Part shown: positions 1 through 64,000 of the stretch, piece by piece
How positions within the stretch are numbered: the stretch's first letter is position 1
How the letters are laid out: each line of letters starts with the position of its first letter
DNA from: an uncultured virus (IMG/VR IMGVR_UViG_3300032073_000002)
Taxonomy: Duplodnaviria > Heunggongvirae > Uroviricota > Caudoviricetes
DNA: 64,000 bases
Virus record (IMG/VR): IMGVR_UViG_3300032073_000002
Strand: one strand, 5' to 3'
Translations under genes and position numbers: made by a program
The notes under the pieces: model-generated
Database searches by the model: none
What the model saw: the letters and a program-made list of their open reading frames with translations, nothing else
What the model was told of the DNA's origin: nothing

Positions 1-1168
1 GGAATGTGTTCTCACCAACTGCACGAACCATTTGTAATGGAACGTATGGGCAATAGAACATACCAGCATCATAAGGGTTAGTTCCTCTATAACCTACTGT
101 TAAGTAGTCAACACCAGCATATGGGTCAACATATACTTTAACTCTTCCGTTTAAGATACCAGCAAATGTATTGCCTGTGTCGTCAACGTTTAAGTTAGTG
201 TTAAGAGCAGGAGCGTAATCTAATACACCTGCCATAGATAGAGCAGAAGCTACATCAGATGAACATAGGATAAAGTTACCTTTTCCTCTACGTGTATCTT
301 TAGCGATGAAGTTGCTTTCTCTTTCTATTTGGAACAATAATCCTTTGAATTTCTCAACTGACCATCTTCCGTTTGCGTCAACGTCAAGGTTGAACGTACC
401 AGCAGAAGCTGTTGCAGCTGCACCAGTTTTTGCTTGGATGTTAACATTTCTGATAACTTCACGGTTGATTTCAGCAAGAATTTCTGATGAAAGAATATTT
501 GCTAGTTCTGATTCTGCGTCAAGACCGTGGATTGCTTTGAGGTCTTGTGCTAATTCGAGTGTGTACTCAGCTTTTAATGCTCTGGATTTTGCAGTAACAG
601 TTGCTTTCTCAATGGTGAATGCCATTTGAGCGAAACCGTTTGATGCTTCAACGTCACCAAGTGCTTCTGCACTTGCTGTTGACATTCCCGCACCTGTATC
701 AGTCGCATATGAACCATTGAATGGGTCATTATTACGTGCTGCTAAAGGGCCGTCTGCGACAACTTGGTTGTCATTGGAATATTTAGTATCTGCTTCAGCA
801 TGTAATGCTTCAGTTTTACCTTCTCTTCCTACAGATGGATAGTCATTATATCTTGCTTTCATAGCAAATATAAGTCCTGTTGGGCCTGTCATAGGCTGAA
901 CACCACAAATGTCGTATGCAACGAGATTTGGCATAGCTCTACGTACTAATGAAATCAAGATTGGATTCCAGTTAGCAACTGCAGAACTTCCAGTAGCATT
1001 TAAAGGTGCTGCTTCCTCAAGAGCTTGACCTTCTTCGAAAAGGGCCTTCTCTTGGTTTTCAAGGATTACAGCAGTAACAGCACGCTTGTAGTTATCTTCG
1101 ATTTTTGGTAAATCGGAGTGTTCTAGAATCGGTTGCCACTTCTCTTGTAAGTTTTCTGATAAAAACAT
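1..1168 (-). CDS. gp23: Major capsid protein, T4 gp23 family (3' end runs off the window)
   Basis: Read manually because it is absent from the ORF track. ATG at 1168 gives MFLSENLQEKWQPILEH...; it contains LVAYDICGVQPMTGPTGLIFAM, AEYTLELAQDLKAIHGLDAESELANILSSEILAEINRE and YCPYVPLQMV; it lies downstream of gp22. Confidence 0.97.
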   Translation of the reverse strand, partial: MFLSENLQEKWQPILEHSDLPKIEDNYKRAVTAVILENQEKALFEEGQALEEAAPLNATGSSAVANWNPILISLVRRAMPNLVAYDICGVQPMTGPTGLIFAMKARYNDYPSVGREGKTEALHAEADTKYSNDNQVVADGPLAARNNDPFNGSYATDTGAGMSTASAEALGDVEASNGFAQMAFTIEKATVTAKSRALKAEYTLELAQDLKAIHGLDAESELANILSSEILAEINREVIRNVNIQAKTGAAATASAGTFNLDVDANGRWSVEKFKGLLFQIERESNFIAKDTRRGKGNFILCSSDVASALSMAGVLDYAPALNTNLNVDDTGNTFAGILNGRVKVYVDPYAGVDYLTVGYRGTNPYDAGMFYCPYVPLQMVRAVGENTF

Positions 1169-1185
1169 TTTATTTTTCCTTTAAA

Positions 1186-2526
1186 TTATCCTAATGGATT
1201 TAGTTTAGTTATTGCTTGAGTGTACTGTTGCATATCGGGAGCAAGTACTGGTTCTTTCTCTTCAGAAATTTCCCCTGTTCCTTCTTCTACAATAGTATCC
1301 TCAACTAGTTTATCAACATCACTTGGGAAGTAAGCTTCAGCGATTTCTGCAATCTTCTCAGCGAAGTCTGCTTCATCTTTGAAGTCTACACCATTTGATA
1401 ATGATTCTAGCTTCTCTTTTTGTGACTCAGACAAACTGTTACCAGCAGTCTTTACCACGTTACTTCTCTTGAGGGCATCTAACTCTTCTGTAATGTCAAT
1501 ATTTTTACTGACTTCACCATCAAGTTTCTGTTCCATCTCGTCGAGACGATTTGCGAGTTCATCGATTACGTTATACTTATCTTCGGGAACGTCAACATAA
1601 TGTTCTACGAACAATGTTTTCAATCCGTCGATGAAGTTTTCAGTCATCTCTGCTCTCAATCCTCTTTCAATTGCAAGTTCGTTTTCTTTCGTCCACTCTT
1701 CTGCAACATAAGAAAGATATTTGTCAACGCCTTCTGCGAGGTCGGCTTTGACTTTTTCTACTGAGGATTTTAATTCTTCTGAATATTGATTTTCTAAAGA
1801 CTCTTTAATCTCTTCTACTTTAGATGAGACTGCAGCCTTGAAGATAGTTTTTGCTTTCTCTTGATTCTCTTCTGAGATATCTAGTGCTTCTGAGATTTTA
1901 GATAGGTCGTCTTCTACTTCAATCTCGACTAGATTTGCTTCGAGCTCTGCAGAAGTTTCTTCGTCAACGATTTCCTCTTTGACTTCTTCTTCCTCTTCTT
2001 CTTCCTTAGACCACTTCTCAGCAATATCTGATACTGCTTCTTCGTCCATAGACTTTAGTGATTCAACAATTTTTCTAGCTACTTCTGCTTTAGTCAAGGT
2101 TTCGTCAACTTCTTCTTCTGATATAGAACTGAATCTAGTTTGAAGTTCTTCCTTAGTCATTTCCTTCATGTTGTTGACGATAGCTTTGATTGATTCCATT
2201 TTTGTTGCCTTAACAACATCTTTAGACTCTTCTTCTTCTGAAACTTTTGCAAGTTTAGGTTGACTGTCACCTTTTCCAGCATTCTTTTGATGTGCATCAC
2301 CACTAACTGGTTTCACATTTTCTGCTTTCTTCTGTGCATCAACTGCTTTGTCAACAGGATTTTCTTCGGGTTTGACGACTTCAGCTTTACCGCTTTCGAT
2401 TTTCTCGGCATCTGATGAACCTTGCTTAACAGGTTTCGCGTCACCTTTTTGAGCACCGTCTGTAGGTTGCTTCTCTTCAGAAACTTCTACTTCTGTACTT
2501 TCTAGGTTATTTTCTAACTCTGCCAT
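1186..2526 (-). CDS. gp22: Prohead core scaffold protein
   Basis: Acidic coiled-coil protein with VDKYLSYVAEEWTKENELAIERG..FIDGLKTLFVEHYVDVP; lies between gp21 and gp23. Confidence 0.9.
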   Translation of the reverse strand: MAELENNLESTEVEVSEEKQPTDGAQKGDAKPVKQGSSDAEKIESGKAEVVKPEENPVDKAVDAQKKAENVKPVSGDAHQKNAGKGDSQPKLAKVSEEEESKDVVKATKMESIKAIVNNMKEMTKEELQTRFSSISEEEVDETLTKAEVARKIVESLKSMDEEAVSDIAEKWSKEEEEEEEVKEEIVDEETSAELEANLVEIEVEDDLSKISEALDISEENQEKAKTIFKAAVSSKVEEIKESLENQYSEELKSSVEKVKADLAEGVDKYLSYVAEEWTKENELAIERGLRAEMTENFIDGLKTLFVEHYVDVPEDKYNVIDELANRLDEMEQKLDGEVSKNIDITEELDALKRSNVVKTAGNSLSESQKEKLESLSNGVDFKDEADFAEKIAEIAEAYFPSDVDKLVEDTIVEEGTGEISEEKEPVLAPDMQQYTQAITKLNPLG

Positions 2527-2554
2527 GTTTTTCTCCTGTTTGAGTTTACTTTTT

Positions 2555-2562
2555 TATTTATA
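2555..2562 (-). promoter_or_regulatory. T4-type late promoter TATAAATA upstream of gp22/gp23
   Basis: Exact TATAAATA on the minus strand in the intergenic gap. Confidence 0.8.
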
Positions 2563-2564
2563 TG

Positions 2565-3218
2565 TTATAGGCTTTCAACAAACCTTTTCCATAGATTTAA
2601 CTTAGTTTCTTCCAATTTATTCAATTTAGCACCCCTTAATTGGGTTCTCATTGACTCTGAATCAACTGCTTTCAATATACCGTTAGACATAATCCACTCT
2701 ACACCCTCGTATATACCTTCAACGAAGGCCTCGGGGGCAGATGGGTCTGCGACTATATCGGCTGCTGTTGCCAGTTGGAAGTCACCTTTTACGTATTGAG
2801 CGCCACCTTTTTCTTCCAAGGAACCTAATCCTCTAGATGATACTCCTAATTTGGCACCGTCATCGATTAAATTTCTTACGATTTGACCGTTTGGTGTGCT
2901 CAAAATTTTTGCACGTCCCACATAATTGTTACCATCTTCTTCTAAAGATGTGATTAAGTGTGACACTTTGTCAAGATTAATAGTTGGGCCTTCGGGATGT
3001 CCGAGTTCTCCAAATGCTCTATCCTTCTCAACGAATTCTTTTCTATAACGGTTAACTTCTTTTTCCATTATCTCTTTAGGATAAACTCTACCGTTACGGT
3101 TTTTAATTTCTGACTGCATGAACACTCCTTCAATGAAGTATTCCTTCTGTCCTTTCTCATTTGCTTCAATGATTACTGGTGACATTTGATAGTCATTATA
3201 TTCAGATATTAATTTCAT
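2565..3218 (-). CDS. gp21: Prohead protease
   Basis: Motifs NRNGRVYP, GELGHP, GVSSRGLGSL and DIVADPSAP; synteny. Confidence 0.96.
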   Translation of the reverse strand: MKLISEYNDYQMSPVIIEANEKGQKEYFIEGVFMQSEIKNRNGRVYPKEIMEKEVNRYRKEFVEKDRAFGELGHPEGPTINLDKVSHLITSLEEDGNNYVGRAKILSTPNGQIVRNLIDDGAKLGVSSRGLGSLEEKGGAQYVKGDFQLATAADIVADPSAPEAFVEGIYEGVEWIMSNGILKAVDSESMRTQLRGAKLNKLEETKLNLWKRFVESL

Positions 3219-3504
3219 TTATAATTTCCTCTATGTTTATACCTTCTTCGGACATGTTTTGCATTATTTTTTTAATGTCTTTCATTTCTTTCTCTGCAGC
3301 TTTTAAATCTTTATATGGTGAATCTCCACTAAAGAGATTACCATCTAGATATACATCTACCTTATTTCTTTTGTTCTGAACATAAGATACAGATATCTTC
3401 TTACCACCAACCTTTGCGACATCAACTTTAAGTTCTTTGGAACCACTTGGCAATTTAATTTTTGCCTCGTTAAGTTCTAGTTGTACTGTCTTAAAGGACT
3501 TCAC
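3202..3504 (-). CDS. Small head-module protein (gp68 position); likely GTG start at 3504
   Basis: The ORF track gives 3202..3555, but GTG at 3504 follows a GGAG Shine-Dalgarno and avoids overlap with the upstream ORF. Confidence 0.6.
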   Translation of the reverse strand: MKSFKTVQLELNEAKIKLPSGSKELKVDVAKVGGKKISVSYVQNKRNKVDVYLDGNLFSGDSPYKDLKAAEKEMKDIKKIMQNMSEEGINIEEIINEINI

Positions 3505-3505
3505 T

Positions 3506-3682
3506 CTACTCTCCTGTAGGTTCCTGTGGTGTTTCCATCCAGTCGACTTGAGCATTAACTCTCTTCATGTCTACTGCATCAGCAGCTGCTTTCTTAATTC
3601 CATCACCGATAGAACCTTTTGCAGCTTCAAGTTGACCTGCTTCTATTTGGTCAACGATTTGTTTTGCTATTTCGCTACTCAT
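3506..3682 (-). CDS. Small prohead core protein (gp67-like), 58 aa
   Basis: Read manually: MSSEIAKQIVDQIEAGQLEAAKGSIGDGIKKAAADAVDMKRVNAQVDWMETPQEPTGE; AGGAG SD; immediately after the portal gene. Confidence 0.7.
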   Translation of the reverse strand: MSSEIAKQIVDQIEAGQLEAAKGSIGDGIKKAAADAVDMKRVNAQVDWMETPQEPTGE

Positions 3683-3691
3683 AATTTACTC

Positions 3692-5227
3692 CTAAAATCC
3701 ACCGAAGTCATCTTCGTTATCATCTCCACCCTCATCACTTCCTTCTTTCTTGATTTGGGCATCAATTATTTTTATGTCTTCTTCTGTTTGTCTTAGTACA
3801 TACTTTCTGATATATTCATCTGAATAGTATTTACCAACATAATCAGCTGCCTGACTGAGAGTATCTAATCTCTCTCTTAAAATTTCTGCATCTTTCAACT
3901 CTGTAAAGTGGTTGTCTGTTGCATAATCATACAGGAAAAAGTCCTTTATTTTATCAAACTCTTCACCTGTTACGACTTCCTTTAGTACTAATTGTGTCTT
4001 AAGGATGTCTGTAAAAACTCTTCCAAACTTCTTCTGAAGTCTATTAGTGAACTTATTAAATTTAAGTTCGTCTCTAGAAATCTCAGAAGCACGACCCATG
4101 TTAAACCCATTGTCTGCTTCCATTCTAGATGAAGGTACATTTAGAGACTGATATAACTTCTTCTTGAAGTATTCGATATCATCTATATCTGCTAGGTTTT
4201 GTCCGCCTGGCAATGTAGTAATCTCTGTTCCTCTACCACCTTCTCTTCTAGGTAACCAAAAATCTTCTAACATACTCATATGTTTTCTATCATCTTTGAT
4301 TTCACCTGTATCTGCATTGTAAACCAACTTGTTCTTGTATCGGTTCATTACATCAGCAAGATACTGTTCTGCTTTTGCTTTTGGAAGGTTACCTACGTCG
4401 ATGTAGAATATTCTTCTCTCGGGAGCTCTTGAAATCCTATAGATAACAAGTGCATCTTCCATCATTGATAACTGATTTGCAGTCTTCAATGCCTTGTGCA
4501 GATACCCGATGACTACGTTCTTAGTGTAGTCAAGTAATCCCGAAGTCGTATATGTTACTGCCTCGGGTGCAATTCGTACAGTGCTTCCTTCAGCTGCACT
4601 GGATTTATCAAACCCTTTATCATTGAAAACATAGAACTCTTCTATCTTTGAAATCCTTTCGATTTTAGTCTTAGGGTCTCTTTCCTTTTCAATGTTTCTG
4701 ACCTTCTTAATCTTAATTGGGTCAATGTTTCTTAAGTCTACTATGCCTCTTTTAACATTTTTAGCGTCGACGACTTTATGGAAGTATACTCTTCCATCTA
4801 CGTACCATTTTCTGAATAATTCATGAGAGTTCTGATTGAACTTCATCATTGATAGGATGTTGTAAAACTCGTCTTGTATCTTACCTTTGATACTATCAGA
4901 GAGCTTAACATCTCTGAGGTCGAGTGTGACTATCCTATCAGAACTATCCGATGTGATACACTCATTAACTATATCTTCAATTGCAGAATCACATTCTGGC
5001 ACCAAAGATACCTCACGATATCTACGAATGAGTTCTGCCTCATTCTTGATACCACCTTCCATATCGACGTAAGCACCATATGCTCCGCCACCTATGAATC
5101 CACTTTGTTGTTGTATGACTGGTGTACCGTCATCATCAACTGGTGGAACAAAAGAAGGTGCCTTCGGCAACTCCTTTGCTCTTAAGTCATCCTTCTTACG
5201 GGATATTTCAAATCCTAAAATTTCCAT
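3692..5227 (-). CDS. gp20: Portal vertex protein
   Basis: Motifs MMEDALVIYRISRAPERRIFYIDVGNLPKAKAEQY and EDFWLPRREGGRGTEITTLPGG. Confidence 0.98.
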   Translation of the reverse strand: MEILGFEISRKKDDLRAKELPKAPSFVPPVDDDGTPVIQQQSGFIGGGAYGAYVDMEGGIKNEAELIRRYREVSLVPECDSAIEDIVNECITSDSSDRIVTLDLRDVKLSDSIKGKIQDEFYNILSMMKFNQNSHELFRKWYVDGRVYFHKVVDAKNVKRGIVDLRNIDPIKIKKVRNIEKERDPKTKIERISKIEEFYVFNDKGFDKSSAAEGSTVRIAPEAVTYTTSGLLDYTKNVVIGYLHKALKTANQLSMMEDALVIYRISRAPERRIFYIDVGNLPKAKAEQYLADVMNRYKNKLVYNADTGEIKDDRKHMSMLEDFWLPRREGGRGTEITTLPGGQNLADIDDIEYFKKKLYQSLNVPSSRMEADNGFNMGRASEISRDELKFNKFTNRLQKKFGRVFTDILKTQLVLKEVVTGEEFDKIKDFFLYDYATDNHFTELKDAEILRERLDTLSQAADYVGKYYSDEYIRKYVLRQTEEDIKIIDAQIKKEGSDEGGDDNEDDFGGF

Positions 5228-5232
5228 ACTAA

Positions 5233-5240
5233 TATTTATA
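5233..5240 (-). promoter_or_regulatory. T4-type late promoter TATAAATA upstream of gp20
   Basis: Exact match 5 nt before the gp20 start codon. Confidence 0.75.
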
Positions 5241-5269
5241 CCACGCTAAGGTGGTCTGTTTCACTGTTC

Positions 5270-5767
5270 TTAAAGAACTCTTTCCCAGTGAGAGAAAGTT
5301 AAATCAACTGTAAATTCTTCTAATGCATCGACTGTTTCGTAGCTTAATGCTATTTCACCGATGTTTTTAGGGAACATGTTGAAGAACTCATATCTCGCTA
5401 GTACAGAGTCGTCTTTGTTTAACTGTTCTACAAATCCTCTTGATAATAAGTAATCAAGTGTAGTAGACCCTTCACCACTATCCATTGCTTGGATTTCCAT
5501 CTGCCATGCTTCTAAAGCAGTTCTTGCTGAAAATTCCATATCATTGATGATAGTAACTGACCAGTCTGCAAAAGAACGTTCCCCTGCTAACTTTAAGTTT
5601 GCTCCTCTAAAAGGTATTACAACTTCACTTAACGTTGCAGCTGGGATGTTTGCACCTTTACACATGAACTCGATATTGTTTCCAGCTCTTGGTAAGAATA
5701 CTCTAAAACGGTTTGCTCTTGGGCCACCACCGATTAGTTGTGCTTTAAATTGGTCTATTGTTGCCAT
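5270..5767 (-). CDS. gp19: Tail tube protein
   Basis: Motifs GGGPRANRFRV, LAGERSFADWSVT and FPKNIGEIALSYE; follows the sheath gene. Confidence 0.95.
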   Translation of the reverse strand: MATIDQFKAQLIGGGPRANRFRVFLPRAGNNIEFMCKGANIPAATLSEVVIPFRGANLKLAGERSFADWSVTIINDMEFSARTALEAWQMEIQAMDSGEGSTTLDYLLSRGFVEQLNKDDSVLARYEFFNMFPKNIGEIALSYETVDALEEFTVDLTFSHWERVL

Positions 5768-5779
5768 GTTTTATACTCC

Positions 5780-7780
5780 TTAAACTGCACCATAAATTTC
5801 ACTAAACTCAACACCCGACCTTGCAGCCACGAAGTTAAGAGTGATAAAGTTAATACTTCTAGAAGGTTTCACAAAGATAGAACATACAAATTCGTTTCTA
5901 TCGATGACTGAATCAGTGTTGTTTGTTTCGTCACAAACTACTGAGAAATCTACTAGTCCTCTTCTGTTTTTTACGTCTCTTAGGAAAGGTTCTATTGCAG
6001 CTCTAAACTGAGCTCTTGTGAATGCATCGTTGAATTCAAAGAGTTGTGATTTAGCTGCAGTTGATATTGCCTTTTCTAGTACGATGAATAGTCTTCTTAC
6101 GTTGATTCTGTCGAATGCAGAAGGACTTGTTAATGCAGTCTTATCACCGTAAAGAATTGTACCTTGGCCTGGGAATGTTACTACTGGATTAACTCTTGCA
6201 CGGTATAAGTCATCTCTAGATGCTTGTGAAGGGTTAAATGCAAGTTTAGTAATTCCTAGGTATTGTCCTCTAGAGAATCCTGCTGGTGAGAACCATGCAT
6301 CTCTAAGAAGGTCTGACCTTGCCATAACGCCTGCTGTATGTCCGTTAGCAGGTACGTAACAGTACTTATCGTTGTATCTGTCATATTGATATGTCCAACC
6401 GCTGTCAATTACGGCATATGAACTTGATGACATAGTGTTTGCAGTTGTGATAACGTTCGCTGCTTGTGATGACTCTGAAGTAACACCAACAACGTCTGCA
6501 CGTCTTGGAGACATGATTGCGATACAATCTTTTCTACCTTCTGCAATTAAAACTGCTTGATTAGAAAGAGTAGTCCAGTCTGCAAGAATATCTTGGTCTG
6601 TACCACTTCCGTTATCAGTTCTTGAAGAACCTACGATTAAGAAAGATATATCAGATGTTTCACCATCTTTAAAATGCATATCCCATGTACCGTACTTCTG
6701 CGCTGCAGTTGGAGTTCTTCCATTTGCACCGTTTGCTAGGGATGTAACTTCTGCCAATGTTGGTCTTAAGAATGCTTTACCCGAAGTAGCTGATACTGCG
6801 TGTGTTCTGTGTTCATTTGCAGTGTTAACCATTGCAGTTGAATGTTGTCCCCAATATACCCACTCTGAACTGTTTCCTATTACATTTCTGTAGTAGTTAG
6901 ACTCACCACTTGAATCTTTTGCGTCTGACGCAAGAGAAACAAATCCATAAGTCTCTAACATTGAGTGTGGAACTCCTGTGATTGCACCGTCTTCGTCTAC
7001 TACGACTACGTGAATTTCGTCTGTTGTTCCATTAGCTGTTGTTGCTGATGCAGACTTGCCTGGAGCTTTATCGAATGATGCATAGAATTCCCAGTATCTA
7101 TTAACTGCAGTTCCGTTTGCAACGGTTGCTACTAGACCTGTTCCTGTTGGTTGTCCTAATGCTTCGATTGTGATATCGTTTGTGTTGATTGCTAGAACTC
7201 TGTATTGTTGAGTTGTTGAACCAAATGTGATGATGTCTCTGACTTGTACTAATGCACCGCCACCACTCGCAAGTGTTATAACGGTTTGACCAGCTGCCTC
7301 TTCGGCACCTGTTGTTGTCGCTGCATCATTGTAATATGCATCTGAGGATGCACATACAGAAACTTTCAATGAATTACCTAAGACGCCAGGGCATCTTGCA
7401 ATCCATTTACCTACTGTTCCACCGAGAGCTCCACTCTCGTATGATTGAACATATTCTTCATGATTTTTTAGAAGTGAAGAAGAAGAACCACCACCGTTTG
7501 CACTAAACAAACCTGTAGTGTTAATTCTAACCACTCTAAGAGATGAACCATATCTTAAAAATGCTTCTGCTGAATAAAAGTCTTCTGCTCCAGCATTAGT
7601 ATTAGCTGGTTCATAAAACTCATCGACTAAACCCTTTGTATCTGAAACTGTCTTAACTTCATCAACAGGGCCCCATTGGAATGAACCAGCGAAAGCACCA
7701 GTTGTGCTTGATACTGCTGGTACAACATTTGTAAGGTCTACCTCTTTGACCTGTACGCCTGGTGATACTTGAAATGCCAT
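5780..7780 (-). CDS. gp18: Contractile tail sheath protein
   Basis: Motifs SPGVQVKEVDLT, WFSPAGFSRG, SAFDRINVRRLF and KPSRSINFITLNFVA. Confidence 0.98.
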   Translation of the reverse strand: MAFQVSPGVQVKEVDLTNVVPAVSSTTGAFAGSFQWGPVDEVKTVSDTKGLVDEFYEPANTNAGAEDFYSAEAFLRYGSSLRVVRINTTGLFSANGGGSSSSLLKNHEEYVQSYESGALGGTVGKWIARCPGVLGNSLKVSVCASSDAYYNDAATTTGAEEAAGQTVITLASGGGALVQVRDIITFGSTTQQYRVLAINTNDITIEALGQPTGTGLVATVANGTAVNRYWEFYASFDKAPGKSASATTANGTTDEIHVVVVDEDGAITGVPHSMLETYGFVSLASDAKDSSGESNYYRNVIGNSSEWVYWGQHSTAMVNTANEHRTHAVSATSGKAFLRPTLAEVTSLANGANGRTPTAAQKYGTWDMHFKDGETSDISFLIVGSSRTDNGSGTDQDILADWTTLSNQAVLIAEGRKDCIAIMSPRRADVVGVTSESSQAANVITTANTMSSSSYAVIDSGWTYQYDRYNDKYCYVPANGHTAGVMARSDLLRDAWFSPAGFSRGQYLGITKLAFNPSQASRDDLYRARVNPVVTFPGQGTILYGDKTALTSPSAFDRINVRRLFIVLEKAISTAAKSQLFEFNDAFTRAQFRAAIEPFLRDVKNRRGLVDFSVVCDETNNTDSVIDRNEFVCSIFVKPSRSINFITLNFVAARSGVEFSEIYGAV

Positions 7781-7819
7781 ACTTTTTCTCCTGTTAATGT
7801 AAAAAGTTGTTTACTGTTT

Positions 7820-7827
7820 TATTTATA
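7820..7827 (-). promoter_or_regulatory. T4-type late promoter TATAAATA upstream of gp18
   Basis: Exact match in the intergenic region. Confidence 0.8.
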
Positions 7828-7859
7828 ACTTTTAATTTCCTAACTTAATAGCTTTATTA

Positions 7860-9449
7860 CTATTCCATGTTTTTGTGATACCATCTGTCACCTTGATTAT
7901 CAACAAATGATGTTTCCTGTTGTGAAACATCTCCAAAGACTCCTGCTGGTAGCAAGTCGTCTTGAATTATCTTCTGTTGTTCAGCATACAACAAGTCTTT
8001 GACCTGTGTATCTGTCAAGTGATAAAAGTATTCCGTGGTGATAAACCAACTAAACATGACAACATTCATTACCATGTCGTCATGATATCCTCTATCAGCC
8101 TCGAAACTAGTACCTTTATTTATGAAGGTCATGAGCTCCGTGATTGTAGGTCTATCTACTAACTCTAATCTGTGTTCTTCCAACAATTCTTTCATTGTAG
8201 AACATCCGATACGTTTAATCTTTCTCGACATTGTAACTCCAATGTCTTCTGCTTTTGCAAACCCTTGAGTAAAGACGTTTTCGTACTCTATATCATAGTG
8301 CAATTGATTGGCCACCATAGCACCTTCGTTATTATTCTCAATTATTACAATTGGTTTATTGTAAGGTGTTACAAACTTATTTATAATATCGGGGAAGAGA
8401 AGGGGACTTATCATGTTATCTCTGTACACAGCCACTTGTTTAAAGGGTTGAACCGACACATCGAAGATACTAAACGTCGACCAGTCCATTCCTCTACCCT
8501 TTGCAACATCAACTGTACATATGTATTCGTGACCTTCTACTGGTCTATCATACATAACAAAACCATCTTTCTCATACTCTCCTTCTACTGCTTTCATTTC
8601 TAATAGTGTGTTACTATTGATAAGAGTATTACCAGTTCCTAAGAAACTGTTACCATATTCCTGTTCGAACTGTGCTTCAGATGTGTTTGCAATAGTCTGT
8701 TGTTTCCATTCTTCATCTCTGCCAGGCACGTCAAACCAGTTAATAAGAAAGTCTTTATACTCTGATTGTCCATGTACTGCACTTTCATATATCTTATGAA
8801 ACATATTACCTACACCGTTTGCAGTAGAGGTGATTATAACCTTCGAATCTTTACCCGAGGTAACAACTGGATATGTTGCAGTATAGAACGTTGCAGCGTC
8901 TTCTACGAATGCAAACTCATCCAAGTATAGTAGATTGATAGACATACCACGAATTGATGATGATGACGTTGCAGCTGCAACTACCTTCGAATCATTTGCA
9001 AATTCGATAGAACCTTTGTTTAGAATCTTAACGCCGGGCTGTAAAAAGAACGGAACCGATTCTAACATAGTAACAATACGTGCAATCATCTCCCTTGCAA
9101 TTGCACCTTTGTTTGCAAGAACGGCTACAGTTACTTCGGGATGAAACACTAAGAACCACAATAAGTATGCACAAGAAGTGATGGATTTACCACTCTGTCT
9201 TGATGCAAGTACTACATTAAAACGATTACTATCGTAATGTTTTATAAGTTTATCTTGATATCCACGAAGCTTAAAAGGTACCATACCTTCATCTAGTGAT
9301 ATAATTTGTGTGTAATTTTCAATGAAATGACATGGGTCTTCAGAACACTTCATGTATTCTGCAAGCTCTTTTTCGGTATATTGATGTTCTATACCCGAAC
9401 GTTTGATGAGGTTGTTACCTAAGTATCCCTCGTTTGTAGGTTGTACCAT
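7860..9449 (-). CDS. gp17: Terminase large subunit
   Basis: Walker A SRQSGKS, Walker B LLYLDEFAF, ITSTANG, nuclease motifs VDVAKG and HDDMVM. Confidence 0.98.
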   Translation of the reverse strand: MVQPTNEGYLGNNLIKRSGIEHQYTEKELAEYMKCSEDPCHFIENYTQIISLDEGMVPFKLRGYQDKLIKHYDSNRFNVVLASRQSGKSITSCAYLLWFLVFHPEVTVAVLANKGAIAREMIARIVTMLESVPFFLQPGVKILNKGSIEFANDSKVVAAATSSSSIRGMSINLLYLDEFAFVEDAATFYTATYPVVTSGKDSKVIITSTANGVGNMFHKIYESAVHGQSEYKDFLINWFDVPGRDEEWKQQTIANTSEAQFEQEYGNSFLGTGNTLINSNTLLEMKAVEGEYEKDGFVMYDRPVEGHEYICTVDVAKGRGMDWSTFSIFDVSVQPFKQVAVYRDNMISPLLFPDIINKFVTPYNKPIVIIENNNEGAMVANQLHYDIEYENVFTQGFAKAEDIGVTMSRKIKRIGCSTMKELLEEHRLELVDRPTITELMTFINKGTSFEADRGYHDDMVMNVVMFSWFITTEYFYHLTDTQVKDLLYAEQQKIIQDDLLPAGVFGDVSQQETSFVDNQGDRWYHKNME

Positions 9450-9865
9450 TACTTATTCTTCTTTAGAAATTTCTGTAACTCGGATGTTGAACCGACATAT
9501 AGATGATTGTGTTGTGTTCCAATCCGTTTCTCTTCGTCGTCCTTTTCTAATTCCTTTAATTTCTTCTGCACGTCTAATAATTTTTCTGCAGTATCACCAA
9601 CCGTTTTAAGCAATTGTCCAGCAACTTCATATGCACGAGGATGTTCTGTTTCCTTTGCAACATCTAAGATACCTTCGATTGCATCTTGCCCACGCTCTAC
9701 AAGACCATAGAGATTTTCTCTTGCATATTTGTAGTCGTTTACTATTGATTCACCTCTGTCTTTAACAGTAGGTAATTTTTTGGGAAGTATTTCTACTTCT
9801 GCTTTGATTTCAGTGTGAATGTCTAAGACATCATCTAACTGTTTATCTATCGTGTCTTTTGTCAT
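9449..9865 (-). CDS. gp16: Terminase small subunit
   Basis: DYKYARENLY..HPRAYEVAGQL..YVGSTSELQKFL; coupled to gp17. Confidence 0.93.
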   Translation of the reverse strand: MTKDTIDKQLDDVLDIHTEIKAEVEILPKKLPTVKDRGESIVNDYKYARENLYGLVERGQDAIEGILDVAKETEHPRAYEVAGQLLKTVGDTAEKLLDVQKKLKELEKDDEEKRIGTQHNHLYVGSTSELQKFLKKNK

Positions 9866-9867
9866 TA

Positions 9868-10944
9868 TTAACTCGCATCTGTAGTCCTATCATCTGCAAA
9901 GCTTCTTGTAGAACCATCATCATAAAATGTTACCGTTTCTGCAACAACGAATGTATCAGTTGGGTCAACTGAACCAACAAACTTAAGTTTAGTTTTTGCA
10001 TCTAATGTCACTGCACTTGATACAACTATACTTAATTTATCGTTTGCAATACTTGAGATTGTTGGATTCGTTCCTAAATTGGTACCGAATACTTCATCGT
10101 TTGCACTTATCTTAGTATTTATAGCCGTTGCAAATGATACTGTGGTGGAGTTATTTACTGCAGTTGAGGTTGTTTCTGCAAATGCTGGTTCGTAATGTTT
10201 AACTTCTTTAACCAATCCACTACCGTCTATCTCACTGGTAGTGAATAAACCACTTGCAGTCTTAACTTGACCTTGCACTCCGTCTGATATGTATGTTCTT
10301 TCAATAACATTCTTAATAACTTCACCAGTATATACTGGGCCGAAGAAATATAACTTCATAGTAAACTCTAATGTGTACTCAATCACACGTCTTTCTTCGA
10401 ATGAACCTTCGTATTGGTCTTCCATTGTTACAGAACCTAGAATGATAGGTACGTCTCTGTAATCGACCATAGAGTCAATCATCTTCATTGTAACTGTGTA
10501 TTCGGGTTGGAAATATGGTAGGATTTGTTCTACTATTTGTAGTGCATCGTTCATGTTCTTTGCAAGAATCGATAGACTAAATGTTAAATTGTATGGTGCT
10601 GGTTGATATTGGAATCCTCTTTTACCTGTGTCTGCAGTCTCTAACTGTGATTTAGAACTCCTAATTAGTTTGTTTTGTTGTCTAGTTGCATCATATTCGA
10701 ACCCTGTAAGTTCGAATGCAAGTCTAGGCATACTGATTGCAGTTCTCATACCATCACCAAGGTTGGCATCTTCTGCTAATCTTTGTAAGAACTTTTGTTT
10801 TGGCCCATAACTTATGGGTACTTTTTGTTCCGTGAGTACCGTACCGTCTGATTTTACTTTCTTGATTGTAATGTTATTAAAAAGAGTACCAAAAATTGAT
10901 ACAGCTCTCTTCATTGTTTCATTATAAAAATAGGTACCAAACAT
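9868..10944 (-). CDS. gp15: Tail sheath stabiliser/terminator with a C-terminal inserted domain
   Basis: Motifs FGTLFNNI, KVPISYGPKQKFL and QIVEQILPYFQP. Confidence 0.93.
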   Translation of the reverse strand: MFGTYFYNETMKRAVSIFGTLFNNITIKKVKSDGTVLTEQKVPISYGPKQKFLQRLAEDANLGDGMRTAISMPRLAFELTGFEYDATRQQNKLIRSSKSQLETADTGKRGFQYQPAPYNLTFSLSILAKNMNDALQIVEQILPYFQPEYTVTMKMIDSMVDYRDVPIILGSVTMEDQYEGSFEERRVIEYTLEFTMKLYFFGPVYTGEVIKNVIERTYISDGVQGQVKTASGLFTTSEIDGSGLVKEVKHYEPAFAETTSTAVNNSTTVSFATAINTKISANDEVFGTNLGTNPTISSIANDKLSIVVSSAVTLDAKTKLKFVGSVDPTDTFVVAETVTFYDDGSTRSFADDRTTDAS

Positions 10945-11159
10945 TATGAATAGTCCTCTATATACTGTTTTATTTCTGCAACTGTAAATAGGTTTTCTGC
11001 ATCTTCATCTGCTATTTTAATATCATAACTGGACTCAATGTCCATAATTACTTCAACTACTGATAACGAATCTGCATTTAAGTCATCAACAATATGTGAC
11101 TCATCTGTGATTGTAGATATATCTACATTTAATCTATCTGCTAATATTTTTTCTATCAT
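10944..11159 (-). CDS. acpP: Acyl carrier protein
   Basis: 71-aa acidic protein with the phosphopantetheine site DLNADSLSVVEVIMDIE and C-terminal IADEDAENLFTV. Confidence 0.92.
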   Translation of the reverse strand: MIEKILADRLNVDISTITDESHIVDDLNADSLSVVEVIMDIESSYDIKIADEDAENLFTVAEIKQYIEDYS

Positions 11160-12022
11160 TATGTAACCTCACCAAATGGGTTTGTTTCTGAGAAGTCTAG
11201 GTATCCATCTGCTTTATCTTCGAAGTCTTTATTCTGTGCATCACCATCATTTGCAAACGTTAGAACGTCTGTAATGGATTCTATGACCACTGTCTTACCA
11301 CTTGATGCACCAACCAAGGTATCACCAACTGCAAGGGTTCTTGTAACATCCTTGATAGTAAGTTTACGTATCTCGTCTGATGCGCCTGGCGTCCAACCAA
11401 TAACTTCACCAGTTGCAGCTCCACTGTAATTTATAACTTCTTGAATTGTAAATTCTCCACTTGTATTTGAAACAACCATTTCGATTGTGTATGCCTGTTC
11501 GTTTTCTACTAAGTCTACTACTGTTCCAGTATCGAAATCCTCTCCACTGTATTCGAACAACTCACATTGTAATTTGAATACAAATAGTTTTCCGACTTGA
11601 TAGAATGGGTTCTCATGTTCTACAAATTTGATTTCAAACATTGAACCACTCATAGGGAAGTAAATTAAATCTCCCTCGTTAGGTCTTAATGATGTGGTGA
11701 GATTTGAATCTAAAGAAATGAATCTTTCCCATGTTCTTAATGATATTACAAAGGTTGCAGTATCCCTAACTGAGACACCAAACTTAGACATTAAATCTCC
11801 ATCACCTTCAAACCCATCTGTATTTTCTAGATACATTTCTACTGAGTATGCATCTCCAAATTTGGATTGTACATCTTCACCAAGGATAGTATCCTCTTCT
11901 ACAATTTCTCTAGGTAGGTAAAATGTTTCGTGTCCATACATTCTAAGTGACTCAACAACGATGTCTTCATATAGCATCTGTTCAGTATTAACTGCATGGT
12001 TAAAAAATACGTTTGTTGGCAT
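11159..12022 (-). CDS. gp14: Neck protein
   Basis: Motifs RPNEGDLIYFP and FEIKFVEHENPFYQVGKLFVFKLQCELFEYS. Confidence 0.95.
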   Translation of the reverse strand: MPTNVFFNHAVNTEQMLYEDIVVESLRMYGHETFYLPREIVEEDTILGEDVQSKFGDAYSVEMYLENTDGFEGDGDLMSKFGVSVRDTATFVISLRTWERFISLDSNLTTSLRPNEGDLIYFPMSGSMFEIKFVEHENPFYQVGKLFVFKLQCELFEYSGEDFDTGTVVDLVENEQAYTIEMVVSNTSGEFTIQEVINYSGAATGEVIGWTPGASDEIRKLTIKDVTRTLAVGDTLVGASSGKTVVIESITDVLTFANDGDAQNKDFEDKADGYLDFSETNPFGEVT

Positions 12023-12026
12023 GTTT

Positions 12027-12842
12027 TTATCCCATTAAGTCCATGACTGGCATTTCAAAATTCAGTCTAGACTCTTCTTCTAATCTTGTAATTTCCTCTT
12101 GTGCTTCGGACTTCATCTGTGCAGCGTCTAATGTGACTCCGCCAGGCAATGCAATTCCCGAAAACTTAGATAGGTTTTCACCCCACTGATACTTAACTAA
12201 TGCAGTACAATATTTCTTTAACCATATATCGTCATAGACATCTGTCATATCGGTTGGGTCAATCTTTCTGTAACATTCAATGATTAGATATTCACCAGCT
12301 GTTAAACTATCTGCATCTAAATCTAGATACAATCTATTAGAATGCATGTTGTATCTAATAGGTGTTCTTCCAACTAGGATGTTATCCATCATTGTTATAT
12401 TCTGCTGTACCATTTCATAATACAGAACGTTAGTTGAAGTTAAATCATATAAGTCATTTAGTCTTAATTGATATCTTAAATCAAACATGTTTAGATTATG
12501 TTTGTCATTGAATGGTAAAATGTTTAAAACAGATAACACATGTTCGGGTAGAGTAAGATAGTTTTGTTGTTCTTTATATGTTTGATTACTTACTGCATGA
12601 CCACCTGCTGTTGCAGCTGAATGTGATTCATCTGTCTTGAATGAATCTAACTGACTTTGTGTAAGTTGGTGTTTTAAATAACACTTAATACTACCATCAT
12701 AGCAGTATTCTCTAAAGTATTGTAGACCTTCATCAAGTCTATCATCAAACTGGTCATCATCTACGTTGATTTCCAACACAGGTGCGCCTAGTTTTCTCTT
12801 AACGTACTCCTTGAGGGTTGCTTTTGAATTTGGTTGTGCCAT
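12027..12842 (-). CDS. gp13: Neck protein
   Basis: Motifs RKLGAPVLEINVDDDQ and WLKKYCTALVKYQWGENLSKF..LPGGVTL. Confidence 0.95.
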   Translation of the reverse strand: MAQPNSKATLKEYVKRKLGAPVLEINVDDDQFDDRLDEGLQYFREYCYDGSIKCYLKHQLTQSQLDSFKTDESHSAATAGGHAVSNQTYKEQQNYLTLPEHVLSVLNILPFNDKHNLNMFDLRYQLRLNDLYDLTSTNVLYYEMVQQNITMMDNILVGRTPIRYNMHSNRLYLDLDADSLTAGEYLIIECYRKIDPTDMTDVYDDIWLKKYCTALVKYQWGENLSKFSGIALPGGVTLDAAQMKSEAQEEITRLEEESRLNFEMPVMDLMG

Positions 12843-12877
12843 AATAGTATTCCTGTTTAATACTATTTATGCGTTTT

Positions 12878-13138
12878 TTATTCTTGGAAATAAGTCTTAG
12901 TAGTAAGTTTATCGATTTTATCAGAGATACGGTTCATTTGGTCTAATAGTTTAGACATATCTTTCTCAATTTCTTCACGTGTGACATAATCTTTGGCTAT
13001 CTCTTCACGTGTCTTATTGAGAAGAATCCCTTGGCGTGATACCTCTTGTAGTGTATTCCTAAGTAAGAAACCTATAGGTACAATAACAAAGACTGTAATT
13101 ATATTCCATAGGATATAAGGTGTGATAGTAATTTCCAT
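12878..13138 (-). CDS. Small membrane protein (one N-terminal TM helix plus coiled coil)
   Basis: Hydrophobic ILWNIITVFVIVPIGFLL followed by a charged heptad-rich tail; CTAAATA promoter-like element just upstream. Confidence 0.6.
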   Translation of the reverse strand: MEITITPYILWNIITVFVIVPIGFLLRNTLQEVSRQGILLNKTREEIAKDYVTREEIEKDMSKLLDQMNRISDKIDKLTTKTYFQE

Positions 13139-13155
13139 ACTACTATTTAGAATAA

Positions 13156-13866
13156 TCAGTTCAGTATGGGGTTACCTATTTCATCTAATTCAAAAGTAAA
13201 TTCATTCTCATTGGGTGGTGTCCCTTGAGGGTCTCTTCTACTTGGGGAAGCTGAAATTTGATGTACTCTACAATTGAACGAAATTGAGTATCTTTCTTTG
13301 TCTGTAGGATTGGGTTCTACCATATGCATTGCACCACTAGGAAACATTATAAGTCTTCCAGTGACAGGATGATATCCTATACTCTCGTGCATTCTAGCAT
13401 TGGTAGGATGGTCTGCGACTACCTTTGGGTCTGTATTGATTAGTTGTAGGTCACCTTCATCACCGTCTCCATGTATATAAAAAACTCCACTATACCAACA
13501 ACCATTATGTAAATGTGGTGTATTCCATGCACCTTTATCATTTATATTTGCCCATGTATTGTCTATTTTAACTTGTGCATCGTCGGGATGAACTCTGAAG
13601 AATTGTTGTACTTCATCTCTCAATGCAGTTTCAATACATCTAACAATCTTTGCAAAGGCTGGATGTTGTTCTACCCCATCTTGAGACTGCCAACCAGTGT
13701 ACCTGTTTGATATTTGTCTACCCTTGGGGTCTCTTTTTCTCCATGCATCCATTTCTTTTTTAAGAGTCATTATATATTCTTTGGAGACAGCATCTTTACC
13801 ATACTTCTCTTGGTCTAATAAATTTCTTTCAAATATGAATGTTGGGAATGCTAATCTAATTGTCAT
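13156..13866 (-). CDS. Putative 2OG-Fe(II) oxygenase (TIGR02466-like phage family)
   Basis: WANIN..NTPHLH..SGVFY and FPSGAMHMVEPN...RYSISFN pattern (HxH...H...RxS). Confidence 0.8.
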   Translation of the reverse strand: MTIRLAFPTFIFERNLLDQEKYGKDAVSKEYIMTLKKEMDAWRKRDPKGRQISNRYTGWQSQDGVEQHPAFAKIVRCIETALRDEVQQFFRVHPDDAQVKIDNTWANINDKGAWNTPHLHNGCWYSGVFYIHGDGDEGDLQLINTDPKVVADHPTNARMHESIGYHPVTGRLIMFPSGAMHMVEPNPTDKERYSISFNCRVHQISASPSRRDPQGTPPNENEFTFELDEIGNPILN

Positions 13867-14761
13867 CTGTATCTCCGAATAAATCTAATTGTACTTCTGC
13901 ATTTTTTTCTACTAAATCGGGATTATGCATAGGACACTCGGGTGGTGGATTATCTTCTTTAAACATTCTTCCCTTCTCATTCCAATACTTAATTCTTCTA
14001 TAGGCACCAGCCATTCCTTCAATATGTCTTTTCTCTTCTCTAAGTTCGGGTGACCTATTCCATTCATCCATTGTTTTTAGTTTACCACCATCTTCACCCA
14101 CTCTATGGGTAGTTCTAACTGACCTGTTCTCTTGCCACGATTGATTGTCGTATGTTATATAGGATGCATTCCAAGTCTCTCTTCTGTAAGGGATGATTTG
14201 AACTAATGGTGTTCCAGCTTTGATTATAAAATCTTTATTTGTTTTAGGATAGAAGATAATTTGAGAGTTATCCATATTAACATTAAATGCATCTGTATCA
14301 ATCATACCTTGCCATGTTGCAAAATACTTATTTTGAAATAGAAATGGGTCTAAGTATAGACAAGAATAGCCTGGCGGAGTAATAATATTCCATGGTGCTT
14401 TCATTTTGAATGCATCTTTTGTTGGTGCATCTTCTTTAGATAAGTAAGTAAATTGATGACCTGCTTGTCCAGCTGGATGTGTTGGTGATGAAAGTCTGTC
14501 CTGTGGGTCTGTTCTTGAATTACTAGAATGTTCACTTACAAATACTTGCATGTCTTTCTTTGCACAAATTAACCATCCAGTCTTTAACCAGTCATCCATA
14601 GCAGGACATGACCTTATAGTCTGAGTTTTGTGACCACGAACATTCTCTTGAACCTTCATAGTCTTCCACCAATCGGGAACTACTTTCTTTGCTAGAACTG
14701 GTCTCCAATTCTCCGTGGTTTGTTTATCATAACATGTAAATTCAATCGTAGGCATCTTCAC
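13856..14761 (-). CDS. Hypothetical protein, possibly dUTPase-like beta fold, of a type often found beside phage 2OG oxygenases
   Basis: CPAMDDW..G, PWNIITPPGYSCLY, GMIDTD and IIKAGTPLVQIIPYRRE. Confidence 0.5.
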   Translation of the reverse strand: MKMPTIEFTCYDKQTTENWRPVLAKKVVPDWWKTMKVQENVRGHKTQTIRSCPAMDDWLKTGWLICAKKDMQVFVSEHSSNSRTDPQDRLSSPTHPAGQAGHQFTYLSKEDAPTKDAFKMKAPWNIITPPGYSCLYLDPFLFQNKYFATWQGMIDTDAFNVNMDNSQIIFYPKTNKDFIIKAGTPLVQIIPYRRETWNASYITYDNQSWQENRSVRTTHRVGEDGGKLKTMDEWNRSPELREEKRHIEGMAGAYRRIKYWNEKGRMFKEDNPPPECPMHNPDLVEKNAEVQLDLFGDTDDN

Positions 14762-15446
14762 CCCATAAAGTCTTTAGACTAATTTCATCTCCTCTTATAA
14801 CCAAAGAACGTCTATCCATATACCTTGCAGCTGGTTTTGGTGCATCTGCACCATGTGGTATTCTTCCATCAAATATTAATAATCTATTGGGTTTAAAATA
14901 CACTTCTGCAACTTGATGATTTTTAATATGGTCTTCTCTTCCATGTATTCCTTGTTGCATTTTATCATACATTCTTAAAGAACCACCCCAAGAATCATTC
15001 CAAAACTTATTTGGATAATATAAAAATGAAAGATTCCAATCATCTTGAGGCTCACAATCTGCATGTGTTGTTCCCTCTAGTCCTTGAGTCTGAGAATTCA
15101 AACCAAAGTATTGAAATCTCTCCCACATAAATCCGAAGTCTGTTTGTAACTTTCTATTGAACCAATTCATAAGATATGTATCTTTAGGTTCCATACCACG
15201 TTCTATTTCTTGGTTCTCACCTCTAAAGAATCCAACACCCCAAAAACTATGGTGTGGTAGTCCTGTAGGGCTGTCTGAGTTTACTTGATTAGTTTTTGCC
15301 CAATAAGAATTTCTAGTTATCCTATCATCAATACAATGATGCATCGTTGTAGATAAGTAATCATCTAAAACGTATACCTTTTGCAAAGGCATATCTTTGA
15401 TATGGAAAGGTTCTTTAATGAACTCTAACTCAACGTTAAACCCCAT
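14742..15446 (-). CDS. 2OG-Fe(II) oxygenase, prolyl-hydroxylase-like
   Basis: HAD (HxD), LYYPNKFWNDSWGGSL and FKPNRLLIFDGRIPHGA...RRSL motifs. Confidence 0.8.
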   Translation of the reverse strand: MGFNVELEFIKEPFHIKDMPLQKVYVLDDYLSTTMHHCIDDRITRNSYWAKTNQVNSDSPTGLPHHSFWGVGFFRGENQEIERGMEPKDTYLMNWFNRKLQTDFGFMWERFQYFGLNSQTQGLEGTTHADCEPQDDWNLSFLYYPNKFWNDSWGGSLRMYDKMQQGIHGREDHIKNHQVAEVYFKPNRLLIFDGRIPHGADAPKPAARYMDRRSLVIRGDEISLKTLWGEDAYD

Positions 15447-15449
15447 TGA

Positions 15450-16007
15450 CTACGGCCTAGTATCTTCTGGCGTATATGGACTAGGTAATTCACTCTGATA
15501 AGCGTCATAGTCTTTTAAGAAGTCTTCTCTAGTAGATTGGATTTCTTGAACTAGTTGGTCTAAAACAGAGTTAACTGCATCTGCAAATTCCATTGCTCTT
15601 CTAGCGTTATTTCTATGTGGATGATTCGAACCTTCTCTACCAGCATAAGTAACTTCAGATAGATTATCAAAGTTATACTGTTTACATTCTTGGTCGATGT
15701 AATCTTTAGTTGTACTATAAAGAGTATTGATAAATTGCATATTGAGACTGTGACCTATAGGTGGTTCACTATTCTCAATGTATTGTTCAATCATTTCACA
15801 CTCTTCTTTTGAGAGTGCAGTTTTTTGTTGTCGGTCAAAAGCTAGACCTTCTTCCCAGTTTAATATTTTAACTTCTATATCATCATAGATGATAACATCA
15901 AACTCAAAATCAAAAGCTGGTTTGTCTACAGAATCGTAATTGTATTCAAGTCCGTTAGGTTTACGGATGAATAAAGTTCCTTCACTGTCATATATAAATG
16001 CGTTCAT
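15450..16007 (-). CDS. Hypothetical protein resembling tail-fibre assembly chaperones
   Basis: C-terminal helical segment YIDQECKQYNFDNL...ARRAMEFADAV resembles phage fibre-chaperone C-termini; lies downstream of fibre genes. Confidence 0.4.
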   Translation of the reverse strand: MNAFIYDSEGTLFIRKPNGLEYNYDSVDKPAFDFEFDVIIYDDIEVKILNWEEGLAFDRQQKTALSKEECEMIEQYIENSEPPIGHSLNMQFINTLYSTTKDYIDQECKQYNFDNLSEVTYAGREGSNHPHRNNARRAMEFADAVNSVLDQLVQEIQSTREDFLKDYDAYQSELPSPYTPEDTRP

Positions 16008-16037
16008 AATTTAGTTCCTCGGTAATATTATAACATA

Positions 16038-17615
16038 CTAATCGCCAATTGGCAATCTTCTTTTCACTTTTAAAAAGTCTTCAAGATTATTTATGGTTGA
16101 ATAATCCATCCCTTTTACCCATGGGCCACCACGTGTATAATGTATACCACTGTAGTTGTACTTTTCTTCATGGTTATCATATCCTTCTACAAAGATATAA
16201 TGTTCGGGTATTTTAGAGATTTTATCTGTCCACTCAAATTGATGTAGCTGTTTTCCTGTCCAAGTGTTAACAACTTCGGGTGTTAGCTTCTTACAGTCTT
16301 CATGTCCATTATTGAATACCATCATACTAGACCAAAGCTTCTTAGGGTAATCTATATTAACTTCACCATCAAACTTTGTTTCATCATGTTTGTATTGTGG
16401 ATATTGTATACATGCAACAGCATCATTAGGGTTTAAGTAGTAAAACATTGGTAGTATACTTTTATTAAAGATGAAGTCATCATCAATAAAGATACTAAAT
16501 CCTTCGTAGTTCTCTAAGTAAGGTATTAGGAATCTACTGTATGTAAATTCAGTACTTTGATTTGCATACTCTCTAGTATACTCGGGAATCTTAGAAATGT
16601 CAAGTATTTTAACTTCGGGTTCCCATTTAACTTGGTCATGCATCCAACCTCTACCAAATCCGTTTTTAATACTTTCTAGGATTGCAAACTTAGAACACTT
16701 AGACAAATCTCCATGTCTACTATCATGTCCAATATAGATTGTTAGGGGTTTACCTTTTGCAAGTTCATAGACCTGTTTGTTAAATGCATGTACTTCATCT
16801 CTGAAATCTAAGTCCATTAATGCAGTATTATATTCAATACAACCATCCACATATGTGAATGAACAATGGTATTGCTTGTCTAATCTCTTTAACTTAGTAT
16901 ACCACATCTCTAATACGCTGTCAAGGCTTGTCGGTTCAACTTTCACAACATCAAAATTATCTATTACCATAATTTCCATATCGTTGTCTTGCATCTCTTC
17001 AAAGACACCCGAACGAATAGAGCCTGGGTGTATTCTAAATGTGTAAGTAGATTCAGTATTCATACCAGTGACACCATTATCTACAACATATCCTTGAATA
17101 GGAGCTCTTAAACCTTCCTCTTGGATACTTTGAATTAGCCAGTGTGCTTTTGCACCGTGATAATACATAGACAACAATGAACCCTCTGCATGTTGGTCTC
17201 TGTTTTCAACTGTGTCCCAATCGATTAATGTATCTATATCTACATATCCATTAGAATCTTTCATGTCCATACCTGCTACGCCTGGAATTACCTTTCTAGG
17301 TTTCTCTGCATAACCAACTGGTAAAAACTTGTGATAAGTTACTGACTCATTTCTTAATCCATTGAACCCACCAAATCTGTTTTCTTTTCTTAGATATTCA
17401 AAGTCTTTCCACTTTGCAATCTTTACTGGTGGTAGAATTTCTTTGAACATCCACTCAAGTATTTTATAGGTTTCTGAAGTTTTTGAATAGCCTGGTTCTA
17501 TATTAAATGCACCAAGATGAAAATTACCAATGGCCTGTCTTTCTTGTGAGGTTATCTTAGGGTCATAAGGTTTTATTAATTCTTTTGCTTGTTCTAGGGT
17601 TTCAATTTTCTGCAT
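16038..17615 (-). CDS. Two-domain protein: ParB/Srx-like N-terminus plus GT-A glycosyltransferase (CDI/GT8-related)
   Basis: C-terminus has IYIGHDSR, STEFTYSRFLIPYL, FIDDDF (DxD), YPKKLWSSMM and HYTRGGPW. N-terminus has LIQSIQEEGLRAPI...IHPGSIR. Confidence 0.8.
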   Translation of the reverse strand: MQKIETLEQAKELIKPYDPKITSQERQAIGNFHLGAFNIEPGYSKTSETYKILEWMFKEILPPVKIAKWKDFEYLRKENRFGGFNGLRNESVTYHKFLPVGYAEKPRKVIPGVAGMDMKDSNGYVDIDTLIDWDTVENRDQHAEGSLLSMYYHGAKAHWLIQSIQEEGLRAPIQGYVVDNGVTGMNTESTYTFRIHPGSIRSGVFEEMQDNDMEIMVIDNFDVVKVEPTSLDSVLEMWYTKLKRLDKQYHCSFTYVDGCIEYNTALMDLDFRDEVHAFNKQVYELAKGKPLTIYIGHDSRHGDLSKCSKFAILESIKNGFGRGWMHDQVKWEPEVKILDISKIPEYTREYANQSTEFTYSRFLIPYLENYEGFSIFIDDDFIFNKSILPMFYYLNPNDAVACIQYPQYKHDETKFDGEVNIDYPKKLWSSMMVFNNGHEDCKKLTPEVVNTWTGKQLHQFEWTDKISKIPEHYIFVEGYDNHEEKYNYSGIHYTRGGPWVKGMDYSTINNLEDFLKVKRRLPIGD

Positions 17616-17652
17616 GGTATCTCCATAATATCTGTCCTATATTTAGTAAGAT

Positions 17653-17677
17653 AAAAAAAACCCCTCTTTCGAGGGGT
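17653..17677 (-). terminator. Rho-independent terminator after the first repeat-protein pair
   Basis: Minus strand CCCCUC-GAAA-GAGGGG hairpin followed by 8 U. Confidence 0.85.
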
Positions 17678-17701
17678 CTTTGTTCACTGTCGGGTAGGTT
17701 C

Positions 17702-19324
17702 CTATGATGTGATTGGTGTTGCAGGCCATTGTTGTGATACCACTCCATCCCATCTTGCTTCGGGTGTTCTCCCTTGTCTTGAATAGGTGAATGGACTTCT
17801 ATGCTGATAAGTCGTTGGTGTCTGACCTGTTCTTTGATATGTAAACGGACTTCTATGGTTATAAGTCGTTGGTGTCTGACCTTGTCTAGCATACGTAAAC
17901 GGTGACCTGTGAGAATATGTTACAGTTGTTTGACCAGTTCTTTGATACGTAAACGGTGTCTGTGCATTCCTTATGTTTGGTTCTTGAGCAGCTGCAATAT
18001 AAGGATACGGATTCTGTTTGTTTCTTATATTGGGTTCTTGTGCATTTACAGGATTCCTATAAGTGAACGGTGACCTATGTTGATACGTAGAAGGTTGACG
18101 TGCATTACTAGGATTCTGATAAGTAAACGGTGACCTATGACTATACGTAAACGGTGTCTGATTGTTTCTAATATTAGGTTCTTGTTGACTTCTAATATTA
18201 GGTTGTTGTGCATCTCTAATATTAGGTTCCTGTGCAGATACAGGACTTCTATATGTAAATGGTGACCTATGACTATACGTAAACGGTGTTTGTGCGTTTC
18301 TAATATTAGGTTCTTGTTGTGACCTTATATTTGGTTCTTGTTGGTTTCTAATATTAGGCTCTTGTGCATTACTAGGATTCTGATAAGTAAACGGTGACCT
18401 ATGACTATAGGTAAACGCTGCCTGATTGTTTCTAATATTAGGTTCTTGTTGTGACCTAATGTTCGGTTGTTGTATGTTTCTAATATTAGGTTCTTGTCCA
18501 TTACTAGGATTCTGATAAGTAAACGGTGACCTATGACTATACGTAAACGGTGTCTGATTGTTTCTTATGTTTGGTTCTTGTTGTGACCTAATGTTCGGTT
18601 CTTGTTGGTTTCTAATATTAGGCTCTTGTCCATTTACAGGATTTCTGTATGTAAACGGAGACCTATGGTTATAAGTAAACGCTGCTTGTGCATTTCTAAT
18701 ATTAGGTTCTTGTTGACTTCTAATATTAGGTTCTTGTGCCGAACGTATATTAGGTTCTTGTCCATTTACAGGACTTCTATATGTAAATGGAGACCTGTGG
18801 TTATAAGTAAACGGTGTTTGACCCTGTCTTGCATATGTAAATGGTGACCTATGAGAATACGTTAACGGTGACCTATGTGAATACGTTAAAGGTGACCTAT
18901 GTTGATATGAACTCGGTTGTCTTGCTTCTCTTATGTTAGGTTGTTGTGCAGATACAGGACTTCTATATGTAAATGGTGACCTATGATTATATGTAAACGG
19001 AGACCTATGGTTATAAGTAAACGGTTGTCTTGCATTAGCAATGTAAGGTACTCTGTATGTAAACGGATTCCTTGCATTATTAGGTTGTCTTGCGTTAGTA
19101 GGGTTCCTATATGTAAATGGTGCTTGGAATGTGAACGGTTGTTGACCATTCGCTGGATACCTAGCATTATACGTAAATGGTGCTTGGAATGTGAACGGTT
19201 GCTGTGCATTCGCTGGATACCTTGCACTATACGTAAATGGTTGTTGAACAATCGAAGGCGTCTGTACATCAACGGACACTTGTCCGTTTTTGATAGTCGG
19301 TTGTTGTCTTTGACCTATTGGCAT
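17702..19324 (-). CDS. Pro-rich modular repeat protein B (540 aa); predicted antiparallel partner of protein A
   Basis: Residues 7-518 parse entirely into 69 modules of 6, 8 or 10 aa (RSPFTY, RNPVNA, QEPNIRxx, RSPxTYxH, QNPYPYIAxA, RSPFTYxRxG). Confidence 0.85.
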   Translation of the reverse strand: MPIGQRQQPTIKNGQVSVDVQTPSIVQQPFTYSARYPANAQQPFTFQAPFTYNARYPANGQQPFTFQAPFTYRNPTNARQPNNARNPFTYRVPYIANARQPFTYNHRSPFTYNHRSPFTYRSPVSAQQPNIREARQPSSYQHRSPLTYSHRSPLTYSHRSPFTYARQGQTPFTYNHRSPFTYRSPVNGQEPNIRSAQEPNIRSQQEPNIRNAQAAFTYNHRSPFTYRNPVNGQEPNIRNQQEPNIRSQQEPNIRNNQTPFTYSHRSPFTYQNPSNGQEPNIRNIQQPNIRSQQEPNIRNNQAAFTYSHRSPFTYQNPSNAQEPNIRNQQEPNIRSQQEPNIRNAQTPFTYSHRSPFTYRSPVSAQEPNIRDAQQPNIRSQQEPNIRNNQTPFTYSHRSPFTYQNPSNARQPSTYQHRSPFTYRNPVNAQEPNIRNKQNPYPYIAAAQEPNIRNAQTPFTYQRTGQTTVTYSHRSPFTYARQGQTPTTYNHRSPFTYQRTGQTPTTYQHRSPFTYSRQGRTPEARWDGVVSQQWPATPITS

Positions 19325-19362
19325 TTTAGATTGTTCCTGTTATATTAATATTTCTCATTTGC

Positions 19363-21120
19363 TTACGGCTCCATGACATTAGGTGGATTACCACCACCAA
19401 AAGTGAAGTAGTATGTAAACGGACTTCTGTGTTGGTACGTTATGGGTTGTTGTGCAATACTTGGGGCCCTAGAGTTTGCACCAGTTCTTGCGTTTGCAAT
19501 GTAAGGCACTCTATATGTAAATGGGTTTCTTGCACTATTTGGTTGTCTTGCATTCGCTATATAAGGTTGTCTATATGTGAATGGGTTCCTTGCATCGTTA
19601 GGTTGCCTTGCATTAGTAGGGTTCCTGTACGTAAATGGTGCTTGGAATGTAAAAGGTTGCTGTGCATTCGCTGGATACCTTGCATCATACGTGAATGGAC
19701 TCCTTGCATCTCTAATGTTAGGTTGTTGAATTGCCCTAATGTTAGGTTCCTGTGCGTTTACTGGATTCCTATATGTAAACGGAGACCTATGGTTATAAGT
19801 AAACGCTGCCTGATTATTTCTAATATTAGGTTCTTGTTGTGACCTAATATTTGGTTCTTGTTGTGACCTAATATTTGGTTCTTGTGCATTTGCAATATAA
19901 GGATACGGTTGTTGTGCAGAACGAATATTAGGTTCTTGAGCAGACACAGGGTTCCTATATGTGAACGGTGACCTATGTTGATACGTAAATGGAGACCTAT
20001 GATTATATGTCAAAGGACTTCTATGTTGGTATGTACTAGGTTGTCTTGCTTCTCTTATGTTAGGCTCTTGTGCAGATACAGGACTTCTATATGTAAATGG
20101 AGACCTATGAGAATATTCCAAAGGCGACCTATGTGAATATGTTAACGGTGACCTATGTTGATAAGTTGCAGGCTGTCTTGCATCTCTAATATTAGGTTCT
20201 TGTCCATTCACTGGATTTCTGTAAGTGAATGGAGACCTATGTTGATAGGTAAATGGTGACCTGTGAGAATATGTCAAAGGACTTCTATGTTGGTATGTAC
20301 TAGGTTGTCTTGCTTCTCTAATATTAGGTTCTTGTCCATTCACTGGATTTCTGTACTCGAATGGAGACCTATGATTATATGTCAAAGGCGACCTATGTGA
20401 ATATGTTAACGGTGACCTATGTTGATACGTAGAAGGTTGTCTTGCATCTCTAATAAAAGGTGCTTGTCCATTCACTGGATTCCTATATGTAAACGGTGAC
20501 CTATGTTGATACGTAAATGGAGACCTATGACTATACGTTAAAGGACTTCTATGTTGATAAGTTGCAGGCTGTCTTGCATCTCTAATATTAGGTTCTTGTC
20601 CATTCACTGGATTTCTGTAAGTGAACGGTGTCTGTGCATTCCTTATGTTTGGTTCTTGTGCATTTACAGGGTTTTGATATGTAAACGGTGACCTATGTTG
20701 ATAAGTCGTTGGTGTTTGACCTTGTCTAGCATATGTAAATGGACTTCTATGTTGGTATGTACTAGGTTGTCTTGCTTGTGCTATATAAGGATACGGCTGT
20801 TGTTGGTCTCTTATATTAGGTTCTTGTGCATTTGCAATATAAGGATACGGATTCTGTTGGTTCCTTATGTTAGGCTCTTGTGCATTTGCAATATAAGGAT
20901 ACGGATTCTGTTTGTTTCTTATATTGGGTTCTTGTCCATTTGCAATGTATGGATAAGGAACTTGAGTCGCAGTCTGCCCCGATGCGTTATTCCATCCTGT
21001 AGGGGTTTTAATGTAGATTTGGTCAACTGCTTTCCATGTGGAACTAGCTGTTTTTACCCATGCACCTTGAGTTGAATTCCAACCTGCTGGTGTTTTGACC
21101 TTTTGTGAACCTGTTGCCAT
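19363..21120 (-). CDS. Pro-rich modular repeat protein A (585 aa) with N-terminal Trp-rich adaptor-like domain
   Basis: N-terminal KVKTPAGW..AWVKTASSTWKAVDQIYIKTPTGW, then 69 modules in residues 53-564; AATAAATA promoter-like element at 21145-21152. Confidence 0.85.
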   Translation of the reverse strand: MATGSQKVKTPAGWNSTQGAWVKTASSTWKAVDQIYIKTPTGWNNASGQTATQVPYPYIANGQEPNIRNKQNPYPYIANAQEPNIRNQQNPYPYIANAQEPNIRDQQQPYPYIAQARQPSTYQHRSPFTYARQGQTPTTYQHRSPFTYQNPVNAQEPNIRNAQTPFTYRNPVNGQEPNIRDARQPATYQHRSPLTYSHRSPFTYQHRSPFTYRNPVNGQAPFIRDARQPSTYQHRSPLTYSHRSPLTYNHRSPFEYRNPVNGQEPNIREARQPSTYQHRSPLTYSHRSPFTYQHRSPFTYRNPVNGQEPNIRDARQPATYQHRSPLTYSHRSPLEYSHRSPFTYRSPVSAQEPNIREARQPSTYQHRSPLTYNHRSPFTYQHRSPFTYRNPVSAQEPNIRSAQQPYPYIANAQEPNIRSQQEPNIRSQQEPNIRNNQAAFTYNHRSPFTYRNPVNAQEPNIRAIQQPNIRDARSPFTYDARYPANAQQPFTFQAPFTYRNPTNARQPNDARNPFTYRQPYIANARQPNSARNPFTYRVPYIANARTGANSRAPSIAQQPITYQHRSPFTYYFTFGGGNPPNVMEP

Positions 21121-21171
21121 TTAGTTATCCATTAATAATACTGTTATTTATTAGAATCCTAAACTCCTAGA

Positions 21172-23787
21172 TTAGGAGTAAAGAATCCACATATCACCAA
21201 CCGCTCCATCTGAACCGCCAGGTGCAGAAGTTGATTGGTAAACATTTCTTGCAGTTCCACCACTGTTAGATGCATTCGTTATTGTTAATGCACCTGTGGA
21301 TACCGCTGCTGGTGTTACTGATAATGCACCAGTTGAAGCACCTGTTGCAGTAGTTGTTCCGAATGCAAAACTTGATGCACTATCGTCCCAACCCATAAAC
21401 ACGTTACTTTCATCACCTCTCTCAATGACAATACCTGCGTCTCCCGATGGAGAACCAGTTGTCCCTGTTCCTAATTCAATCAACGAATCTTCGATAGTTG
21501 TGTTAGTTGAACTATTTGTTACTGTTGAACCATTTACTGTTAAGTTACCTGTAACTACAAGGTTACCACTTGCAGATACGTCTGCAAATTGAACATCACT
21601 AGTTGTTGCAACTGCCTGACCGATACTAACTTGACCCGAACTGATAGCAACACCAGTACCATTAGAGAAATGTGCTCTTGTCTCAGCTGCACTTGGCCCT
21701 GTATATGTAATAACACCAGTTGAATTGTTATATGCAAGTGAACCATCTCCACCTGCGTCTGTTACTGAAACTTTTCCTCTGATAGTTGCATCTGTAATTG
21801 CAAGGTCGACTGCACCGTCACCAGCATCATCATATGTTGCAGTGATGTTTGTGTGTGAACCGTTAGTTGCTAATTGAGTTCCAACTGTGTCTTGAATGTT
21901 TTCGTAAGGTACTCTAATTTCTAGTGTTCCAGCTGCATCATCATATGTTGTTGCAACGTTTACACCAGCAGTAATTAAAGCGTTAACTCTATCGTCAACT
22001 CTTTCATCTGTATAGTATAAGTTACCACTCTCACCAATGTGAGATGTGTTTAAAGTAACTGAAGCACCTAAGTCTACTGACTGTGAGTTAATTGTTACAC
22101 TGTCATTTGCAAGTTTACTGTTTGCAATTGAACCTGCTAACATGGCATTAGTAACACCAAGTGCTTTAACTCTTAATGCATCTGAATTTGTTTCGATTGA
22201 ACTATCGTCTACTCCGACTGATAGAACACCACTTGAATGTGCAAGACCGTCACCTGCTACTGAAGCATCTAGGTTTAAAGTAACTGCACCACTTGAACCA
22301 CCACCCGATAGACCGTCTCCAGCTGTAACACCTGTGATGTCCGCTGCGTTTCCGTCAATTGTAAGTGTTCCAGCTGCATCATCATATGTTGCAGTTATGT
22401 TTGTTCCACCAACAATCAATGAACCGACTCTGTCATCCACTCTTTCATTTGTAAAGTAAAGGTTACCACTCTCTGTGATTCCACCAGTGTTTAGTGTGAT
22501 GTTTGCTGTACCGTCAAATGAAACACCCGAGATAGTTCTTGCACTTGCAAGTGCAGTAGCAGTTCCTGCTAATCCTGTTGTATCTTGGTTAAGTGTTCCG
22601 ACTGCAAAGTCTAAAGTGTTATCTGCATCTTGATACGTAACTGTAAGACCACTTTCTGTATTAGAAGTGACCATATTACCAACTGTATCTGAAATAAATT
22701 CTGCGTCTACTGCAAGGTCAATAGTTCCATCTGCATCTTGATATGTTGCAGTAATACCTGTTTCAGTATTTGAACTGAACATTGCTCCAGCAATATCTTG
22801 AACTCTTTCTGTAGTGTGATATAAATTAGTTGAGCCTTCGTTTAAGTCATCTGAATCAAATGCACCCATATTGACTGCAACATCATTTGCATTAACTGTA
22901 ATACCAGTTCCAGCACCAATGTTTAATGTTGCAGCTCCACTTGTTGCACCACCAGTTAAACCCGAACCAGCAACTACTGATTCGATGTCACCAGCATCGT
23001 TTGTGAAACTGAATACACCAGTTGTGCTGTTGTATGATATATCACCAGTTGCTGATAGAGCAGCTCTTGCTCTTGCATCTGTAAAGTAAAGGTTACTTGA
23101 ACCTTCTGTAATTTCGTCTGAATTGTCTTTTGTTAGAATACTTGCATCAACATAAGCTTTAATTGATTGTTGTGATGCAGCGTGAGATGCACTGTTCGAA
23201 GACATATCGTCTTCGTCTTTAAGGTCGATTGCAATGTCATCTGCATTAACTGTGATACCTGTTCCAGCAATAGCATTTACTGTTACATCACCACTTGTTC
23301 CGCCACCTGTTAGACCTGCTCCAGCAACAACACTTGTTATGTCTCCAACTGGAACTGTTGCAACTTGAGTATCAACATATGCTTTAATTGATTGTTGAGT
23401 AGCTGCATGTACGGCACTATCTGATGCCATATTGTCTTCGTCTTTAAAGTTGATTGCAATATCGTCTGCATTTACAGTAATACCTGTACCAGCACCAATG
23501 TTTAATGTTGCATCTCCACTAGTTGCAGTACCAGTTAAACCAAGTCCTGCGTTAACTCCTGTGATATCACCAACATTACCTGTAATTGTAAGTGTCCCAG
23601 CTGAATCATCATATGATAATCCAATACCAGCACCTGCTGTTAGTAAGGTATTTGCAACGTGGTCATCGATGACCTCTATAGCTGCAGTACCAAATGCACC
23701 TGCTACTAAGTCACCCGAACTATCTAGAACATCATTTGTTCCTACGGATAGACCGTTCTTTAGTATAAAATTCTTTTCCCCTGCCAT
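21172..23787 (-). CDS. Tail fibre protein (871 aa, G/T/D-rich repeats)
   Basis: Repeats GDITxVxAGxGLTG, DEDxMxSxSAxHAAxQQSIKAYVD, EGSxNLYxT and TYDDAAGTL; C-terminal STSAPGGSDGAVGDMW motif. Confidence 0.8.
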   Translation of the reverse strand: MAGEKNFILKNGLSVGTNDVLDSSGDLVAGAFGTAAIEVIDDHVANTLLTAGAGIGLSYDDSAGTLTITGNVGDITGVNAGLGLTGTATSGDATLNIGAGTGITVNADDIAINFKDEDNMASDSAVHAATQQSIKAYVDTQVATVPVGDITSVVAGAGLTGGGTSGDVTVNAIAGTGITVNADDIAIDLKDEDDMSSNSASHAASQQSIKAYVDASILTKDNSDEITEGSSNLYFTDARARAALSATGDISYNSTTGVFSFTNDAGDIESVVAGSGLTGGATSGAATLNIGAGTGITVNANDVAVNMGAFDSDDLNEGSTNLYHTTERVQDIAGAMFSSNTETGITATYQDADGTIDLAVDAEFISDTVGNMVTSNTESGLTVTYQDADNTLDFAVGTLNQDTTGLAGTATALASARTISGVSFDGTANITLNTGGITESGNLYFTNERVDDRVGSLIVGGTNITATYDDAAGTLTIDGNAADITGVTAGDGLSGGGSSGAVTLNLDASVAGDGLAHSSGVLSVGVDDSSIETNSDALRVKALGVTNAMLAGSIANSKLANDSVTINSQSVDLGASVTLNTSHIGESGNLYYTDERVDDRVNALITAGVNVATTYDDAAGTLEIRVPYENIQDTVGTQLATNGSHTNITATYDDAGDGAVDLAITDATIRGKVSVTDAGGDGSLAYNNSTGVITYTGPSAAETRAHFSNGTGVAISSGQVSIGQAVATTSDVQFADVSASGNLVVTGNLTVNGSTVTNSSTNTTIEDSLIELGTGTTGSPSGDAGIVIERGDESNVFMGWDDSASSFAFGTTTATGASTGALSVTPAAVSTGALTITNASNSGGTARNVYQSTSAPGGSDGAVGDMWILYS

Positions 23788-24005
23788 TAGATTGTACCCC
23801 CATCAATAACTGCATTTGATAATCTAGTATCGAATGAAGTGTTAAATCTACTTGAAGTAAAGTATTGGTTCGTGGAACCTTCCGTTAAGTTATCTGAAGT
23901 AAGTAAAGATATTGCTGATACAGCTAGTTTTCCTGCTGAGGAAATAACTTCTGTTGAACCAACTGTAAGTCCGTACTCAATTACGAATGTATTTTGTGTT
24001 GCCAT
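23787..24005 (-). CDS. Short fibre-associated protein ending in DGGTI
   Basis: N-terminus paralogous to the 871-aa fibre (FVIEYGLTVGSTEVISSAG vs FILKNGLSVGTNDVLDSSG); LTEGSTNQYFT repeat. Confidence 0.7.
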   Translation of the reverse strand: MATQNTFVIEYGLTVGSTEVISSAGKLAVSAISLLTSDNLTEGSTNQYFTSSRFNTSFDTRLSNAVIDGGTI

Positions 24006-24111
24006 TTATGTGTCCTTTTAAGGTTTACCTTGAGGGGTGTTACATTTATTTATCGATTCACTCCTCTTAAGAATGTCCTATAATCTGTCTTTTTAAAATT
24101 ACTTTATCTTT

Positions 24112-24945
24112 TTAAGCGTCAACTAAAATCTTCTTAAATTTAAAGACCGTTGAATTACTGGTAGCAGGAGTAGTTCTGATACGTAACGTTCCGATGTTTA
24201 TATCTACACCAAACGTTGCAAGTTCGGTAGTTCCTGTCAAAACTGTACCGTATTGTGAAACACTTGCAGTAGTACCATTATGAACTATTGAAAGTTCTGT
24301 GAACTGATACGTTCCACTTGTTGAATCTGAAATAGACACTTCGTACTTTGCACTTCTATAAGAGCTCGTTGAAAAAGTATCCATGGTTGCTTCAGAGGTT
24401 GATGTAGTTGTTACCGTTCCACCTTCTAATCCTGTAGGTGTTGCAAAAGATAGTGTTCCACTACCATTTGTGGTTAATACTTGACCACTACTTCCGTCTG
24501 AAGTTGGATAAGTAATACTTGCACCTGTTAAACTATTTGTAGCAGTCAATGTTGTTGCAACTAAGTCACCAACATGTAAGTCTGCTAAAGCATATCCACT
24601 ACCACTTAAATTAACTGTGGTAGAAGGTTCTACTTCTAGACCATCAAACAACTTCCATGTGGAGTCTGACGCGTCTCTAAATAGACCTGTATATTCACTT
24701 GCACCACCCTCTCCACTTAAACCGTCATTATAGTTACCATATATTCCTATGTCAATAGTGTCTGCAGTTGTGTTACCACTTGCAAGTTCTATCAATGAAT
24801 CTGTAACCGATTGGGTTGTAGAATCAATAATTGTATTGGTTCCGTTAACAGTTAGGTCACCAGTAACAACAAGATTCCCACCTATGGATGTATCTCCTGC
24901 CGTTTGTATCCCTACATCTGCTAAAAATTTAGATTGAGTTGCCAT
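24112..24945 (-). CDS. Virion structural/fibre protein (277 aa)
   Basis: GNLVVTGDLTVNGT fibre motif; C-terminal domain DTFSTSSYRSAKY..VHNGT..QYG shared with the two adjacent genes. Confidence 0.7.
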   Translation of the reverse strand: MATQSKFLADVGIQTAGDTSIGGNLVVTGDLTVNGTNTIIDSTTQSVTDSLIELASGNTTADTIDIGIYGNYNDGLSGEGGASEYTGLFRDASDSTWKLFDGLEVEPSTTVNLSGSGYALADLHVGDLVATTLTATNSLTGASITYPTSDGSSGQVLTTNGSGTLSFATPTGLEGGTVTTTSTSEATMDTFSTSSYRSAKYEVSISDSTSGTYQFTELSIVHNGTTASVSQYGTVLTGTTELATFGVDINIGTLRIRTTPATSNSTVFKFKKILVDA

Positions 24946-24950
24946 AGTTC

Positions 24951-24958
24951 TATTTATA
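24951..24958 (-). promoter_or_regulatory. T4-type late promoter TATAAATA
   Basis: Exact match directly after a terminator and before the 24945 start. Confidence 0.8.
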
Positions 24959-24961
24959 GCT

Positions 24962-24986
24962 AAAAAAAGGGGAACCGAAGTTCCCC
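24962..24986 (-). terminator. Rho-independent terminator with UUCG tetraloop
   Basis: Minus strand GGGGAAC-UUCG-GUUCCCC followed by 7 U. Confidence 0.9.
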
Positions 24987-25008
24987 TTAAAAGATTTTGG
25001 TCTTTTGT

Positions 25009-25422
25009 TTATGCGTCTACTGTTGTTCTATCAAACTTAGTAACGGTTGATGAAGTTGAAGCAGGTGTGATTCTCAATCTGAGGTCACTTCCACTTATAT
25101 CTGCATCAAATGTTGCTAGAGCAGAACCACTTTTTAACGTGCCGTAAGCTGTTAGTGTTACATTGGTACCATCATGAACTAATATTAGTTCGGTACTATG
25201 AAAGTCACTCCCTTCAGTCATTGCAATAACATATCGTGCAGCTCTATAACTTGCTTTTGCAAACGTATCCAAGTTAACTTGGGTAGTTGCAGTAGTAGTT
25301 AAATCGCCTTTACTTCTGTTTGCATCTAAAAGGGACTTACTTGTACTGATTTTATCTGTTGATGTATCGTACTGGAAGACACGGATTAATTCTGCTAATT
25401 TAAAACTATTTGATTTTGCCAT
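25009..25422 (-). CDS. Virion structural protein (137 aa)
   Basis: DTFAKASYRAARY..LVHDGT..AYG..LATFDADISGSDLRLRITP, paralogous to the C-termini of its neighbours. Confidence 0.7.
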   Translation of the reverse strand: MAKSNSFKLAELIRVFQYDTSTDKISTSKSLLDANRSKGDLTTTATTQVNLDTFAKASYRAARYVIAMTEGSDFHSTELILVHDGTNVTLTAYGTLKSGSALATFDADISGSDLRLRITPASTSSTVTKFDRTTVDA

Positions 25423-25436
25423 TAGTTAATCCCCCC

Positions 25437-26264
25437 TTAAGAATGTCTAATTTGGAATGTATCAATTGTAGTGTTTGTGTTGGCTGGAGTAACGAGTAAT
25501 CTCATTGCCCCCGAGTCAACGTCTGCACTCAATGTAAACAAACTTGCTGTTGAATACACATCACCGTATTGTACGAAGTATGCATTCGAGCCGTTATTAA
25601 TAAGTAAAACTTCACATGCATGTGTCCCTGCCGAAGCATGAGTTGCATTAATTACATACTTGATGCCCTTAATTGCCACACTATTAGAAGATAATACTTG
25701 GTCTGCTGTTGTCGCTGTTAAAACACTTGCAGTGAAGAACCCTTGTACAAGGTTCGCTGCAGCTGTAATTGCAACTATTTCTAACACGTCACCACTTAAA
25801 GCATTTGCTTGTAGTGTTATTGTCGTACTGTTTGTCGTTGCATAGTCTATGCCACCACCAATTAGTTTTACACCATTTAAGTAAACTTGTTCACTACCTG
25901 CTTGATAAACTAACGAGTTACTATCATCATCGTTTCCAGTGATGACTGTTGTCGTTGAGCCTATAGTGTAGGTAAATGTTACAACTCCACTTGATGGTTG
26001 ATTACTAAATGAAAGTGTGCCTGAACCATTTGTTGACAATACTTGATTCGACGTTCCGTCACTAGTTGGGAAAGAGTAGGCGTCATTAACAGAAAGAGTT
26101 TTAGGATTAGAACCGATTTCTGTAATCGCTGCTGACCCATCGTTCTTTTCAGTATACATTCTACCATGATAGGTATTAATCGCGACTTCACCTAGTGATA
26201 AATCACTAGTAGTCGGAACTGCATTCTGAGTCGAACTTCTTTTAAAATTAATAACTGTTGCCAT
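25437..26264 (-). CDS. Virion structural/fibre protein (275 aa)
   Basis: N-terminal VINFKRSS..PTTSDLSLGEVAIN domain, PTSDGTSNQVLSTNGSGTLSF repeat and the shared C-terminal domain. Confidence 0.7.
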   Translation of the reverse strand: MATVINFKRSSTQNAVPTTSDLSLGEVAINTYHGRMYTEKNDGSAAITEIGSNPKTLSVNDAYSFPTSDGTSNQVLSTNGSGTLSFSNQPSSGVVTFTYTIGSTTTVITGNDDDSNSLVYQAGSEQVYLNGVKLIGGGIDYATTNSTTITLQANALSGDVLEIVAITAAANLVQGFFTASVLTATTADQVLSSNSVAIKGIKYVINATHASAGTHACEVLLINNGSNAYFVQYGDVYSTASLFTLSADVDSGAMRLLVTPANTNTTIDTFQIRHS

Positions 26265-26302
26265 GTTACTCTCCTAGTATTGATTGATTGATGAAATATT
26301 AA

Positions 26303-27895
26303 TTAAAATGTTCCGCCGTCAATACCAGTGATTGAAACTGCACCACTTGATACTGTAAAGTTTGCTGTGGCAAAACTTGCAATACCTTTATTAGTTGTAG
26401 TTGCATCTTCTCCACTTACAGTTGCTGTACCACTTGAGTATGATACGTCCATACCTTCACCAGCATCAACAATCACGACACCTAAATTAGATGCACTTGA
26501 TTGTTCAGCACTGATTGATATAGAACCAGCACCGTTAGTTACATCGATACCATCACCAGCAGTAATAGTTCCCAAAGCCATGTCTCCATTGGCTGTGTGA
26601 CCCATAAGAATCTGACCATTAGTTGGTGCAGCTCCATCAATCTCTTTGATTGACCCACTTAGTGTTAAGTTCGTTGCTTCCACACCACCGAATACTGCGT
26701 CCATAGCAGTTCCACTGAATACTGAGGAAGAATCTGTAGCTTGTTTAAGAGCTACGAACTTAGTTGTATTTTCATCGTAACCAAAGAAACCAACTCTAGC
26801 AGAACCATCGTTGTATTTAAACTTAATACCACGGTCTAAGTTATCGTCTGAACTATCAGCACCAAGTTCGAAAACTGGGTCTGCGATTGATACAGTAGTT
26901 GAATTAACTGTAGTTGTAGTTCCGTTAACACTTAAGTTACCTGTTACAACAACGTTACCACTTGCAGTCAATGTTGTTGCAGTGATGTCGTCTGAGTTTA
27001 GTGTTCCGCCAACTGTTACGTTACCGAATTCTACGTTGTCTGAAGTTCCAACTGCCTGACCGATTGCAAACTCTACCGCTTGACCACTTGCAGAAGTTGT
27101 TACACCTGTTCCACCTGTGAAAGTTAATGATTGTGTATCTAAATCAACTGCTAAAGTACCACTATCCGCTGCACCGTCAAGGTCTTGAGATTGTAGTTCT
27201 GTAGTTACTGCATCAACATAAGCTTTAACTGATTGTTGTGAAGGAACTTTAACTGCTGAGTCGGATGCCATGTTGTCTTCATCGACAAAGAAGTCAATGT
27301 TTCCAACTTGCACTGCGTTTGCAGCGATTGTTACAGCACCACTTGATGCCATAGTTGCATCACCACTCATTGATACGTTATCGAATGAATTACTTCCATC
27401 ATGAACAAGCATTTGTCCGCCTGTTGGAGATGAAATATCTGAATCCGAAGCACCTGCTAGGGTTGATGTTGTTGATAAGAATGATAATGCGCCTGAACCG
27501 TCTGTTCCAAGAACTTGGTTAGCACTACCGTCCGTTGAAGGAAGAGTCCACGTTACTGAAGAGCCTAAAGTGTTTGGAGATTTAAGAGCAACGAAGTTTG
27601 TTCCGTTGTCTGTGTCTTCCATTAACTTAATACTACCACCTGTACTTGCACTATTACCGACTTTTAAGTCAGCAGGAGTTGCAGTAGAACCAGCTAGCAT
27701 ATCTGTATAGTACTTACCACCAATTGCTTGGATTAATGCAGTACTATTATCAGAGTCTACTGATTCAATGTATAGTTTCGCTCCAGCACCCGAATTCGAC
27801 CTATCCTGTACGTACGCTAATTCACCTTCCGCTAAGTCGGAGATAGCTGGTGCAGATACACCTGTACTTCTTTTAATCTGAATTACTGTTGCCAT
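26303..27895 (-). CDS. Tail fibre protein (530 aa) ending in DGGTF
   Basis: N-terminal VIQIKRS..P..SDLAEGELAY domain; fibre repeats such as GNVVVTGNLSVNGTTTTVNSTT. Confidence 0.75.
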   Translation of the reverse strand: MATVIQIKRSTGVSAPAISDLAEGELAYVQDRSNSGAGAKLYIESVDSDNSTALIQAIGGKYYTDMLAGSTATPADLKVGNSASTGGSIKLMEDTDNGTNFVALKSPNTLGSSVTWTLPSTDGSANQVLGTDGSGALSFLSTTSTLAGASDSDISSPTGGQMLVHDGSNSFDNVSMSGDATMASSGAVTIAANAVQVGNIDFFVDEDNMASDSAVKVPSQQSVKAYVDAVTTELQSQDLDGAADSGTLAVDLDTQSLTFTGGTGVTTSASGQAVEFAIGQAVGTSDNVEFGNVTVGGTLNSDDITATTLTASGNVVVTGNLSVNGTTTTVNSTTVSIADPVFELGADSSDDNLDRGIKFKYNDGSARVGFFGYDENTTKFVALKQATDSSSVFSGTAMDAVFGGVEATNLTLSGSIKEIDGAAPTNGQILMGHTANGDMALGTITAGDGIDVTNGAGSISISAEQSSASNLGVVIVDAGEGMDVSYSSGTATVSGEDATTTNKGIASFATANFTVSSGAVSITGIDGGTF

Positions 27896-28040
27896 TTTTA
27901 TTTCCTTTTAAATAAAATTATTAGTTGTTGTTTCTCGTTCACTATCCCGAGAAGTTGAGTTCATTATATAGTCTGTCCACTCACAATGTGGGTCGTTGTC
28001 TCACTGTCGACAACCTTGATTTGTACACTTATTTAGTGTT

Positions 28041-28286
28041 TTAGAATGTCCCACCGTCTAAAACGGTAGTTGTAGTCCATTTGTCTGATGCTTGGTCATA
28101 TGATAGTAATCCATCATCTGTTTCCGAAGCATTTACGTCTGCAAGTTCATTGATTGATTTTGCAGTGATGTCTGTTTGGGCTGCAGAAGTTCCACCCATA
28201 GCAACCTGTGTTGCTTTGATGTTTCCACCACCAGTGACTTTACCACCGACGGTTACAACTCTACTTAATGTTCCTCTAATTGCCAT
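28041..28286 (-). CDS. Small fibre-associated protein ending in DGGTF
   Basis: INELADVN...DGLLSYDQASDKW motif; C-terminal LDGGTF. Confidence 0.65.
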   Translation of the reverse strand: MAIRGTLSRVVTVGGKVTGGGNIKATQVAMGGTSAAQTDITAKSINELADVNASETDDGLLSYDQASDKWTTTTVLDGGTF

Positions 28287-28290
28287 ATTA

Positions 28291-28620
28291 TTACCTCGTC
28301 ACACTTGGGGTTACGATGGCTTGTCCTTCTATTACTCTAGTCGTTGTTGAACCACTAGTTACAGTCATATCGTAAACATACCTGCCTGGCTCCAATGCAC
28401 CAGTAACAGTATCGGTTAATGATAAAGTTACCTTACCATCAGACGCTGATACTACAGTACTGAATGTTGCACTTGCATTTGTTGAAGTATATGTCTTTCT
28501 CATTTGTGCAGCTGCAGTATAACCTGTTAAGTTAAGAACATTTCCAGTTGCATCGGTGACATCTACAGTAATGCTGAAGTCTGTATGTTGGTCGATAAAT
28601 ATGTTTGCAAGAATAGCCAT
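28291..28620 (-). CDS. Small virion structural protein (BppU-like beta sandwich)
   Basis: NIFIDQHTDF, LNLTGYTAAAQMRK, GRYVYD and RVIEGQAIVTP. Confidence 0.65.
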   Translation of the reverse strand: MAILANIFIDQHTDFSITVDVTDATGNVLNLTGYTAAAQMRKTYTSTNASATFSTVVSASDGKVTLSLTDTVTGALEPGRYVYDMTVTSGSTTTRVIEGQAIVTPSVTR

Positions 28621-28625
28621 ATAAC

Positions 28626-28633
28626 TATTTATA
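28626..28633 (-). promoter_or_regulatory. T4-type late promoter TATAAATA
   Basis: Exact match 5 nt before the 28620 start. Confidence 0.75.
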
Positions 28634-28656
28634 CCTTTTTAAGTTTTACTTATGAA

Positions 28657-29829
28657 TTAAGCACCAAACTCACCCATTGGGAACTGAGCAGTTGGTACAG
28701 ATTGGTGTGTTTTCCTTGCAGTTCCACTATCATTTACATAAGCTTCTTCTACCTTTCTTAGAGTTCCATTGTCATTAATGAATACACCTTTAACTTTTGC
28801 ATTTCTAGGTATGACTCTTTGATGTGAGTAAGTAACTTGATAGGTAAATGGACTTTGGTGTTGATATGATATCTGAGCTCCAGCATTATAGAAGAAAGGT
28901 GTTTGTGTATTTCTAATATTAGGTTGTTGTCCTTGTACTGAATTTTGATATGTGAACGGACTTCTATGTGCATAGGTAAATGGACTTCTTCCATCTGCAA
29001 TATATGGATAAGATACTTGCTTGTTTCTAATATTAGGTTCAGTTGCAGTTGCAATGTAAGGATAAGGTACATCGCGATTACCAATAGCTGGTTGTTGACC
29101 TGTTGTTGCATACGTAAATGGACTTCTATGTTGATAGATACTTGGTAATTGACCAGTTCTTTGATACGTAAATGGTGTTTGACTTTCTTTTACAACATTT
29201 GTTTGTGCATTACTAGGGTTTCTATATGTAAATGGAGACCTATGGTTGTATGAAACTTGTCTTATTGCTTGTCTATTATATGTAAACGGACTTCTTGTCT
29301 CGTAGGTAAACGGTGACCTATGAGCATATGTCGCAGGTTGTCTTGCATCACGTATGTTAGGTTCTCTTCCCTCTACAGGACTTCTATATGTGAGTGGACT
29401 TTGATGTTGATACGTAGACGGTGACCTGTGACTATATGTTAAAGGACTTCTATGTTGGTATGTATTAGGTTGTCTTGCCTCTCTTATGTTTGGTTCCTGT
29501 GCATTCACTGGACTTCTATAAGTGAACGGACTTCTATGTGCATAGGTAAATGGTGACCTGTGACTATATGTTAAAGGACTTCTATGTTGGTATGTACTAG
29601 GTTGTCTTGCTTCTCTAATATTAGGCTGTCTTGCATTTACAGGATTTCTATATGTAGTAGGTGTCTGACCCTGTGTGTCATAAGTTGCAGGCTGTCTTGC
29701 ATTTCTAATATTTGGTTCTTGTGCATTTGCAATATAGGGATAGGCGTTTTGTCTATTTGCTATAGAAGGCATCCTATATGAAACTATAGTAGGTTGTTGT
29801 AAACTATATGGTTGTTGAGCAATGGCCAT
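28657..29829 (-). CDS. Pro-rich modular repeat protein D (390 aa) with C-terminal adaptor-like domain; predicted partner of protein C
   Basis: Residues 5-336 parse into 43 modules; C-terminal KVKGVFINDNGTLRKVEEAYVNDSGTARK; start overlaps the stop of C. Confidence 0.85.
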   Translation of the reverse strand: MAIAQQPYSLQQPTIVSYRMPSIANRQNAYPYIANAQEPNIRNARQPATYDTQGQTPTTYRNPVNARQPNIREARQPSTYQHRSPLTYSHRSPFTYAHRSPFTYRSPVNAQEPNIREARQPNTYQHRSPLTYSHRSPSTYQHQSPLTYRSPVEGREPNIRDARQPATYAHRSPFTYETRSPFTYNRQAIRQVSYNHRSPFTYRNPSNAQTNVVKESQTPFTYQRTGQLPSIYQHRSPFTYATTGQQPAIGNRDVPYPYIATATEPNIRNKQVSYPYIADGRSPFTYAHRSPFTYQNSVQGQQPNIRNTQTPFFYNAGAQISYQHQSPFTYQVTYSHQRVIPRNAKVKGVFINDNGTLRKVEEAYVNDSGTARKTHQSVPTAQFPMGEFGA

Positions 29830-31571
29830 TATTGTAAATCTCCACCACCCTTAGACATCGACAATTGAATCAATTGACTCGTTGGGTTTGTTGTATAGAT
29901 AGTAGGATTACTTCCAACATTTCCATTCACAACTTTTAATTGTATTGAAACACCTGTAGAACGAAGATAACCTAAAGAACCTTGGTTACTACTGCCAGAA
30001 CTTGCAGACCACTTAAACCCTACCGCTGTTGAACTATTATCATTTTGTTCTCCATCCCAAATAAAATAAAATTGGTTTTTAACTTTTGCACCAGTTTCGT
30101 TAGCTGAATCATTTGGAAATTCAGCTGAACCACCAAAATTACTGTCATCTATATCAGCATTAGAATTCCATTTAGCAGATATCTCTATACCATCTCCATC
30201 TTGACTATCACCTTGGAAGTCTCCATAGAAGTTAATATAGTCTTCATAAACTGGGCCCATTGCTGCGCTATCGACTGCATACCATTTTGCTTTAACTGAA
30301 TATGCATTGGTACCACTTTCTTGCCAATCGAATCGCATTAAGCAACTGCCACTTGTTGCATATGCTGAAGAATGACTTCTTGTTGTTTCCCAAGTTCTAT
30401 TTGTTGTTGTGAGGCCTGACTGAGATTGACCCGCGTTAATATGAATCGCTGCACTGTTGCCTGGGCCCCAAGTAGTGTTGCCTGCATTGTTTGGTGCATC
30501 CTCTCCATCCACTCCATCATATATGGCGGGTTGTTGGGCAATTATTGGAGTTGATGAACTTGTAGTTGCTGGTGTCTGTACATTATAAGTCGTTGGTGTT
30601 TGACCTTGTCTTGCGTATGTAAATGGACTTTGATGTTGATAGGTAAACGGAGTCTGAGAATTTGCACTATAGGGATAAGGATTTTGTTTATTAACAGGGT
30701 TCTGATAAGTAAACGGTGACCTATAATTATAAGTAAACGCTGCTTGTGCATTTCTAATATTAGGTTCCTGTTGGTTTCTAATATTAGGCTCTTGTGCATT
30801 CTTAATAGTAGGTTGTTGTGCAGATACAGGATTCCTATATGTAAACGGTGACCTATGTTGATACGTAAACGCTGTTTGACTGCTTCTAATATTAGGTTCT
30901 TGCTGATTTCTTATATTAGGTTCTTGTTGGTTTCTAATATTTGGTTCTTGAGCAGACACAGGGTTCCTATAAGTGAACGGTGACCTGTAGTTATAAGTAA
31001 ACGGTGTTTGACTGTTTCTAATATTAGGTTCTTGTGCATTGACTTGATTCGATTCTTGTCCAGCTGCAATATAAGGATACGGTTGTTGTGTATCTCTTAT
31101 GTTCGGTTCTTGTGCATTTACAGGATTCTGATAAGTAAAGGGACTAGGGTGTTGGTAGAACCCAGGCTGTCTAGCATTTGCAATATAAGGATAAGGACTT
31201 TGTAAAGCCCTTCCATTTGGTTGTTGACCAGCTGCAATGTATGGATAAGGATTCTGAAAATTATATGTTGCTGGTTGCAGTCCTTGTCTTGCGTATGTAA
31301 ATGGACTTTGATGCTGATAGATTGTAGGTGTCTGACCCTGTCTTGTGTAAGTAAAGGGTTGTTGTGCATTCCTTATGTTTGGTTCTTGGCCAGATACAGG
31401 AGTATTGTATATGAACGGAGACCTGTATTGATACGTTGAGGGTTGACGAGATTCAGCTGTATAGATAGACTGTGTCTGTCTAATGTTTGGTTCTTGACCA
31501 TTTACTGGAACTCGAGCATTGTACGGTTGCTGAATTTCCGTTTCTATGTTTACAAATATTTCTTCAGACAT
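29829..31571 (-). CDS. Pro-rich modular repeat protein C (580 aa) with a C-terminal globular, possibly receptor-binding domain
   Basis: Residues 14-345 parse into 43 modules; about 230 non-repetitive S/G/N/W-rich residues follow. Confidence 0.85.
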   Translation of the reverse strand: MSEEIFVNIETEIQQPYNARVPVNGQEPNIRQTQSIYTAESRQPSTYQYRSPFIYNTPVSGQEPNIRNAQQPFTYTRQGQTPTIYQHQSPFTYARQGLQPATYNFQNPYPYIAAGQQPNGRALQSPYPYIANARQPGFYQHPSPFTYQNPVNAQEPNIRDTQQPYPYIAAGQESNQVNAQEPNIRNSQTPFTYNYRSPFTYRNPVSAQEPNIRNQQEPNIRNQQEPNIRSSQTAFTYQHRSPFTYRNPVSAQQPTIKNAQEPNIRNQQEPNIRNAQAAFTYNYRSPFTYQNPVNKQNPYPYSANSQTPFTYQHQSPFTYARQGQTPTTYNVQTPATTSSSTPIIAQQPAIYDGVDGEDAPNNAGNTTWGPGNSAAIHINAGQSQSGLTTTNRTWETTRSHSSAYATSGSCLMRFDWQESGTNAYSVKAKWYAVDSAAMGPVYEDYINFYGDFQGDSQDGDGIEISAKWNSNADIDDSNFGGSAEFPNDSANETGAKVKNQFYFIWDGEQNDNSSTAVGFKWSASSGSSNQGSLGYLRSTGVSIQLKVVNGNVGSNPTIYTTNPTSQLIQLSMSKGGGDLQ

Positions 31572-31572
31572 A

Positions 31573-33162
31573 TCATACTACAAACCATATGTGTCCAGTC
31601 GACGTTGACCCAACACCACTAGGTGCAGTTGACACAATTGCATAATCCAATTTAACATTATCGGATTCTAATTTAATTCCTTCACTTGCGTTGACAGCAA
31701 ACGTTAATCGAGTGTCTGAGCCAGTCCCTGTGTATGATTCACTTAGACCAGCACCTGCTACCATTAAATCATTTACATCGGAATCCCCATATTGAGGAGC
31801 TGCAGTAAGAATAATTTTATCATTATTATCTTGATAGTCTGCAGTTATATTTGAGTGGTCATTGTGGTCTAGTAATCCTTTAACTTTGTCTTGTGCGTAT
31901 TCTTGGAAAGTCTCTCCATTGAATGTTAAGTTACCATCGATGTCAACATCTCCACCAAAGTTAGTGTTACCACTAATGTCTGCATTTCCGTTGATATCAA
32001 GTGAACCACCTTCTATCTCTCCAGTTGCAGTAACGTTTCTAAATCCAGTGATATCTTTATTTGAATCTACTGCAACTGCTTTACTAGCAATTACAGTTCC
32101 GTTTGTTAGGTCATCAATTTTTTCTAAATCTGTTTGGTCTATTCTTGCATTTCCGATTACGAATTCGCTTCCAGCAGTAATATCTCCAGTTGCAGTAACG
32201 TTTCTAAATCCAGTGATATCTTTTGATGAATCAACTGCAACTACGTTACTAGCAGTAACACTTCCTAGTGTAGTTCCGTCAAGATAGTTAATCTCTGTAG
32301 TGGATAAAGTTGCACCGTCTATTATCTCTAGTTCAGTCTCATTTACTCTTGCATTTCCGATTACGAATTCACTTCCAGCAATTATGTCTGTAGATGAAGT
32401 AATGTCTCCACCAGCAGTTACCGTTGAAGTCAGAGCTGCAGTCCCACCACTTAGGTTACCGTTGAATATTGTTGAGGTGATAGAACTAAAACCTGTACCC
32501 ACACCGCCTGTAATCGTTGCTGTTGAATCGGTGAAGGTTGGTGCAGTGATTGTATGTCCAGTATCTACTGTAAAGTCGCCATCATGGAAAGTCTTACCAT
32601 ACATTTCAATTGTATTTGTACCAGTAAGAGCTGTTACCCTGTTAGCATCATCTGCATAATTACCATTTAAAATTATTCCACTATCGTTATTATTATAAAT
32701 TGTGTTTTCAGATGTCTCTGTAAAGAAACCAATTGATTGACCACCGATTGTAGATGTTCCTAAGTATGAACCTGTGAAAGAATATATGACAACCATGTCA
32801 TTTGCAGCTGCAGCTGATGTTAGAGTCAATCTAAAATAGATATTTCCAGTTACTTGGGATATAGAATAGTCTGCACCCTCTAATAATAGAGTTGAATTCT
32901 TAAATACTTGGAATCTATCCTGTCTTAATCTAAGTGTATTACTAAAATCGTCTGCACCAGTGAATACTGACTGACCAGCTGTTGCAGTATAGATAAACTC
33001 TTGGAAAAAGAATGACTTATCTTCCAAACTATTAAGTGCATCTATTACTGTTTCAGTATTTTCTGTTCTTAAGCCAGACTTATCACCAACATCAACAGCC
33101 AATTCGTTGTATTTGGTTCTAAACTGTTCAATAGTTGAGTATGTGTCTACTGTTTTTGCCAT
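31573..33162 (-). CDS. Tail fibre protein (529 aa)
   Basis: N-terminal STIEQFRTKYNELAVDVGD, internal duplication, C-terminal STAPSGVGSTSTGHIW motif. Confidence 0.75.
   Translation of the reverse strand: MAKTVDTYSTIEQFRTKYNELAVDVGDKSGLRTENTETVIDALNSLEDKSFFFQEFIYTATAGQSVFTGADDFSNTLRLRQDRFQVFKNSTLLLEGADYSISQVTGNIYFRLTLTSAAAANDMVVIYSFTGSYLGTSTIGGQSIGFFTETSENTIYNNNDSGIILNGNYADDANRVTALTGTNTIEMYGKTFHDGDFTVDTGHTITAPTFTDSTATITGGVGTGFSSITSTIFNGNLSGGTAALTSTVTAGGDITSSTDIIAGSEFVIGNARVNETELEIIDGATLSTTEINYLDGTTLGSVTASNVVAVDSSKDITGFRNVTATGDITAGSEFVIGNARIDQTDLEKIDDLTNGTVIASKAVAVDSNKDITGFRNVTATGEIEGGSLDINGNADISGNTNFGGDVDIDGNLTFNGETFQEYAQDKVKGLLDHNDHSNITADYQDNNDKIILTAAPQYGDSDVNDLMVAGAGLSESYTGTGSDTRLTFAVNASEGIKLESDNVKLDYAIVSTAPSGVGSTSTGHIWFVV
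32017..32224. repeat. Intragenic direct repeat (about 40 bp identical core) within the 529-aa fibre
   Basis: TCTCCAGTTGCAGTAACGTTTCTAAATCCAGTGATATCTTT occurs twice (KDITGFRNVTATG x2); AGSEFVIGNAR is also duplicated. Confidence 0.8.
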
Positions 33163-33371
33163 TATGTCCTATCCAATAATTGTTGAAGCATCAATTTCAT
33201 CTCTGATACGTCACTTTTAAGAGTATTTATCTCTTCTTTCTGAGCTAAAAATCTTTGTTTTCTAACTTTATGTAATCTATATTGTTCTACGTCTGTATTT
33301 ATGATAGCATGAGAAGTTTCTTCTCTATAAAGATGAGTATGTCCTTCGACTTTGATACCCATCTTATGCAA
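33162..33371 (-). CDS. Small hypothetical protein (coiled-coil C-terminus)
   Basis: KVEGHTHLYRE..AIINTD..EINTLKSDVSEMK; overlaps both neighbours. Confidence 0.7.
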   Translation of the reverse strand: MHKMGIKVEGHTHLYREETSHAIINTDVEQYRLHKVRKQRFLAQKEEINTLKSDVSEMKLMLQQLLDRT

Positions 33372-36300
33372 GTGCCATACATCTTAGTGCAGTTACCGCT
33401 GGCACTATTGCTGTACTTGTTCCTTGTCCCACTATCTTAACAACGAATCCACTAAACTCGGGTAAATTATCTGCAGTGAACTCATATTCTTTAAAGTTTC
33501 TTGCATCTGCTTCTGTTGTGACATCGGGTGAACCATCCGTATTGAAATATTCAAATCCGACATCATCTAATAAAGTTTCTTCGTCATTTTTGATGATTTT
33601 ATACATCAATTTAAGTTCTGTTGTTGGTGGTCTATACATATCTGCAATAACTTTTAAAGATGTTGCTGGAGTTTTAAGATTCACCTTCCTTGTTACATAG
33701 ACCATTGCATTATTATCACCCTCTGACTCAGTTGATGGAACGAATGTTGAACCGACTGGTAAGGATTTTGTAGTACCATTGTTTTTAGTACCAGTTGCAC
33801 TGTCTATATTGTTAATTCTGTTTGCAATTGCTAAACAACCCGCTGCTTGTATATCAATCATAGGTGATATGTTAGGGTTGAATGACATTAATTGTAATTG
33901 TAAATTGAAAGATTTCTGTGATGACATCTCTCTAGATTCATTATCACTTGAAGCTACAATTGATGGTGTGTCAAAGAATACATTATCATTTAATGTTACA
34001 AATTTATTTGTTGAACGTCTTTGATATGCCTCTCCACTAATAATACCTTCGGGTGAATACTGAGGAGTTGTAAGAACGTTTGCACTAATAATGGTTCCTT
34101 GCAGTTGAACTGAAGGAATCATTGTATGAATTGCATCAAAGTAATAGTTTCTTGTTGCAGTTGCATTTGCACCACCACCGATTGTTGATTCGAATGCATA
34201 AAGACTTGAGAATGAGTATCCGCTGAGAGATGGAGTAAATCTAAATGAATCTATTCCTCTATCTGCAAGAGTGCTATGTAATGTATTGATTACTGCAATA
34301 GGACAACCACCTAAAGTATCTTCGGGTGTTCCTAATACTACACTTACATCTGCATTGGAAGTTCCAATATTTGTAATTGTAATGTTATCACCAGCAGTAT
34401 AGTTCTGTCCAACTTTTAAAATATTTACATCTGTAATTGCACCACTTGCTATGATAACTTCACACTTGATTCCACTACCTGTTCCACCACTATGAGTATC
34501 ATCTGTACAGTTGATTGTTCCATCTGCTGGTAAAGTATCAGAACCAATCTGTGAGAAACTTGATACTATCACTGCAGAATTTTTCTTGTCTCCAACAATA
34601 CCAGCTATTGTTACATTATCTTTATTATTGGTGTCATCATAGAAACCATGATTATAAGAATACACTTTAAGTTTTTTATCTGCAAAAGTTTCTATCGGAT
34701 TTGTTTGTAGGTTAGTGTATGGTAAAGCATCATTTTCGAAATTAACATTACCAACTTTATCAATCTCATATTTTGCAACCTTCATGTTAAATTTAAGGTC
34801 ATCTGTTTGTTCTGCAGTCCAAGTAGAAGCATTCTGTGACATGAATAATGAACCAGCATATGGTTGTCCACTTATAACTTCTGCAGTTGTTAAATCTGTT
34901 TCACCCATTCTAGAAATAAAGCACTCATACTCATTAGAGTTTGAGTATACAACGAAACAATATTCATTGTCCTGTTCTAAGTGAACTGGTGATTCGAATG
35001 TAAATGTTGTTGCAACTGAACCATCAGCTGATGTATTAATATCATCGGGGTTTTTAGTAACGTCTGAGAAAGGTAATACTATCTGGCCTGGATATCCATT
35101 TACCATGTTTCTAATTTGTACTGAACAAGGCATAAATGTATCTTTTGTTGCAAAGAATAAATCTATTGAAGTCATATCCATACCACCTTGTGCATCAACC
35201 AAGAATGATTGTGCAAGTGGGTCACCCCATCCTCTCATCTCTCCACCATTTAAAGCAAAGATTAAAGGTCTTTCTATTGTTCGTTCTACAAAATCTCTTC
35301 TATCAATTTGTGGCACTGCTACTGGTAAAGGTGGCGGTGTTGGAAGAGTTATAACTGGTGGTATAAATCTAATATCGGGTATGATGTTAGGTATTGTAAT
35401 TGGAAAGTCGGGAATTATAGGTTCGGGTATATCAATTATTTGAATAGAGTTATCGACTGGTATCTCGTTTACTGGTGGGAAAATTGGGCCATCTGCATGT
35501 ACTTCAGAGTTTAATCTCTCACCTCTTCTTGAGAAGTCTCTTGTTGCTGAATGGTCTTCTCTAATTACTCTACCATTTCTTGTTGATACGATTTCTGTTT
35601 GTGTTGCTTGTAAAATACCTTGTGCAGAGTACATTCCATTTCCCTGTGAAGCAGGGTTTGCCATATTGTAGAAACTTGAAGTAATTCTTAAGTCTCTTTG
35701 ACCTGTTGGGAATCTTTGAGCTGCACTGTTAGGCAATTCAAAGTATGCTCTTAGTCTTCCATTACCATCTGTTTTACATTCTGAAGTAACTGTTGTTCCA
35801 CCGTCTTGTGAATACGTTGCATTGAAAGGTCTTACAAATTTGTTAACATTGATGTTATCAAAATAGAAGTAATGGTTTGAATTTGGTTTTAAATTTGTTG
35901 CATCAATTTCAATTGTTCTTGAACGGATAAATGGTATCAATGACATTGATACAACTCTATCGTTTCTTGTCTCTACAAAATCTTCAACTACAGTTGTTGT
36001 TACACCAGTTCTTGTTTGAATTTCGGGTGTCTCTGTAATTTCTCTACTAACAGTTATTCCTGCTACCCACTCTCCACCTTGTAATGGGTCTCCACTCCAT
36101 GAACCATTTGAAGTTGATTGAACTTCTGTTGATACAGCTGAAGGTTCTCCAACCCATGTTGTTTGCCATGAGTTCCAAACTGTTCCTAATGAGTTTGCAT
36201 TCTCAGCCATAACAGCATCAAAGTTACCTTCACGGTTAACTCTCACATCGGGTAATCTTTCTGTGTCTTGCCAGATATCTGTATCGGGTGTTAATTTAAC

Positions 36301-39300
36301 ATTACCGATAAATGCAAATACGTGATAAGGGTTAACATTAATTGAACGAGAAGCTTTATCTTGATTAACATAACTAACTTCACTATATGGTAAAGTAATT
36401 ATATCACCAGTCTTTTTAAAGTTTGTTGATGCACCTACGTTTTGTGTAATACCAAAGAATTGAGTAAATGACTTAGGTCTTAACATACCCATCTTGGTAT
36501 CAATAGCACAGTTGTAATCGGGATGATTTACATCACCAATTTTATGACCTCTGAAGTTATCTACTAAGAAGCCTGATTTGTATCTATCAAATCCGTCTGC
36601 ATCTAAAATTTGTTTTGTTTGTGTGTCTTTTTCTAATAGAGAAAGAGATGTAATTCTTTCAAGGTTAGTAACCCTATTGTTTATCTTACCGATATCCTTC
36701 ATGGTATATCGTCTATGGTCAAAACTTCTTATTTGAACATCACTTAATTTATTGGTATACGGTGGTATTCTCATTTCGAATAACTGTATACTATCATCTA
36801 AAGCTGTAGGTTTAGTTGGAGATAATGCTGGAGTTCCTTGAGATATTTCGAACTTACCTTTCTTATGTAAGAATACTTTATCTATTCTTCCAACATAGAA
36901 TTCAATATCACCTTTAAGAGATGAACCACTTACTGGAACATCTACTGCGTTAGCACCTGTATCTGTAATACCAGTTCTTGCATCAGCGAAAGAACGACCA
37001 CTCTCATAACCAAATGGTGCAAATACAGCTCCACTGGTTGAGTTCGATAAATCTACTGCAGCTGCTACGTTCTGAGAAACATTAGATGAAAATGTAGTTG
37101 TCCCTAAAATTTGTCCTACTACTGGTCTAAAGTCAACACAATCTGAAAGTTCAAATGTTCCATCGGGTTCTAGTCCACCTAAGTCTACCTTGTTTGGTGA
37201 GTAAACTGGAATGTCTTTATAATCGATTGATGAATAAGAATTTACATCAAAGAAGTCTCCACCACCCGATACTGTAAAGGAATCAAACACTAGTAAAAGT
37301 GGATTACTTGGTTTAGGTTGGCCAGGTTTTAATGTTAGTTTGGATAAGTCATAGTATCCATCTCTTTGACCATTGTCAAAGAAGTATCTGTCTTTAATGT
37401 CGGGGGAACCTGCGTTAACTCCACCACTTTCTGCAGTCGGCATTGTACCACTTGCAAGTGATGTTTGTCCTACTACAGTTTCACTTGGTAAGAATACTTC
37501 ACCATCTGTTGATGTATAATACCAATATGAGAGATTACCACCACCAAAATTAATAAGACTTGCTCTTGCACCCGAAGTCTGACCAATGATTATTTCGTGG
37601 TTAACAAATTCATCACTTGTGGTTATAATTGCATTTGGAGTAATTGGTGTCCCATCAATTCCTTCGAATACTCCAATAACTTTGTGTACGTCTGCAACAC
37701 CTAATGTAATATCTTTGTCATCGTATGCAGTTCCATAGAAACCATTATCACTTCTAGGTTTTGATACTTTTAAAACTCTTGCTTTGGATAATGATTTACC
37801 TCTTGAGGTAACACCACTAGTTTTTGTTACTGTATATGTTACATCAACAAAGGCACCATTGTTACCTGTAAGAGTCAAAGTTAATACTTCTGCGTTACCA
37901 GCAACGTTTACACTTGGGTTTAAATCTTCAACATTAAGTAAATCCCCAGCTGCATAACCACTACCTGCTTCTCTTACTGAGATTGAAAAGTTATCTGTAT
38001 TTCGTGCATTGAATGTCTCATGGGCTCCAGTAGTTATACTTATCTGATTAGATGCAACTTCTTTAACTACTTGTCTTCTTACTGTTACAGATTTTGGAGT
38101 ATGACTTGCAACAAAATCTCTTGGGAATGCATGTATGTTTGCAGTCTGATTTTGGTCAAACAATTTTGCACGTCTTCTGACTGCATTACCACTTCCAGCT
38201 GCTATTGAGTTTGCAGTCAAGACTAAAGCTGTTTCTGAGGTGACTGAAGCAACGGTATTAACATTACCTGCTTGGTCTATTATTTGGTCACCCTCTTTTA
38301 ATTCTTTTGCAAACTGAGTTGCAAAACCTGTTACAGCTGTTGAGTTTGTAGCTACAAAGGTAACTGTTCCACTTAGAACATTATCTTGTGATAATGAAAC
38401 ATCTGCAGTGAAAATTTCTCTGTTAGTATTGTTAGGTTTTTGTGCAACTGCTCTTGCACGGTCAATGTTGTAAGTTCTAATTGCACTACAAGATGTAAGT
38501 GTTGCAGTGCTTCCACCACCTTCTGCTGATATATTATCAGAAGTTGTAAATGCACCTTGTACATCATGTACAAAGAGATTACTTCCCTCGACATGGTGAA
38601 CGATAGCACTTGTACCAGTTGAACTACCAGTAACTTTATCACCTGCTACGAATGTGTTTGCAATCGTACCAGTAAGTTTAGTAAACATCTTGATATCAAA
38701 TAAATATAAATTCCAAAGAGCTGTGTCTGTATAGACATCACTTGAGTCGATACCTTCATGAAGGTCTACGTTTCTAATTCTACATGTTCCAATATTACCA
38801 GTTGCACTTAAGGCTCCATCTGTATCTGATATACCTAAGTCTGCTACTAGGTTATCATATAGTAATGCTGGATTATGTGGGTCAATAGTATCTGAACCAG
38901 TTTCGTTACCGAACTCGGGTAGACCATGAGCATTAGTAACTCTTAATTTATTTCCTAATCTGATTGGTGCTGATACACCAGTCAATGATTCTGTTGTTCT
39001 TGCTTTTTGAATGTTTAGAGTAGTTGTTCCAACTTTATCAATTTCATAACCTCTAACATATGCCTTGCCCGGCGATACCATGAATACGAATCTTCCTTCG
39101 TCTCCACCATTATTCTTCGTATAGAAACCTAAATTAGTTCCGTCATCTAAATGTTGTCTTAATGATGCAGTAAATTGTGTGACTACGAAGTCTCCGTTTG
39201 CATCGAATGTTCTTCGTGCAAGAGTGTTTTCTATTTCTGCATATTTTGTTTTGTCTATTTTAAGTGTGATAACACCTGCGTTAACTCTTGATAGTTCAAC

Positions 39301-40131
39301 GAAGGATGTACCTAATACTGAGTCTAATGTATGTTTTGCTAGTGTTAAACTGAATTTTAAACGGTCTGCTCCAGCTGCATTTTCATTTGATGTACCCGCT
39401 GCATTATCTTCTAAAGAGTCGTCTGCAGCTGATGTTACTAAAGATTCAACAATATCTAAACCTACTCTGTATGAAGGAGCTCCACTATATTTTTCTAATA
39501 TAATAGTTTGTTTGTCTACCTTTGTAAAGAATCCTCTTGTGAATACAACACCTTCTGTTATCTCTGCAATAGATGCTCTACCTGTTGGTGTTTCGGAAGA
39601 AGGTTGTATTTCTAAATCATTTTCGGTAGATGTATCTGTAGTAACAGTACCACTTGAATTATATCCAACTAACTCTAATGTTTCTCCTGCTGAGAACATA
39701 AAGTCATTAGTAGAATTAGTACCTTGTTGTACTGGTCTAATAAACATTGTTAATTTATCTGCACTAGTTTCTGCAGTTGACGTTACTACTTTTGCAACAA
39801 CACCACTTGTTTGTCCTCTGACATACTTATCATGAAAGGATGTTCTATATGATTCTACTGCACTGTTGCCTAATGGATTTGGATTGGCTGCTTTTACTTT
39901 AACAAAGTAAATATCCATATCGATGTTCGTTTGAGCACCTTGGATAATAGTACCTTCTTCAAAAAAATGGTCTCCCATTCTTTCGATTTGGTTTTGTAAA
40001 ATAGATTGAGACTGTGTTAATTCCCTTGCTTGCAAAGGACGACCAGCCCTATAAAGAACTTTATGGAACTTCTTATCTTCGGAATAATCGTCGTAATAGG
40101 GTGATATATTTAAGTCTGTCTTCTCTGCCAT
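33364..40131 (-). CDS. Large virion structural protein (VrlC/DUF4815-like baseplate or fibre protein, 2255 aa)
   Basis: LNISPYYDDY..GRPLQARELTQSQSILQNQIE, LARRTFDANGDF, PGKAYVRGYEI, RYKSGFLVDNF and DPLAQSF motifs. Confidence 0.85.
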   Translation of the reverse strand: MAEKTDLNISPYYDDYSEDKKFHKVLYRAGRPLQARELTQSQSILQNQIERMGDHFFEEGTIIQGAQTNIDMDIYFVKVKAANPNPLGNSAVESYRTSFHDKYVRGQTSGVVAKVVTSTAETSADKLTMFIRPVQQGTNSTNDFMFSAGETLELVGYNSSGTVTTDTSTENDLEIQPSSETPTGRASIAEITEGVVFTRGFFTKVDKQTIILEKYSGAPSYRVGLDIVESLVTSAADDSLEDNAAGTSNENAAGADRLKFSLTLAKHTLDSVLGTSFVELSRVNAGVITLKIDKTKYAEIENTLARRTFDANGDFVVTQFTASLRQHLDDGTNLGFYTKNNGGDEGRFVFMVSPGKAYVRGYEIDKVGTTTLNIQKARTTESLTGVSAPIRLGNKLRVTNAHGLPEFGNETGSDTIDPHNPALLYDNLVADLGISDTDGALSATGNIGTCRIRNVDLHEGIDSSDVYTDTALWNLYLFDIKMFTKLTGTIANTFVAGDKVTGSSTGTSAIVHHVEGSNLFVHDVQGAFTTSDNISAEGGGSTATLTSCSAIRTYNIDRARAVAQKPNNTNREIFTADVSLSQDNVLSGTVTFVATNSTAVTGFATQFAKELKEGDQIIDQAGNVNTVASVTSETALVLTANSIAAGSGNAVRRRAKLFDQNQTANIHAFPRDFVASHTPKSVTVRRQVVKEVASNQISITTGAHETFNARNTDNFSISVREAGSGYAAGDLLNVEDLNPSVNVAGNAEVLTLTLTGNNGAFVDVTYTVTKTSGVTSRGKSLSKARVLKVSKPRSDNGFYGTAYDDKDITLGVADVHKVIGVFEGIDGTPITPNAIITTSDEFVNHEIIIGQTSGARASLINFGGGNLSYWYYTSTDGEVFLPSETVVGQTSLASGTMPTAESGGVNAGSPDIKDRYFFDNGQRDGYYDLSKLTLKPGQPKPSNPLLLVFDSFTVSGGGDFFDVNSYSSIDYKDIPVYSPNKVDLGGLEPDGTFELSDCVDFRPVVGQILGTTTFSSNVSQNVAAAVDLSNSTSGAVFAPFGYESGRSFADARTGITDTGANAVDVPVSGSSLKGDIEFYVGRIDKVFLHKKGKFEISQGTPALSPTKPTALDDSIQLFEMRIPPYTNKLSDVQIRSFDHRRYTMKDIGKINNRVTNLERITSLSLLEKDTQTKQILDADGFDRYKSGFLVDNFRGHKIGDVNHPDYNCAIDTKMGMLRPKSFTQFFGITQNVGASTNFKKTGDIITLPYSEVSYVNQDKASRSINVNPYHVFAFIGNVKLTPDTDIWQDTERLPDVRVNREGNFDAVMAENANSLGTVWNSWQTTWVGEPSAVSTEVQSTSNGSWSGDPLQGGEWVAGITVSREITETPEIQTRTGVTTTVVEDFVETRNDRVVSMSLIPFIRSRTIEIDATNLKPNSNHYFYFDNINVNKFVRPFNATYSQDGGTTVTSECKTDGNGRLRAYFELPNSAAQRFPTGQRDLRITSSFYNMANPASQGNGMYSAQGILQATQTEIVSTRNGRVIREDHSATRDFSRRGERLNSEVHADGPIFPPVNEIPVDNSIQIIDIPEPIIPDFPITIPNIIPDIRFIPPVITLPTPPPLPVAVPQIDRRDFVERTIERPLIFALNGGEMRGWGDPLAQSFLVDAQGGMDMTSIDLFFATKDTFMPCSVQIRNMVNGYPGQIVLPFSDVTKNPDDINTSADGSVATTFTFESPVHLEQDNEYCFVVYSNSNEYECFISRMGETDLTTAEVISGQPYAGSLFMSQNASTWTAEQTDDLKFNMKVAKYEIDKVGNVNFENDALPYTNLQTNPIETFADKKLKVYSYNHGFYDDTNNKDNVTIAGIVGDKKNSAVIVSSFSQIGSDTLPADGTINCTDDTHSGGTGSGIKCEVIIASGAITDVNILKVGQNYTAGDNITITNIGTSNADVSVVLGTPEDTLGGCPIAVINTLHSTLADRGIDSFRFTPSLSGYSFSSLYAFESTIGGGANATATRNYYFDAIHTMIPSVQLQGTIISANVLTTPQYSPEGIISGEAYQRRSTNKFVTLNDNVFFDTPSIVASSDNESREMSSQKSFNLQLQLMSFNPNISPMIDIQAAGCLAIANRINNIDSATGTKNNGTTKSLPVGSTFVPSTESEGDNNAMVYVTRKVNLKTPATSLKVIADMYRPPTTELKLMYKIIKNDEETLLDDVGFEYFNTDGSPDVTTEADARNFKEYEFTADNLPEFSGFVVKIVGQGTSTAIVPAVTALRCMALA

Positions 40132-40176
40132 AGTCTTTTAGCCTTTTAAAAATGTAAAGGGGATTACTCCCCGATA

Positions 40177-41646
40177 TTACATTTCAATAATTAATTTAAT
40201 GTCTTCGATTTGGTCTGCAGCTCTAGAAACAGCACCACGGTTCTCAATGTACAGGATGTTGCCTGAGTAGTGTTCCACTTCGGGATGTGAAGCATCTACT
40301 GCTGATACAGTTCCAATATTTGCACCTGCTTTGTAAACTACATCTGCAGCTGCAAAGTTGGCATAACCACCTTCACTATTTGCGACTGGTATATGAGAAA
40401 TTACTGTTCCGTTTACAGAAACAATTCTTGATACTGCAACACCAACACCGTCTGAACTTGCATCCATGATGATGTCGTCGGGAGCAAGACCACTTGCACC
40501 CGATAATGTCATTTGTGAATATGCAGTCATAGACGTTGCAGAACCAACTGCTGTAGTTCCTTTTGCAAATGGGTCTTGACATAAACCTATTCTTCTGAAA
40601 TCGTTATCTGTTGGGAAGTCTCCACCACCTTCACCGAACTCAAATCTTGAGTTGATGATAATGTAGTTTCCACCTAATTCTTCTACTGGGTCTGCACCGT
40701 GTCCAATAATTGGTGATAGGATAGGTTTAATTACACTACCACTTCCACCAAGTCCACTGATTCCTGCTGTGTCTATAGAAGCTCTTCTATAACCAGAGCC
40801 TGGAGTTGTAACTGTTACGTGAGTGATAACACCACCCGATACGTGTACTGAACAAACACCACCTGTACCATCTCCATCGATTGCAACGTTTTCGTATGTA
40901 CCATCTCCGTTTGAATGTCCACTTCCGCCTGCAGTTACTACAATATGATTAATTGAACCATCAACTGCATCGTTTTCAACGTCCCACTGTGCAGTAGTAT
41001 CGTTGGTTGCAGCTGTACCTAATCCACCGTTAGTACCATTACCAAATATTTCTGTTTGAGCACCAATTGTTTTGACTGGAATAAAGTCATTAGTTACGAA
41101 TTTGATTACATCTGAAGCTGAGATTGAATACATATATTTCCATATGTATCCTCTACCTGTTCCCACTCCAGCATCAGCAGTTTCAATAAGTGTAGTTGAA
41201 GATGTACCAACTGGTTTAACGGAAGAAGCGACGACAGCACCGTTTCCATCTCTTCCTGTTCTGATACATTTGTATACGTTATACTCTTCTGTCATCACAT
41301 AAAATCTAGAATCGTAAATATTTGAAGAACTAGTTGCCGTTGAAGTGTTTGATGCACTTACATCGTGTTGATATTCATCATAGACTACATTTTCTGTCCA
41401 GTTGTATCTAACTAGACCATGAGTTACGTCGCCAGTAGGCACTTTCTTTAGTGCAATCATATCTGACCATGCGTCTAACTCTTCACCAACTGAGTTTGCT
41501 GGTGCAGTAGGAACTGCATCGTTTGGCCATGCAAATGACCTTCCTATGAATATATAAGTTGAAGAAGCTCCTTCTGATGCTGAGAAGTCTTCTTTAAATT
41601 GTTTCGCGTTATGTGTACGAAACTTCTCTGTAATTATTGCTGCCAT
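40177..41646 (-). CDS. gp8: Baseplate wedge protein
   Basis: FYVMTEEYNVYKC, GYIWKYMYSI, GHGADPVEELG, NDFRRIGL and C-terminal QIEDIKLIIEM. Confidence 0.88.
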   Translation of the reverse strand: MAAIITEKFRTHNAKQFKEDFSASEGASSTYIFIGRSFAWPNDAVPTAPANSVGEELDAWSDMIALKKVPTGDVTHGLVRYNWTENVVYDEYQHDVSASNTSTATSSSNIYDSRFYVMTEEYNVYKCIRTGRDGNGAVVASSVKPVGTSSTTLIETADAGVGTGRGYIWKYMYSISASDVIKFVTNDFIPVKTIGAQTEIFGNGTNGGLGTAATNDTTAQWDVENDAVDGSINHIVVTAGGSGHSNGDGTYENVAIDGDGTGGVCSVHVSGGVITHVTVTTPGSGYRRASIDTAGISGLGGSGSVIKPILSPIIGHGADPVEELGGNYIIINSRFEFGEGGGDFPTDNDFRRIGLCQDPFAKGTTAVGSATSMTAYSQMTLSGASGLAPDDIIMDASSDGVGVAVSRIVSVNGTVISHIPVANSEGGYANFAAADVVYKAGANIGTVSAVDASHPEVEHYSGNILYIENRGAVSRAADQIEDIKLIIEM

Positions 41647-41676
41647 TTTTATTTCTCTCCCGAAATTATATAATAC

Positions 41677-41684
41677 TATTTATA
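41677..41684 (-). promoter_or_regulatory. T4-type late promoter TATAAATA upstream of gp8
   Basis: Exact match. Confidence 0.8.
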
Positions 41685-41687
41685 ACA

Positions 41688-44600
41688 CTAACCCGACCTA
41701 ACGTAAGCGGAATATGTTAAATTTGTTCGTTTGTTTGCAAAACTCTTCTCATATTCATCTGTATATCGATGTGGGAAGTAGTTTTCGAATTCTGATATTC
41801 TCAGTCCTTCATATTTAGGTGTTTCTAACATTACATTTCCTACACCATTCTCTAAAACTATACCATCATGTCCTTCAAAAGTTAAAGCTTTACTTGTTAT
41901 CGTAATTGCATGACTCAAAGTGATTTGAGTACTACTAACTATGGTTGCAATTGTAGGAGCGGTATCTAAATTAGTTCCTAACACCTCGTCTCCAACTTCA
42001 ATCCTTGAACTGATTGCTGAACTAAAGTTTACAGTGGTAGAATTGTTTACTGCATTTGCAGTTTCTTGTATCACTGCATCATTATTACTAGTTGAGTCAC
42101 GATGACCTTCACCTTTCATATAGTAAGATATATCATAAGTCTCTTGACTTGATAACATATTTAGTCGTCTTAATGTTGTTCCAAAACCATAATTTTGTTC
42201 TGCTCTTGCATATGATTGACTTCTTTCTGTTACAAAATATTCTTCTTCTCTAACTATGGTTGCGTCTTCTATATGCATAGCTTCATTACCTATTGATACT
42301 GGTGAACCATCTACCAAGACTTCAGTTGCAGCTTCAAATTGAACGAAGTCTCCTTCCTCTGCATTTGTATTTTGTGTATGAGTAGGTTCCATTCTCATGA
42401 AGTTATCAACTTGTTCTTGTACAATCTTATGACCAGTTTCTAATAATAGTCCTTCGTCATTAAGTGTTTGTACTGAAGTCTGTACTTTACCATCCATAGA
42501 AGTTCTTGTTGGTAATGGTATAAGATTTGGTGGTGATGATTGGTCTAAAATAGATTCTGTTCCGTTACCACCAATGCCTGAAATTTCTACATGGTCTCCA
42601 TACTGGTCTGTTGGATATAATGATAATACAGTATCAAAGGATGGAACAATTTTAGCTGCTCTTCCACCCATTCCAGCATGTAGTGTACAATAATAGTAAA
42701 GAGTAGAAGGTGTTGAACCATCTACAATTAACTGAGTCAAGTTATATAAATCAGCTGAATTATTATGATTGTAGTTTATAACACCAGTTGTATAGATAGT
42801 TCCACCACCGTGAGTTCCATCTGCAGTGGTTGAGAATTTTAATATATGTGCTTTAGGCACTGAGAAGAAGTATTGATATCCTTGTTGAACTTCTATTGTT
42901 CCAGCTCCGTCTGCAATTCCCATTACAAACTTACCATTTGAAACTGTTACAGGAACAGCAACCTTCTTCGGATTACCATCTGTTCTAGTTGTTTTTCTTT
43001 CTATTGGTTCTGCTTTAGAAACAATTCTTTGAATATTTACGTGTCTTGATTGTAATCTAGTAGATTTTTGTACTGGGTCTGTTATGACTATTGCTTCTGA
43101 ATCGTCACTACCATCACCGTCACTATCTTGGATTGCTGTAACTCTAAGTGATTCTGTATCAAAAACCCCATCTGAGGTTGGTGAACCAGCATCTTTATAG
43201 AATGTTATTGGTGCATTAACCCTAGCAGCTGGGATGAATCTTTCATCGTTAATCTTACTCTCGGGTCTCGATAATTCATGGAGAACCTTAGTGCCGTCTT
43301 CAAATAGTATGTGATGGTCTTCGTAAATCTTACCATCTACTTTACTCTCAAGAACCATATAGTCTGTAAGATATGTCTGTATAATTCTTTGTGTTTCTTT
43401 AGAAGTATGTGCAAAATTATCTCTAGAGTTTTCATTCTCTAGTAGATGTATGTTTGTTGTTGAGTATAAGTCATGGTCAATTGCAAAACCATCTTCTAAT
43501 GCTAAGTGGTCTTCTTGATTTCTATCTGAGGTTTCTAACAATACATTATCTGTAGGATGTAATTGCATGATAACCATCGGTACCATTGACACAGCATTAT
43601 CGGATGATGCATCTACTTCTGATTTGATTGCAACTTCACCAAAGAATATATGACCAGCTGGATGTAGCAAGTCTTTGACTATACTTCTCCATTTATTAAT
43701 AGACTCACCAACTCTAACTACATAAGAGTGAGATTGATATCTATAACTATCATGTATGTTGGCTGCTGTTGCATCTAACCAAGACTTGTCTCCTAGGAAT
43801 TGTTCTTGTATTACACCTTCACCACCAAACGTACCACGACCATTATAAGGGTCATCGAACATTACGGTAAATGAATCTATGTTTTCATATGCAACTCTTT
43901 CGTCCTGTAAAAAAGAACCTTTTAAATTTGTGTATTTAAGGATGTGTCTGTCTTGGTCATAATTAACTACGGTTGCAGTTGCACCCGAAATATCACCAAC
44001 AATTTTTGTTCCACTGTTTAGTGATGATGTTGGAGTTGTAATCAACATAGGGAAAATAGATGTAGGACTTACGACTGCATCTGAGGTGAATCTATTACCT
44101 TGGTCTAGAATGTTTAATTCTTGAACTGCACCGATATCAGCTGAGTATACAAATAATTTTGCTCCAGCTCCAGTTGCAACATTGTTATTCAGAATAGTTG
44201 CAGTTACTAAAGAGTCATTACCTTTAATTAATTTACCGTTACCAAATATACCTGTATGTGTACTGTTTCTTAAAACTGTGATTCTATTTAATCTTTTATC
44301 TATTTCTAAAATTGTTGCGTTTGCAGTTGTACTACCACTCTCTCTTTGTTCTAATAATTCACCTTCTACAAAACCTGTAACATCTTTAACAAAAATATGT
44401 CCGCCTGGATAACATTTAGGAAGAGTGTGATAACCAGCACCACCGTCTGTGATTAAGACTTCTCTGATTCTTCCATCGGTAGAATTATAGTTTATAACTC
44501 TGCCATCTTCATAAACTATTCTGTAGTATTCTATAACAATCTCAATTACATCACCAGCACTACATGGTTCTGTGAATACTACTCTATCATTTTTATGTGA

Positions 44601-46262
44601 ATAGTCATGAACTGTATGTGAAGTATTAGCTTTTCTTTCTATACCATTCTTAAATACTGTGATTGAGTTATCATTAAAGAAAAGACTCTTTCCATGAATG
44701 TCATCACCACTGAAAAGTGTTTGATTTGCAGTTGCAATATATTCATACTGACCAAATGTCTCATGGTTTTCTTGGATGACCTCGTCACCTACTGAACCTA
44801 GAATACCAGCTGCACCCGAACCACCAGTGGCAAAGTTATCAAAGACAACCATCTCTCCACCTTCATAATTGGTTCCACCAGTTTCAATAAATATTTTTTG
44901 AACACCACCTAAAGATAAACCACTTATCGTGGATACTGCTTCTATAGTGTCGAGATTGTCCTTTGCACCTGTAAAATTAATTCTATCAGCAAAACTGTAC
45001 ATAGAACCAGCATTACCACCTTCGAGTAGAACACCACCACCATCTTCAAATAGTAGGTCGAACTCTACAGCTTCTTGTAGTATAAATCCACCGCCAGACG
45101 CATCTTCTAATAATGTTTTATTTCCATCTTCTAATGATATCATACCATCTTCAGAATCTACACCAACATAGGTTGCAGATGCATCATGGTTTATAGAATG
45201 TACTAGACCTTGGATAGTTGCAGTCTCGGTTGTTATACCATCTCTATCAATTAAAAATACTGTACCACCTTGAGTAAAGGTACCTTTGTGATTGTCTGTA
45301 ATCTCTAATGAGTATTCGTCTTTGTTTAAATCTGTAACAAAGACTGCTTCAACAACTGATTCAGCTAGAACCTGTACTTTTGAAGAGTCTGTATATTGAA
45401 TTAATTTATCTGTGGCAAGCGGTAGACTACCAACCTTTGTCATCTTTACATTTACTCTTCTCTTCTGAGAGTAATTAGAATCGGATGCAAATATTGTTTC
45501 GTTGTAAGGGTAACGCACCTCTGCATCTTGACCATAGATAAGTCTCATTAAGAACTTTAATGATTCTTCTGTACCCTTTTGTTGATATAGGTCTTTGATG
45601 TTTTTGATTGTAAGTCTCTTGTTCATTGTGAGACCTAAATCGAAAGCTGGTGCTAAATCTGTTTGGAAGTAATTTAAAAACTCTTCCGTTGTATGGTCGA
45701 TATCAGAATAATCTAATAGTCGATTGTTTGCGAGAATTGTATTCTCTTTATAGGACTTTACTGTGGCTGTTTGCCTTCCTTCTCGTCCAGTGATAGTTTC
45801 GCCTTTTGCAAAACCAGTTCCCGATATTGTCTTAAGATATAAACATCTACCACTAGGTTTATTGTTTATAACTGTAATTTCTGCAACCGTTTTACTATTT
45901 GTTCCAACAATATACTCACCAACCTTTAAAGGTTGTGCAGTAATAACATTATCGTTTGAATCTAAAAGTGATTGTGAATCAAGAGGGTTGGAATCTGTTC
46001 TTTCATATTTTATGAATGAATTTTCTTCGTCGGGTGATGGCGAGATGGTAGCAGGTTCCAATAACATGGAGCCTGTACCATCTTCATTTAAAATACCATC
46101 TATGTCACTCTCTACATCGAGAACTAAGATTTCTGCTTCTAGATATTCAAAGTATGCATTGAGGAAAGCCTCAAACATCGGAGATTCATCTTTCAAGTAC
46201 TCGGGAAGTAATGAAGGAAGTCTCTGACTTAACTTATCTATAGTATAATCTTGGTGTGACAT
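41688..46262 (-). CDS. gp7: Baseplate wedge initiator (gp7-like) with several inserted domains
   Basis: FLNAYFEYLE, IKDLYQQKGTEESLKFLMRLIYG and IHDSYRYQSHSYVVR..WRSIVKDLLHPAGHIFFGE; lies between gp6 and gp8. Confidence 0.8.
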   Translation of the reverse strand: MSHQDYTIDKLSQRLPSLLPEYLKDESPMFEAFLNAYFEYLEAEILVLDVESDIDGILNEDGTGSMLLEPATISPSPDEENSFIKYERTDSNPLDSQSLLDSNDNVITAQPLKVGEYIVGTNSKTVAEITVINNKPSGRCLYLKTISGTGFAKGETITGREGRQTATVKSYKENTILANNRLLDYSDIDHTTEEFLNYFQTDLAPAFDLGLTMNKRLTIKNIKDLYQQKGTEESLKFLMRLIYGQDAEVRYPYNETIFASDSNYSQKRRVNVKMTKVGSLPLATDKLIQYTDSSKVQVLAESVVEAVFVTDLNKDEYSLEITDNHKGTFTQGGTVFLIDRDGITTETATIQGLVHSINHDASATYVGVDSEDGMISLEDGNKTLLEDASGGGFILQEAVEFDLLFEDGGGVLLEGGNAGSMYSFADRINFTGAKDNLDTIEAVSTISGLSLGGVQKIFIETGGTNYEGGEMVVFDNFATGGSGAAGILGSVGDEVIQENHETFGQYEYIATANQTLFSGDDIHGKSLFFNDNSITVFKNGIERKANTSHTVHDYSHKNDRVVFTEPCSAGDVIEIVIEYYRIVYEDGRVINYNSTDGRIREVLITDGGAGYHTLPKCYPGGHIFVKDVTGFVEGELLEQRESGSTTANATILEIDKRLNRITVLRNSTHTGIFGNGKLIKGNDSLVTATILNNNVATGAGAKLFVYSADIGAVQELNILDQGNRFTSDAVVSPTSIFPMLITTPTSSLNSGTKIVGDISGATATVVNYDQDRHILKYTNLKGSFLQDERVAYENIDSFTVMFDDPYNGRGTFGGEGVIQEQFLGDKSWLDATAANIHDSYRYQSHSYVVRVGESINKWRSIVKDLLHPAGHIFFGEVAIKSEVDASSDNAVSMVPMVIMQLHPTDNVLLETSDRNQEDHLALEDGFAIDHDLYSTTNIHLLENENSRDNFAHTSKETQRIIQTYLTDYMVLESKVDGKIYEDHHILFEDGTKVLHELSRPESKINDERFIPAARVNAPITFYKDAGSPTSDGVFDTESLRVTAIQDSDGDGSDDSEAIVITDPVQKSTRLQSRHVNIQRIVSKAEPIERKTTRTDGNPKKVAVPVTVSNGKFVMGIADGAGTIEVQQGYQYFFSVPKAHILKFSTTADGTHGGGTIYTTGVINYNHNNSADLYNLTQLIVDGSTPSTLYYYCTLHAGMGGRAAKIVPSFDTVLSLYPTDQYGDHVEISGIGGNGTESILDQSSPPNLIPLPTRTSMDGKVQTSVQTLNDEGLLLETGHKIVQEQVDNFMRMEPTHTQNTNAEEGDFVQFEAATEVLVDGSPVSIGNEAMHIEDATIVREEEYFVTERSQSYARAEQNYGFGTTLRRLNMLSSQETYDISYYMKGEGHRDSTSNNDAVIQETANAVNNSTTVNFSSAISSRIEVGDEVLGTNLDTAPTIATIVSSTQITLSHAITITSKALTFEGHDGIVLENGVGNVMLETPKYEGLRISEFENYFPHRYTDEYEKSFANKRTNLTYSAYVRSG

Positions 46263-46276
46263 ATATTAGTTTAACC

Positions 46277-46750
46277 TTAACTTAAAGTTGCACCAGTATT
46301 TGCAACGACATACCATTTGGTACCGTTCCATATTAACACTACTGCTTCACCAATAGTATCCAACTTAATTTGCTCTGTACTGTCAGCTGAGAAACCCCAG
46401 TTTGATACAGTAATATTAGCTTTATGAGTTGAAGCTGGTTCAGTTGAAGCAAGGATAATTTTTAACTGACCTACGTCTGTTCCGTTATCCAAAGTGAATG
46501 CAACATCACCACCAAATGAACTTCCATCAATGAACGTTGCAAAAGTTGATGCAAGGTTTGATGCTGATGCTGTCAATGTAGCAATATCATCTACTGCTAA
46601 GTGAGTTGGAATGTTTTCAAACATCTGACCAATGGTCATTTTTTTGTTTACAGGAGTTCCGCCTGGGTTGTCTACAATGTGCAATAAATCATCAGCACCG
46701 ATTTCTGAATCAGCAACTGCTGTTAAAGCTGTTATTTTCTTATCTGCCAT
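46277..46750 (-). CDS. Small virion structural protein
   Basis: MADKKITAL..DDLLHIVD..NKKMT N-terminus and GEAVVLIWNGTKWYVV C-terminus. Confidence 0.6.
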   Translation of the reverse strand: MADKKITALTAVADSEIGADDLLHIVDNPGGTPVNKKMTIGQMFENIPTHLAVDDIATLTASASNLASTFATFIDGSSFGGDVAFTLDNGTDVGQLKIILASTEPASTHKANITVSNWGFSADSTEQIKLDTIGEAVVLIWNGTKWYVVANTGATLS

Positions 46751-46848
46751 TTTTATTTCTCCTAAAATTGACTAATTTAATTAAAACCCCTTTCGAGGAA
46801 TGCTACTCTAAGCACTGAACCTACAGTCTTAGACCACTCTATGCATAA

Positions 46849-48720
46849 TTAATATGACGAGGTTGATGTTGATGAATAACCAACTCCAGCACTCGACTCA
46901 CCACTTGCAATGGTGTCTACTTCACCTGTTACCTTAACATCTAGAGGGTCAATGTCAACTAAGTTACCTAAGTTTGCGACCACATCATTACCTGCTGGGA
47001 TAACTGTGAAATCAATCGTTGAATCAGTATTACTCGTTGAAGTAATATTGATGGCATTGATTGTTATTTTCCCATTTGTATAATCCACTAAACCAGCTGT
47101 ATTATCCAAATAAACTCTGGCACCACTTGATAAGTAGTACCTTCTTAGAATACCGTTACCATCATCATCGAAATAATGAAGGTTAGTTGCATCCCCTTGA
47201 GTATAGAAACCTGTTGTTTGGGTGATACCACCACCCGCTGCATTATATCCAATGTTTGGATTATAAAATGCATTACCAAAAGAACTTGTATAACCTGTTT
47301 CTTGTCCAGTCTTTATAGTAGTTCTTTTTCTTAATCTGATATTACATGTGTTAGATAGAATTGCACTATCTGTTTCATCGATTGCCTTAACAAGATTTGA
47401 ATGTCTGAATACTGCATCAAAGTTTGCAAGGTTAGTATTATCGAATGTATTGATTGAACTTGTTACTAATGTCACCAATTCTCCGTTAGAGTATTGTGTT
47501 GCATTCTCATTGTATTTGAACACACATGTTATTAAAATTTTAACTATGTCTGCATCTATAATGGTAGGTCTTACTGTCATCATATTTAATGCATTTAGTT
47601 TTGTTTGTACTGCAGCCTTTTCTGTATCTGATAGATAGTCTGAGTTCTTAGGTTTTAGCGCAATGAACACCTTTCCATATTCAGGCGGGTCATTGTCTTC
47701 ACCACCCCATACTGCAACTGCATCTGCGTTCGGGTAATACTCACTGACCTTTGCTTTGTAGTCATTCAGTGTTACCAGTCTGTTCTGAGATGTATAGAAC
47801 TTTGTTGCTTTAAATTTGATTGAGTCTATTGATTCTTTTTCTGCACCACCTGTGGATGCAATAACTCTTGTAGTTCTTATGTCTGAGAATCCATTGATAC
47901 TTCCCACCATTGAGAATTGATTAGCTCCATCTGCATGATTTTCATCTACCACAATATAGGTTACTGAAATTGAATCACCGTCTTTAAGAGCTGCACCAAG
48001 AACACCATCACCAAAATACAATTCAACATATCCTTCTTCATTCTCTTGTGTATAATATACTTTAGAGGTTGTATTAATTGATGAAATGTTTGTTGACAAT
48101 GCATATGTGTCTGTAATACCATTTGATGTAACTGTAACACTTACCTTAGATTTGTCAACCCTTGGATTTGATAATACAAATTTTGGATTTGCAATTTGAG
48201 AATCAAAGATGTATATGTCTGTTGCATAAGTTCCTTGTACAAGGTTTACGTCCGTGTAATTGTAAGTAGTTCCATTCTGACTAGGTCTTACTGTTGATGT
48301 CACTACATAATTATAATTAGTTCCATCATATACTGTCTGAAATACTGTTCCTCTTAACAATTGCATTTCTGCAGTTGTAGGAGATGTTCCATTTGCATTA
48401 ATTACATTAGAACATGCAACATCGATTGTTGCTTCAGAAGCTGATTCAGACGCTGGAATGAATCCTAAATCCTTTGCACGAGATACTACATTCTTTCTCA
48501 TTTGTGCAGAGTCTAGGAATAATTCCGAAGCTGCTATGTTTGTATTGATTGCACCAATGTGTGATGAGTATGCAAGAAGGTCAATCAAGACCGACATATT
48601 TGACCCTTCAAAATCATAATCTTTAAATTGGTTTTGACCCTTTAAATAATTTTTTAGATTTTCTGCAATTGAATCAAAGTCTAAATCTGTGACGTTTATT
48701 TGTGAACTATTTGTTGCCAT
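46849..48720 (-). CDS. gp6: Baseplate wedge subunit
   Basis: FKDYDFEGSNMSVLIDLLAY, ELYFGDGVLG, SQNRLVTLNDY and WGGEDNDPPEYGKVFI. Confidence 0.95.
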   Translation of the reverse strand: MATNSSQINVTDLDFDSIAENLKNYLKGQNQFKDYDFEGSNMSVLIDLLAYSSHIGAINTNIAASELFLDSAQMRKNVVSRAKDLGFIPASESASEATIDVACSNVINANGTSPTTAEMQLLRGTVFQTVYDGTNYNYVVTSTVRPSQNGTTYNYTDVNLVQGTYATDIYIFDSQIANPKFVLSNPRVDKSKVSVTVTSNGITDTYALSTNISSINTTSKVYYTQENEEGYVELYFGDGVLGAALKDGDSISVTYIVVDENHADGANQFSMVGSINGFSDIRTTRVIASTGGAEKESIDSIKFKATKFYTSQNRLVTLNDYKAKVSEYYPNADAVAVWGGEDNDPPEYGKVFIALKPKNSDYLSDTEKAAVQTKLNALNMMTVRPTIIDADIVKILITCVFKYNENATQYSNGELVTLVTSSINTFDNTNLANFDAVFRHSNLVKAIDETDSAILSNTCNIRLRKRTTIKTGQETGYTSSFGNAFYNPNIGYNAAGGGITQTTGFYTQGDATNLHYFDDDGNGILRRYYLSSGARVYLDNTAGLVDYTNGKITINAINITSTSNTDSTIDFTVIPAGNDVVANLGNLVDIDPLDVKVTGEVDTIASGESSAGVGYSSTSTSSY

Positions 48721-48721
48721 C

Positions 48722-49141
48722 TTATCTTGCCCTCGTTACGGTGAATGTTAAATCTTGGTTTTTTACACCGTCGGTTATGTTATAAAAGATGGTTACGTCC
48801 ATCTCGTTTCTCTCAACCTCGCCAAACAATACTACAACATTTTTGACTCTTGGTTCGAAAGTCTCTATTACTTTTTTCATAGTAGACTTCATTCTGTTTA
48901 CCTTTCTATCTGTGTCCAATTCAAACAACATATTTCTAATAGAACCACCAAAGTTTGGCTTGAAAGGTCTTTCATATTTGTTGGTAAGAACTATATTTCT
49001 TACTGCTCTACGAATTGCATCTGTATCTGTTTTGGTTGTAATGTCACCAGTAACAGGATGTGGTTTCATTGTAATATCCATATCGGCATAGATATTTTTT
49101 GTTGCAACTGTTTTTCCGTTATTTATTAGTGTCTTTGCCAT
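48722..49141 (-). CDS. gp25: Baseplate wedge subunit
   Basis: AVRNIVLTNKYERPFKPNFG..FEPRV. Confidence 0.93.
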   Translation of the reverse strand: MAKTLINNGKTVATKNIYADMDITMKPHPVTGDITTKTDTDAIRRAVRNIVLTNKYERPFKPNFGGSIRNMLFELDTDRKVNRMKSTMKKVIETFEPRVKNVVVLFGEVERNEMDVTIFYNITDGVKNQDLTFTVTRAR

Positions 49142-49146
49142 GTATC

Positions 49147-49154
49147 TATTTATA
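49147..49154 (-). promoter_or_regulatory. T4-type late promoter TATAAATA upstream of gp25
   Basis: Exact match. Confidence 0.75.
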
Positions 49155-49169
49155 CTCGCTTACTTATTA

Positions 49170-50468
49170 CTAACTTGGTTTAACGGAACTATATGTTCCC
49201 GAACTAGAACCACCACTCACAGTTGTTTTATGTGTATGAGATGAAAGCTTAGGTTTATTACCTTTCTTAGTTTGTATCTCGCCATCTGCAACTATAGATT
49301 TCTTATTAGTCTGAGCTCCAGTGATATGAACCGTACCGTCAACTGTTAGATTTGTAGTCATTTTTGTAGTTGGTGAAGTGAATGTAGTGTTACCCACTAC
49401 GTCTGCGTTTAGTGTTCCACCAATCTGTGCATCTACGTTACCTTCGGTCACATCTAGATTGACATTACCTTTTGATACTGTTGTAAGAACATTTCCTTCT
49501 GATACTGTTGTGGTCATATCACCCTTCAATATGTTTGTTGTTACATTACCTGTATTGACATTGATAGTTACGTTACCTTTCTCTACGGTTACATCTGCAT
49601 TACCAGCTATGTAAATCTTGTCATCCTTACATACTACTTGATAGTGGTCATTAACTATTCTAGAAACTTCTGAACCATCGGGATGTATCTCATGAAACGT
49701 TCCCGACCTATGATGTAAATTAATTCTTTCTTTAGTTGGAGTGTCATCTAATTCTATTAAATGACCCGACTCTGTTTGAGTAACTTTATTGTATGGATAG
49801 ACTGGTTCCTCTGCACTGTCTAGGAATCCCTCTAGATTGTCTGATAATTTATGGTCATATAAAGTTCCAGTTTTGAGTGTTCCTCTTGCAAAGGTTGACA
49901 AATCGGATTGGTCGGTGTATAATGGATAGAAGGGTAAATCACTTTCAGTAAGTTCTGTCTCTGTAATCTTAGAACCAGTTGCATCATACATGACTGTAAT
50001 TTCTTTTGGTGTTTTTGGTGCAGTATCTAATGCAGTTGTTATTCCGAATCCTCGTCTAACATCTTGTTTTGGATTAGGCCCATCGGGTGTATCATTATAA
50101 TCTGCAACGGTTAATTTTCTTGGGTCATTGAAACCTCTTTCAACTGACCTACTAACCTGTTCATCGGTTACAGTTTCTTTATAACCTTTTTGTGGAATAC
50201 CTGCTGACGTTCCAAGAATGATAGGGTCTTGTTTTAAATCACCATCTCTGTAATATCCAAATACTGTACAACCTTCTATAAGTCCATGTTGAGTTCCTAT
50301 ACCCGAGAGTCCAGCTGCAGTTGTAGGCAGAATTACTTGACACCAAGGTAAGTCGGGTGTTGCAATCCATTGTTTATTATCAGTGTGGATTCCATGTATA
50401 CGTACACGTACTCGACCTATCTTTAAAGGGTCTTGTCTATCTTCAACTATACCATAAAAGTAATCCAT
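49170..50468 (-). CDS. gp5: Baseplate hub/central spike protein without a lysozyme domain
   Basis: OB-fold GIVEDRQDPLKIGRVRVR..DLPW; YPYNKVTQTESGHLIELDDTP..ERI..HRSGTF; beta-helix repeats; terminal HTH. Confidence 0.9.
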   Translation of the reverse strand: MDYFYGIVEDRQDPLKIGRVRVRIHGIHTDNKQWIATPDLPWCQVILPTTAAGLSGIGTQHGLIEGCTVFGYYRDGDLKQDPIILGTSAGIPQKGYKETVTDEQVSRSVERGFNDPRKLTVADYNDTPDGPNPKQDVRRGFGITTALDTAPKTPKEITVMYDATGSKITETELTESDLPFYPLYTDQSDLSTFARGTLKTGTLYDHKLSDNLEGFLDSAEEPVYPYNKVTQTESGHLIELDDTPTKERINLHHRSGTFHEIHPDGSEVSRIVNDHYQVVCKDDKIYIAGNADVTVEKGNVTINVNTGNVTTNILKGDMTTTVSEGNVLTTVSKGNVNLDVTEGNVDAQIGGTLNADVVGNTTFTSPTTKMTTNLTVDGTVHITGAQTNKKSIVADGEIQTKKGNKPKLSSHTHKTTVSGGSSSGTYSSVKPS

Positions 50469-51919
50469 TATATCTCCTTCGGTGATTTATCACTATCTGC
50501 TAAACCTGGCGCATCCACAACCTTCATTGTGTAACTTTCTTTTGCACACTCTAAATGCATTACCCCTGTTGCAGTACCTATGTCTATGTTGCAACTAAGG
50601 TCGGTTATTAGATATCTATCATCATTCAACGTGTCACTAACGTTACCATCTATTGTTTCTGCATTTGGAATGTTTAATTTAATAACTGTCCCTACTGAGA
50701 TATCTGTTCTTAATGGTATCGTTACAATTATTTTATGTTGTTCTAAAATTTCTAGTAAAGCACTTCTTTCTAATCTTGCATTGTCTTTGTTTTTACTTCC
50801 ACTAAAAATTTCATCGGTTGAAATATCATCTGCATTATCAAAGGAGTGGTTTGACGTGTATCCATATTCCACTTTAGTTTCAAATGCTTTGTTCATTGCA
50901 AGGTCTACATCAAGTTCAATTATACTTGGTGCTTCCCTTTCGTCCATCTGATTGTTAGCAGATAACATAACTTCTTCATCATCTGTTATTATCAATGGAA
51001 AGCCTGAGACATGTTTCTGACCTTTAGACATTGATTCTTGATAATCGTAAATAATGTCTTCTTCTAGTTTTCTAACTGGGTCATATATTTTCATAGATGA
51101 ACCATATGCACCACCAATCAATCCAGCAAGTGTATCAAACTCTTGGGGTTTATAGTAATTGAGTATAACACTATTGAGACCGCCTGGAGCATTCAAATCA
51201 GTTTGGTCTGTTTCCAAATTACTCTGAGTCGGTTTAAAGGTAAACTCAATTGGGAATTCTCTTTGCATCATTCCTTCTACTGAACCAAATCTAAATCCAC
51301 CATTAAGAGTCTGATAGAAAAACATTGAGTTTTTCCATCCTTCACTTACTTCTGAGTTTGCAGTGTTGACAACGTAATCCATAAATCTATTCACTGACCA
51401 ATTGGGACAAATGAATTGATGATTTGTTGTTTCAGTACCTTCCCATAAATCAAATTCTTCGGGTTGGAAGTTTGCTTCGTCTAATAATGCATCCTGTAAC
51501 ATTTGACCTTTAGAACCTCTGAAAACTCTACTAAGTCTTTTCTTATTAACATAGAATTGTCTAGGGTCAACAAATTTTACTACATAAGACATGGTAGACT
51601 CTTTGGGTCTTTGAGTGTTTTCTACTTTGTATATTCTGAAAGTCTTATCAATAGTAAACTCTTTTGCAGCTTCTTCATCAAATCCTTCTTTTTGTTTTAC
51701 AGATATACGAATAAACTCTTGTCCAGTAAAACGATAATTTTTAAGTAATCCTACCCCATCGATAAATGATGCTTGGCCCGAACAGAATTTACTGAAGATT
51801 GATTCATATAAAGTTATACCAATACATACAGCATCAACCACGACTGTCTCACCGTGTTGATTTATAATTGTAAGTGCTTCGATGGAAAAACCACCAGCAG
51901 TAAAATTGCCTTGGGCCAT
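50468..51919 (-). CDS. Baseplate hub protein (gp27-like)
   Basis: ITLYESIFSKFCSG, FFYQTLNGGFRF and ISVGTVIKLNIP..RYLITD; lies between gp53 and gp5. Confidence 0.6.
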   Translation of the reverse strand: MAQGNFTAGGFSIEALTIINQHGETVVVDAVCIGITLYESIFSKFCSGQASFIDGVGLLKNYRFTGQEFIRISVKQKEGFDEEAAKEFTIDKTFRIYKVENTQRPKESTMSYVVKFVDPRQFYVNKKRLSRVFRGSKGQMLQDALLDEANFQPEEFDLWEGTETTNHQFICPNWSVNRFMDYVVNTANSEVSEGWKNSMFFYQTLNGGFRFGSVEGMMQREFPIEFTFKPTQSNLETDQTDLNAPGGLNSVILNYYKPQEFDTLAGLIGGAYGSSMKIYDPVRKLEEDIIYDYQESMSKGQKHVSGFPLIITDDEEVMLSANNQMDEREAPSIIELDVDLAMNKAFETKVEYGYTSNHSFDNADDISTDEIFSGSKNKDNARLERSALLEILEQHKIIVTIPLRTDISVGTVIKLNIPNAETIDGNVSDTLNDDRYLITDLSCNIDIGTATGVMHLECAKESYTMKVVDAPGLADSDKSPKEI

Positions 51920-52635
51920 TATGAACTCATTATTCTATCAAACTCTTGCACTACTTTTCTTATGTACGTTGGTCTAATAATTTTTATTAATCTTTTCTTA
52001 TCGTTTATATCAAACTCATCTTGCCATAGTGATACTGAAGTATATCCATTTTCAAAATGATTTTTTCTTAATCCGTTACTATCTTTATAATATGCAATAC
52101 CATCTATTTGATTAACTGCATTTAGAATTGTGGAAGTCTTATTAGAGATATCACCAGTAATAGTATCTCCACCATCAAAACCTAGTTTACCTTCTACTCC
52201 AATTCTATTATATGTAGGTTGCACTTTAATGATGTGTGCTTCGTTACCATCGTTGGCCACAATCTTTTCCCCCAATAGAAACTTTGAAGTTTGGTCTATC
52301 ATATCAGAGGTATTATTGAAAGTCAACCATTGGCCTGGGTATTTTTGTTTCAAATATATTTCAAATGTTTGTGTGTCTTTATGCCAATCATAATATGATT
52401 GCATTTGGTTAACTAATAACAGAGTCCAATGCAAGTCACCATTACCATAAAGCTTTGTTGCAACGACATCGGGTCTTTCACCATCTTCTAATTCGTAGTA
52501 CTCATAATCAACAATACTGTTAACTGCATTTTGTTCTATTGTAGACTTTCTAAAGAAGTCTTTAATTGTAATCCATTTACCATTTGATAATTTATAATTG
52601 GTTGTAGGAAAGTTCTTGAAAAATTCATTTGCCAT
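51919..52635 (-). CDS. gp53: Baseplate wedge component (LysM-like)
   Basis: FFKNFP, DGERPDVVATKLYG..LHWTLLLVN and NDKKRLIKIIRP. Confidence 0.9.
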   Translation of the reverse strand: MANEFFKNFPTTNYKLSNGKWITIKDFFRKSTIEQNAVNSIVDYEYYELEDGERPDVVATKLYGNGDLHWTLLLVNQMQSYYDWHKDTQTFEIYLKQKYPGQWLTFNNTSDMIDQTSKFLLGEKIVANDGNEAHIIKVQPTYNRIGVEGKLGFDGGDTITGDISNKTSTILNAVNQIDGIAYYKDSNGLRKNHFENGYTSVSLWQDEFDINDKKRLIKIIRPTYIRKVVQEFDRIMSS

Positions 52636-52637
52636 TA

Positions 52638-53777
52638 TTAACCACCATCTCCACTAGACGCTGCATTCGTAGCTGCAACTGTTTCTGACCTTCTCATTGC
52701 AAGGGATTTATTACCACTACCGATAGTCTTATCTGCTTTAGAAGATTTAGATATCTGTTGATAATTTTCTTGAGTGAGTATTTTAATTTCTGTAAATGAT
52801 AAGGACATTGTTGAAGACACAGGGTATCCATCTTCAAATAATTTAGTTGAATGTTTAGCAGATACACTTGTACAAACCATAGGTAAGAAGTCATCAAACT
52901 GTTCTGCGATTGGGCCTTCCCAATATGCCTTAAAAATATTTGGATAGTTGAAGTAGTTCTCTACTGCAGTGTCCCCTTCTGCATTACTATATGTATCGGG
53001 TAACATTGCTGTTTTAAAAGCCCATATGATATCTTGAACTTCTTGTGATTCATATTTATTTCTAGGATAAAACTCGTAATCAAAACTAAAGTCTCTGAAT
53101 CCTACTCCTTGAAACATTTGTTCTTCCATAGGATTCACTGCTCTTCCAGCAAGGAAATTACTTGAATCACCAACTATCATTGTTGCAAGAGAATCTAAAC
53201 CTGTTTGTATTGCATTTTCTAATGCAGTTCCAACAGCCTGTAATGTTGACCCATCCATCTTACCATTGAAAGAATCTTTTATTTCTAATGCACTTCTAAT
53301 ACCTTTACCAACTCCAGTTGCTGAGTATTCTGCTTTAACATCATCTCCAACTTCACTTGGAACATATAATGCTATCTCTATGGTTTCAGATGATAGTAAG
53401 TTTTTATTGTTTTCTCCTTCTCTTGCAACCCTTGGTAATGTTTCAAAAATAATAAAATTTTCTACCCCATCCCCAATTGGATATTGTAACTCTCTCACCT
53501 TTGTTTCGGGGGAGGCCTTTGCATATTTTTTTGATTTCACTGATTGACGAGACTTTTCTAGACTTGCACGTCTATTGTTTAGTGTATTTTCAGCTTCTAA
53601 TTTTTGTTGTGCTAATTTATCTGCAACACCACCAAGAGCAGACCCTTCAATGCCTTGGGTCACCATGTCTTTTAGGTCATAACCTGTTCCACTGATTTTT
53701 GCTTGTATTCCTTTAAGAGATTTAACTGCTTGTTTCCCTTGGTTTACTTTGTTTAGTATTTTGTTGATATTCGGCAT
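52638..53777 (-). CDS. gp48: Baseplate tail-tube cap
   Basis: IALYVP, AVNPMEEQMFQGVGFRDFSFDYEFYPRN and LSFTEIKILT. Confidence 0.85.
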   Translation of the reverse strand: MPNINKILNKVNQGKQAVKSLKGIQAKISGTGYDLKDMVTQGIEGSALGGVADKLAQQKLEAENTLNNRRASLEKSRQSVKSKKYAKASPETKVRELQYPIGDGVENFIIFETLPRVAREGENNKNLLSSETIEIALYVPSEVGDDVKAEYSATGVGKGIRSALEIKDSFNGKMDGSTLQAVGTALENAIQTGLDSLATMIVGDSSNFLAGRAVNPMEEQMFQGVGFRDFSFDYEFYPRNKYESQEVQDIIWAFKTAMLPDTYSNAEGDTAVENYFNYPNIFKAYWEGPIAEQFDDFLPMVCTSVSAKHSTKLFEDGYPVSSTMSLSFTEIKILTQENYQQISKSSKADKTIGSGNKSLAMRRSETVAATNAASSGDGG

Positions 53778-53787
53778 TCAGAATCCC

Positions 53788-53827
53788 TATAAATAGTTCT
53801 TGTTAATTATGGTTACTGTTATTTATG
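53788..53827. promoter_or_regulatory. Crossed late promoters at the strand switch: TATAAATA (+, 53788-53795) and CATAAATA (-, 53820-53827)
   Basis: Both motifs lie in or at the edge of the 47-bp gap between divergent gp48 and gp4. Confidence 0.7.
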
Positions 53828-54274
53828 GCATATTCGGGTAAGTTCAAACCAAAGAACTACAAAAAATACAAAGGAGACCCCACTAAAATCTATTATAGGT
53901 CTTTATGGGAGCGTAGATTTATGGTTTACTGTGATGAAAACACCAATATCTTAGAATGGGGTAGTGAAGAAATCATTATACCCTACATTTCACCCCTAGA
54001 CAAGAGACCACATAGATACTTTCCCGACTTTTACATAAAATATAAGAATGCATCGGGTCAAATACTCCGTGAAATCATTGAAGTCAAGCCTAAGAAACAA
54101 ACTAAACCCCCAAAACAACCAAAACGTAAGACACAACGTTACTACAAAGAGGTTGCAACCTATGTTATCAACGAAGCAAAGTTTAAAGCTGCAGAAAGTT
54201 TCTGCAAAGATAGAAAATTGGGATTCCGTATACTAACTGAAGACCATTTACTCCCAAAAAAGGTAAAGAAATGA
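53825..54274 (+). CDS. gp4: Head completion nuclease
   Basis: MAYSGKFKPKNYKKYKGDP..YRSLWER..WGSEE..HRYFPDF..IEVKP. Confidence 0.93.
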   Translation: MAYSGKFKPKNYKKYKGDPTKIYYRSLWERRFMVYCDENTNILEWGSEEIIIPYISPLDKRPHRYFPDFYIKYKNASGQILREIIEVKPKKQTKPPKQPKRKTQRYYKEVATYVINEAKFKAAESFCKDRKLGFRILTEDHLLPKKVKK

Positions 54275-54852
54275 AAAAATTATATGTGTTTGATTTAGAT
54301 GGAGTCTTAATTGATTCCAAAAAGAACATGGAAACAGCATTCAACTCCTTAGAGACTGGTATGCCATTTGAAGATTACTTCAAACATATTGGTAAACCAT
54401 TCAAAGACATCTTAACTGAGATGGGTATACTTACTGACCAAGATGAGTTGATGAAAATGTACAACAAAGCATCTGAAGAAAATGGAGACATGATAAAATT
54501 CTACAAGGGTGTAGAAAAACACCTTCAACATTTACAAGCTGAAGGTAAAAAATTAGCCGTGGTAACTTCGAAGTCACATCACCGAGCTCATGCTATTCTG
54601 CTTGAACTTGATGTTGAATTTGAAATTATATGCTGTCCGAATGAACGGTTTAGAGGGAAACCATCTCCCGACCAATTACTATATACACTTGCAGAATGTA
54701 ATGTAGACCCAAAAGATGCAGTCTATGTGGGTGACATGCAAGTAGATATGGATTGTGCAGACAGAGCTGGTGTTGATTTTATTTACGCAGAATATGGATA
54801 TGGAGATATAGAATGTTGTTGGAACAGAGCAAGTTCAATCGAGTCGGTTTAA
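54271..54852 (+). CDS. HAD-family phosphatase (phosphoglycolate-phosphatase-like)
   Basis: Motif I FDLDGVLIDS, motif II VVTSK, KPSP and YVGDMQVD. Confidence 0.88.
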   Translation: MKKLYVFDLDGVLIDSKKNMETAFNSLETGMPFEDYFKHIGKPFKDILTEMGILTDQDELMKMYNKASEENGDMIKFYKGVEKHLQHLQAEGKKLAVVTSKSHHRAHAILLELDVEFEIICCPNERFRGKPSPDQLLYTLAECNVDPKDAVYVGDMQVDMDCADRAGVDFIYAEYGYGDIECCWNRASSIESV

Positions 54853-55553
54853 TACCTGCCCGATATGGTTCATCTAGATTTGAGGGTAAACCCCTTGCAT
54901 TAATCTGTGGTGAATCTATGATTAAGAGAACCTATGACCGTGCATCGGCTTCGAAGAAACTAGACAAGGTCTACGTGGTTACGGATGATAATAGAATTGA
55001 ATACCATTGTGAGATATTCAACATACCTGTAATAAGAGTTGACGATGATTGTGAGACTGGAACAGATAGGTGTGCAATTGCATCCGAACAAATAGATGCA
55101 GATATCTATGTTAACATCCAAGGTGACGAACCTTTGATTGACCCCGAAGCAATTGATAGACTATGTGATTATTTTAATCCTAATCTTGGTGTTGCAAATG
55201 CATACGTTACAGTCGAAGAACCTTACAAGGTCATGGACAACGATGTAGTAAAGGTTGTGTTTGATTCACATCATTGTGCAATGTATTACTCACGTCTTGG
55301 TATACCTTTCCCACGAGGTGAGGATGCAAGGGTACATCAACAACTTGGTTTATATGCATTCACTAAAGAACGTCTACAAGAGTTCTCTAAGTTGCCTATG
55401 CAAACTTTAGAGTTTGCAGAACGAATAGAAATGTTGAGATTCTTAGAACATGGATATAAAGTTCTAATGGTTCATGTAGAAGATGATGGTCTATCAGTAG
55501 ACACACCTAAAGATATCAAACTAGTAGAGGATAGAATAAATGCATATAACTGA
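54813..55553 (+). CDS. kdsB: 3-deoxy-manno-octulosonate cytidylyltransferase (CMP-Kdo synthetase)-like
   Basis: IPARYGSSRFEGKPL, GTDR, VNIQGDEPLI, VKVV, YYSR, LE..ERIEMLRFLEHG and SVDTPKD. Confidence 0.9.
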   Translation: MLLEQSKFNRVGLIPARYGSSRFEGKPLALICGESMIKRTYDRASASKKLDKVYVVTDDNRIEYHCEIFNIPVIRVDDDCETGTDRCAIASEQIDADIYVNIQGDEPLIDPEAIDRLCDYFNPNLGVANAYVTVEEPYKVMDNDVVKVVFDSHHCAMYYSRLGIPFPRGEDARVHQQLGLYAFTKERLQEFSKLPMQTLEFAERIEMLRFLEHGYKVLMVHVEDDGLSVDTPKDIKLVEDRINAYN

Positions 55554-56256
55554 AGACCGCCTACGAGAAGCCTTTGAAAATAAATCTAAGGTATCAATAC
55601 CAAAGATAGCGACTCTAGCCGAATGTAAACATTGGCATCCATATCACCCTAAGACATATGGAAAGAACTTATTAAAGTATATTCATCACATCAATGTTGC
55701 AGAGAATAAGACCGACGATGATTCACTGAGAAACGAAGCACAGAAACTAGTTTGGTTAATAGACCAATACAAAACAGTAGGGTTTTATTCTACACCACAA
55801 GCATGGATTAAACCAAACGATAGATGGAGAGTTCACCCAGGCTCTGTTCGTGTAAATGCTCTGATACAATGTAAAGCTTATGAAACAAAATTTGTTGTTT
55901 GGGATGACTCTAATTACTTACCTAACAATAAACAAATCACTTACGATGATTGGATAAATGAATTTCCAATCCCCGAAGGTAGAAATGCAGTGTTCTTTGA
56001 TGTTGAAGGTATGATTGAGTTTCATATATCTGAAGACCGTCCCGAAATGTATGAGTACTACTATAGACTTAGAGAATTATATGAGGGTAAGAAACCTAGA
56101 CTCATAGGAACCTGTGATGAAAGTATAAAACATCTATTCGGAAATGGTAGAGTTACCGTTACTGGTCATATCACTGAAGAAGACCTCGGGTCATTCCTAG
56201 AAATAAATCCATCTAATCGAGAAGTTATAGAAACTAATTTTAGTATTGTAGCCTAA
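55540..56256 (+). CDS. Hypothetical protein with ParB/Srx-like motif, paralogous to the N-terminus of the 16038-17615 glycosyltransferase
   Basis: KLVWLIDQYKTVGFYSTPQ..WRVHPGSVR..EGMIEF. Confidence 0.55.
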   Translation: MHITEDRLREAFENKSKVSIPKIATLAECKHWHPYHPKTYGKNLLKYIHHINVAENKTDDDSLRNEAQKLVWLIDQYKTVGFYSTPQAWIKPNDRWRVHPGSVRVNALIQCKAYETKFVVWDDSNYLPNNKQITYDDWINEFPIPEGRNAVFFDVEGMIEFHISEDRPEMYEYYYRLRELYEGKKPRLIGTCDESIKHLFGNGRVTVTGHITEEDLGSFLEINPSNREVIETNFSIVA

Positions 56257-56273
56257 AATACATAAATAGTTCT

Positions 56274-56861
56274 ATGGTATCAAGAGTCTTATTGTCAGCA
56301 GTAGCAAAAATGTTACCCGAAGATGTAGAGTCGGGAACTGAAGATAGTCTTGAATGGTTTAGAAATAACGTAAGAGATATTAAACTAAGACCCGATAGAG
56401 TAATGGGTGGACTGAGTTCGGTTACATCTAGTGGTTTGAAACAAGGTAAAGTATACATGTTTCACTACGATGCTAAATGGCAAGATGAATTACCTTACTG
56501 GGATAAGTACCCAATAGTGATACCAATAGAACAATATAAAGATGGGTTCTTAGGTATTAATACACATTACATTGCACCTAGACATAGAACTGCATTACTC
56601 AGACCCTTATTAGAAGAGCTAAGAGGCAATACAATAGAGGGTGATGGAGATACTAGAATGGAAGTTGATTACAACATCATTCAGTACAATAATGATTTAA
56701 GGTTTGCAAAACCTTGTATCAAAAGATATTTAACAACACACATAGGTGCAAGAATAGTGGAAGTACCTTATCAACAATGGGAAGCAATATTGATGTTACC
56801 ACTTGCAAAATTTAACGTCAACGCAAATACTGTGTATGCAGAGAGTCAAAGGAAATTCTAA
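56274..56861 (+). CDS. gp2: DNA end protector protein
   Basis: GKVYMFHYDAK..LPYWDKYP..GFLGINTHY..KPCIKRYL; CATAAATA at 56261-56268. Confidence 0.9.
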   Translation: MVSRVLLSAVAKMLPEDVESGTEDSLEWFRNNVRDIKLRPDRVMGGLSSVTSSGLKQGKVYMFHYDAKWQDELPYWDKYPIVIPIEQYKDGFLGINTHYIAPRHRTALLRPLLEELRGNTIEGDGDTRMEVDYNIIQYNNDLRFAKPCIKRYLTTHIGARIVEVPYQQWEAILMLPLAKFNVNANTVYAESQRKF

Positions 56862-57670
56862 TGAGTATAACAATAGATACGTTTAAAGCAAATTTTGATG
56901 TAGGTGCAAGAGGAGACCTTTATGATGTTGCTATTCTAGCTCCTGCTGGATTAGGATTTCAGTTTTCTGCAGAAGACATGCTTAGATGTAGAAGTGTAGA
57001 TATGGAAGGTTCATCTTTAGGAACTAATACAAGAGACCAATACAATTCGGGATATGAAATCCCCGACGGAACTGTAGACCAAGGTGGGTTTGTTGACTTA
57101 ACCTTTATATGTGACCAATCATTTCATGACCGTGCATTAATTGAAGCATGGCATCGATGGATTTACGAAGCATCATACACAGGTGGTGCTGGTGGAACTC
57201 AAGGTTCTGCACAAATACCAGTCATGAAATATCTTGATGATTACATCGGACAACTTGAAGTGTATGCACTGAGAAAGGACGAAACTAAGTCTTTAAAATA
57301 TACTTACCATGATGTATATCCATCATCATTCGATACTCAAAGTTTTGGTGCAGACTCAAGTGGTATACTAGAAATTAGTATGTCATTCCAATACAGACAT
57401 TACGATACAGAATACATGGTAGAAGATAGGAAGCCAAATAGAAATTACACTGAGATATATGATGATATGGTATCAAGACAACCAAAACTTCCCGAAGCTT
57501 CTGCACTAAATACTGGAAGAAAGATTTTAGATTCTACTTTAGACGTATTAAAAGTCGGAAGTAGATTTAACGATAAAGTTGGTGGTTACCTTAATAAGTT
57601 ATCATCACTTGACACCGCTGCCACTAAGTACAAAAACCTAGGAATAGGAAAGTTACTAGGTGGTGGTTAA
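56861..57670 (+). CDS. gp54: Baseplate tail-tube initiator (tube-protein paralogue)
   Basis: GARGDLYDV, LTFICD..IEAWHRWI, YLDDYIGQ, DVYPSS and SFQYRHY; synteny. Confidence 0.7.
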   Translation: MSITIDTFKANFDVGARGDLYDVAILAPAGLGFQFSAEDMLRCRSVDMEGSSLGTNTRDQYNSGYEIPDGTVDQGGFVDLTFICDQSFHDRALIEAWHRWIYEASYTGGAGGTQGSAQIPVMKYLDDYIGQLEVYALRKDETKSLKYTYHDVYPSSFDTQSFGADSSGILEISMSFQYRHYDTEYMVEDRKPNRNYTEIYDDMVSRQPKLPEASALNTGRKILDSTLDVLKVGSRFNDKVGGYLNKLSSLDTAATKYKNLGIGKLLGGG

Positions 57671-57689
57671 TTAATTATGGAGTATAATT

Positions 57690-58394
57690 ATGGCCTTACC
57701 AATTCAGGCAACCCCCACATACACATGTGAACTGCCCTCAACTGGTACTGAAGTAAAATTCAGACCGTTCCTAGTAAAGGAACAAAAGATTCTTGTCATT
57801 GCACAAGAAAGTGAAGACCCGAAAACTACACTTAGTGCAGTTAAGGATTTGATTAATAATGTGACGTTTGAGAAAGTCAATGCAAATGAATTGACTATGT
57901 TTGACCTAGAGTACTTGTTCTGTAAAATCAGAGCAGTATCAGTAGGTGAAACAATTCCATTAAAGTTGGCTTGCATGGCAACTGACTGTAATGGAACTGG
58001 TGAAACAGTAGTTAACTTAGATGACCTAACAGTAACAGAAGATACTGGTGGTGACCCTAAGATAATGATATCAGATGACGTTGGTATTATATTAAGATAT
58101 CCAAAGGTTAAAGATATGGAACAAATTACTACTGCTTCTGAAGACCAACAATCGATAGAAGTTCTTAAGGCATCAATCACACAAATTTTTGATGCAGAGA
58201 ATGTCTACGATGAGGCTGATATGTCAGCTGACGATAAATCAGAGTTTGTAGAAAGTTTAACCTTTCCACAGATTGAGAAGTTGAGTGCATTCTTTAACGG
58301 TATGCCCAAACTTCAAGGTAAGATTGAATACAAGTGTAACACTTGTGGTAAGTTGAATGAGAGATTATTGGAAGGACTACAAAGTTTTTTTTAA
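57690..58394 (+). CDS. gp26: Baseplate hub assembly protein
   Basis: MALP..PTY.CELPSTG..KFRPFLVKEQKIL, FDLEYLFCKIRAVSVGE, Cys pairs and LEGLQSFF end. Confidence 0.92.
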   Translation: MALPIQATPTYTCELPSTGTEVKFRPFLVKEQKILVIAQESEDPKTTLSAVKDLINNVTFEKVNANELTMFDLEYLFCKIRAVSVGETIPLKLACMATDCNGTGETVVNLDDLTVTEDTGGDPKIMISDDVGIILRYPKVKDMEQITTASEDQQSIEVLKASITQIFDAENVYDEADMSADDKSEFVESLTFPQIEKLSAFFNGMPKLQGKIEYKCNTCGKLNERLLEGLQSFF

Positions 58395-58588
58395 TAACCC
58401 TTTCTCATGAGTCGGTGTTTAATTTTTATAGCACCAACTTTCAACTAATGCAACACCACAAATACTCGTTAGACGAATTAGATTCAATGATACCTTGGGA
58501 AAGGGAAATCTATATTAAATTGCTCATGCAACATCTAGAAGAAGAAAAAGAACGTCAGAAGGCAGAACAAGCCAAAATGAGAAGATAA
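58391..58588 (+). CDS. gp51: Baseplate hub assembly catalyst (gp51-like); first ATG at 58448, probably also expressed by -1 frameshift from gp26
   Basis: Read manually: LITLSHESVFNFYSTNFQLMQHHKYSLDELDSMIPWEREIYIKLLMQHLEEEKERQ... Confidence 0.85.
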   Translation, partial: LITLSHESVFNFYSTNFQLMQHHKYSLDELDSMIPWEREIYIKLLMQHLEEEKERQKAEQAKMRR

Positions 58589-58616
58589 CGTTTAATTAAA
58601 ACTAGAGGATACAACA

Positions 58617-58997
58617 ATGAGCGATATGGATAAATTTCAAGGCGACATGAGTCGTAACGAAGTAGAAATTGACTTGAAAAAGTTTATGAGTATGGTTTCT
58701 GAAATCGGTGATTTGAAACAGGAAATCTTTGAACTAACTCAAGAAGATAGAAAGAACCCTTGGCAGAAATGGATATTTGCAGCCAAGACAATTGATGCAT
58801 GGAGAATTATACCTCGTGCATTCCTAGGTATTTATATGTACCTATTATATTATGCGACCTTTTGGTTTATGGACTTGGCAGACCCAACCCTTGAACAGTC
58901 GGGATTAATTTCCGTACTAGTGGGTGCTGGAGCTGCATGGTTTGGTCTATACACTTCAAGTGCAGCGAAAGAACACGGTGACCAAAACCCCAATTAG
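58617..58997 (+). CDS. Two-TM membrane protein (possible holin)
   Basis: IDAWRIIPRAFLGIYMYLLYYATFWFM and SGLISVLVGAGAAWFGLY hydrophobic helices. Confidence 0.55.
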   Translation: MSDMDKFQGDMSRNEVEIDLKKFMSMVSEIGDLKQEIFELTQEDRKNPWQKWIFAAKTIDAWRIIPRAFLGIYMYLLYYATFWFMDLADPTLEQSGLISVLVGAGAAWFGLYTSSAAKEHGDQNPN

Positions 58998-59008
58998 GAA
59001 AATCATAA

Positions 59009-61261
59009 ATGGCTGAGACCAACGCAGATATAAAGAATTTTACAGAAGGTTTAATTGGAAGCTTGAACAGGGTAACAACTGGTCTTGCTTTCAAGCAGTC
59101 TGCTGAAATAATTAAAGCAAACGAAAGAATGAAAGAGTCTCAAGAAAGACTCGCTCGTAGGCAAGAAACACATCAAGAAAAGGTCGAAGCACAACAAGAA
59201 AAATTCGATAAGTCTCGTGAGAAGATTATGCAAAAACACGCAAATAATCAAACTCAACGAGACATAGAATTATACAAACTAGACAATAGAAGAAATGATG
59301 CAACTAAAGAATTGGTTGACGATTTTGATAAGTTTAAAAAATCATTAAGTGAAGGTAACGACTTAGAGAAAGACCACATCGAAAACCTTAAATCTCAAGG
59401 TAGTATGAATACTGGTATAGACGGAATGTCTTCTGGCATTGATGATATGGTTAAAGGTATTGAAGGTTTGACATTTGGTCTAGTAGACTTAAGTGGTAGT
59501 TCTAATAAACTAACTAATTTCTTTAAAGGGATTGTTAGTTTAGGTGTTGGTTTAATAAGTTTCTTAGGAAGTCTAGGTGAGACTGTTGTACTATTAACAG
59601 ACCACTTAAAAGTCTTTGATAGAAAAATAAAAATTACTAGAACAGGGGGAGCGCCAGGTACAGTACCTAGTGGTATCACTGGCATGGGTGAAGATTTTGT
59701 TGGCCCTGTTAACCCCAATGCAGCTACATCATCAGAAGATATTATTGAATCATCGGTTGTTGATTTTGCAACCCCATTAGGTAAGAAAGCAGGCAGTTTC
59801 TTTAAAGGCATCAAAGATGGAATCGGTGGTGTCCTTGATACAGTAAGTCCACAAAACATCAAAAAGCAATTTGATGTTGCAACCAAGACATTTGCTAAAG
59901 GAGCAAGCATTGTTGCAAATGTAACACCTACTGAAAGTGAAGAACGAAGACCTCTCCAAGAAACATTGCCGGGCATGGAGAAATCACCCCAAGATAAATC
60001 AGCTGAGTTCCTATCTACATACAAAAGTGATTCTGTTCCAATAGAAGCAGCTGGTGCAATATCTGATATGTTAAATGGAATTAAAAATTCTCTTAGAAGT
60101 TCATTTTCGTTTGGTGATACAGACAAACAAGCAGAAGCTGGTGAGATGATGGAAGAAAATTTCTCACAGATGAAAGGTCATGCTGAAAACTTTAGAGGCT
60201 TAGTGTTTGGTGAAGGTTCTATGTTTGCTAAAATTACTGGTGGATTTGGAGATGCATTAAATTTCTATGGTGAGAGTGTTAATAAGGTAGGCAATACGGT
60301 TATTGGATTTGGGAAATCAGTTGGCCAGTTCTTCAGTAGTGGAGAAAATATGAAAGCTGGGGTGGCGTCTTTCGCTGCATCTTCATGGTCATTTCTTAAA
60401 TCTGCATTAAAGTTTGTTCCTGCTGTATTAGGATTCGTTGTTGCAACCACTATGTTTGTGGGTTCAATGATTGTTGCATCCTTACCATTCATTGCAATGG
60501 GATTATTAATTGCAGTTGGAGTTGCTTTACTCGTTGGAGCTGTAGTTGCAGTATTTAATAAGTTCCCTATCATAGGTGAGACTTTATCTACAGTATTTGG
60601 TTTTGTATTTGATACCATTAGTGGTATAGTCAATGTTATTATGGATGTCTTCAGCAATATATGGGGAGCCATAACAGACATCTTCGGTGGATTCATCGAT
60701 ATGTTTAGCGCTGCATTCAGTGGTGATTTTGGTGGTATTTTTGATGGTCTAATGAAGATAATAGGTGGAGTCTTTGATTTATTCTTAGCACCATTTAGAG
60801 CAATCTTCGATGGTATAGCAGGATTTGTTAATTCACTATTACCCGATTGGGCAAAAGACATGTTAGGGGGTGATACTGCTTCTGCAGAAGAGAGTGGTCT
60901 CTACGATAAAAACAGAATAGGTAAATCTACTGTAGATGCATCTATGATATCTGGCGCTCCAACTAAAGACTTAATGGCCATTGTTTCACACAATGATTTA
61001 TCTGAAGAAGACATGGCACTAGTTAAGGCAGAACTTGATTCAAGGAATATAGGTCTTGAAGGTACTCCTATGACTGGTGAAGAATTAAAAGAACAAAGAG
61101 AAGCATCTAAAGCTGCAATGGATGGTGGAACACAAAACAACACTGCAGTTGCACAACAAAACACTAATAACAATGTAACTAATAATGCATTCTCACAATC
61201 ACCTAATCCTAGACCAACTGATTCTACAATTGGAAGAACTGCAGCTGTAAATCTAAATTAA
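59009..61261 (+). CDS. Tape-measure-like protein (gp29 position)
   Basis: N-terminal coiled coil, hydrophobic TM-like segment and Phe/Gly periodic repeats; lies downstream of gp26/gp51. Confidence 0.65.
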   Translation: MAETNADIKNFTEGLIGSLNRVTTGLAFKQSAEIIKANERMKESQERLARRQETHQEKVEAQQEKFDKSREKIMQKHANNQTQRDIELYKLDNRRNDATKELVDDFDKFKKSLSEGNDLEKDHIENLKSQGSMNTGIDGMSSGIDDMVKGIEGLTFGLVDLSGSSNKLTNFFKGIVSLGVGLISFLGSLGETVVLLTDHLKVFDRKIKITRTGGAPGTVPSGITGMGEDFVGPVNPNAATSSEDIIESSVVDFATPLGKKAGSFFKGIKDGIGGVLDTVSPQNIKKQFDVATKTFAKGASIVANVTPTESEERRPLQETLPGMEKSPQDKSAEFLSTYKSDSVPIEAAGAISDMLNGIKNSLRSSFSFGDTDKQAEAGEMMEENFSQMKGHAENFRGLVFGEGSMFAKITGGFGDALNFYGESVNKVGNTVIGFGKSVGQFFSSGENMKAGVASFAASSWSFLKSALKFVPAVLGFVVATTMFVGSMIVASLPFIAMGLLIAVGVALLVGAVVAVFNKFPIIGETLSTVFGFVFDTISGIVNVIMDVFSNIWGAITDIFGGFIDMFSAAFSGDFGGIFDGLMKIIGGVFDLFLAPFRAIFDGIAGFVNSLLPDWAKDMLGGDTASAEESGLYDKNRIGKSTVDASMISGAPTKDLMAIVSHNDLSEEDMALVKAELDSRNIGLEGTPMTGEELKEQREASKAAMDGGTQNNTAVAQQNTNNNVTNNAFSQSPNPRPTDSTIGRTAAVNLN

Positions 61262-61474
61262 TTCAGGCCCTTTAAGCATATCTGCTTTAGTCATTGCCTT
61301 TCTGTTATATTTTGTTTTATCTTTTTGAACTTGAGTAAGTCCATGTGAAGGTGTAACCTTTCTAACCTTTACTTCAGTTTTTTTACCAAAGATAGTATCC
61401 CAGTTATCTGAGTATAATTTCTCGTTAGAATTCCTACGTTGTGAACCCTTGCCACCGTGCCATTGTTTTGCCAT
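61253..61474 (-). CDS. Small basic hypothetical protein
   Basis: WHGGKGSQRR..YSDNWDTIFGKK..KDKTKYNRK; follows bS21 in the same orientation. Confidence 0.65.
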   Translation of the reverse strand: MAKQWHGGKGSQRRNSNEKLYSDNWDTIFGKKTEVKVRKVTPSHGLTQVQKDKTKYNRKAMTKADMLKGPELI

Positions 61475-61478
61475 GTCA

Positions 61479-61724
61479 TCAACCTAACGGCCCTCTAAAT
61501 CCACGTCGTCCCATTGATGCTCTTTTTGCATCTAACTTCTTACGTCTCTTCAAGTCTTGGTTTCTTTGATTCCTAATTGTATTAGGTTTGATGTGATACT
61601 TTCTATCACGACATTCTTGAACTATACCTGCTTTCTCACAATCCTTTTTGAATCTGCGAAGTAGTTGGTCGAACCCTTCTACGTTCCGATTCTTTGGATT
61701 TATTTTAGGTGTTACACTAGGCAT
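61479..61724 (-). CDS. rpsU: Phage-encoded ribosomal protein bS21
   Basis: [36 protein letters not shown] matches the bS21 signature (LRRFKR.CEKAG...R.RE.YEKPT). Confidence 0.9.
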
Positions 61725-61742
61725 AATTATTCTCTAATAGAT

Positions 61743-61899
61743 GTGAAGTCACCCCACGCTTTACAGCAACCCGTTCTTCACCGACCAATCCGCTATATGC
61801 TATTGACCTTTCCCTTACTGAGTACCCCCAATCATTTTCCACGGTCTCAGTGTGTAGTCGTCTTATTTTCAAGGACACATTTTGAATAAACACGACTAC
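61743..61899 (-). ncRNA. Candidate structured RNA in the gp32-bS21 intergenic region
   Basis: Four consecutive stem-loops in a relatively GC-rich, roughly 195-nt gap; no family recognised. Confidence 0.4.
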
Positions 61900-61921
61900 C
61901 CCATTGTAAGAAACTCAACTA

Positions 61922-62821
61922 CTAACTATCAGCAGCCAGTTTCTTAAAGTAGTCCATCGCATCATCTTCTTCCACTTGGGGAGCAGATTCTGCTGATGCA
62001 ACTACAGGTTCTTCTGCAACTGGAGACGTGTTAACATCTGACCATGGAAGTTCTTCCATATCATCTGCAACTGACTCAGCTGTAGAGTTAGTTACTGCAC
62101 CTGTTAATCCAAGAACTCTATCGAGTTTCTCTTTTAACTCTTCGTAAGATTTAAACTCACTTGGTGCAATAATTCCACTTAAGCTATGTAGGTTGTTTAC
62201 CACATCTACAAGCTTTTGCTCATCATCAAATAAAGGTGCTTGTGAATCGAACTCTGATTTATCATAGTTCCAGTATCCGTCAACTTTTCTGATTTTAATC
62301 TTGAAGTTGGCACCTTCGTCTCTGAGGTCAAAAGGATTGATTGCTTTCTCATCTTCAAATGCTGGTGAGATTGCTTCCTTGAGTGCTTCAAAGATTTTTT
62401 TACCATATCTGTACTTAAACACTTTACCTTCGTTAGCAGGATTTTTAGGGTCTGAGATAACAAGGATGTTAGACACATAATGTAAACGTCTTTTCTGTTT
62501 ACGTGCTTGGTCTTTGTTTGCCTCAACACCAGTATTCCATAACTGAGTATTGTATTCAGACACAGGGTCTTGTTTATTAAGAGTCGTTAAAGACTTCTCA
62601 ATATACCATCCACCTGGCCCTTGGAAACCGTGGTCGAAGTATGATACCCATGGCATCTCTTCACCCTCGGGGGTAGGTAAGAAACGAACTACAGCGTAAC
62701 CGTTACCACTCTTATCGAGTTCGGGTTTCCACATAGTGTCGTCTGAGTAGGATTTTTTTTCTCCGCCTGTTGGGGAAGCTGATTCCATTGCAGCTCTTAG
62801 TTTATCTAAACTACTTGACAT
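61922..62821 (-). CDS. gp32: Single-stranded DNA-binding protein
   Basis: DKSGNGYAVVRFLP, HGFQGPGGWYIEKSLTT, YGKKIF, GANFKIKIRKVDGYWNYDKSEF and an acidic tail. Confidence 0.97.
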   Translation of the reverse strand: MSSSLDKLRAAMESASPTGGEKKSYSDDTMWKPELDKSGNGYAVVRFLPTPEGEEMPWVSYFDHGFQGPGGWYIEKSLTTLNKQDPVSEYNTQLWNTGVEANKDQARKQKRRLHYVSNILVISDPKNPANEGKVFKYRYGKKIFEALKEAISPAFEDEKAINPFDLRDEGANFKIKIRKVDGYWNYDKSEFDSQAPLFDDEQKLVDVVNNLHSLSGIIAPSEFKSYEELKEKLDRVLGLTGAVTNSTAESVADDMEELPWSDVNTSPVAEEPVVASAESAPQVEEDDAMDYFKKLAADS

Positions 62822-62869
62822 TGTATTCTCCTATTTTATTACAATTGTATCGCATTTTATCGCATATTA

Positions 62870-63601
62870 TCAAGATACTTCAGATGGGTGTCCCACCCCA
62901 AGTATCCACTTTTCACTATTTTCATAGTTAAGTTCATTATACTCTACTTTCACAAAACCTTCAAGAGGCTTTTTCCAATAGACATTAATGTTTTCATACT
63001 CCTTTAATAGAGCAAGAAACTGTTGTTGTTGAGTATGGAAGACTCTATCGTCTTCTGAATAAACAACCTTGTATTTATACAAGCCAGACTCAGCAAATAT
63101 ATTACTGGGGTCATTATGTTCAAGTGCATCGAATCCTATTAGACATATGTCTTTGTAACCGTTTTCGATTGCATATCCTAATGCACTCATTCCACCAAAT
63201 AGATTCTTAAGCTTAGGATTATTATACATAACTATGTTATTCCCATAGTCCCCGCTAATACCTATAAAGAAACATTCCTTTCCGTCGTAACTTCCTTGGA
63301 CTGAAAACTCCGTATCTCCGTCCTTCCTAATCTCATAGAAGTTATCATATTCACCAATACCCATCTTCATCATATCCCACATTTCAATCGGGACGGTCTC
63401 GAACTCGGCAAATGCAACTTTGTTTGTTTTATAGTATTCTTCGTCTACAATTTTTGCTTGAACTTCTATATCAATTGCAAATAGTAAGTCGGGTTTAACA
63501 ATATTATTTGATACTGCATTAAAACCCCACCACTCTTTATCTTTGAATTCTTCCCAGTCTACATTCTTCTGACTAGGGCCATTCCCTATTAAGTAGAGCA
63601 T
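62870..63601 (-). CDS. Putative CMP-sugar-dependent glycosyltransferase (CstII/GT42- or GT29-like fold)
   Basis: N-terminal LIGNGPSQKNVD..WWGFNA and GGMSALGYAIENGYKDICLIGFD resemble sialyltransferase-fold motifs. Confidence 0.6.
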   Translation of the reverse strand: MLYLIGNGPSQKNVDWEEFKDKEWWGFNAVSNNIVKPDLLFAIDIEVQAKIVDEEYYKTNKVAFAEFETVPIEMWDMMKMGIGEYDNFYEIRKDGDTEFSVQGSYDGKECFFIGISGDYGNNIVMYNNPKLKNLFGGMSALGYAIENGYKDICLIGFDALEHNDPSNIFAESGLYKYKVVYSEDDRVFHTQQQQFLALLKEYENINVYWKKPLEGFVKVEYNELNYENSEKWILGVGHPSEVS

Positions 63602-64000
63602 ATTTCTAGAAGCTTCTTTTTGTATTTCTGTTGGTCATATGATATGAATGACTTGTACTTGTTAATTCTAATGTGTAAGTCGGGATACACTACCTTCTCT
63701 GAGATAAGTGCTTCCCAATCTTTAGTGAAACCAATTATTTCATCCATGATGCAAATGGTTTCTAAACTTACATCCTTACTCATGTAAGCTTTAAGTAATC
63801 TAGGGTGTTGACCGTCGACTACTTTAAGTTGTGTCTGAATCTTGAACTTTCGTATCAAGTCATTCACTTCTGTTTCAAACATATAACCTAATTTCTGATT
63901 ACGTTTCTTCCATTCACGATATCTCTTATCACATTCTTTATCTAGAAGGTCACCCGCCCAGAAATCTTTATATGATAGATTTGCAATATAGAAATCTTGT
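63589..64000 (-). CDS. gp59: Helicase loader (5' end outside the window)
   Basis: Frame is open to the window edge: DFYIANL..WAGDL..YREWKKRNQKLGYMFETEV..GQHPRLLKAYM..VSLETI..KYKSF; upstream of gp32. Confidence 0.88.
   Translation of the reverse strand, partial: QDFYIANLSYKDFWAGDLLDKECDKRYREWKKRNQKLGYMFETEVNDLIRKFKIQTQLKVVDGQHPRLLKAYMSKDVSLETICIMDEIIGFTKDWEALISEKVVYPDLHIRINKYKSFISYDQQKYKKKLLEICST

Follow-up and report, generated by a model that had tools for sequence, protein, structure and literature searches.

Two adjacent genes in the window, the 64,000-nucleotide stretch of DNA from an uncultured virus analysed here, code for paralogous repeat proteins, A and B, and the order of the units in B is the reverse complement of that in A. 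The relation is conserved among related phages through compensatory changes in both genes, and a strict two-residue periodicity runs through both repeat cores. We infer from these features that A and B pair physically in opposite orientation and in a beta conformation, with a role in a fibre. As read from sequence, A:B probably forms, antiparallel and in register, the shaft of a fibre on the virion of an uncultured marine T4-like myophage.

Gene pair A/B and its surroundings

The repeat cores were written as strings of F (xxPFTY) and V (xxPVNA) for the 6-residue units, N (QEPNIRxx), H (xxPxTYxH), D (xxPFTYxA) and I (RxPYIANA) for the 8-residue units, and Y (QxPYPYIAxA) and G (xxPFTYxRxG) for the 10-residue units. 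This alphabet was proposed in the sequence-only reading, and a hand parse of both cores reproduced its unit strings. The features of the two genes, from the open reading frames (ORFs), the parses, blastp and the unit alignment, were as follows.

19363..21120, minus strand: gene A, 585 aa, with a conserved N-terminal domain, a 512-residue repeat core and a short GGG-containing tail (ORF and parses)
20965..21120, minus strand: A residues 1-52, N-terminal domain MATGSQKVKTPAGWN...KTPTGWNNASGQ, conserved in the family, proposed base or attachment end
19429..20964, minus strand: A residues 53-564, 69 units of 6, 8 or 10 residues, YNYNYNYHGHFVNFV(NHHHFV)x5NYNNNHFVNNDVFFVVFIVFI + 3
19924..20628, minus strand: 132-bp tandem array in A, 5.3 copies, 77% matches, coding (NHHHFV)x5
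19366..19428, minus strand: A residues 565-585, C-terminal tail RSPFTYYFTFGGGNPPNVMEP
17702..19324, minus strand: gene B, 540 aa, same-strand paralogue of A with the reverse complement of its unit order (ORF, blastp and unit alignment)
17771..19306, minus strand: B residues 7-518, 69 units, 3 + DVFDVFFVVFIHHFVNHHHGH(FVNNNH)x5FVHFVNYNGHGHGHG
18103..18821, minus strand: 132-bp tandem array in B, 5.4 copies, 83% matches, coding (FVNNNH)x5
17705..17770, minus strand: B residues 519-540, C-terminal tail RTPEARWDGVVSQQWPATPITS, conserved family-wide

A and B are separate ORFs with 38 nt between them, and blastp of B against A gave 50% identity (E 2.6e-156). No fused A-B form was found at E <= 1e-10 among proteins of 1025-2925 aa, a search that counts as weak evidence, nor among the 120 near-length matches listed. 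The N-terminal domain of A was near-identical across the A-type loci examined and carries invariant columns. In some relatives, a Hint/intein-like domain directly follows GGGG|C at the site of the A tail (Pfam Intein_splicing 1.2e-10 in P0001 and Vint 4.4e-7 in P0003). The A of the window terminates 11 residues from where its GGG begins, and Pfam gave no Hint match on it. Lysine is nearly absent, with 6 residues in A and 2 in B.

Pfam and PHROGs showed nothing for A or B except a periodicity match of A to Cementoin (PF10511; full-sequence 48.6 bits against a cutoff of 27), which shares with A a hexapeptide periodicity with Gln and Pro. Membership of that family was rejected as a periodicity artefact: 0 stretches pass singly, B has no match and Lys, a residue of the transglutaminase motif, is all but missing. 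Neither A nor C (see below) had a sequence match at E <= 1 among solved structures, and for A this gave no pointer to a known fibre fold such as the beta-helix, triple beta-spiral or coiled coil. In the ESM Atlas, A matched only unnamed viral clusters (best 0.91), with no structural model of A.

PHROG matches put A and B in a late structural module: genes for baseplate wedge or structural proteins lie on one side and head-tail adaptor or closure genes on the other. Comparison with the gene order of T4 sets them near baseplate, fibre and neck genes. The following genes lie close by.

16038..17615, minus strand: glycosyltransferase-domain gene, 525 aa, GT-A/GT8-type (Pfam, AF2, Foldseek)
13156..15446, minus strand: two 2OG-Fe(II) oxygenase genes (14742-15446 and 13156-13866) around a 299-aa ORF

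The 525-aa neighbour matched Pfam Glyco_transf_8 at 2.5e-4 and 21.2 bits, under the 24.3-bit cutoff; its AF2 model had a pLDDT of 80.5, with the PBCV-1 capsid glycosyltransferase 2p6w (E 2.3e-5) and LgtC as best Foldseek matches. This putative glycosyltransferase possibly modifies A and B. The oxygenase neighbours matched Pfam 2OG-FeII_Oxy_3 (8.2e-8) and 2OG-FeII_Oxy_5 (2.8e-20).

A second mirror pair, C and D, is also present in the window.

29829..31571, minus strand: gene C, 580 aa, first member of the second mirror pair, with a repeat core and a C-terminal domain
29832-30491, minus strand: C-terminal domain of C, 220 residues, all-beta (AF2 pLDDT 74.1)
28657..29829, minus strand: gene D, 390 aa, partner of C

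The beta-rich 220-residue domain of C lies at the predicted tip end of the C:D pair. Its model had no PDB match at E <= 0.001 in Foldseek, and the best VIA-align Z was 4.3, to pilus adhesins, a value that carries no fold assignment.

Unit complementarity in the window and among related phages

Each core was hand-parsed into 69 units totalling 512 residues, all of even length. With unit i of A set against unit 70-i of B under the rule F:V, N:H, Y:G and D:I, 66 consecutive positions were complementary, and the unit lengths were equal at 69/69 facing positions; all of this had been claimed from the letters and was reproduced. Among the last three facing positions, one was complementary (QQPITYQH versus QQPTIKNG) and two were matched in length only. 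A template parser gave identical strings when its '[2]I' was taken as the 10-residue Y unit. An independent parser, working without unit names, cut the proteins into units of 6, 8 or 10 residues that have Pro as the third residue, and assigned class T where position 6 was Y or F and position 5 was not P. On length and aromatic/non-aromatic class only, it aligned A with reversed-and-complemented B at 66/66 units, with a score of 132. The complementarity held against shuffled unit orders, as 200 unit shuffles had a mean of 16.8 and a maximum of 29 versus the observed 132; the control scores for the same A and B strings were 11 for reverse only, 22 for complement only and 50 for forward. With a refined parser, A and reverse-complemented B matched at 68/70 units.

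Reverse-complementing the repeat grammar (N|Y)*(H|G)*FV yields the same grammar, so that naive counts of matches come out too high and the mirror relation is somewhat less surprising. The non-random part therefore consists of the swapped copy numbers and the block order, and these were tested with a block-shuffle null in which whole FV-delimited blocks of B were permuted and the repeat grammar was kept. For A:B, 0/1000 trials reached the observed score (maximum 114 versus 134). For C against reversed-complemented D, 39/42 units matched with a score of 72 (refined parser), which was reached in 2/1000 trials. Scores between partners in the window were 134 for A:B and 72 for C:D, while cross pairs scored 28-48 and self pairs 27-50.

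An adjacent A/B pair was present in every one of the 72 viral loci that spanned both ends. Homologous pairs had been named in the sequence-only reading as the place where the code should persist in spite of different module orders, and 52/52 distinct pairs did keep the rule despite very different unit orders. In all 52, the reverse-complement score was higher than all three controls and than the maximum of 100 shuffles, and 1888 of 2039 aligned units were complementary. Unrelated architectures obeyed the rule as well (for example L057, 64/69 units, and L027, 37/37 units). Among 41 architectures, the cognate B ranked first, alone or tied, for 35 A's and was not the best partner in 6 (L005, L007, L019, L023, L036 and L039), so the rule has exceptions. 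The nearest record to the window, G001, carries both mirror pairs. No cultured phage with the genes was found by tblastn with the low-complexity filter on.

Copy numbers changed together in the two genes. The counts of (NHHHFV)n in A and (FVNNNH)n in B were 5/5 in the window and in L008, 4/4 in L011, 3/3 in L013 and L016, and 2/2 in L018; those of (HG)n versus (YN)n were 6/6 in L027 and 5/5 in each of L028, L029 and L032. Unmatched numbers occurred in some near-identical contigs (L005, 5/4; L007, 3/5; L019, 2/3; L026, 4/5) and could be repeat assembly errors or genuine tolerated mismatches.

The H:N and D:I pair types of the original rule also emerged family-wide in 759 paired 8-mers, though they were unused in the alignment. 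Aromatic 8-mers ending in H, Y or F stood opposite xxPxI[RK] 512 times and opposite the YIA type 20 times, while those ending otherwise stood opposite the YIA type 187 times and opposite xxPxI[RK] twice; H:N and D:I were thus kept separate in 699/759 pairs. Relatives had about 21 to 69 paired units; a short natural example is L024, with proteins of 308 and 264 aa. Unit order, length and the C-terminus of A were variable. The N-terminal 52 residues of A and the C-terminal tail of B were the two most conserved segments, and the antiparallel model would bring them together at one end.

Proposed fibre shaft, known systems and competing explanations

In the proposed model, A and B would be proline-punctuated, extended-strand repeat proteins that associate side by side and antiparallel, with A unit i against B unit 70-i, to form a fibre shaft. 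A small code may set both register and partner choice: facing units would have to match in length (6, 8 or 10 residues) and differ in class, one being of the aromatic xxPFTY-type and the other non-aromatic, with the pair types F:V, H:N, D:I and G:Y. The N-terminal domain of A and the C-terminal tail of B, meeting at one end, would form the base that docks on the virion, and the variable C-terminus of A with the N-terminus of B would form the tip. The pair would then be the two-gene equivalent of a single long hairpin.

In the core of A, all prolines were at odd positions (72/72) and all Tyr, Phe and His at even positions (84/84); the core of B had 66/66 and 81/81, respectively. Family-wide, with the phase taken from the parser, Pro was odd in 3347/3351 cases and Tyr/Phe/His even in 4069/4092. 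This strict two-residue periodicity over all 512 residues fits extended strands. In a unit-aligned register, odd positions would face even ones and the prolines of one chain would presumably fall on the hydrogen-bonded sites of a two-stranded sheet, which counts against the model in that exact register. The aromatic residues of A and B can all share one face. Net charge was +39 for A and +37 for B, and 42 of the 58 core Arg of A were on the proline face, with regular spacing. Given these charges, a bare A:B duplex would be strongly self-repelling, and high charge together with one-sided aromatics favours a higher-order bundle or a bound partner over a bare two-chain ribbon; several A:B ribbons, bundled with their aromatic faces inside, would seem a more plausible form than the bare duplex. 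Of the long antiparallel two-chain beta-ribbon first proposed, then, the antiparallel in-register unit code is supported by the homologues and the beta-strand idea by the periodicity, but charge and one-face aromatics speak against the bare two-chain form; the ribbon length of about 170 nm is arithmetic only (512 x 0.33 nm).

Mutual information between partners was strong in places, for example 0.36-0.9 bits for position 4 of the aromatic unit versus the last position of its partner. These signals were rejected as residue contacts because both positions also depend on the neighbours within their own unit, so that sequence context confounds them. A complex prediction of A 1-262 with B 309-540, made with 6-row alignments, had a score of 0.00 and a partner pLDDT below 50 and counts neither for nor against pairing.

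The needle of T4 gp37 reportedly has an out-and-back topology in a crystal structure paper of 2010. According to a passage of PMC6957217, D10 of gp37 comprises residues 811-881 and 1010-1026, and seven histidine-held iron atoms lie along the needle. The needle (D10-D11), at the tip of the T4 long tail fibre, resembles the proposed A:B shaft in its thinness, its antiparallel legs of matched length packed along the axis and its regularly spaced histidines. However, gp37 carries both legs in one polypeptide and is a homotrimer, whereas the legs of A/B are separate gene products. HxH motifs are absent from both A and B (0 in each), unlike the gp37 needle, and each H unit has a single His. Furthermore, gp37 has no unit alphabet or complement rule, and A is similar to no solved chain by sequence.

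In the spectrin alpha/beta heterodimer, two paralogous repeat proteins run alongside each other in antiparallel orientation; the repeats are 106-residue three-helix bundles of one length, with specificity mainly in a nucleation site. A/B differ from spectrin in having three unit lengths, two classes and a complementary order throughout. A spectrin-like helical heterodimer was rejected: the two chains are paralogous, but a Pro at intervals of 6-10 residues and the period-2 pattern would exclude helices. The stalk of streptococcal antigen I/II consists of one chain. Two different repeat regions of it, one of them proline-rich, pair antiparallel, an alpha helix with a polyproline-II helix wound around it, and give a long, thin structure that bears its head where the chain folds back. 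A/B, in contrast, are two chains; both show the beta-like period of two residues, and their units follow a discrete code. In heterospecific coiled coils and collagen heterotrimers, short periodic patterns fix the partner and register of long fibrous assemblies. A/B have no heptads, and their specificity would reside in entire length-coded modules of 6-10 residues; a collagen-like fold was rejected on 0 runs of at least three Gly-X-Y triplets in A or B.

The mirror relation might be a functionally meaningless product of gene origin (inverted duplication or sense-antisense coding), of chance or of parsing. A and B are paralogues drawn from one unit set, and a grammar closed under reverse complement inflates naive match counts. 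However, the window pair is not an inverted repeat at the DNA level, as had been stated from the letters: 17702-21120 contained 0 inverted repeats of at least 14 bases, 72/72 blastn HSPs between the two genes were plus/plus, and B had no match in the antisense frames of gene A (best E 1.3), which takes out inverted repeats and sense-antisense coding as the source. Together with the block shuffles, none of which reached the observed score, and with independent compensatory copy-number changes in both genes in many lineages, which need selection, these results largely refute such an origin, and it is given hardly any credence.

Antiparallel co-assembly might also proceed without direct unit contact, for example through separate homo-oligomeric rods or a third scaffold protein, under selection for matched local lengths only. 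Of all parts of the rule, length matching is the most robust, and a third, acidic component between the chains would ease the high positive charge. Yet units of the same length and the same class were scored as mismatches and the result was still 66/66; H:N and D:I, of the same length, stayed separate in the 8-mer pairs; and opposite classes would be superfluous for a pure ruler. Assembly of this kind is considered unlikely. The net charge and the regularly spaced Arg would suit proteins outside the fibre that bind, as polycations, a polyanion such as packaged DNA or a surface polymer of the host, and that take their mirror order from an antiparallel or two-fold symmetric ligand; no fold or family assignment was obtained for A or B. 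The genes, however, have fibre, baseplate and neck genes around them. Like phage fibres, the pair combines conserved terminal domains at one end with variable or globular ones at the opposite end, and nothing links the proteins to DNA. Such binding appears very improbable.

Possible meaning of the proposed pairing code

A and B may form a natural protein 'duplex'. In it, antiparallel recognition along more than 500 residues would follow a digital code with at least four orthogonal unit pairs, which sets partner and register. The code would change through compensatory insertions and deletions, in the manner of RNA helices, and would let one phage build two non-crossing fibres (A:B and C:D). This broader proposal is about as likely as not. 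Motif and topic searches of open-access papers and bioRxiv found, among the papers listed, no description of the A/B family or of a pairing code by which two such chains would zip, head-to-tail, into a long fibre.

If the pairing is physical, it would be protein-protein recognition that is readable from sequence, works in modules with a length code and has been checked in evolution by compensatory change, with partner and register predictable and testable for each unit. It would provide a set of rules, taken from nature, for long beta assemblies with hetero-specific pairing, and if the duplex reading is true, the same code could serve again in programmable protein assemblies. For the phages, fibre length would be tunable about three-fold by adding matched units, and physical pairing would explain how it varies (about 21 to 69 paired units) without loss of assembly. 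The pair would then represent a fibre architecture new to phages, in viruses that abound in the ocean.

Genomic setting and mirrored unit order of A and B

The window comes from a T4-like myophage and covers its late structural region, in which PHROG scans named a portal, sheath, terminase, head-tail adaptor, closure proteins, baseplate wedge and hub. The portal showed about 56% identity to the portals of Pelagibacter phage Mosig and Methylophilales phage Melnitz and about 54% to cyanomyophage portals, which places the phage in an uncultured marine lineage. Two adjoining repeat-protein genes, A and B, are separated by 38 nt, with large fibre-like structural proteins on one side and neck genes on the other:

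19363-21120, minus strand: gene A, 585 aa
17702-19324, minus strand: gene B, 540 aa
21172-23787, minus strand: 871-aa protein upstream of A

The 871-aa protein has internal repeats (GTGITVNADDIAI..., YFTxERVDDRV...), matches PHROG 697 'structural protein' and is probably another fibre component.

The sequence-only reading had divided A and B into units of 6 (F, V), 8 (N, H, D, I) and 10 residues (Y, G), with F:V, N:H, Y:G and D:I as pairs, and had claimed that the unit order of A is complementary to that of B read backwards. A hand parse reproduced the 69 units in each 512-residue core, reading YNYNYNYHGHFVNFV(NHHHFV)x5NYNNNHFVNNDVFFVVFIVFI and three further units in A, and three units and then DVFDVFFVVFIHHFVNHHHGH(FVNNNH)x5FVHFVNYNGHGHGHG in B. 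Circularity was avoided by an automatic parser without knowledge of the unit names, which cut units of 6, 8 or 10 residues with Pro as the third residue and called a unit aromatic if position 6 was Tyr/Phe and position 5 was not Pro. By local alignment of this parse, A was complementary to reversed B at 66/66 units (score 132), as claimed, while the controls scored 11 (reverse only), 22 (complement only) and 50 (forward), and across 200 shuffles of the B units the scores averaged 16.8 and peaked at 29. Reverse complementation turns the repeat grammar (N|Y)*(H|G)*FV into itself, so the truly surprising part is the swapped copy numbers and block order. When whole FV-delimited blocks were shuffled, the observed A:B score was reached in 0/1000 trials (maximum 114 vs 134).

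The DNA carries none of this mirror relation. In agreement with the sequence-only reading, no inverted repeat was found in the A/B region, all HSPs between the two genes in blastn (72/72) were same-strand, and a search of the antisense frames of A with B gave no match (best E 1.3). A and B are clear same-strand paralogues (50% identity, E 2.6e-156). Self-identity of the 132-bp arrays behind the five-fold blocks reaches only 77-83%, which speaks against collapse of the assembly in the window. Open frames of 81-137 codons run antisense to the repeat genes (18602-21075, plus strand; e.g. 19429-19842), and NIR-like strings occur in antisense frames too, since the PNIR codons have a palindromic core, AATATT; we regard such frames as by-products of repeat composition.

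The proposed pairing code among related loci

Relatives of A numbered 420 at E <= 0.001 among public proteins, and scanning viral contigs yielded 72 related loci (L-numbers), with an adjacent repeat-ORF pair in every locus that included both ends. Complementarity, which homologous pairs should keep if the sequence-only reading holds, was present in 52/52 distinct pairs, where the reverse-complement score exceeded three controls and the best of 100 shuffles (refined parser); over these pairs, 1888 of the 2039 aligned units were complementary. The rule was kept across very different architectures (L027 37/37, L016 49/49, L057 64/69). Copy numbers varied in step between the two genes: those of (NHHHFV)n in A and (FVNNNH)n in B were 5/5 in the window and L008, 4/4 in L011, 3/3 in L013 and L016, and 2/2 in L018, and those of (HG)n and (YN)n were 6/6 in L027 and 5/5 in L028, L029 and L032.

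Partners were ranked over 41 distinct architectures (L015, L022 and L072, truncated or reordered, were left out), and the cognate B came first, alone or tied, for 35 A proteins; it was not first for L005, L007, L019, L023, L036 and L039. Block copy numbers (A/B) were unmatched in L005 (5/4), L007 (3/5), L019 (2/3) and L026 (4/5), and on these short-read metagenome contigs they may be due to assembly collapse or to real, tolerated mismatches. Compared with the window, L005, L007, L015, L019 and L026 are near-identical contigs in which the count of a 44-residue block has changed in one gene only; the count in L015 is ?/6.

For the code itself, units were aligned by length and class (aromatic or non-aromatic) only, and 10 near-duplicate loci were dropped, leaving 42 pairs with 759 paired 8-mers. 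The finer pair types, though unused in the alignment, sorted by the rule of the sequence-only reading. The partners of aromatic 8-mers ending in H/Y/F were xxPxI[RK] in 512 cases, YIA-type units in 20 and others in 25; for aromatic 8-mers with other endings they were YIA-type units in 187 cases, xxPxI[RK] in 2 and others in 13. At least 215 of the 239 paired 10-mers were xTYx[RT]x[GA] against YPY[IQ]A, and in the 25 most frequent 6-mer combinations every xxPFTF unit (61/61) faced xQPN[NSD]x. Partner positions showed high mutual information; its reading as contacts was rejected because each of the two positions also varies with its own sequence neighbours. The mirror relation is real, far beyond chance and kept through compensatory evolution.

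Chain geometry and the proposed fibre

With the 512 core residues counted straight through, without a parse, prolines occupied odd positions (A 72/72, B 66/66) and Tyr/Phe/His even ones (A 84/84, B 81/81). Over the whole family, phased by the parser, 3347/3351 prolines and 4069/4092 aromatics followed this pattern. Such a two-residue periodicity, uninterrupted for hundreds of residues, is expected of an extended beta strand, and it backs the proposal that the even unit lengths fit strand alternation; a polyproline helix would have a period of three.

The best explanation, which we consider fairly probable, is that A and B associate antiparallel and in register to form a fibre shaft. The antiparallel pairing proposed in the sequence-only reading is partly supported by the unit code kept in homologous pairs. 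The very basic character of both proteins (net charge A +39, B +37) speaks against a bare two-chain ribbon. With unit i of A facing unit 70-i of B, the partners of the 138 prolines include Tyr (43), Arg (35) and Phe (24), and because odd positions stand opposite even ones, the prolines of one chain would lie on hydrogen-bonded sites. If the register were shifted by an odd number, all prolines would fall on non-bonded sites and all aromatics of the two chains would share one face, giving an amphipathic ribbon for which bundling would be expected.

Conservation within the family is highest in the first 52 residues of A and the last 22 of B. In the antiparallel model the A N-terminus and the B C-terminus would meet at one end, which we take to be the base. 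The opposite end is variable: A of the window stops shortly after GGG, with the Hint domain absent, in A of L033, L035, L041, L048, L052 and L065 a Hint/intein-type domain directly follows GGGG|C (Pfam on the related proteins P0001 and P0003), and A in still other phages has unrelated 150-200 residue extensions. The Hint-type domains of four sequences (P0001-P0004) have no Cys, Ser or Thr after the final HN, which suggests self-cleavage at the predicted fibre tip in these relatives. No fused A-B protein was found among the relatives searched. In L036, L039, L043, L047, L054, L056, L064 and L068 the A-B gap is about 300 nt (2-50 nt elsewhere), and the C-terminal extension of A belongs neither to the Hint type nor to any Pfam family.

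A Pfam Cementoin match on A was rejected as a periodicity artefact. Antiparallel pairing of repeats also occurs, in other forms, in the spectrin alpha/beta heterodimer and the antigen I/II stalk. No description of the A/B family or of such a pairing code was found in searches of the open literature. The nearest analogy is the T4 gp37 needle. As described in PMC6957217, the chain leaves domain D10 and returns, and the shaft is lined by histidine-held iron atoms. Both legs of gp37 belong to one chain of a homotrimer and carry HxH motifs, whereas A and B are two gene products with a unit code and no HxH.

Neighbouring genes and the second pair

Directly downstream of B (13156-17615, minus strand) are genes for a 525-aa protein, an ORF of 185 aa and a 299-aa ORF flanked by two 2OG-Fe(II) oxygenases. 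The best matches to a model of the 525-aa protein (pLDDT 80.5) were protein-directed GT-A enzymes, with the PBCV-1 capsid glycosyltransferase at the top (2p6w, E 2.3e-5), followed by LgtC, the UGGT catalytic domain and glycogenin, consistent with a putative GT-A/GT8-type glycosyltransferase. Synteny was checked in 23 A/B-type loci, a 24th (L058) being of the C/D type. ORFs of about 185, 235, 300 and 235 aa followed in the same order downstream of B in 23/23, and a 510-553 aa ORF stood directly after B in 20/23; L016 had a 409-aa ORF there, and the gap after B in L008 and L012 held no ATG-started ORF >= 100 aa. Sixteen of the ORFs after B aligned to the 525-aa protein (43-95% identity). These genes may be a candidate hydroxylation and glycosylation cassette for the Pro/Tyr/Thr-rich repeat proteins, or their order may simply be backbone synteny.

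A second pair lies outside the region covered by the sequence-only reading:

29829-31571, minus strand: gene C, 580 aa
28657-29829, minus strand: gene D, 390 aa, partner of C

C matched reversed-and-complemented D at 39/42 units in the automatic parse and at 40 consecutive units by hand, and the block-shuffle null reached the observed score in 2/1000 trials. The C-terminus of C forms a 220-residue all-beta domain (AF2, pLDDT 74.1) at the predicted tip end, for which structure comparison of the AF2 model gave no clear fold match. The C-terminus of D (KVKGVFINDNGTLRKVEEAYVNDSGTARK) resembles a strand-turn motif of the A N-terminal domain. In the window, A:B scored 134 and C:D 72, and self pairs scored 27-50; because the four cross pairs reached only 28-48, the A:B and C:D pairs of one phage should not be expected to mix.

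Follow-up and report, generated by a model that had tools for sequence, protein, structure and literature searches.

Mirror-matched repeat chains encoded by two gene pairs of a T4-like marine phage, and a probable strand-pairing code between them

An uncultured marine virus carries two adjacent genes, here called A and B, that very probably encode a heterodimeric, antiparallel, two-stranded beta-ribbon that would form a fibre shaft of about 170 nm in a T4-like myophage, and a second pair, C and D, would do likewise. The two chains mirror each other in proline spacing, covary along a single inter-chain stripe, co-substitute between orthologues and, in some relatives, are naturally fused; we infer the physical binding of A to B, the ribbon geometry, the place in the virion and the oligomeric state. 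With somewhat less assurance, we lean towards the wider reading that this is a natural protein "duplex", in which two separate chains pair head-to-tail over hundreds of residues by a position-by-position code of proline spacing and large/small complementarity.

Gene layout and the proline mirror

The window, that is, the whole stretch of 64 kb that was analyzed, contains portal, terminase, sheath, gp5, gp6, gp8, gp48-like and fibre-associated families (Pfam, PHROG), and A to D, all on the minus strand, are encoded among the tail and baseplate genes of this T4-like myophage. Gene A (17702..19324, 540 aa), the putative return strand, consists of a repeat zone of proline-punctuated 6-, 8- and 10-mers (residues 9-521, nucleotides ~17762-19300) and a conserved C-terminal tail (W-D-G...W-P) that would be located at the base. 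Gene B (19363..21120, 585 aa), the putative outbound strand, starts with a conserved Trp/Lys-rich base domain (residues 1-50, 20971..21120), followed by the zone that mirrors A (residues 55-567, nucleotides ~19420-20958). The B register is fixed relative to the A C-terminus, as K minus A length equals 36 or 37 in 63/73 architectures.

In the second pair, gene C (28657..29829, 390 aa) would be the return strand, with residues 7-311 mirroring D and a C-terminal base domain weakly matching PHROG 13729 (residues 344-377). Gene D (29829..31571, 580 aa) would be the outbound strand (residues ~44-348), with C(i) putatively opposite D(353-i); its C-terminal non-repeat domain of ~230 aa, which has no Pfam match, may form the distal tip. 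A terminator-like hairpin with a T tail, recognized by consensus match only, lies immediately after A (17656..17681, minus strand). Directly upstream of B, an 871-aa structural/fibre gene (21172..23787, minus strand; PHROG 697) is a candidate for the proximal partner of the A/B fibre.

The paired zones of both chains are built from the same low-complexity units of 6-10 residues, with no folded-domain match. Neither Pfam nor PHROG assigned the repeat zones to a family or matched any of A to D to gp37/gp12-type fibre domains, and a PDB sequence search with the B N-terminal alignment found no match at E <0.2. Only two weak, low-identity matches were found in the cultured-phage collection, and only unnamed viral clusters in the ESM Atlas. 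A match of B to the Cementoin repeat (PF10511) was rejected as compositional, as its whole-protein score is a sum over repeats with no significant single stretch.

With A aligned antiparallel to B at i+j=576, 64 of its 70 prolines faced a B proline without any gap; the next-best register matched 42 and the best parallel register 38. The C/D mirror matched 33/42 prolines at i+j=355. All spacings between Pro anchors are even, so every Pro shares one parity. Across architectures, in which the return chain ranges from 190 to 562 aa, the mirror score of cognate A/B pairs had a median of 0.89 and was at least 0.75 in 63/73, compared with a median of 0.47 and 239/5036 for non-cognate pairs. Some of the 10/73 architectures below 0.75 are shifted by one whole unit (L005, L007, L019, L026), which may reflect assembly errors or tolerated bulges. 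Mirroring was looser in C/D (median 0.62; at least 0.75 in 4/19). The mirror is retained in the 21/81 complete A/B pairs with the gene order A-then-B, and natural single-chain D-C fusions mirror themselves. A single B-A ORF (L183) was set aside, as it lies on one short contig and an A-B mis-join would give the identical offset. A GTDB scan of 48 candidates left a single locus, which probably lies on a binned phage contig.

These counts bear on the possibility that A and B each fold alone or pair with a second copy of themselves. Both module types do occur in each chain, and the fused relatives would be intramolecular hairpins; however, the best self registers match only 35/70 prolines in A and 41/78 in B, against 64 for A with B, and we consider self-pairing extremely unlikely.

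Inter-chain covariation and the pairing register

The preliminary description had proposed an inter-chain coevolution analysis, which was run on 126 gene pairs and fused single-chain relatives. Pseudolikelihood couplings were computed on 2241 unique Pro-anchored word pairs, p+q being the position sum relative to Pro-Pro. The mean coupling score was 1.24 at p+q=-2, 0.71 at 0 and 0.46 at -4, with odd sums reaching at most 0.12. This corresponds to a single anti-diagonal stripe, displaced from Pro-Pro by two residues (i+j=574 in A/B) and flanked by face-specific diagonals, as predicted for a twisted two-stranded antiparallel ribbon. The pattern recurs in subsets (A/B, n=1859; split C/D, n=418; fused D-C, n=216), and shuffling the A/B partners abolishes the stripe (magnitude at most 0.06). 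After conditioning on the four flanking segments, by class and by length, the excess information also peaks at -2 (0.179 bits) and 0 (0.166 bits), with a permutation sd of 0.0035 per cell. The expected stripe and the residue-level covariation are thus confirmed, and cross-strand pairing is therefore the best reading.

Co-substitution between orthologues was followed over 61 tree edges, 11,939 columns and 637 changes, with strata defined by the class of the site and by how far the sequences had diverged locally; the unstratified version was inflated at many offsets and was discarded. The odds ratio (OR) was 4.0 at offset -2 (141 vs 83.5 expected), rising to 6.2 on the aromatic face. At 0 it reached 4.4 and was confined to the aromatic face; at -4 it reached 6.5 (14 vs 8.4 expected) and was confined to the Pro face. 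The Pro face was weak in the direct register (OR 1.6, z 1.7). A plain ribbon leaves unexplained both a weak signal at offset -1 (OR 1.9, z 2.7) and a Pro-face coupling score of 0.2-0.4 at sum 0. It should be noted that z and p values throughout are too optimistic, because the samples share descent and tandem duplication and were chosen for good Pro mirroring (120/147 items; 93/103 complete pairs). In a comparison of registers 570-578, neither 573 (Arg-Glu, Ile-Tyr) nor 576 (Pro-Pro) was accepted as lateral.

Apart from the weak exception at offset -1, couplings are confined to the same face in one lateral register, and the prolines are confined to positions that would be non-hydrogen-bonded. 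In the available text of PMC10096425, model hairpins have a non-hydrogen-bonded 2-9 diagonal beside the hydrogen-bonded 3-10 site, which the Pro-face diagonal, lying at the sum minus 2 and thus two below the lateral register, matches as far as that text describes it. The lateral i:j, the diagonal i:j+/-2, aromatic residues on Gly/Ala and cation-pi pairs are textbook hairpin contacts, and their geometry would be the same here. Tyr over a hydrogen-bonded Gly sets strand register in designed barrels, according to the portion of 10.1101/2020.10.22.346965 consulted.

By size, the facing pairs are Phe with Ala/Gly as opposed to Leu/Thr/Ser with Gln/Lys/Arg/Asn; further pairs are Tyr:Arg, Ser:Glu, His:Asn, Thr:Asn and Pro:Gln/Arg. 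In the window, Phe lies opposite A/G/S in 40/43 cases in A/B and 21/21 in C/D, and a large partner lies opposite a non-Phe residue in 16/17 and 6/6, respectively. One site reads F:A, L:Q, F:I, L:Q and F:A across five tandem 44-aa units, and in the H8>H8/N8>N8 stratum (n=351) F was opposite A/G 131 times and L opposite Q 58 times.

On the proposed model, B would lead outward from the base domain and A would return, A(i) pairing with B(574-i) over ~513 residues; the ~170 nm assumes full extension at 3.3 A per residue, on which C/D would measure ~100 nm. The prolines, at one parity, would take non-hydrogen-bonded positions opposite Gln/Arg and would additionally keep the sheet from extending beyond its outer edges. 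The opposite face would carry the code: Phe or Tyr would pack over small Ala, Gly or Ser, and a large partner (Gln, Lys, Arg, Asn) would see the aromatic swapped for Leu, Thr, Ser or Ala, with Tyr opposite Arg, Ser opposite Glu/Gln and His opposite Asn. This size code, together with matching Pro intervals of 6, 8 or 10 residues, would then set register and fibre length.

The strength of the sum-0 stripe on the aromatic face, almost equal to the direct one (OR 4.4; coupling 1.02 vs 1.59), points to another arrangement that we regard as possible though clearly less probable, in which A/B ribbons, two or three at a time, wind around one another to give a needle of four or six strands, comparable to the three hairpins of the T4 gp37 tip. 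The sum-0 stripe would then be a contact with a second ribbon, and His may bind metal. Ordinary phage fibres are usually trimers, the gene upstream of B resembles an ordinary phage fibre/structural protein, and at 170 nm a ribbon of just two strands would presumably be floppy. However, a Pro every 6-10 residues at one parity would remove the outer-edge NH needed for a second hydrogen-bonded neighbour, and His, which occurs singly rather than as H-x-H in 589/1135 aromatic 8-mers, gives way to Tyr, Ala, Asn or Phe in another 482. As to the pairing code, the needle and the two-stranded ribbon are compatible.

Structure prediction was of low confidence. AlphaFold2 gave a fused D-C relative a mean pLDDT of 38.5, with no strands in the repeat zone, when run alone, and 36.2 with 29 sequences. 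In the latter model, strands 20-36/414-430 and 69-83/367-381 sum to 450, the Pro register minus 2; this pairing was deduced from where the strands start and stop, no contact list being used, and the model draws on the same covariation. A fold search with the low-confidence alignment-based model returned nothing at E <=0.001 in the PDB or the viral library. The complex prediction of B1-170 with A411-540, given as alignments, scored 0.00 in two runs (mark 0.32) with unfolded controls, and counts neither way.

Junction patterns, salt bridges and cassette exchange

The preliminary description had based cross-strand pairing on module junctions. Its statement that H-H junctions always face N-N junctions holds in A/B, where [HY]-[RQP]SP is opposite x-Q[EQ]P[NT]I[RK] in 33/34 cases, the sole exception being NG-QAPFIR, and fails in C/D (11/15). 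Among the 28 H8-to-H anchors between A101 and A521, 13 are opposite a true N8>N8 junction and 15 opposite a 6-mer>N8. The facing of D/EA-RQP with QTP or QAA was borne out, as xA-RQP[SAGN]xY is opposite Q[TA][PA]FTY in 8/8 A/B and 5/5 C/D cases. The three degenerate C/D pairs were found as written. The tendency of degenerate modules to face one another, measured on the -2..+3 hexamer at the same Pro anchor, holds in C/D (rho 0.47, n=42, permutation p 0.001) and is slight in A/B (rho 0.18, n=70, p 0.07). The module pairing originally used gives lower correlations (C/D rho 0.23, n=41, p 0.08; A/B 0.09, p 0.23).

A role-swap block is present, with A137 EARQP opposite B439 NNQAA, although the chains had been named the wrong way round: NNQAA in A with EARQP in B typifies the main repeat region (e.g., A303/B273). 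The block was taken as compensatory change, but the DNA does not support independent residue compensation. A115-164 (18833..18982, minus strand) is a B-type cassette within A, with 85% DNA identity to B339-388 and 71% to its best match elsewhere in A. Opposite to it, B413-462 (19735..19884, minus strand) is an A-type cassette within B, with 83% identity to A189-238 and 63% elsewhere in B. Judged by these identities, the junction letters moved together with whole cassettes between A and B. The junction patterns are thus weak evidence as given, because module type dictates them and the swap block is a cassette copy.

Such exchange and the non-independence of the data raise the question of whether the mirror could arise without physical pairing, from cassette history (duplication, A-B gene conversion) or from binding a third, periodic partner. 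This is very unlikely. Same-strand copying yields parallel rather than reversed order, and a DNA inversion was ruled out as the origin of the mirror, A and B showing no inverted match at the DNA level. Furthermore, single-residue co-substitutions between orthologues lie on one anti-diagonal with face-specific diagonals, and the mirror survives reversed gene order and chain fusion.

The chemistry first proposed, in which Arg/His-Glu salt bridges and Tyr/Phe-Ile contacts hold the chains at register 572-573, also seems quite unlikely. At i+j=573, A/B does give 29 Arg-Glu and 43 Ile-Tyr pairs, and 572 gives 28 His-Glu pairs. However, neither sum -3 (0.03; OR 1.06) nor, for the aromatic face, sum -4 is coupled (OR 0.90; -0.11 to -0.03 and -0.28), and an odd register would place the prolines of one chain at hydrogen-bonded positions. 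In the register picked by the data (574 in A/B, 353 in C/D), no Arg, His or Lys is opposite Glu or Asp. The Arg(-2)/Glu(-1) cell was -0.15 (-0.06 to 0.06 in three subsets), and Glu at -1, which interchanges freely with Gln opposite Arg, was independent of a partner Arg/Lys when set against non-acidic residues (OR 0.76, p 0.35). Glu at -1 was somewhat commoner opposite His than opposite Tyr/Phe, a weak link that ignores kinship (OR 2.0, p 3e-4), and the His(-3)/Glu(-1) cell was 0.02 (-0.34 to -0.13 in three subsets). As Arg-Glu is uncoupled and His-Glu doubtful, the charge swaps suggested earlier are the wrong test. Of the aromatic-aliphatic contacts, Phe over Ala/Gly and Tyr over Val/Ala stand, and Tyr over Ile does not.

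Relation to known fibres and significance

The T4 gp37 needle (D10-D11) is, as A to D would be, an elongated fibre part of a T4-type phage, and its chain goes out and back, as in the fused D-C relatives. At its tip, three hairpins form a six-stranded topology. Aromatic-on-Gly packing across strands would be common to gp37 and the A/B code; in the part of PMC6957217 available, F970 of gp37 packs on G921 of another strand. In the same text gp37 is homotrimeric and binds seven iron atoms through His, and D11 covers ~128 residues. A to D have no sequence match to gp37; two genes supply the strands, which are 190-560 residues each and Pro-punctuated. Paired iron-binding His along the shaft were not found, His being single in each module and replaceable.

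The tandem beta-zipper formed by fibronectin-binding proteins extends folded F1 modules of the host by an unfolded strand, over a few units. The likeness is that repeats of one chain would pair antiparallel, unit by unit, with another protein; here, however, both partners would be bare strands of one virus, co-varying over ~65 units, and neither A nor B is an array of folded modules. The stalk of streptococcal antigen I/II packs two repeat regions antiparallel, one of them Pro-rich, as an alpha-helix and a polyproline helix within one chain, whereas A/B would be two beta-strands from two genes. Pseudomonas phage A1002 has chain-like two-protein fibres, with globular dimers on a rope protein, in the available part of PMC13730344; it shares a multi-protein fibre and beta-sheet augmentation along an extended rope protein, and that part describes no mirror-complementary strands. 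Neither a two-gene mirror-strand fibre nor a mirror-ordered repeated code between two gene products over hundreds of residues was found in the openly accessible literature.

Sequence normally does not reveal the pairing specificity of beta-strands. In this widespread marine phage family, natural strand pairs number in the thousands, keep a fixed register and admit few partners, so that cross-strand recognition is directly testable with short peptides. New here are the register (Pro-Pro minus 2) and the contact list, with a size swap replacing the charge swap as the test. If the code is true, the rule would suffice to write a partner for any new module string, and sequence complementarity would set fibre length and register, as in a nucleic-acid stem, with the prospect of a length-programmable heterodimeric nanofibre. 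For T4-like phages, it would add a fibre architecture in which two genes evolve under a mirror constraint, with matched insertions, cassette swaps and fusions.

Mirrored repeat proteins within a structural module

Family matches (scaffold, portal, sheath, terminase, baseplate wedge, gp5 and tail-tube assembly) identify the window as the part of a T4-like myophage genome that carries its structural module. It encodes the adjoining genes B (19363-21120, minus strand) and A (17702-19324, minus strand) and a second pair of repeat-protein genes, D and C (28657-31571), all composed of proline-punctuated units of 6, 8 or 10 residues. The repeat zones of A-D had no family match save a Cementoin score, which was judged compositional and not a sign of family membership. 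Several genes of non-structural appearance lie directly downstream of A, within the structural module (13156-17615). One of them (16038-17615) has a weak match to glycosyltransferase family 8, and two (13156-13866 and 14742-15446) have, by eye, the look of putative 2OG-Fe(II) oxygenases.

With one chain reversed, 64 of the 70 A prolines faced a B proline in a single ungapped register (residues i and j facing, i+j=576) from A9 to A521, against 42 in the next register, 35 for A on itself and 38 in parallel. The mirror between C and D matched 33/42 prolines. Relatives, drawn from viral and metagenome contigs, several with a marine label, provided 126 distinct gene pairs from 233 sources (loci are given L-numbers). 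The only GTDB match, L232, is located on a 121 kb contig in a Sphingobacteriales bin; it may be a binned phage, hence no firm evidence of host. For the 73 distinct complete A/B architectures, whose A chains span 190-562 residues, the median matched fraction of cognate pairs was 0.89, with 63 reaching at least 0.75; non-cognate combinations gave 0.47, with 239/5036 reaching at least 0.75. The register equaled the length of A plus 36-37 residues in 63/73 architectures, and gene order was reversed in 21/81 complete pairs. In some phages, the B-A gap of about 280-320 nt leaves space for a small additional gene (L011:6599-6916, L036:7764-8079, L057:12209-12492).

Mirroring was looser in C/D than in A/B (median 0.62; at least 0.75 in 4/19). 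In many phages, D and C form one self-mirrored chain, and a single anchored register was common to 15/50 of the fused D-C entries listed. Fused chains with an irregular middle amount to natural giant hairpins (L021:2347-3942, L025:2696-4162, L061, L063, L134-L151). In four loci (L005:2326-5612, L007:8912-12066, L019:9222-11771, L026:148-2167), one chain is a whole unit longer or shorter than its partner, and two registers 18-88 apart were found; these pairs reflect either an assembly error or a tolerated bulge. A single ORF with a B-like start and an A-like end (L183:777-2165) turned up a single time, in a contig of 3.1 kb, and is possibly a mis-join. No description of this mirror-paired repeat system was found in the open literature searched (outside subscription papers and preprint supplements), and the repeat words of A-D did not occur in the text searched.

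Coupling between facing residues

Windows around facing prolines in well-mirrored runs (120/147 pairs and fusions, 4053 anchors) were used as input, and a pseudolikelihood model was fitted on 2241 unique word pairs. The anti-diagonal inter-chain coupling anticipated in the preliminary description was found, with a mean of 1.24 at p+q=-2, the sum of positions counted from the facing prolines. The flanks reached 0.71 at 0 (mainly the aromatic face) and 0.46 at -4 (the proline face), and odd sums were at most 0.12. This pattern recurred in A/B (90/93 pairs used), split C/D (23/28) and fused chains (17/49), three sets that are homologous and not fully independent, and was gone after shuffling A/B partners. 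After the four flanking segments had each been fixed in class and length (14 strata, 1752/1927 words), excess information was still maximal at -2 and 0. Where H-H junctions face N-N junctions (H and N being module types), the strongest signal was +1 versus -3 (F:A 97, F:G 34, L:Q 58, n=351).

In a separate test, substitutions between collinear orthologues were counted along a minimum spanning tree (93/103 complete pairs, 61 edges, 11,939 columns, 637 changes), with site class and local divergence as strata. Partner changes were in excess at offset -2 (OR 4.0; 6.2 on the aromatic face), at 0 on the aromatic face only (OR 4.4) and at -4 on the proline face only (OR 6.5, 14 events), with a weak unexplained OR of 1.9 at -1. 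The z values are too generous because of kinship and tandem copying among the sequences.

A proposed pairing code, with size as its clearest rule

The lateral register is predicted to be A(i):B(574-i) for the first pair and C(i):D(353-i) for the second, the registers with the fewest pair types among the nine compared (48 and 59); P:R, P:Q, T:N, Y:R, F:A, H:N and S:E were common. Size is the clearest compensating rule. In the window, Phe faced A/G/S at 40/43 sites in A/B and 21/21 in C/D, and Gln/Lys/Arg/Asn had a non-Phe residue opposite at 16/17 and 6/6; one site across five tandem units alternates F:A, L:Q, F:I, L:Q, F:A. Across 1532 unique anchors, F/Y was found opposite A/G/S in 967/1038 and opposite other residues in 245/494.

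The junction patterns in the preliminary description were largely borne out. Junctions of type xA-RQP[SAGN]xY faced Q[TA][PA]FTY in 8/8 (A/B) and 5/5 (C/D) cases. H-RSP faced x-Q[EQ]PNIR in 33/34 cases in A/B, but the "always" does not extend to C/D (11/15), and the pattern largely restates module complementarity. The tendency of degenerate modules to face each other held in C/D when degeneracy was compared anchor by anchor (rho 0.47, p 0.001), was weak with the module pairing originally proposed (rho 0.23, p 0.08) and was hardly seen in A/B. The block in which the chains swap roles exists; it is a cassette exchange and not independent residue compensation, since DNA identity to the other gene is well above that to its own (A115-164, 85% to B339-388 versus 71%; B413-462, 83% to A189-238 versus 63%). 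The junction observations are true, yet by themselves no proof of residue-level compensation. At registers 574 and 353, no Arg/His/Lys faced Glu/Asp; Arg-Glu coupling was absent from both the pseudolikelihood and substitution tests, and His-Glu showed a weak uncorrected association, so the Arg/His-Glu salt bridges first proposed are unsupported. Overall, the observation is confirmed, the pairing inference strongly supported and the proposed contacts corrected.

A putative two-stranded ribbon and its tip

The single lateral register, the coupling within each face and the diagonals that run opposite ways on the two faces are as expected of a ribbon of two twisted antiparallel strands; a bundle in which two or three such ribbons combine is a plausible alternative. 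Model hairpins have the diagonal between their non-hydrogen-bonded sites two below the lateral sum (PMC10096425); prolines, lacking an NH, would therefore occupy such sites, where they are permitted, and the hydrogen-bonded face would follow the opposite diagonal. An aromatic over a hydrogen-bonded Gly is a known register-setting contact (10.1101/2020.10.22.346965). In a low-quality AlphaFold2 model (pLDDT 36) of one fused relative, the strands 20-36/414-430 and 69-83/367-381 both sum to that chain's proline register minus 2, which is consistent with the register, though not independent. The A/B system may be likened to a giant beta-hairpin divided between two genes; it differs from a tandem zipper of the strand-on-domain kind, and neither the sequence similarity nor the paired His expected of the T4 gp37 needle (PMC6957217) was found.

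B and D would lead from the conserved base out to the variable tip, with A and C as the return path, giving putative shafts of about 170 nm (A/B) and 100 nm (C/D) if fully extended. The gene upstream of B (23787-21172) ends in a G-D-x-W motif, and similar V-K...Y-V/I-K/N strands occur at the start of B (1-50) and the end of C (342-390); these look like a putative joint motif of phage fibres.

The B of the window ends after a Gly run, with a short tip; the tip exceeds 40 residues in 32/81 relatives and is often Hint-like. Past the mirrored zone, many B relatives have a Gly run and then a domain with a Cys-Phe start and an end near His-Asn (L033:10001-11617, L107:3689-5380, L192:4582-5784, and others), with weak Hint/intein Pfam matches under curated cut-offs; other relatives have a different tip domain of 145-160 aa. 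In some phages, the fibre tip may be self-processed.

Follow-up and report, generated by a model that had tools for sequence, protein, structure and literature searches.

Mirror-complementary module order in two adjacent repeat proteins of an uncultured virus

In antiparallel coiled coils and heterodimeric leucine zippers, a periodic sequence pattern sets the partner and the register, and long antiparallel rods are formed from two segments. The stalk of the streptococcal antigen I/II, a single-chain bacterial adhesin, folds back, with N-proximal repeats antiparallel to C-proximal repeats and a variable domain at the apex. One of its arms is an alpha-helix and the other is a polyproline helix, and their repeats are of unequal length.

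In phage T4, the needle of gp37 (D10-D11) has an out-and-back chain, as residues 811-881 and 1010-1026 together make up D10; the needle is a trimer with the receptor-binding tip at the turn and with seven iron atoms bound by His (PMC6957217, in part). The C-terminal domain of T4 gp5, and also gp12, are triple-stranded beta-helices with strand units of 8 and about 6 residues and a fixed in/out pattern, and the gp5 octapeptide has Gly at position a and an inward Val at position g (PMC3004832, in part).

Here we describe two adjacent genes, C and D, from an uncultured virus. Each encodes an arm of short modules, and the order of modules in one arm mirrors the order in the other. The genes lie in a stretch of 64,000 nucleotides that was analysed as a whole (the window), and their features are:

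28657..29829, minus strand: gene D, downstream arm protein, 390 aa (from the ORF list)
28660..28836, minus strand: C-terminal domain of D, residues 332-390, contains RVIPRNAKVKGVFINDNGTLRKVEEAYVNDSGTARKTHQ
28837..29772, minus strand: repeat arm of D, residues 20-331, 40 modules (17 EPNIR-class, 22 SPFTY-class, 1 unclassed)
29827..29831, minus strand: TAATG junction, where the stop codon of C and the start codon of D share one base
29829..31571, minus strand: gene C, upstream arm protein, 580 aa (from the ORF list)
29832..30575, minus strand: C-terminal part of C, residues 333-580, a short Thr/Ser linker and then a non-repetitive domain
30576..31511, minus strand: repeat arm of C, residues 21-332, 40 modules (22 EPNIR-class, 17 SPFTY-class, 1 unclassed)

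Both ORFs are where an initial annotation of the window had placed them, and the TAATG overlap that it reported is present in the sequence and is bridged by 1038-nt Logan contigs from two DNA runs. The overlap suggests that C and D may be translationally coupled, and the 1:1 stoichiometry that the initial annotation derived from it is putative. An identical copy of D is carried by an IMG/VR record (G001). The DNA that encodes the arms repeats in tandem, with periods of 24 and 132 nt in C (30694-31076) and of 132 nt in D (29335-29652).

Outside the arms, residues 333-580 of C lack well-scoring modules (according to the automatic parser that is described below), and alignments show that the C-terminal region of C is kept in full-length orthologues. 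The C-terminal domain of D is kept in D orthologues and also at the C-end of single-chain forms in which the two arms are fused; residues 344-377 match phrog_13729 (function unknown). We considered whether this domain and the N-terminal domain of B, a protein of a paralogous pair, are one common attachment domain, and we dropped the idea because the two have no similarity (E = 3.6).

Modules and the mirror-complement rule

The modules of C and D have 6, 8 or 10 residues, with a five-residue core (xPxx[Y/R]) and a variable part. They belong to an EPNIR-like class (NPVNAQ, EPNIRNAQ or NPYPYIANAQ) or to an SPFTY-like class (SPFTYR, SPFTYSHR or SPFTYARQGQ). The repeat regions are rich in Pro (11.9-14.1%) and Gln (10.6-15.7%) and almost lack Lys (1-2 residues each); within the arms, Gly is at 1.4-2.9%, Val is at 1.9-2.9% and His is at 1.3-3.7%. 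A plain regular expression, xPxx[YR], cuts C and D into units of 8, 10 or 12 residues or their multiples. More broadly, across 88 proteins, the spacing between successive xPxx[YRFK] anchors was even in 2603 of 2610 cases. Because Pro recurs every 6-10 residues and the spacings are even, we exclude a helix and expect an extended backbone, and because all of the module lengths are even, this backbone would be of the beta type.

Reversed and with its classes swapped, D agrees with C in class and in length at all of the hand-labelled modules (40 of 40). The hand labelling covers residues 21-332 of C and 20-331 of D, with 40 modules and 312 aa in each, and places residue i of C opposite residue j of D with i+j=352, where the register is fixed only up to module phase (moving the phase of both chains by d yields a mirror at K+2d that is just as good). 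The mirror relation of the two proteins is real.

We also parsed the proteins automatically, with a Viterbi parser whose position matrices were trained on canonical modules of the window with P at position 2. The parser, which might be biased by permitting even lengths only and by having been trained on this window's modules, put 39 modules of C and D in a rigid mirror register, with 38 of them complementary, and its best parallel match had 19 modules. (The regular-expression spacing test and the coincidences of module boundaries are independent of the parser.) When the order of the modules in D was shuffled 1000 times, the mean was 7.4 and the maximum was 13, as compared to the 38 observed.

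The same rule links another two genes of the window, A and B:

17702..19324, minus strand: gene A, downstream arm of the paralogous pair, 540 aa
19363..21120, minus strand: gene B, upstream arm of the paralogous pair, 585 aa

At i+j=573, A mirrors B with complementary classes, and 69 of 69 hand-labelled modules match. The parser found 68 modules in rigid register, of which 67 were complementary; the best parallel match was 35, and shuffled module orders reached at most 16 (1000 trials). By both hand labels and parser, C and D are a second pair that follows the complement rule of A and B with a different order of modules, as the initial annotation had proposed. Its suggestion that the order could give partner specificity is also borne out in silico: the parser's counts are 68 for A:B, 39 for C:D and no more than 21 for any non-cognate pairing in the window.

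Other parts of the initial annotation need revision. It counted 43 modules in each of C and D; 40 of these can be verified, and the three terminal modules that it marked as "x" cannot be classified. Its range for D, residues 5-336, is off by two, since at i+j=352 the partner of C14 is D338 and that of C345 is D7. It described the modules with an eight-letter code, and while the pairing rule stands, the separate letters do not, as the code reduces to two classes by three lengths (6, 8 and 10); its letters F and V stand for the 6-residue modules, one in each class. Its D:I rule stems from just one pair of degenerate 8-residue modules, in which TPFFYNAG faces SIYTAESR, and as the parser puts these in the SPFTY-class and the EPNIR-class, respectively, it is not a separate rule. 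Finally, its length of 110 nm is just arithmetic for a fully extended chain.

A mirror between two genes might come from an inverted duplication of DNA, or from some other origin by reverse complementation. This is ruled out by the near-absence of inverted similarity: across C and D, there are just three inverted DNA pairs, each of 18 nt or less. A perfect 12-nt palindrome underlying PNIR was looked for and is absent from the window.

Related phages and fused forms

The pairing rule is maintained in related phages through compensating changes. We considered 49 distinct pairs of adjacent genes on the same strand (loci L009-L159) from related viral contigs and dropped two (L067, an overlapping-ORF artefact). 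The remaining 47 pairs have 43 distinct architectures, with registers from 223 to 573. Among cognate pairs, the mirror-complement fraction had a median of 0.87 (range 0.60-0.97), and for non-cognate combinations that differ in architecture (2136 of them), it had a median of 0.19 and a 95th percentile of 0.63. For 34 of the 47 upstream proteins, the gene's own downstream partner was the best or joint-best match. In gapped alignments of the modules of cognate pairs, 1758 of 1996 columns were exact complements and 33 were class clashes. The orthologues of C and D themselves have three architectures (registers 352, 342 and 356), and they match their own partners at 0.70-0.88, versus 0.36-0.53 for the partners from the other architectures.

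In four B/A-type pairs (L034, L035, L047 and L073), the numbers of units differ by about one or two 44-residue units, which could reflect either the collapse of repeats in short-read assemblies or a real tolerance of mismatches; public Logan contigs fragment inside the repeats, so unit numbers cannot be checked from them.

There is also a sub-code within 418 unique combinations of facing 8-residue modules, with couplings that may be indirect (via module-level complementarity and within-chain neighbour effects) and that were pooled from phylogenetically related gene pairs: opposite xPNIR-type modules, position 7 of the partner is His in 236 of 297 cases, Tyr in 54, Phe in 7 and Asn or Ala in 0, and opposite xPYIA-type modules, the partner has Asn in 31 of 59 cases and Ala in 24 of 59. 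The mutual information of facing 8-residue modules is concentrated in the anti-diagonal quadrants.

Some relatives have both arms in one chain. Among the 120 C homologues listed, 12 begin like C and have a C-terminal tail like that of D; they turned up among homologues of near length. In 10 of these 12 fused forms, the N-terminal and C-terminal halves mirror each other more closely than in any of 300 shuffles, and the mirror is centred on a degenerate stretch of about 100 residues. None of the window's own A, B, C and D mirrors itself. A search for D-related proteins of over 684 aa found only P0090, which is C-like with an extra domain.

Searches, genomic context and a proposed fibre

C has 419 homologues among metagenome proteins at E ≤ 1e-3, and it has no match to a Pfam or PHROG family. 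No PDB chain was found at E ≤ 1 for D or for a profile of C orthologues. Searches of cultured phages with the C/D region and with C (megablast and tblastn) found no match, and B and D gave only short matches of low identity, with coverage of 40% or less. In a text search of the literature, the family appears undescribed, and a search for the module motifs likewise gave nothing on these proteins among the matches listed. Overall, these sequence searches found no relative of the family in Pfam, the PDB or cultured phages.

Structure prediction was uninformative. AlphaFold2 models of the C-terminal part of C (single sequence, pLDDT 34) and of a fused form, P0014 (15-row alignment, pLDDT 32.8), are unusable, and a prediction of the complex of C(1-350) and D(1-390), run without controls, scored 0.00, which is no answer and is evidence neither way. 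In the P0014 model, DSSP assigns strands at 15-38/42-48 and 406-412/416-439, which are of equal lengths and sum to 454, versus a register of 453; given the pLDDT of 32.8, we do not count this. We rejected a match of the C-terminal domain of C to DUF6645 (ESM Atlas): the score was 0.90, but only 108-122 features were shared, which is in the range of chance. A Hint domain (PF14890 or PF01079) after a Gly-Cys junction was sought at the C-end of the upstream arm proteins and not matched in the window's C or B; six relatives do match Hint (L014, L015, L062, L155, L158 and P0037), three of them above the Pfam cut-off.

Since neither solved structures nor cultured phages gave a match, the proposed location of C and D in the virion rests on their gene neighbourhood. 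C and D lie among tail-fibre-like genes, about 1.8 kb downstream of a baseplate protein:

31573..33162, minus strand: fibre-like gene, 529 aa, matches phrog_30158 (function unknown)
33364..40131, minus strand: DUF4815 baseplate protein, 2255 aa (Pfam DUF4815 and phrog_358)

The 529-aa fibre-like gene ends one base ahead of the start of C and may form one fibre module with C and D. We provisionally take the 2255-aa protein to be VrlC, which would mark the start of a host-recognition cluster; if so, the context of C and D would fit such a cluster. In pelagimyophages, the host-recognition cluster sits between VrlC and gp14, downstream of VrlC; the text of that paper has 0 occurrences of DUF4815, and the passages used here do not mention repeats of this kind (PMC7029224, in part). 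Among cultured phages, the baseplate gp6 has its nearest relatives in Methylophilales and Pelagibacter myophages (39-41% identity). The C-D stretch recurs, nearly letter for letter, in contigs from 14 seawater, marine or viral DNA runs. Contigs from RNA libraries cover 28 of 30 and 23 of 30 bins, and these might be from carried-over DNA.

We think that C and D are probably the two arms of one fold-back, antiparallel rod in a virion fibre, from the host-recognition cluster of a marine, pelagimyophage-like, T4-type phage. The C arm would run outward and the D arm would return, with each module facing a module of equal length and opposite class. Under this facing rule, the order of lengths and classes would determine the choice of partner (C with D, A with B) as well as the register. 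At the distal turn, the non-repetitive C-terminal domain of C and the N-terminus of D would form what is likely to be the receptor-binding tip, and at the opposite end of the rod, the N-terminus of C would be together with the C-terminal domain of D. The backbone would be extended and beta-type, with a two-residue in/out rhythm along the entire rod. Further bundling of the kind found in other phage fibres is probable, for example of three C chains with three D chains. More broadly, we lean slightly towards the view that marine T4-like phages use a natural antiparallel pairing code, with two classes and three lengths, as a peptide analogue of strand complementarity. Such a code would specify both partner and register, would evolve by compensating changes of modules, and would work in trans (split genes) as well as in cis (fused forms).

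The pairing might be real and the rod might have another geometry: a compact, interdigitated beta-helix or cross-beta stack, in which each module is a short strand plus a corner, three C chains wind up, three D chains wind down, adjacent strands have to be equally long, and the length is about 20-40 nm rather than about 100 nm. Phage fibres are generally trimeric, and the equal lengths of facing modules, along with the evenness of these lengths, would hold the cross-section and the in/out pattern constant. Also, the 8-residue units of gp5 and the 6-residue units of gp12 (PMC3004832, in part) fall within the range of the module lengths (6, 8 and 10). But the modules have Pro instead of the Gly/Val pattern of gp5, neighbouring rungs would be unequal where modules of 8, 10 and 12 residues follow one another, and no predicted model is usable. 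We consider the compact stack to be unlikely, and we know of no antiparallel six-start beta-helix.

A rather improbable scenario is that C and D never touch and instead form separate homo-oligomeric fibres, with the mirror arising from some other shared constraint (for example, an opposed alignment of both on a third component, or some evolutionary process at work on the repeats). This would suit the fact that phage fibres, where characterised, are nearly always parallel homotrimers (PMC3004832, in part), and also the tolerance of unit-number mismatch in some pairs. However, direct antiparallel contact predicts the compensating changes that occur in 43 architectures and the existence of fused forms that hold both arms, whereas any third component acting as a ruler would need the identical code. 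Furthermore, C and D are directly oriented and lack inverted DNA similarity; to our knowledge, no mutational process gives class-swapped, order-reversed repeats between directly oriented genes. We find it hardly credible that C and D are low-complexity, largely disordered proteins outside of any fibre (spacers, or substrates for cross-linking) and that the pattern has no structural meaning. Pro- and Gln-rich repeats with pLDDT under 50 throughout the predictions might look disordered, and B scores 48.6 bits (summed) on Pfam Cementoin (PF10511), which is a transglutaminase-substrate repeat. Yet disorder would give no reason for 2603 of 2610 spacings to be even, or for an exact mirror with compensating changes. 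As for Cementoin, 0 stretches of B pass on their own, neither C nor D has a match, and Lys is nearly missing.

If the chains of C and D do zip together as two arms, then this would be a previously undescribed way to build a long protein rod, with the partner and the register legible from the order of modules. It would explain how one phage keeps A/B and C/D from mis-pairing, and it would help to locate the host-recognition fibres of uncultured marine T4-like phages that have no cultured representative. The many natural variants amount to a panel of compensatory changes, which makes the hypothesis directly testable.

Comparison with known systems

The gp37 needle has the out-and-back topology that we propose for C and D and that would suit the mirror within 10 of the 12 fused forms. 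It differs in being one chain instead of the products of two genes, in having arms of about 70 residues (versus 312-512 here), and in having no described module code or complementarity of classes. The iron sites of gp37 are presumably its HxH motifs, and A, B, C and D have 0 HxH motifs. Neither gp37 nor any other PDB chain matched D or the profile of C orthologues by sequence (at E ≤ 1).

Like the fibre that we propose for C and D, gp5 and gp12 are fibrous phage proteins, and they are built from short strand units, but they are parallel homotrimers of one protein, with no partner and no mirror rule, and the Pro-anchored modules of C and D do not match the Gly/Val octapeptide of gp5. The rule of C and D holds between two different proteins, with one of them read in reverse, and this argues against a simple parallel homotrimer (this is an argument from module order, not from structure).

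The fold-back stalk of antigen I/II resembles the proposed rod as well; it differs in being a single chain, in having unlike arms, and in its bacterial origin. Coiled coils and leucine zippers differ in that they rely on alpha-helical heptads, versus the Pro-punctuated, evenly spaced modules of C and D. If our proposal is correct, the code of C and D would read like the heptads of a coiled coil, but for an extended, proline-punctuated backbone.

Genomic setting and distribution of C and D

The window comes from an uncultured marine T4-like myovirus and encodes baseplate proteins (gp6-, gp5- and gp25-like PHROGs). Its gp6-like protein is nearest to those of Methylophilales phage Melnitz and Pelagibacter phages Mosig and HTVC008M (39-41% identity). 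G001, an IMG/VR fragment, contains 69% of the words of the window, and the D that it encodes is identical.

Genes under study
31571-29829, minus strand: gene C (580 aa)
29829-28657, minus strand: gene D (390 aa)

The two genes overlap at TAATG, as the initial annotation had noticed. Upstream of C lie a 2255-aa DUF4815 protein, a 69-aa ORF, and a 529-aa fibre-like gene whose stop is one base ahead of the start of C. The 2255-aa protein is presumably VrlC. In pelagimyophages, according to PMC7029224, a hypervariable "host recognition cluster" with tail-fibre genes lies downstream of the baseplate protein VrlC; the term "DUF4815" does not occur in the text of that article. Glycosyltransferases are also reported within these clusters (PMC7029224), and gene A has a neighbour (16038-17615, 525 aa) that agrees with this: besides matching phrog_28018, its product weakly matches glycosyltransferase family 8 (21.2 bits, below the cut-off). 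Directly downstream of D, a 109-aa gene (28291-28620) matches phrog_1084 and phrog_3304. Because phrog_3304 is annotated as 'L-shaped tail fiber protein assembly', the product of this gene may help to assemble the fibres encoded next to it.

Contigs from 14 DNA runs labelled as viral, seawater or marine metagenome contain a near-identical C-D stretch (at least 0.93 of sampled words), and the best-matching run may be the window's own source. In contigs of two DNA runs, 30 of 30 bins were covered and the C/D junction was bridged, with breaks inside the repeats. Six RNA-library runs contained 0.20-0.61 of the C-D words; these contigs may be carried-over DNA.

The arms of C and D are mirror-complements

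C, D and the paralogous pair A and B (17.7-21.1 kb) have tandem DNA periods of 24 and 132 nt. With a simple regular expression, xPxx[YR], each of the four proteins falls into units of 8, 10 and 12 residues. The 12-residue unit (F+V in the initial annotation) is a 6+6 pair. We read the repertoire as two classes by three lengths. Across 88 related proteins, the spacing between successive anchors was even in 2603 of 2610 cases.

Module classes and lengths
EPNIR-like class: 6 residues, NPVNAQ; 8 residues, EPNIRNAQ; 10 residues, NPYPYIANAQ
SPFTY-like class: 6 residues, SPFTYR; 8 residues, SPFTYSHR; 10 residues, SPFTYARQGQ

With hand labels, the arm (repeat region) of C equals that of D, reversed and with classes swapped, at 40 of 40 modules (312 aa each; register, or sum of facing residue numbers, i+j=352). 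B equals A in the same way at 69 of 69 modules (register 573). C and D are a second pair under the rule of A and B, as the initial annotation had proposed. Its rule (F:V, N:H, Y:G, D:I) holds as complementarity, but its letters collapse to the two classes by three lengths: N, V and Y are EPNIR-like, H, F and G are SPFTY-like, and the sole D:I pair (TPFFYNAG opposite SIYTAESR) belongs to these classes too. Of the modules that it counted, 40 match, but three terminal "x" modules cannot be classified, and its residue range for D is two residues off.

We also parsed each protein separately by Viterbi segmentation, with position matrices from canonical window modules only. In a rigid ungapped mirror register, C and D have 39 modules in common, of which 38 are complementary; for A and B it is 67 of 68. 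Other combinations of the four proteins reached at most 21 modules, so the suggested partner specificity is borne out at the level of sequence. The best parallel registers gave 19 modules (C/D) and 35 (A/B), and 1000 shuffles of module order gave at most 13 (C/D) and 16 (B/A). The C and D genes have no inverted DNA similarity to each other.

Partners co-vary, and some are fused

We scanned IMG/VR with C, A and D in turn. In the loci obtained (L009-L159), 49 distinct pairs of repeat-protein genes lie adjacent and on the same strand. Two rows came from L067, in which an overlapping ORF was mistaken for a gene; without them there are 47 pairs, which comprise 43 distinct architectures of the pair and span registers of 223-573. 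Between adjacent partners, the mirror-complement fraction had a median of 0.87 (range 0.60-0.97). Non-cognate combinations that differed in architecture (2136 in all) had a median of 0.19, a 95th percentile of 0.63 and a maximum of 0.96; the high values are due to near-orthologues. For 34 of the 47 upstream proteins, its own partner was the best or joint-best match. The 13 misses involve near-identical orthologues or pairs in which one partner is about 1-2 44-residue units short (L034, L035, L047 and L073). These four B/A-type pairs are otherwise near-identical to matched pairs, and their mismatch stems either from repeats that collapsed during assembly or from a natural polymorphism in length, in which case the mirror is truly broken. 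In gapped alignments of modules, 1758 of 1996 columns were exact complements, with 33 class clashes, 65 length mismatches and 109 gaps. The rule is kept even in B/A-type pairs as dissimilar as that of L014, where six EPNIR-type modules face six SPFTY-type modules.

Orthologues of C/D by architecture
Register 352: window, L011
Register 342: L013, L112
Register 356: L106, L108

These three architectures diverge in the arm's second half, where each D mirrors the change in its C. Proteins match at 0.70-0.88 within an architecture and at 0.36-0.53 between architectures, giving a block-diagonal cross-matrix.

Among the matches listed, 12 of 120 homologues of C have an N-terminus like that of C (MADEIYIN...) and a C-terminal tail like that of D. 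Their two halves, N-terminal and C-terminal, are mirror-complements of each other on either side of a degenerate centre of about 100 residues, which is as a hairpin topology predicts. For 10 of the 12 (all but P0018 and P0076), the self-mirror was stronger than in any of 300 shuffles. It was absent from three more candidates (P0103, P0123 and P0124) and from the window's A, B, C and D. We propose that in the split version, C's non-repetitive C-terminal domain would stand where the turn would be.

Proposed assembly and comparison with known fibres

Binding of C to D is an inference, as are its topology and geometry, the oligomer state, the position in the virion and the function. C and D would pair antiparallel, each module against a module that matches it in length and is of the other class, and module order would thereby fix both partner and register. 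Given the even module lengths, the backbone would be extended and beta-type, with a constant in/out rhythm. By general beta-sheet geometry, a fully extended arm of 312-332 residues would be about 100-110 nm long, and a stack with one strand per module would be about 20-40 nm. C's C-terminal domain would form the distal tip, which is probably receptor-binding, and C's N-terminus and D's C-terminal domain would lie at the opposite end of the rod.

Facing 8-residue modules (418 unique combinations, pooled from 47 related pairs, with residue register fixed only to within module phase, K+2d) have mutual information concentrated in two anti-diagonal quadrants. Arg at position 5 of EPNIR-type modules lies opposite His, Tyr or Phe at partner position 7: across 297 xPNIR-type modules this was His in 236, Tyr in 54, Phe in 7, and never Asn or Ala. 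The 59 modules of the xPYIA type carry Tyr and Ala at their positions 3 and 5; opposite them stand Asn (31), Ala (24), His (3) or Ser (1). This looks like an aromatic residue that switches sides. The coupling is suggestive of antiparallel contact; we grade it no higher because the pairs are related and because module-level complementarity, together with neighbour effects within a chain, might produce it indirectly.

The ends of the upstream proteins vary. Among the matches listed (P0001-P0120), C-like proteins have conserved N-termini (MSEEIFVNI, MSDEIYINTG, MSDDIFIKQDQ, MADKLFIKHN) and highly diverse C-terminal ends, as expected if phages exchange tip domains. In many B-like relatives, a run of Gly closes the arm, and a Cys and a Hint/intein-like domain come next.

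Relatives with a Hint/intein-like domain
L014:5848-7212
L015:5851-7152
L062:1852-3951
L155:3846-5459
L158:3890-5719
P0037

Three of these score above the cut-off for Pfam Intein_splicing (45.1, 41.9 and 38.9 bits) and three below it. A self-cleaving module would then sit precisely at the proposed hairpin turn. The window's B lacks the Hint domain: its C-terminal end (19363-19410) retains GGG, followed by just 11 residues. B (19363-21120) also reaches 48.6 bits against Pfam Cementoin (the repeat that serves as transglutaminase substrate in trappins), with no single stretch passing; this is probably a chance resemblance of NPVNGQEP-type repeats to the short Cementoin repeat.

C and D contain no Pfam families, match no PDB chains, and have no real relatives among 50,697 phage records. 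Their sole PHROG match, on D's tail, is to a family of unassigned function. Two AlphaFold2 models had low confidence (pLDDT below 35 for both) and bear neither way. We found no printed description of mirror-paired repeat proteins in the open-access literature searched. T4 gp37 has HxH motifs, which do not occur in A, B, C or D, and T4 gp5 has a Gly/Val octapeptide, which is absent from the modules of C and D.
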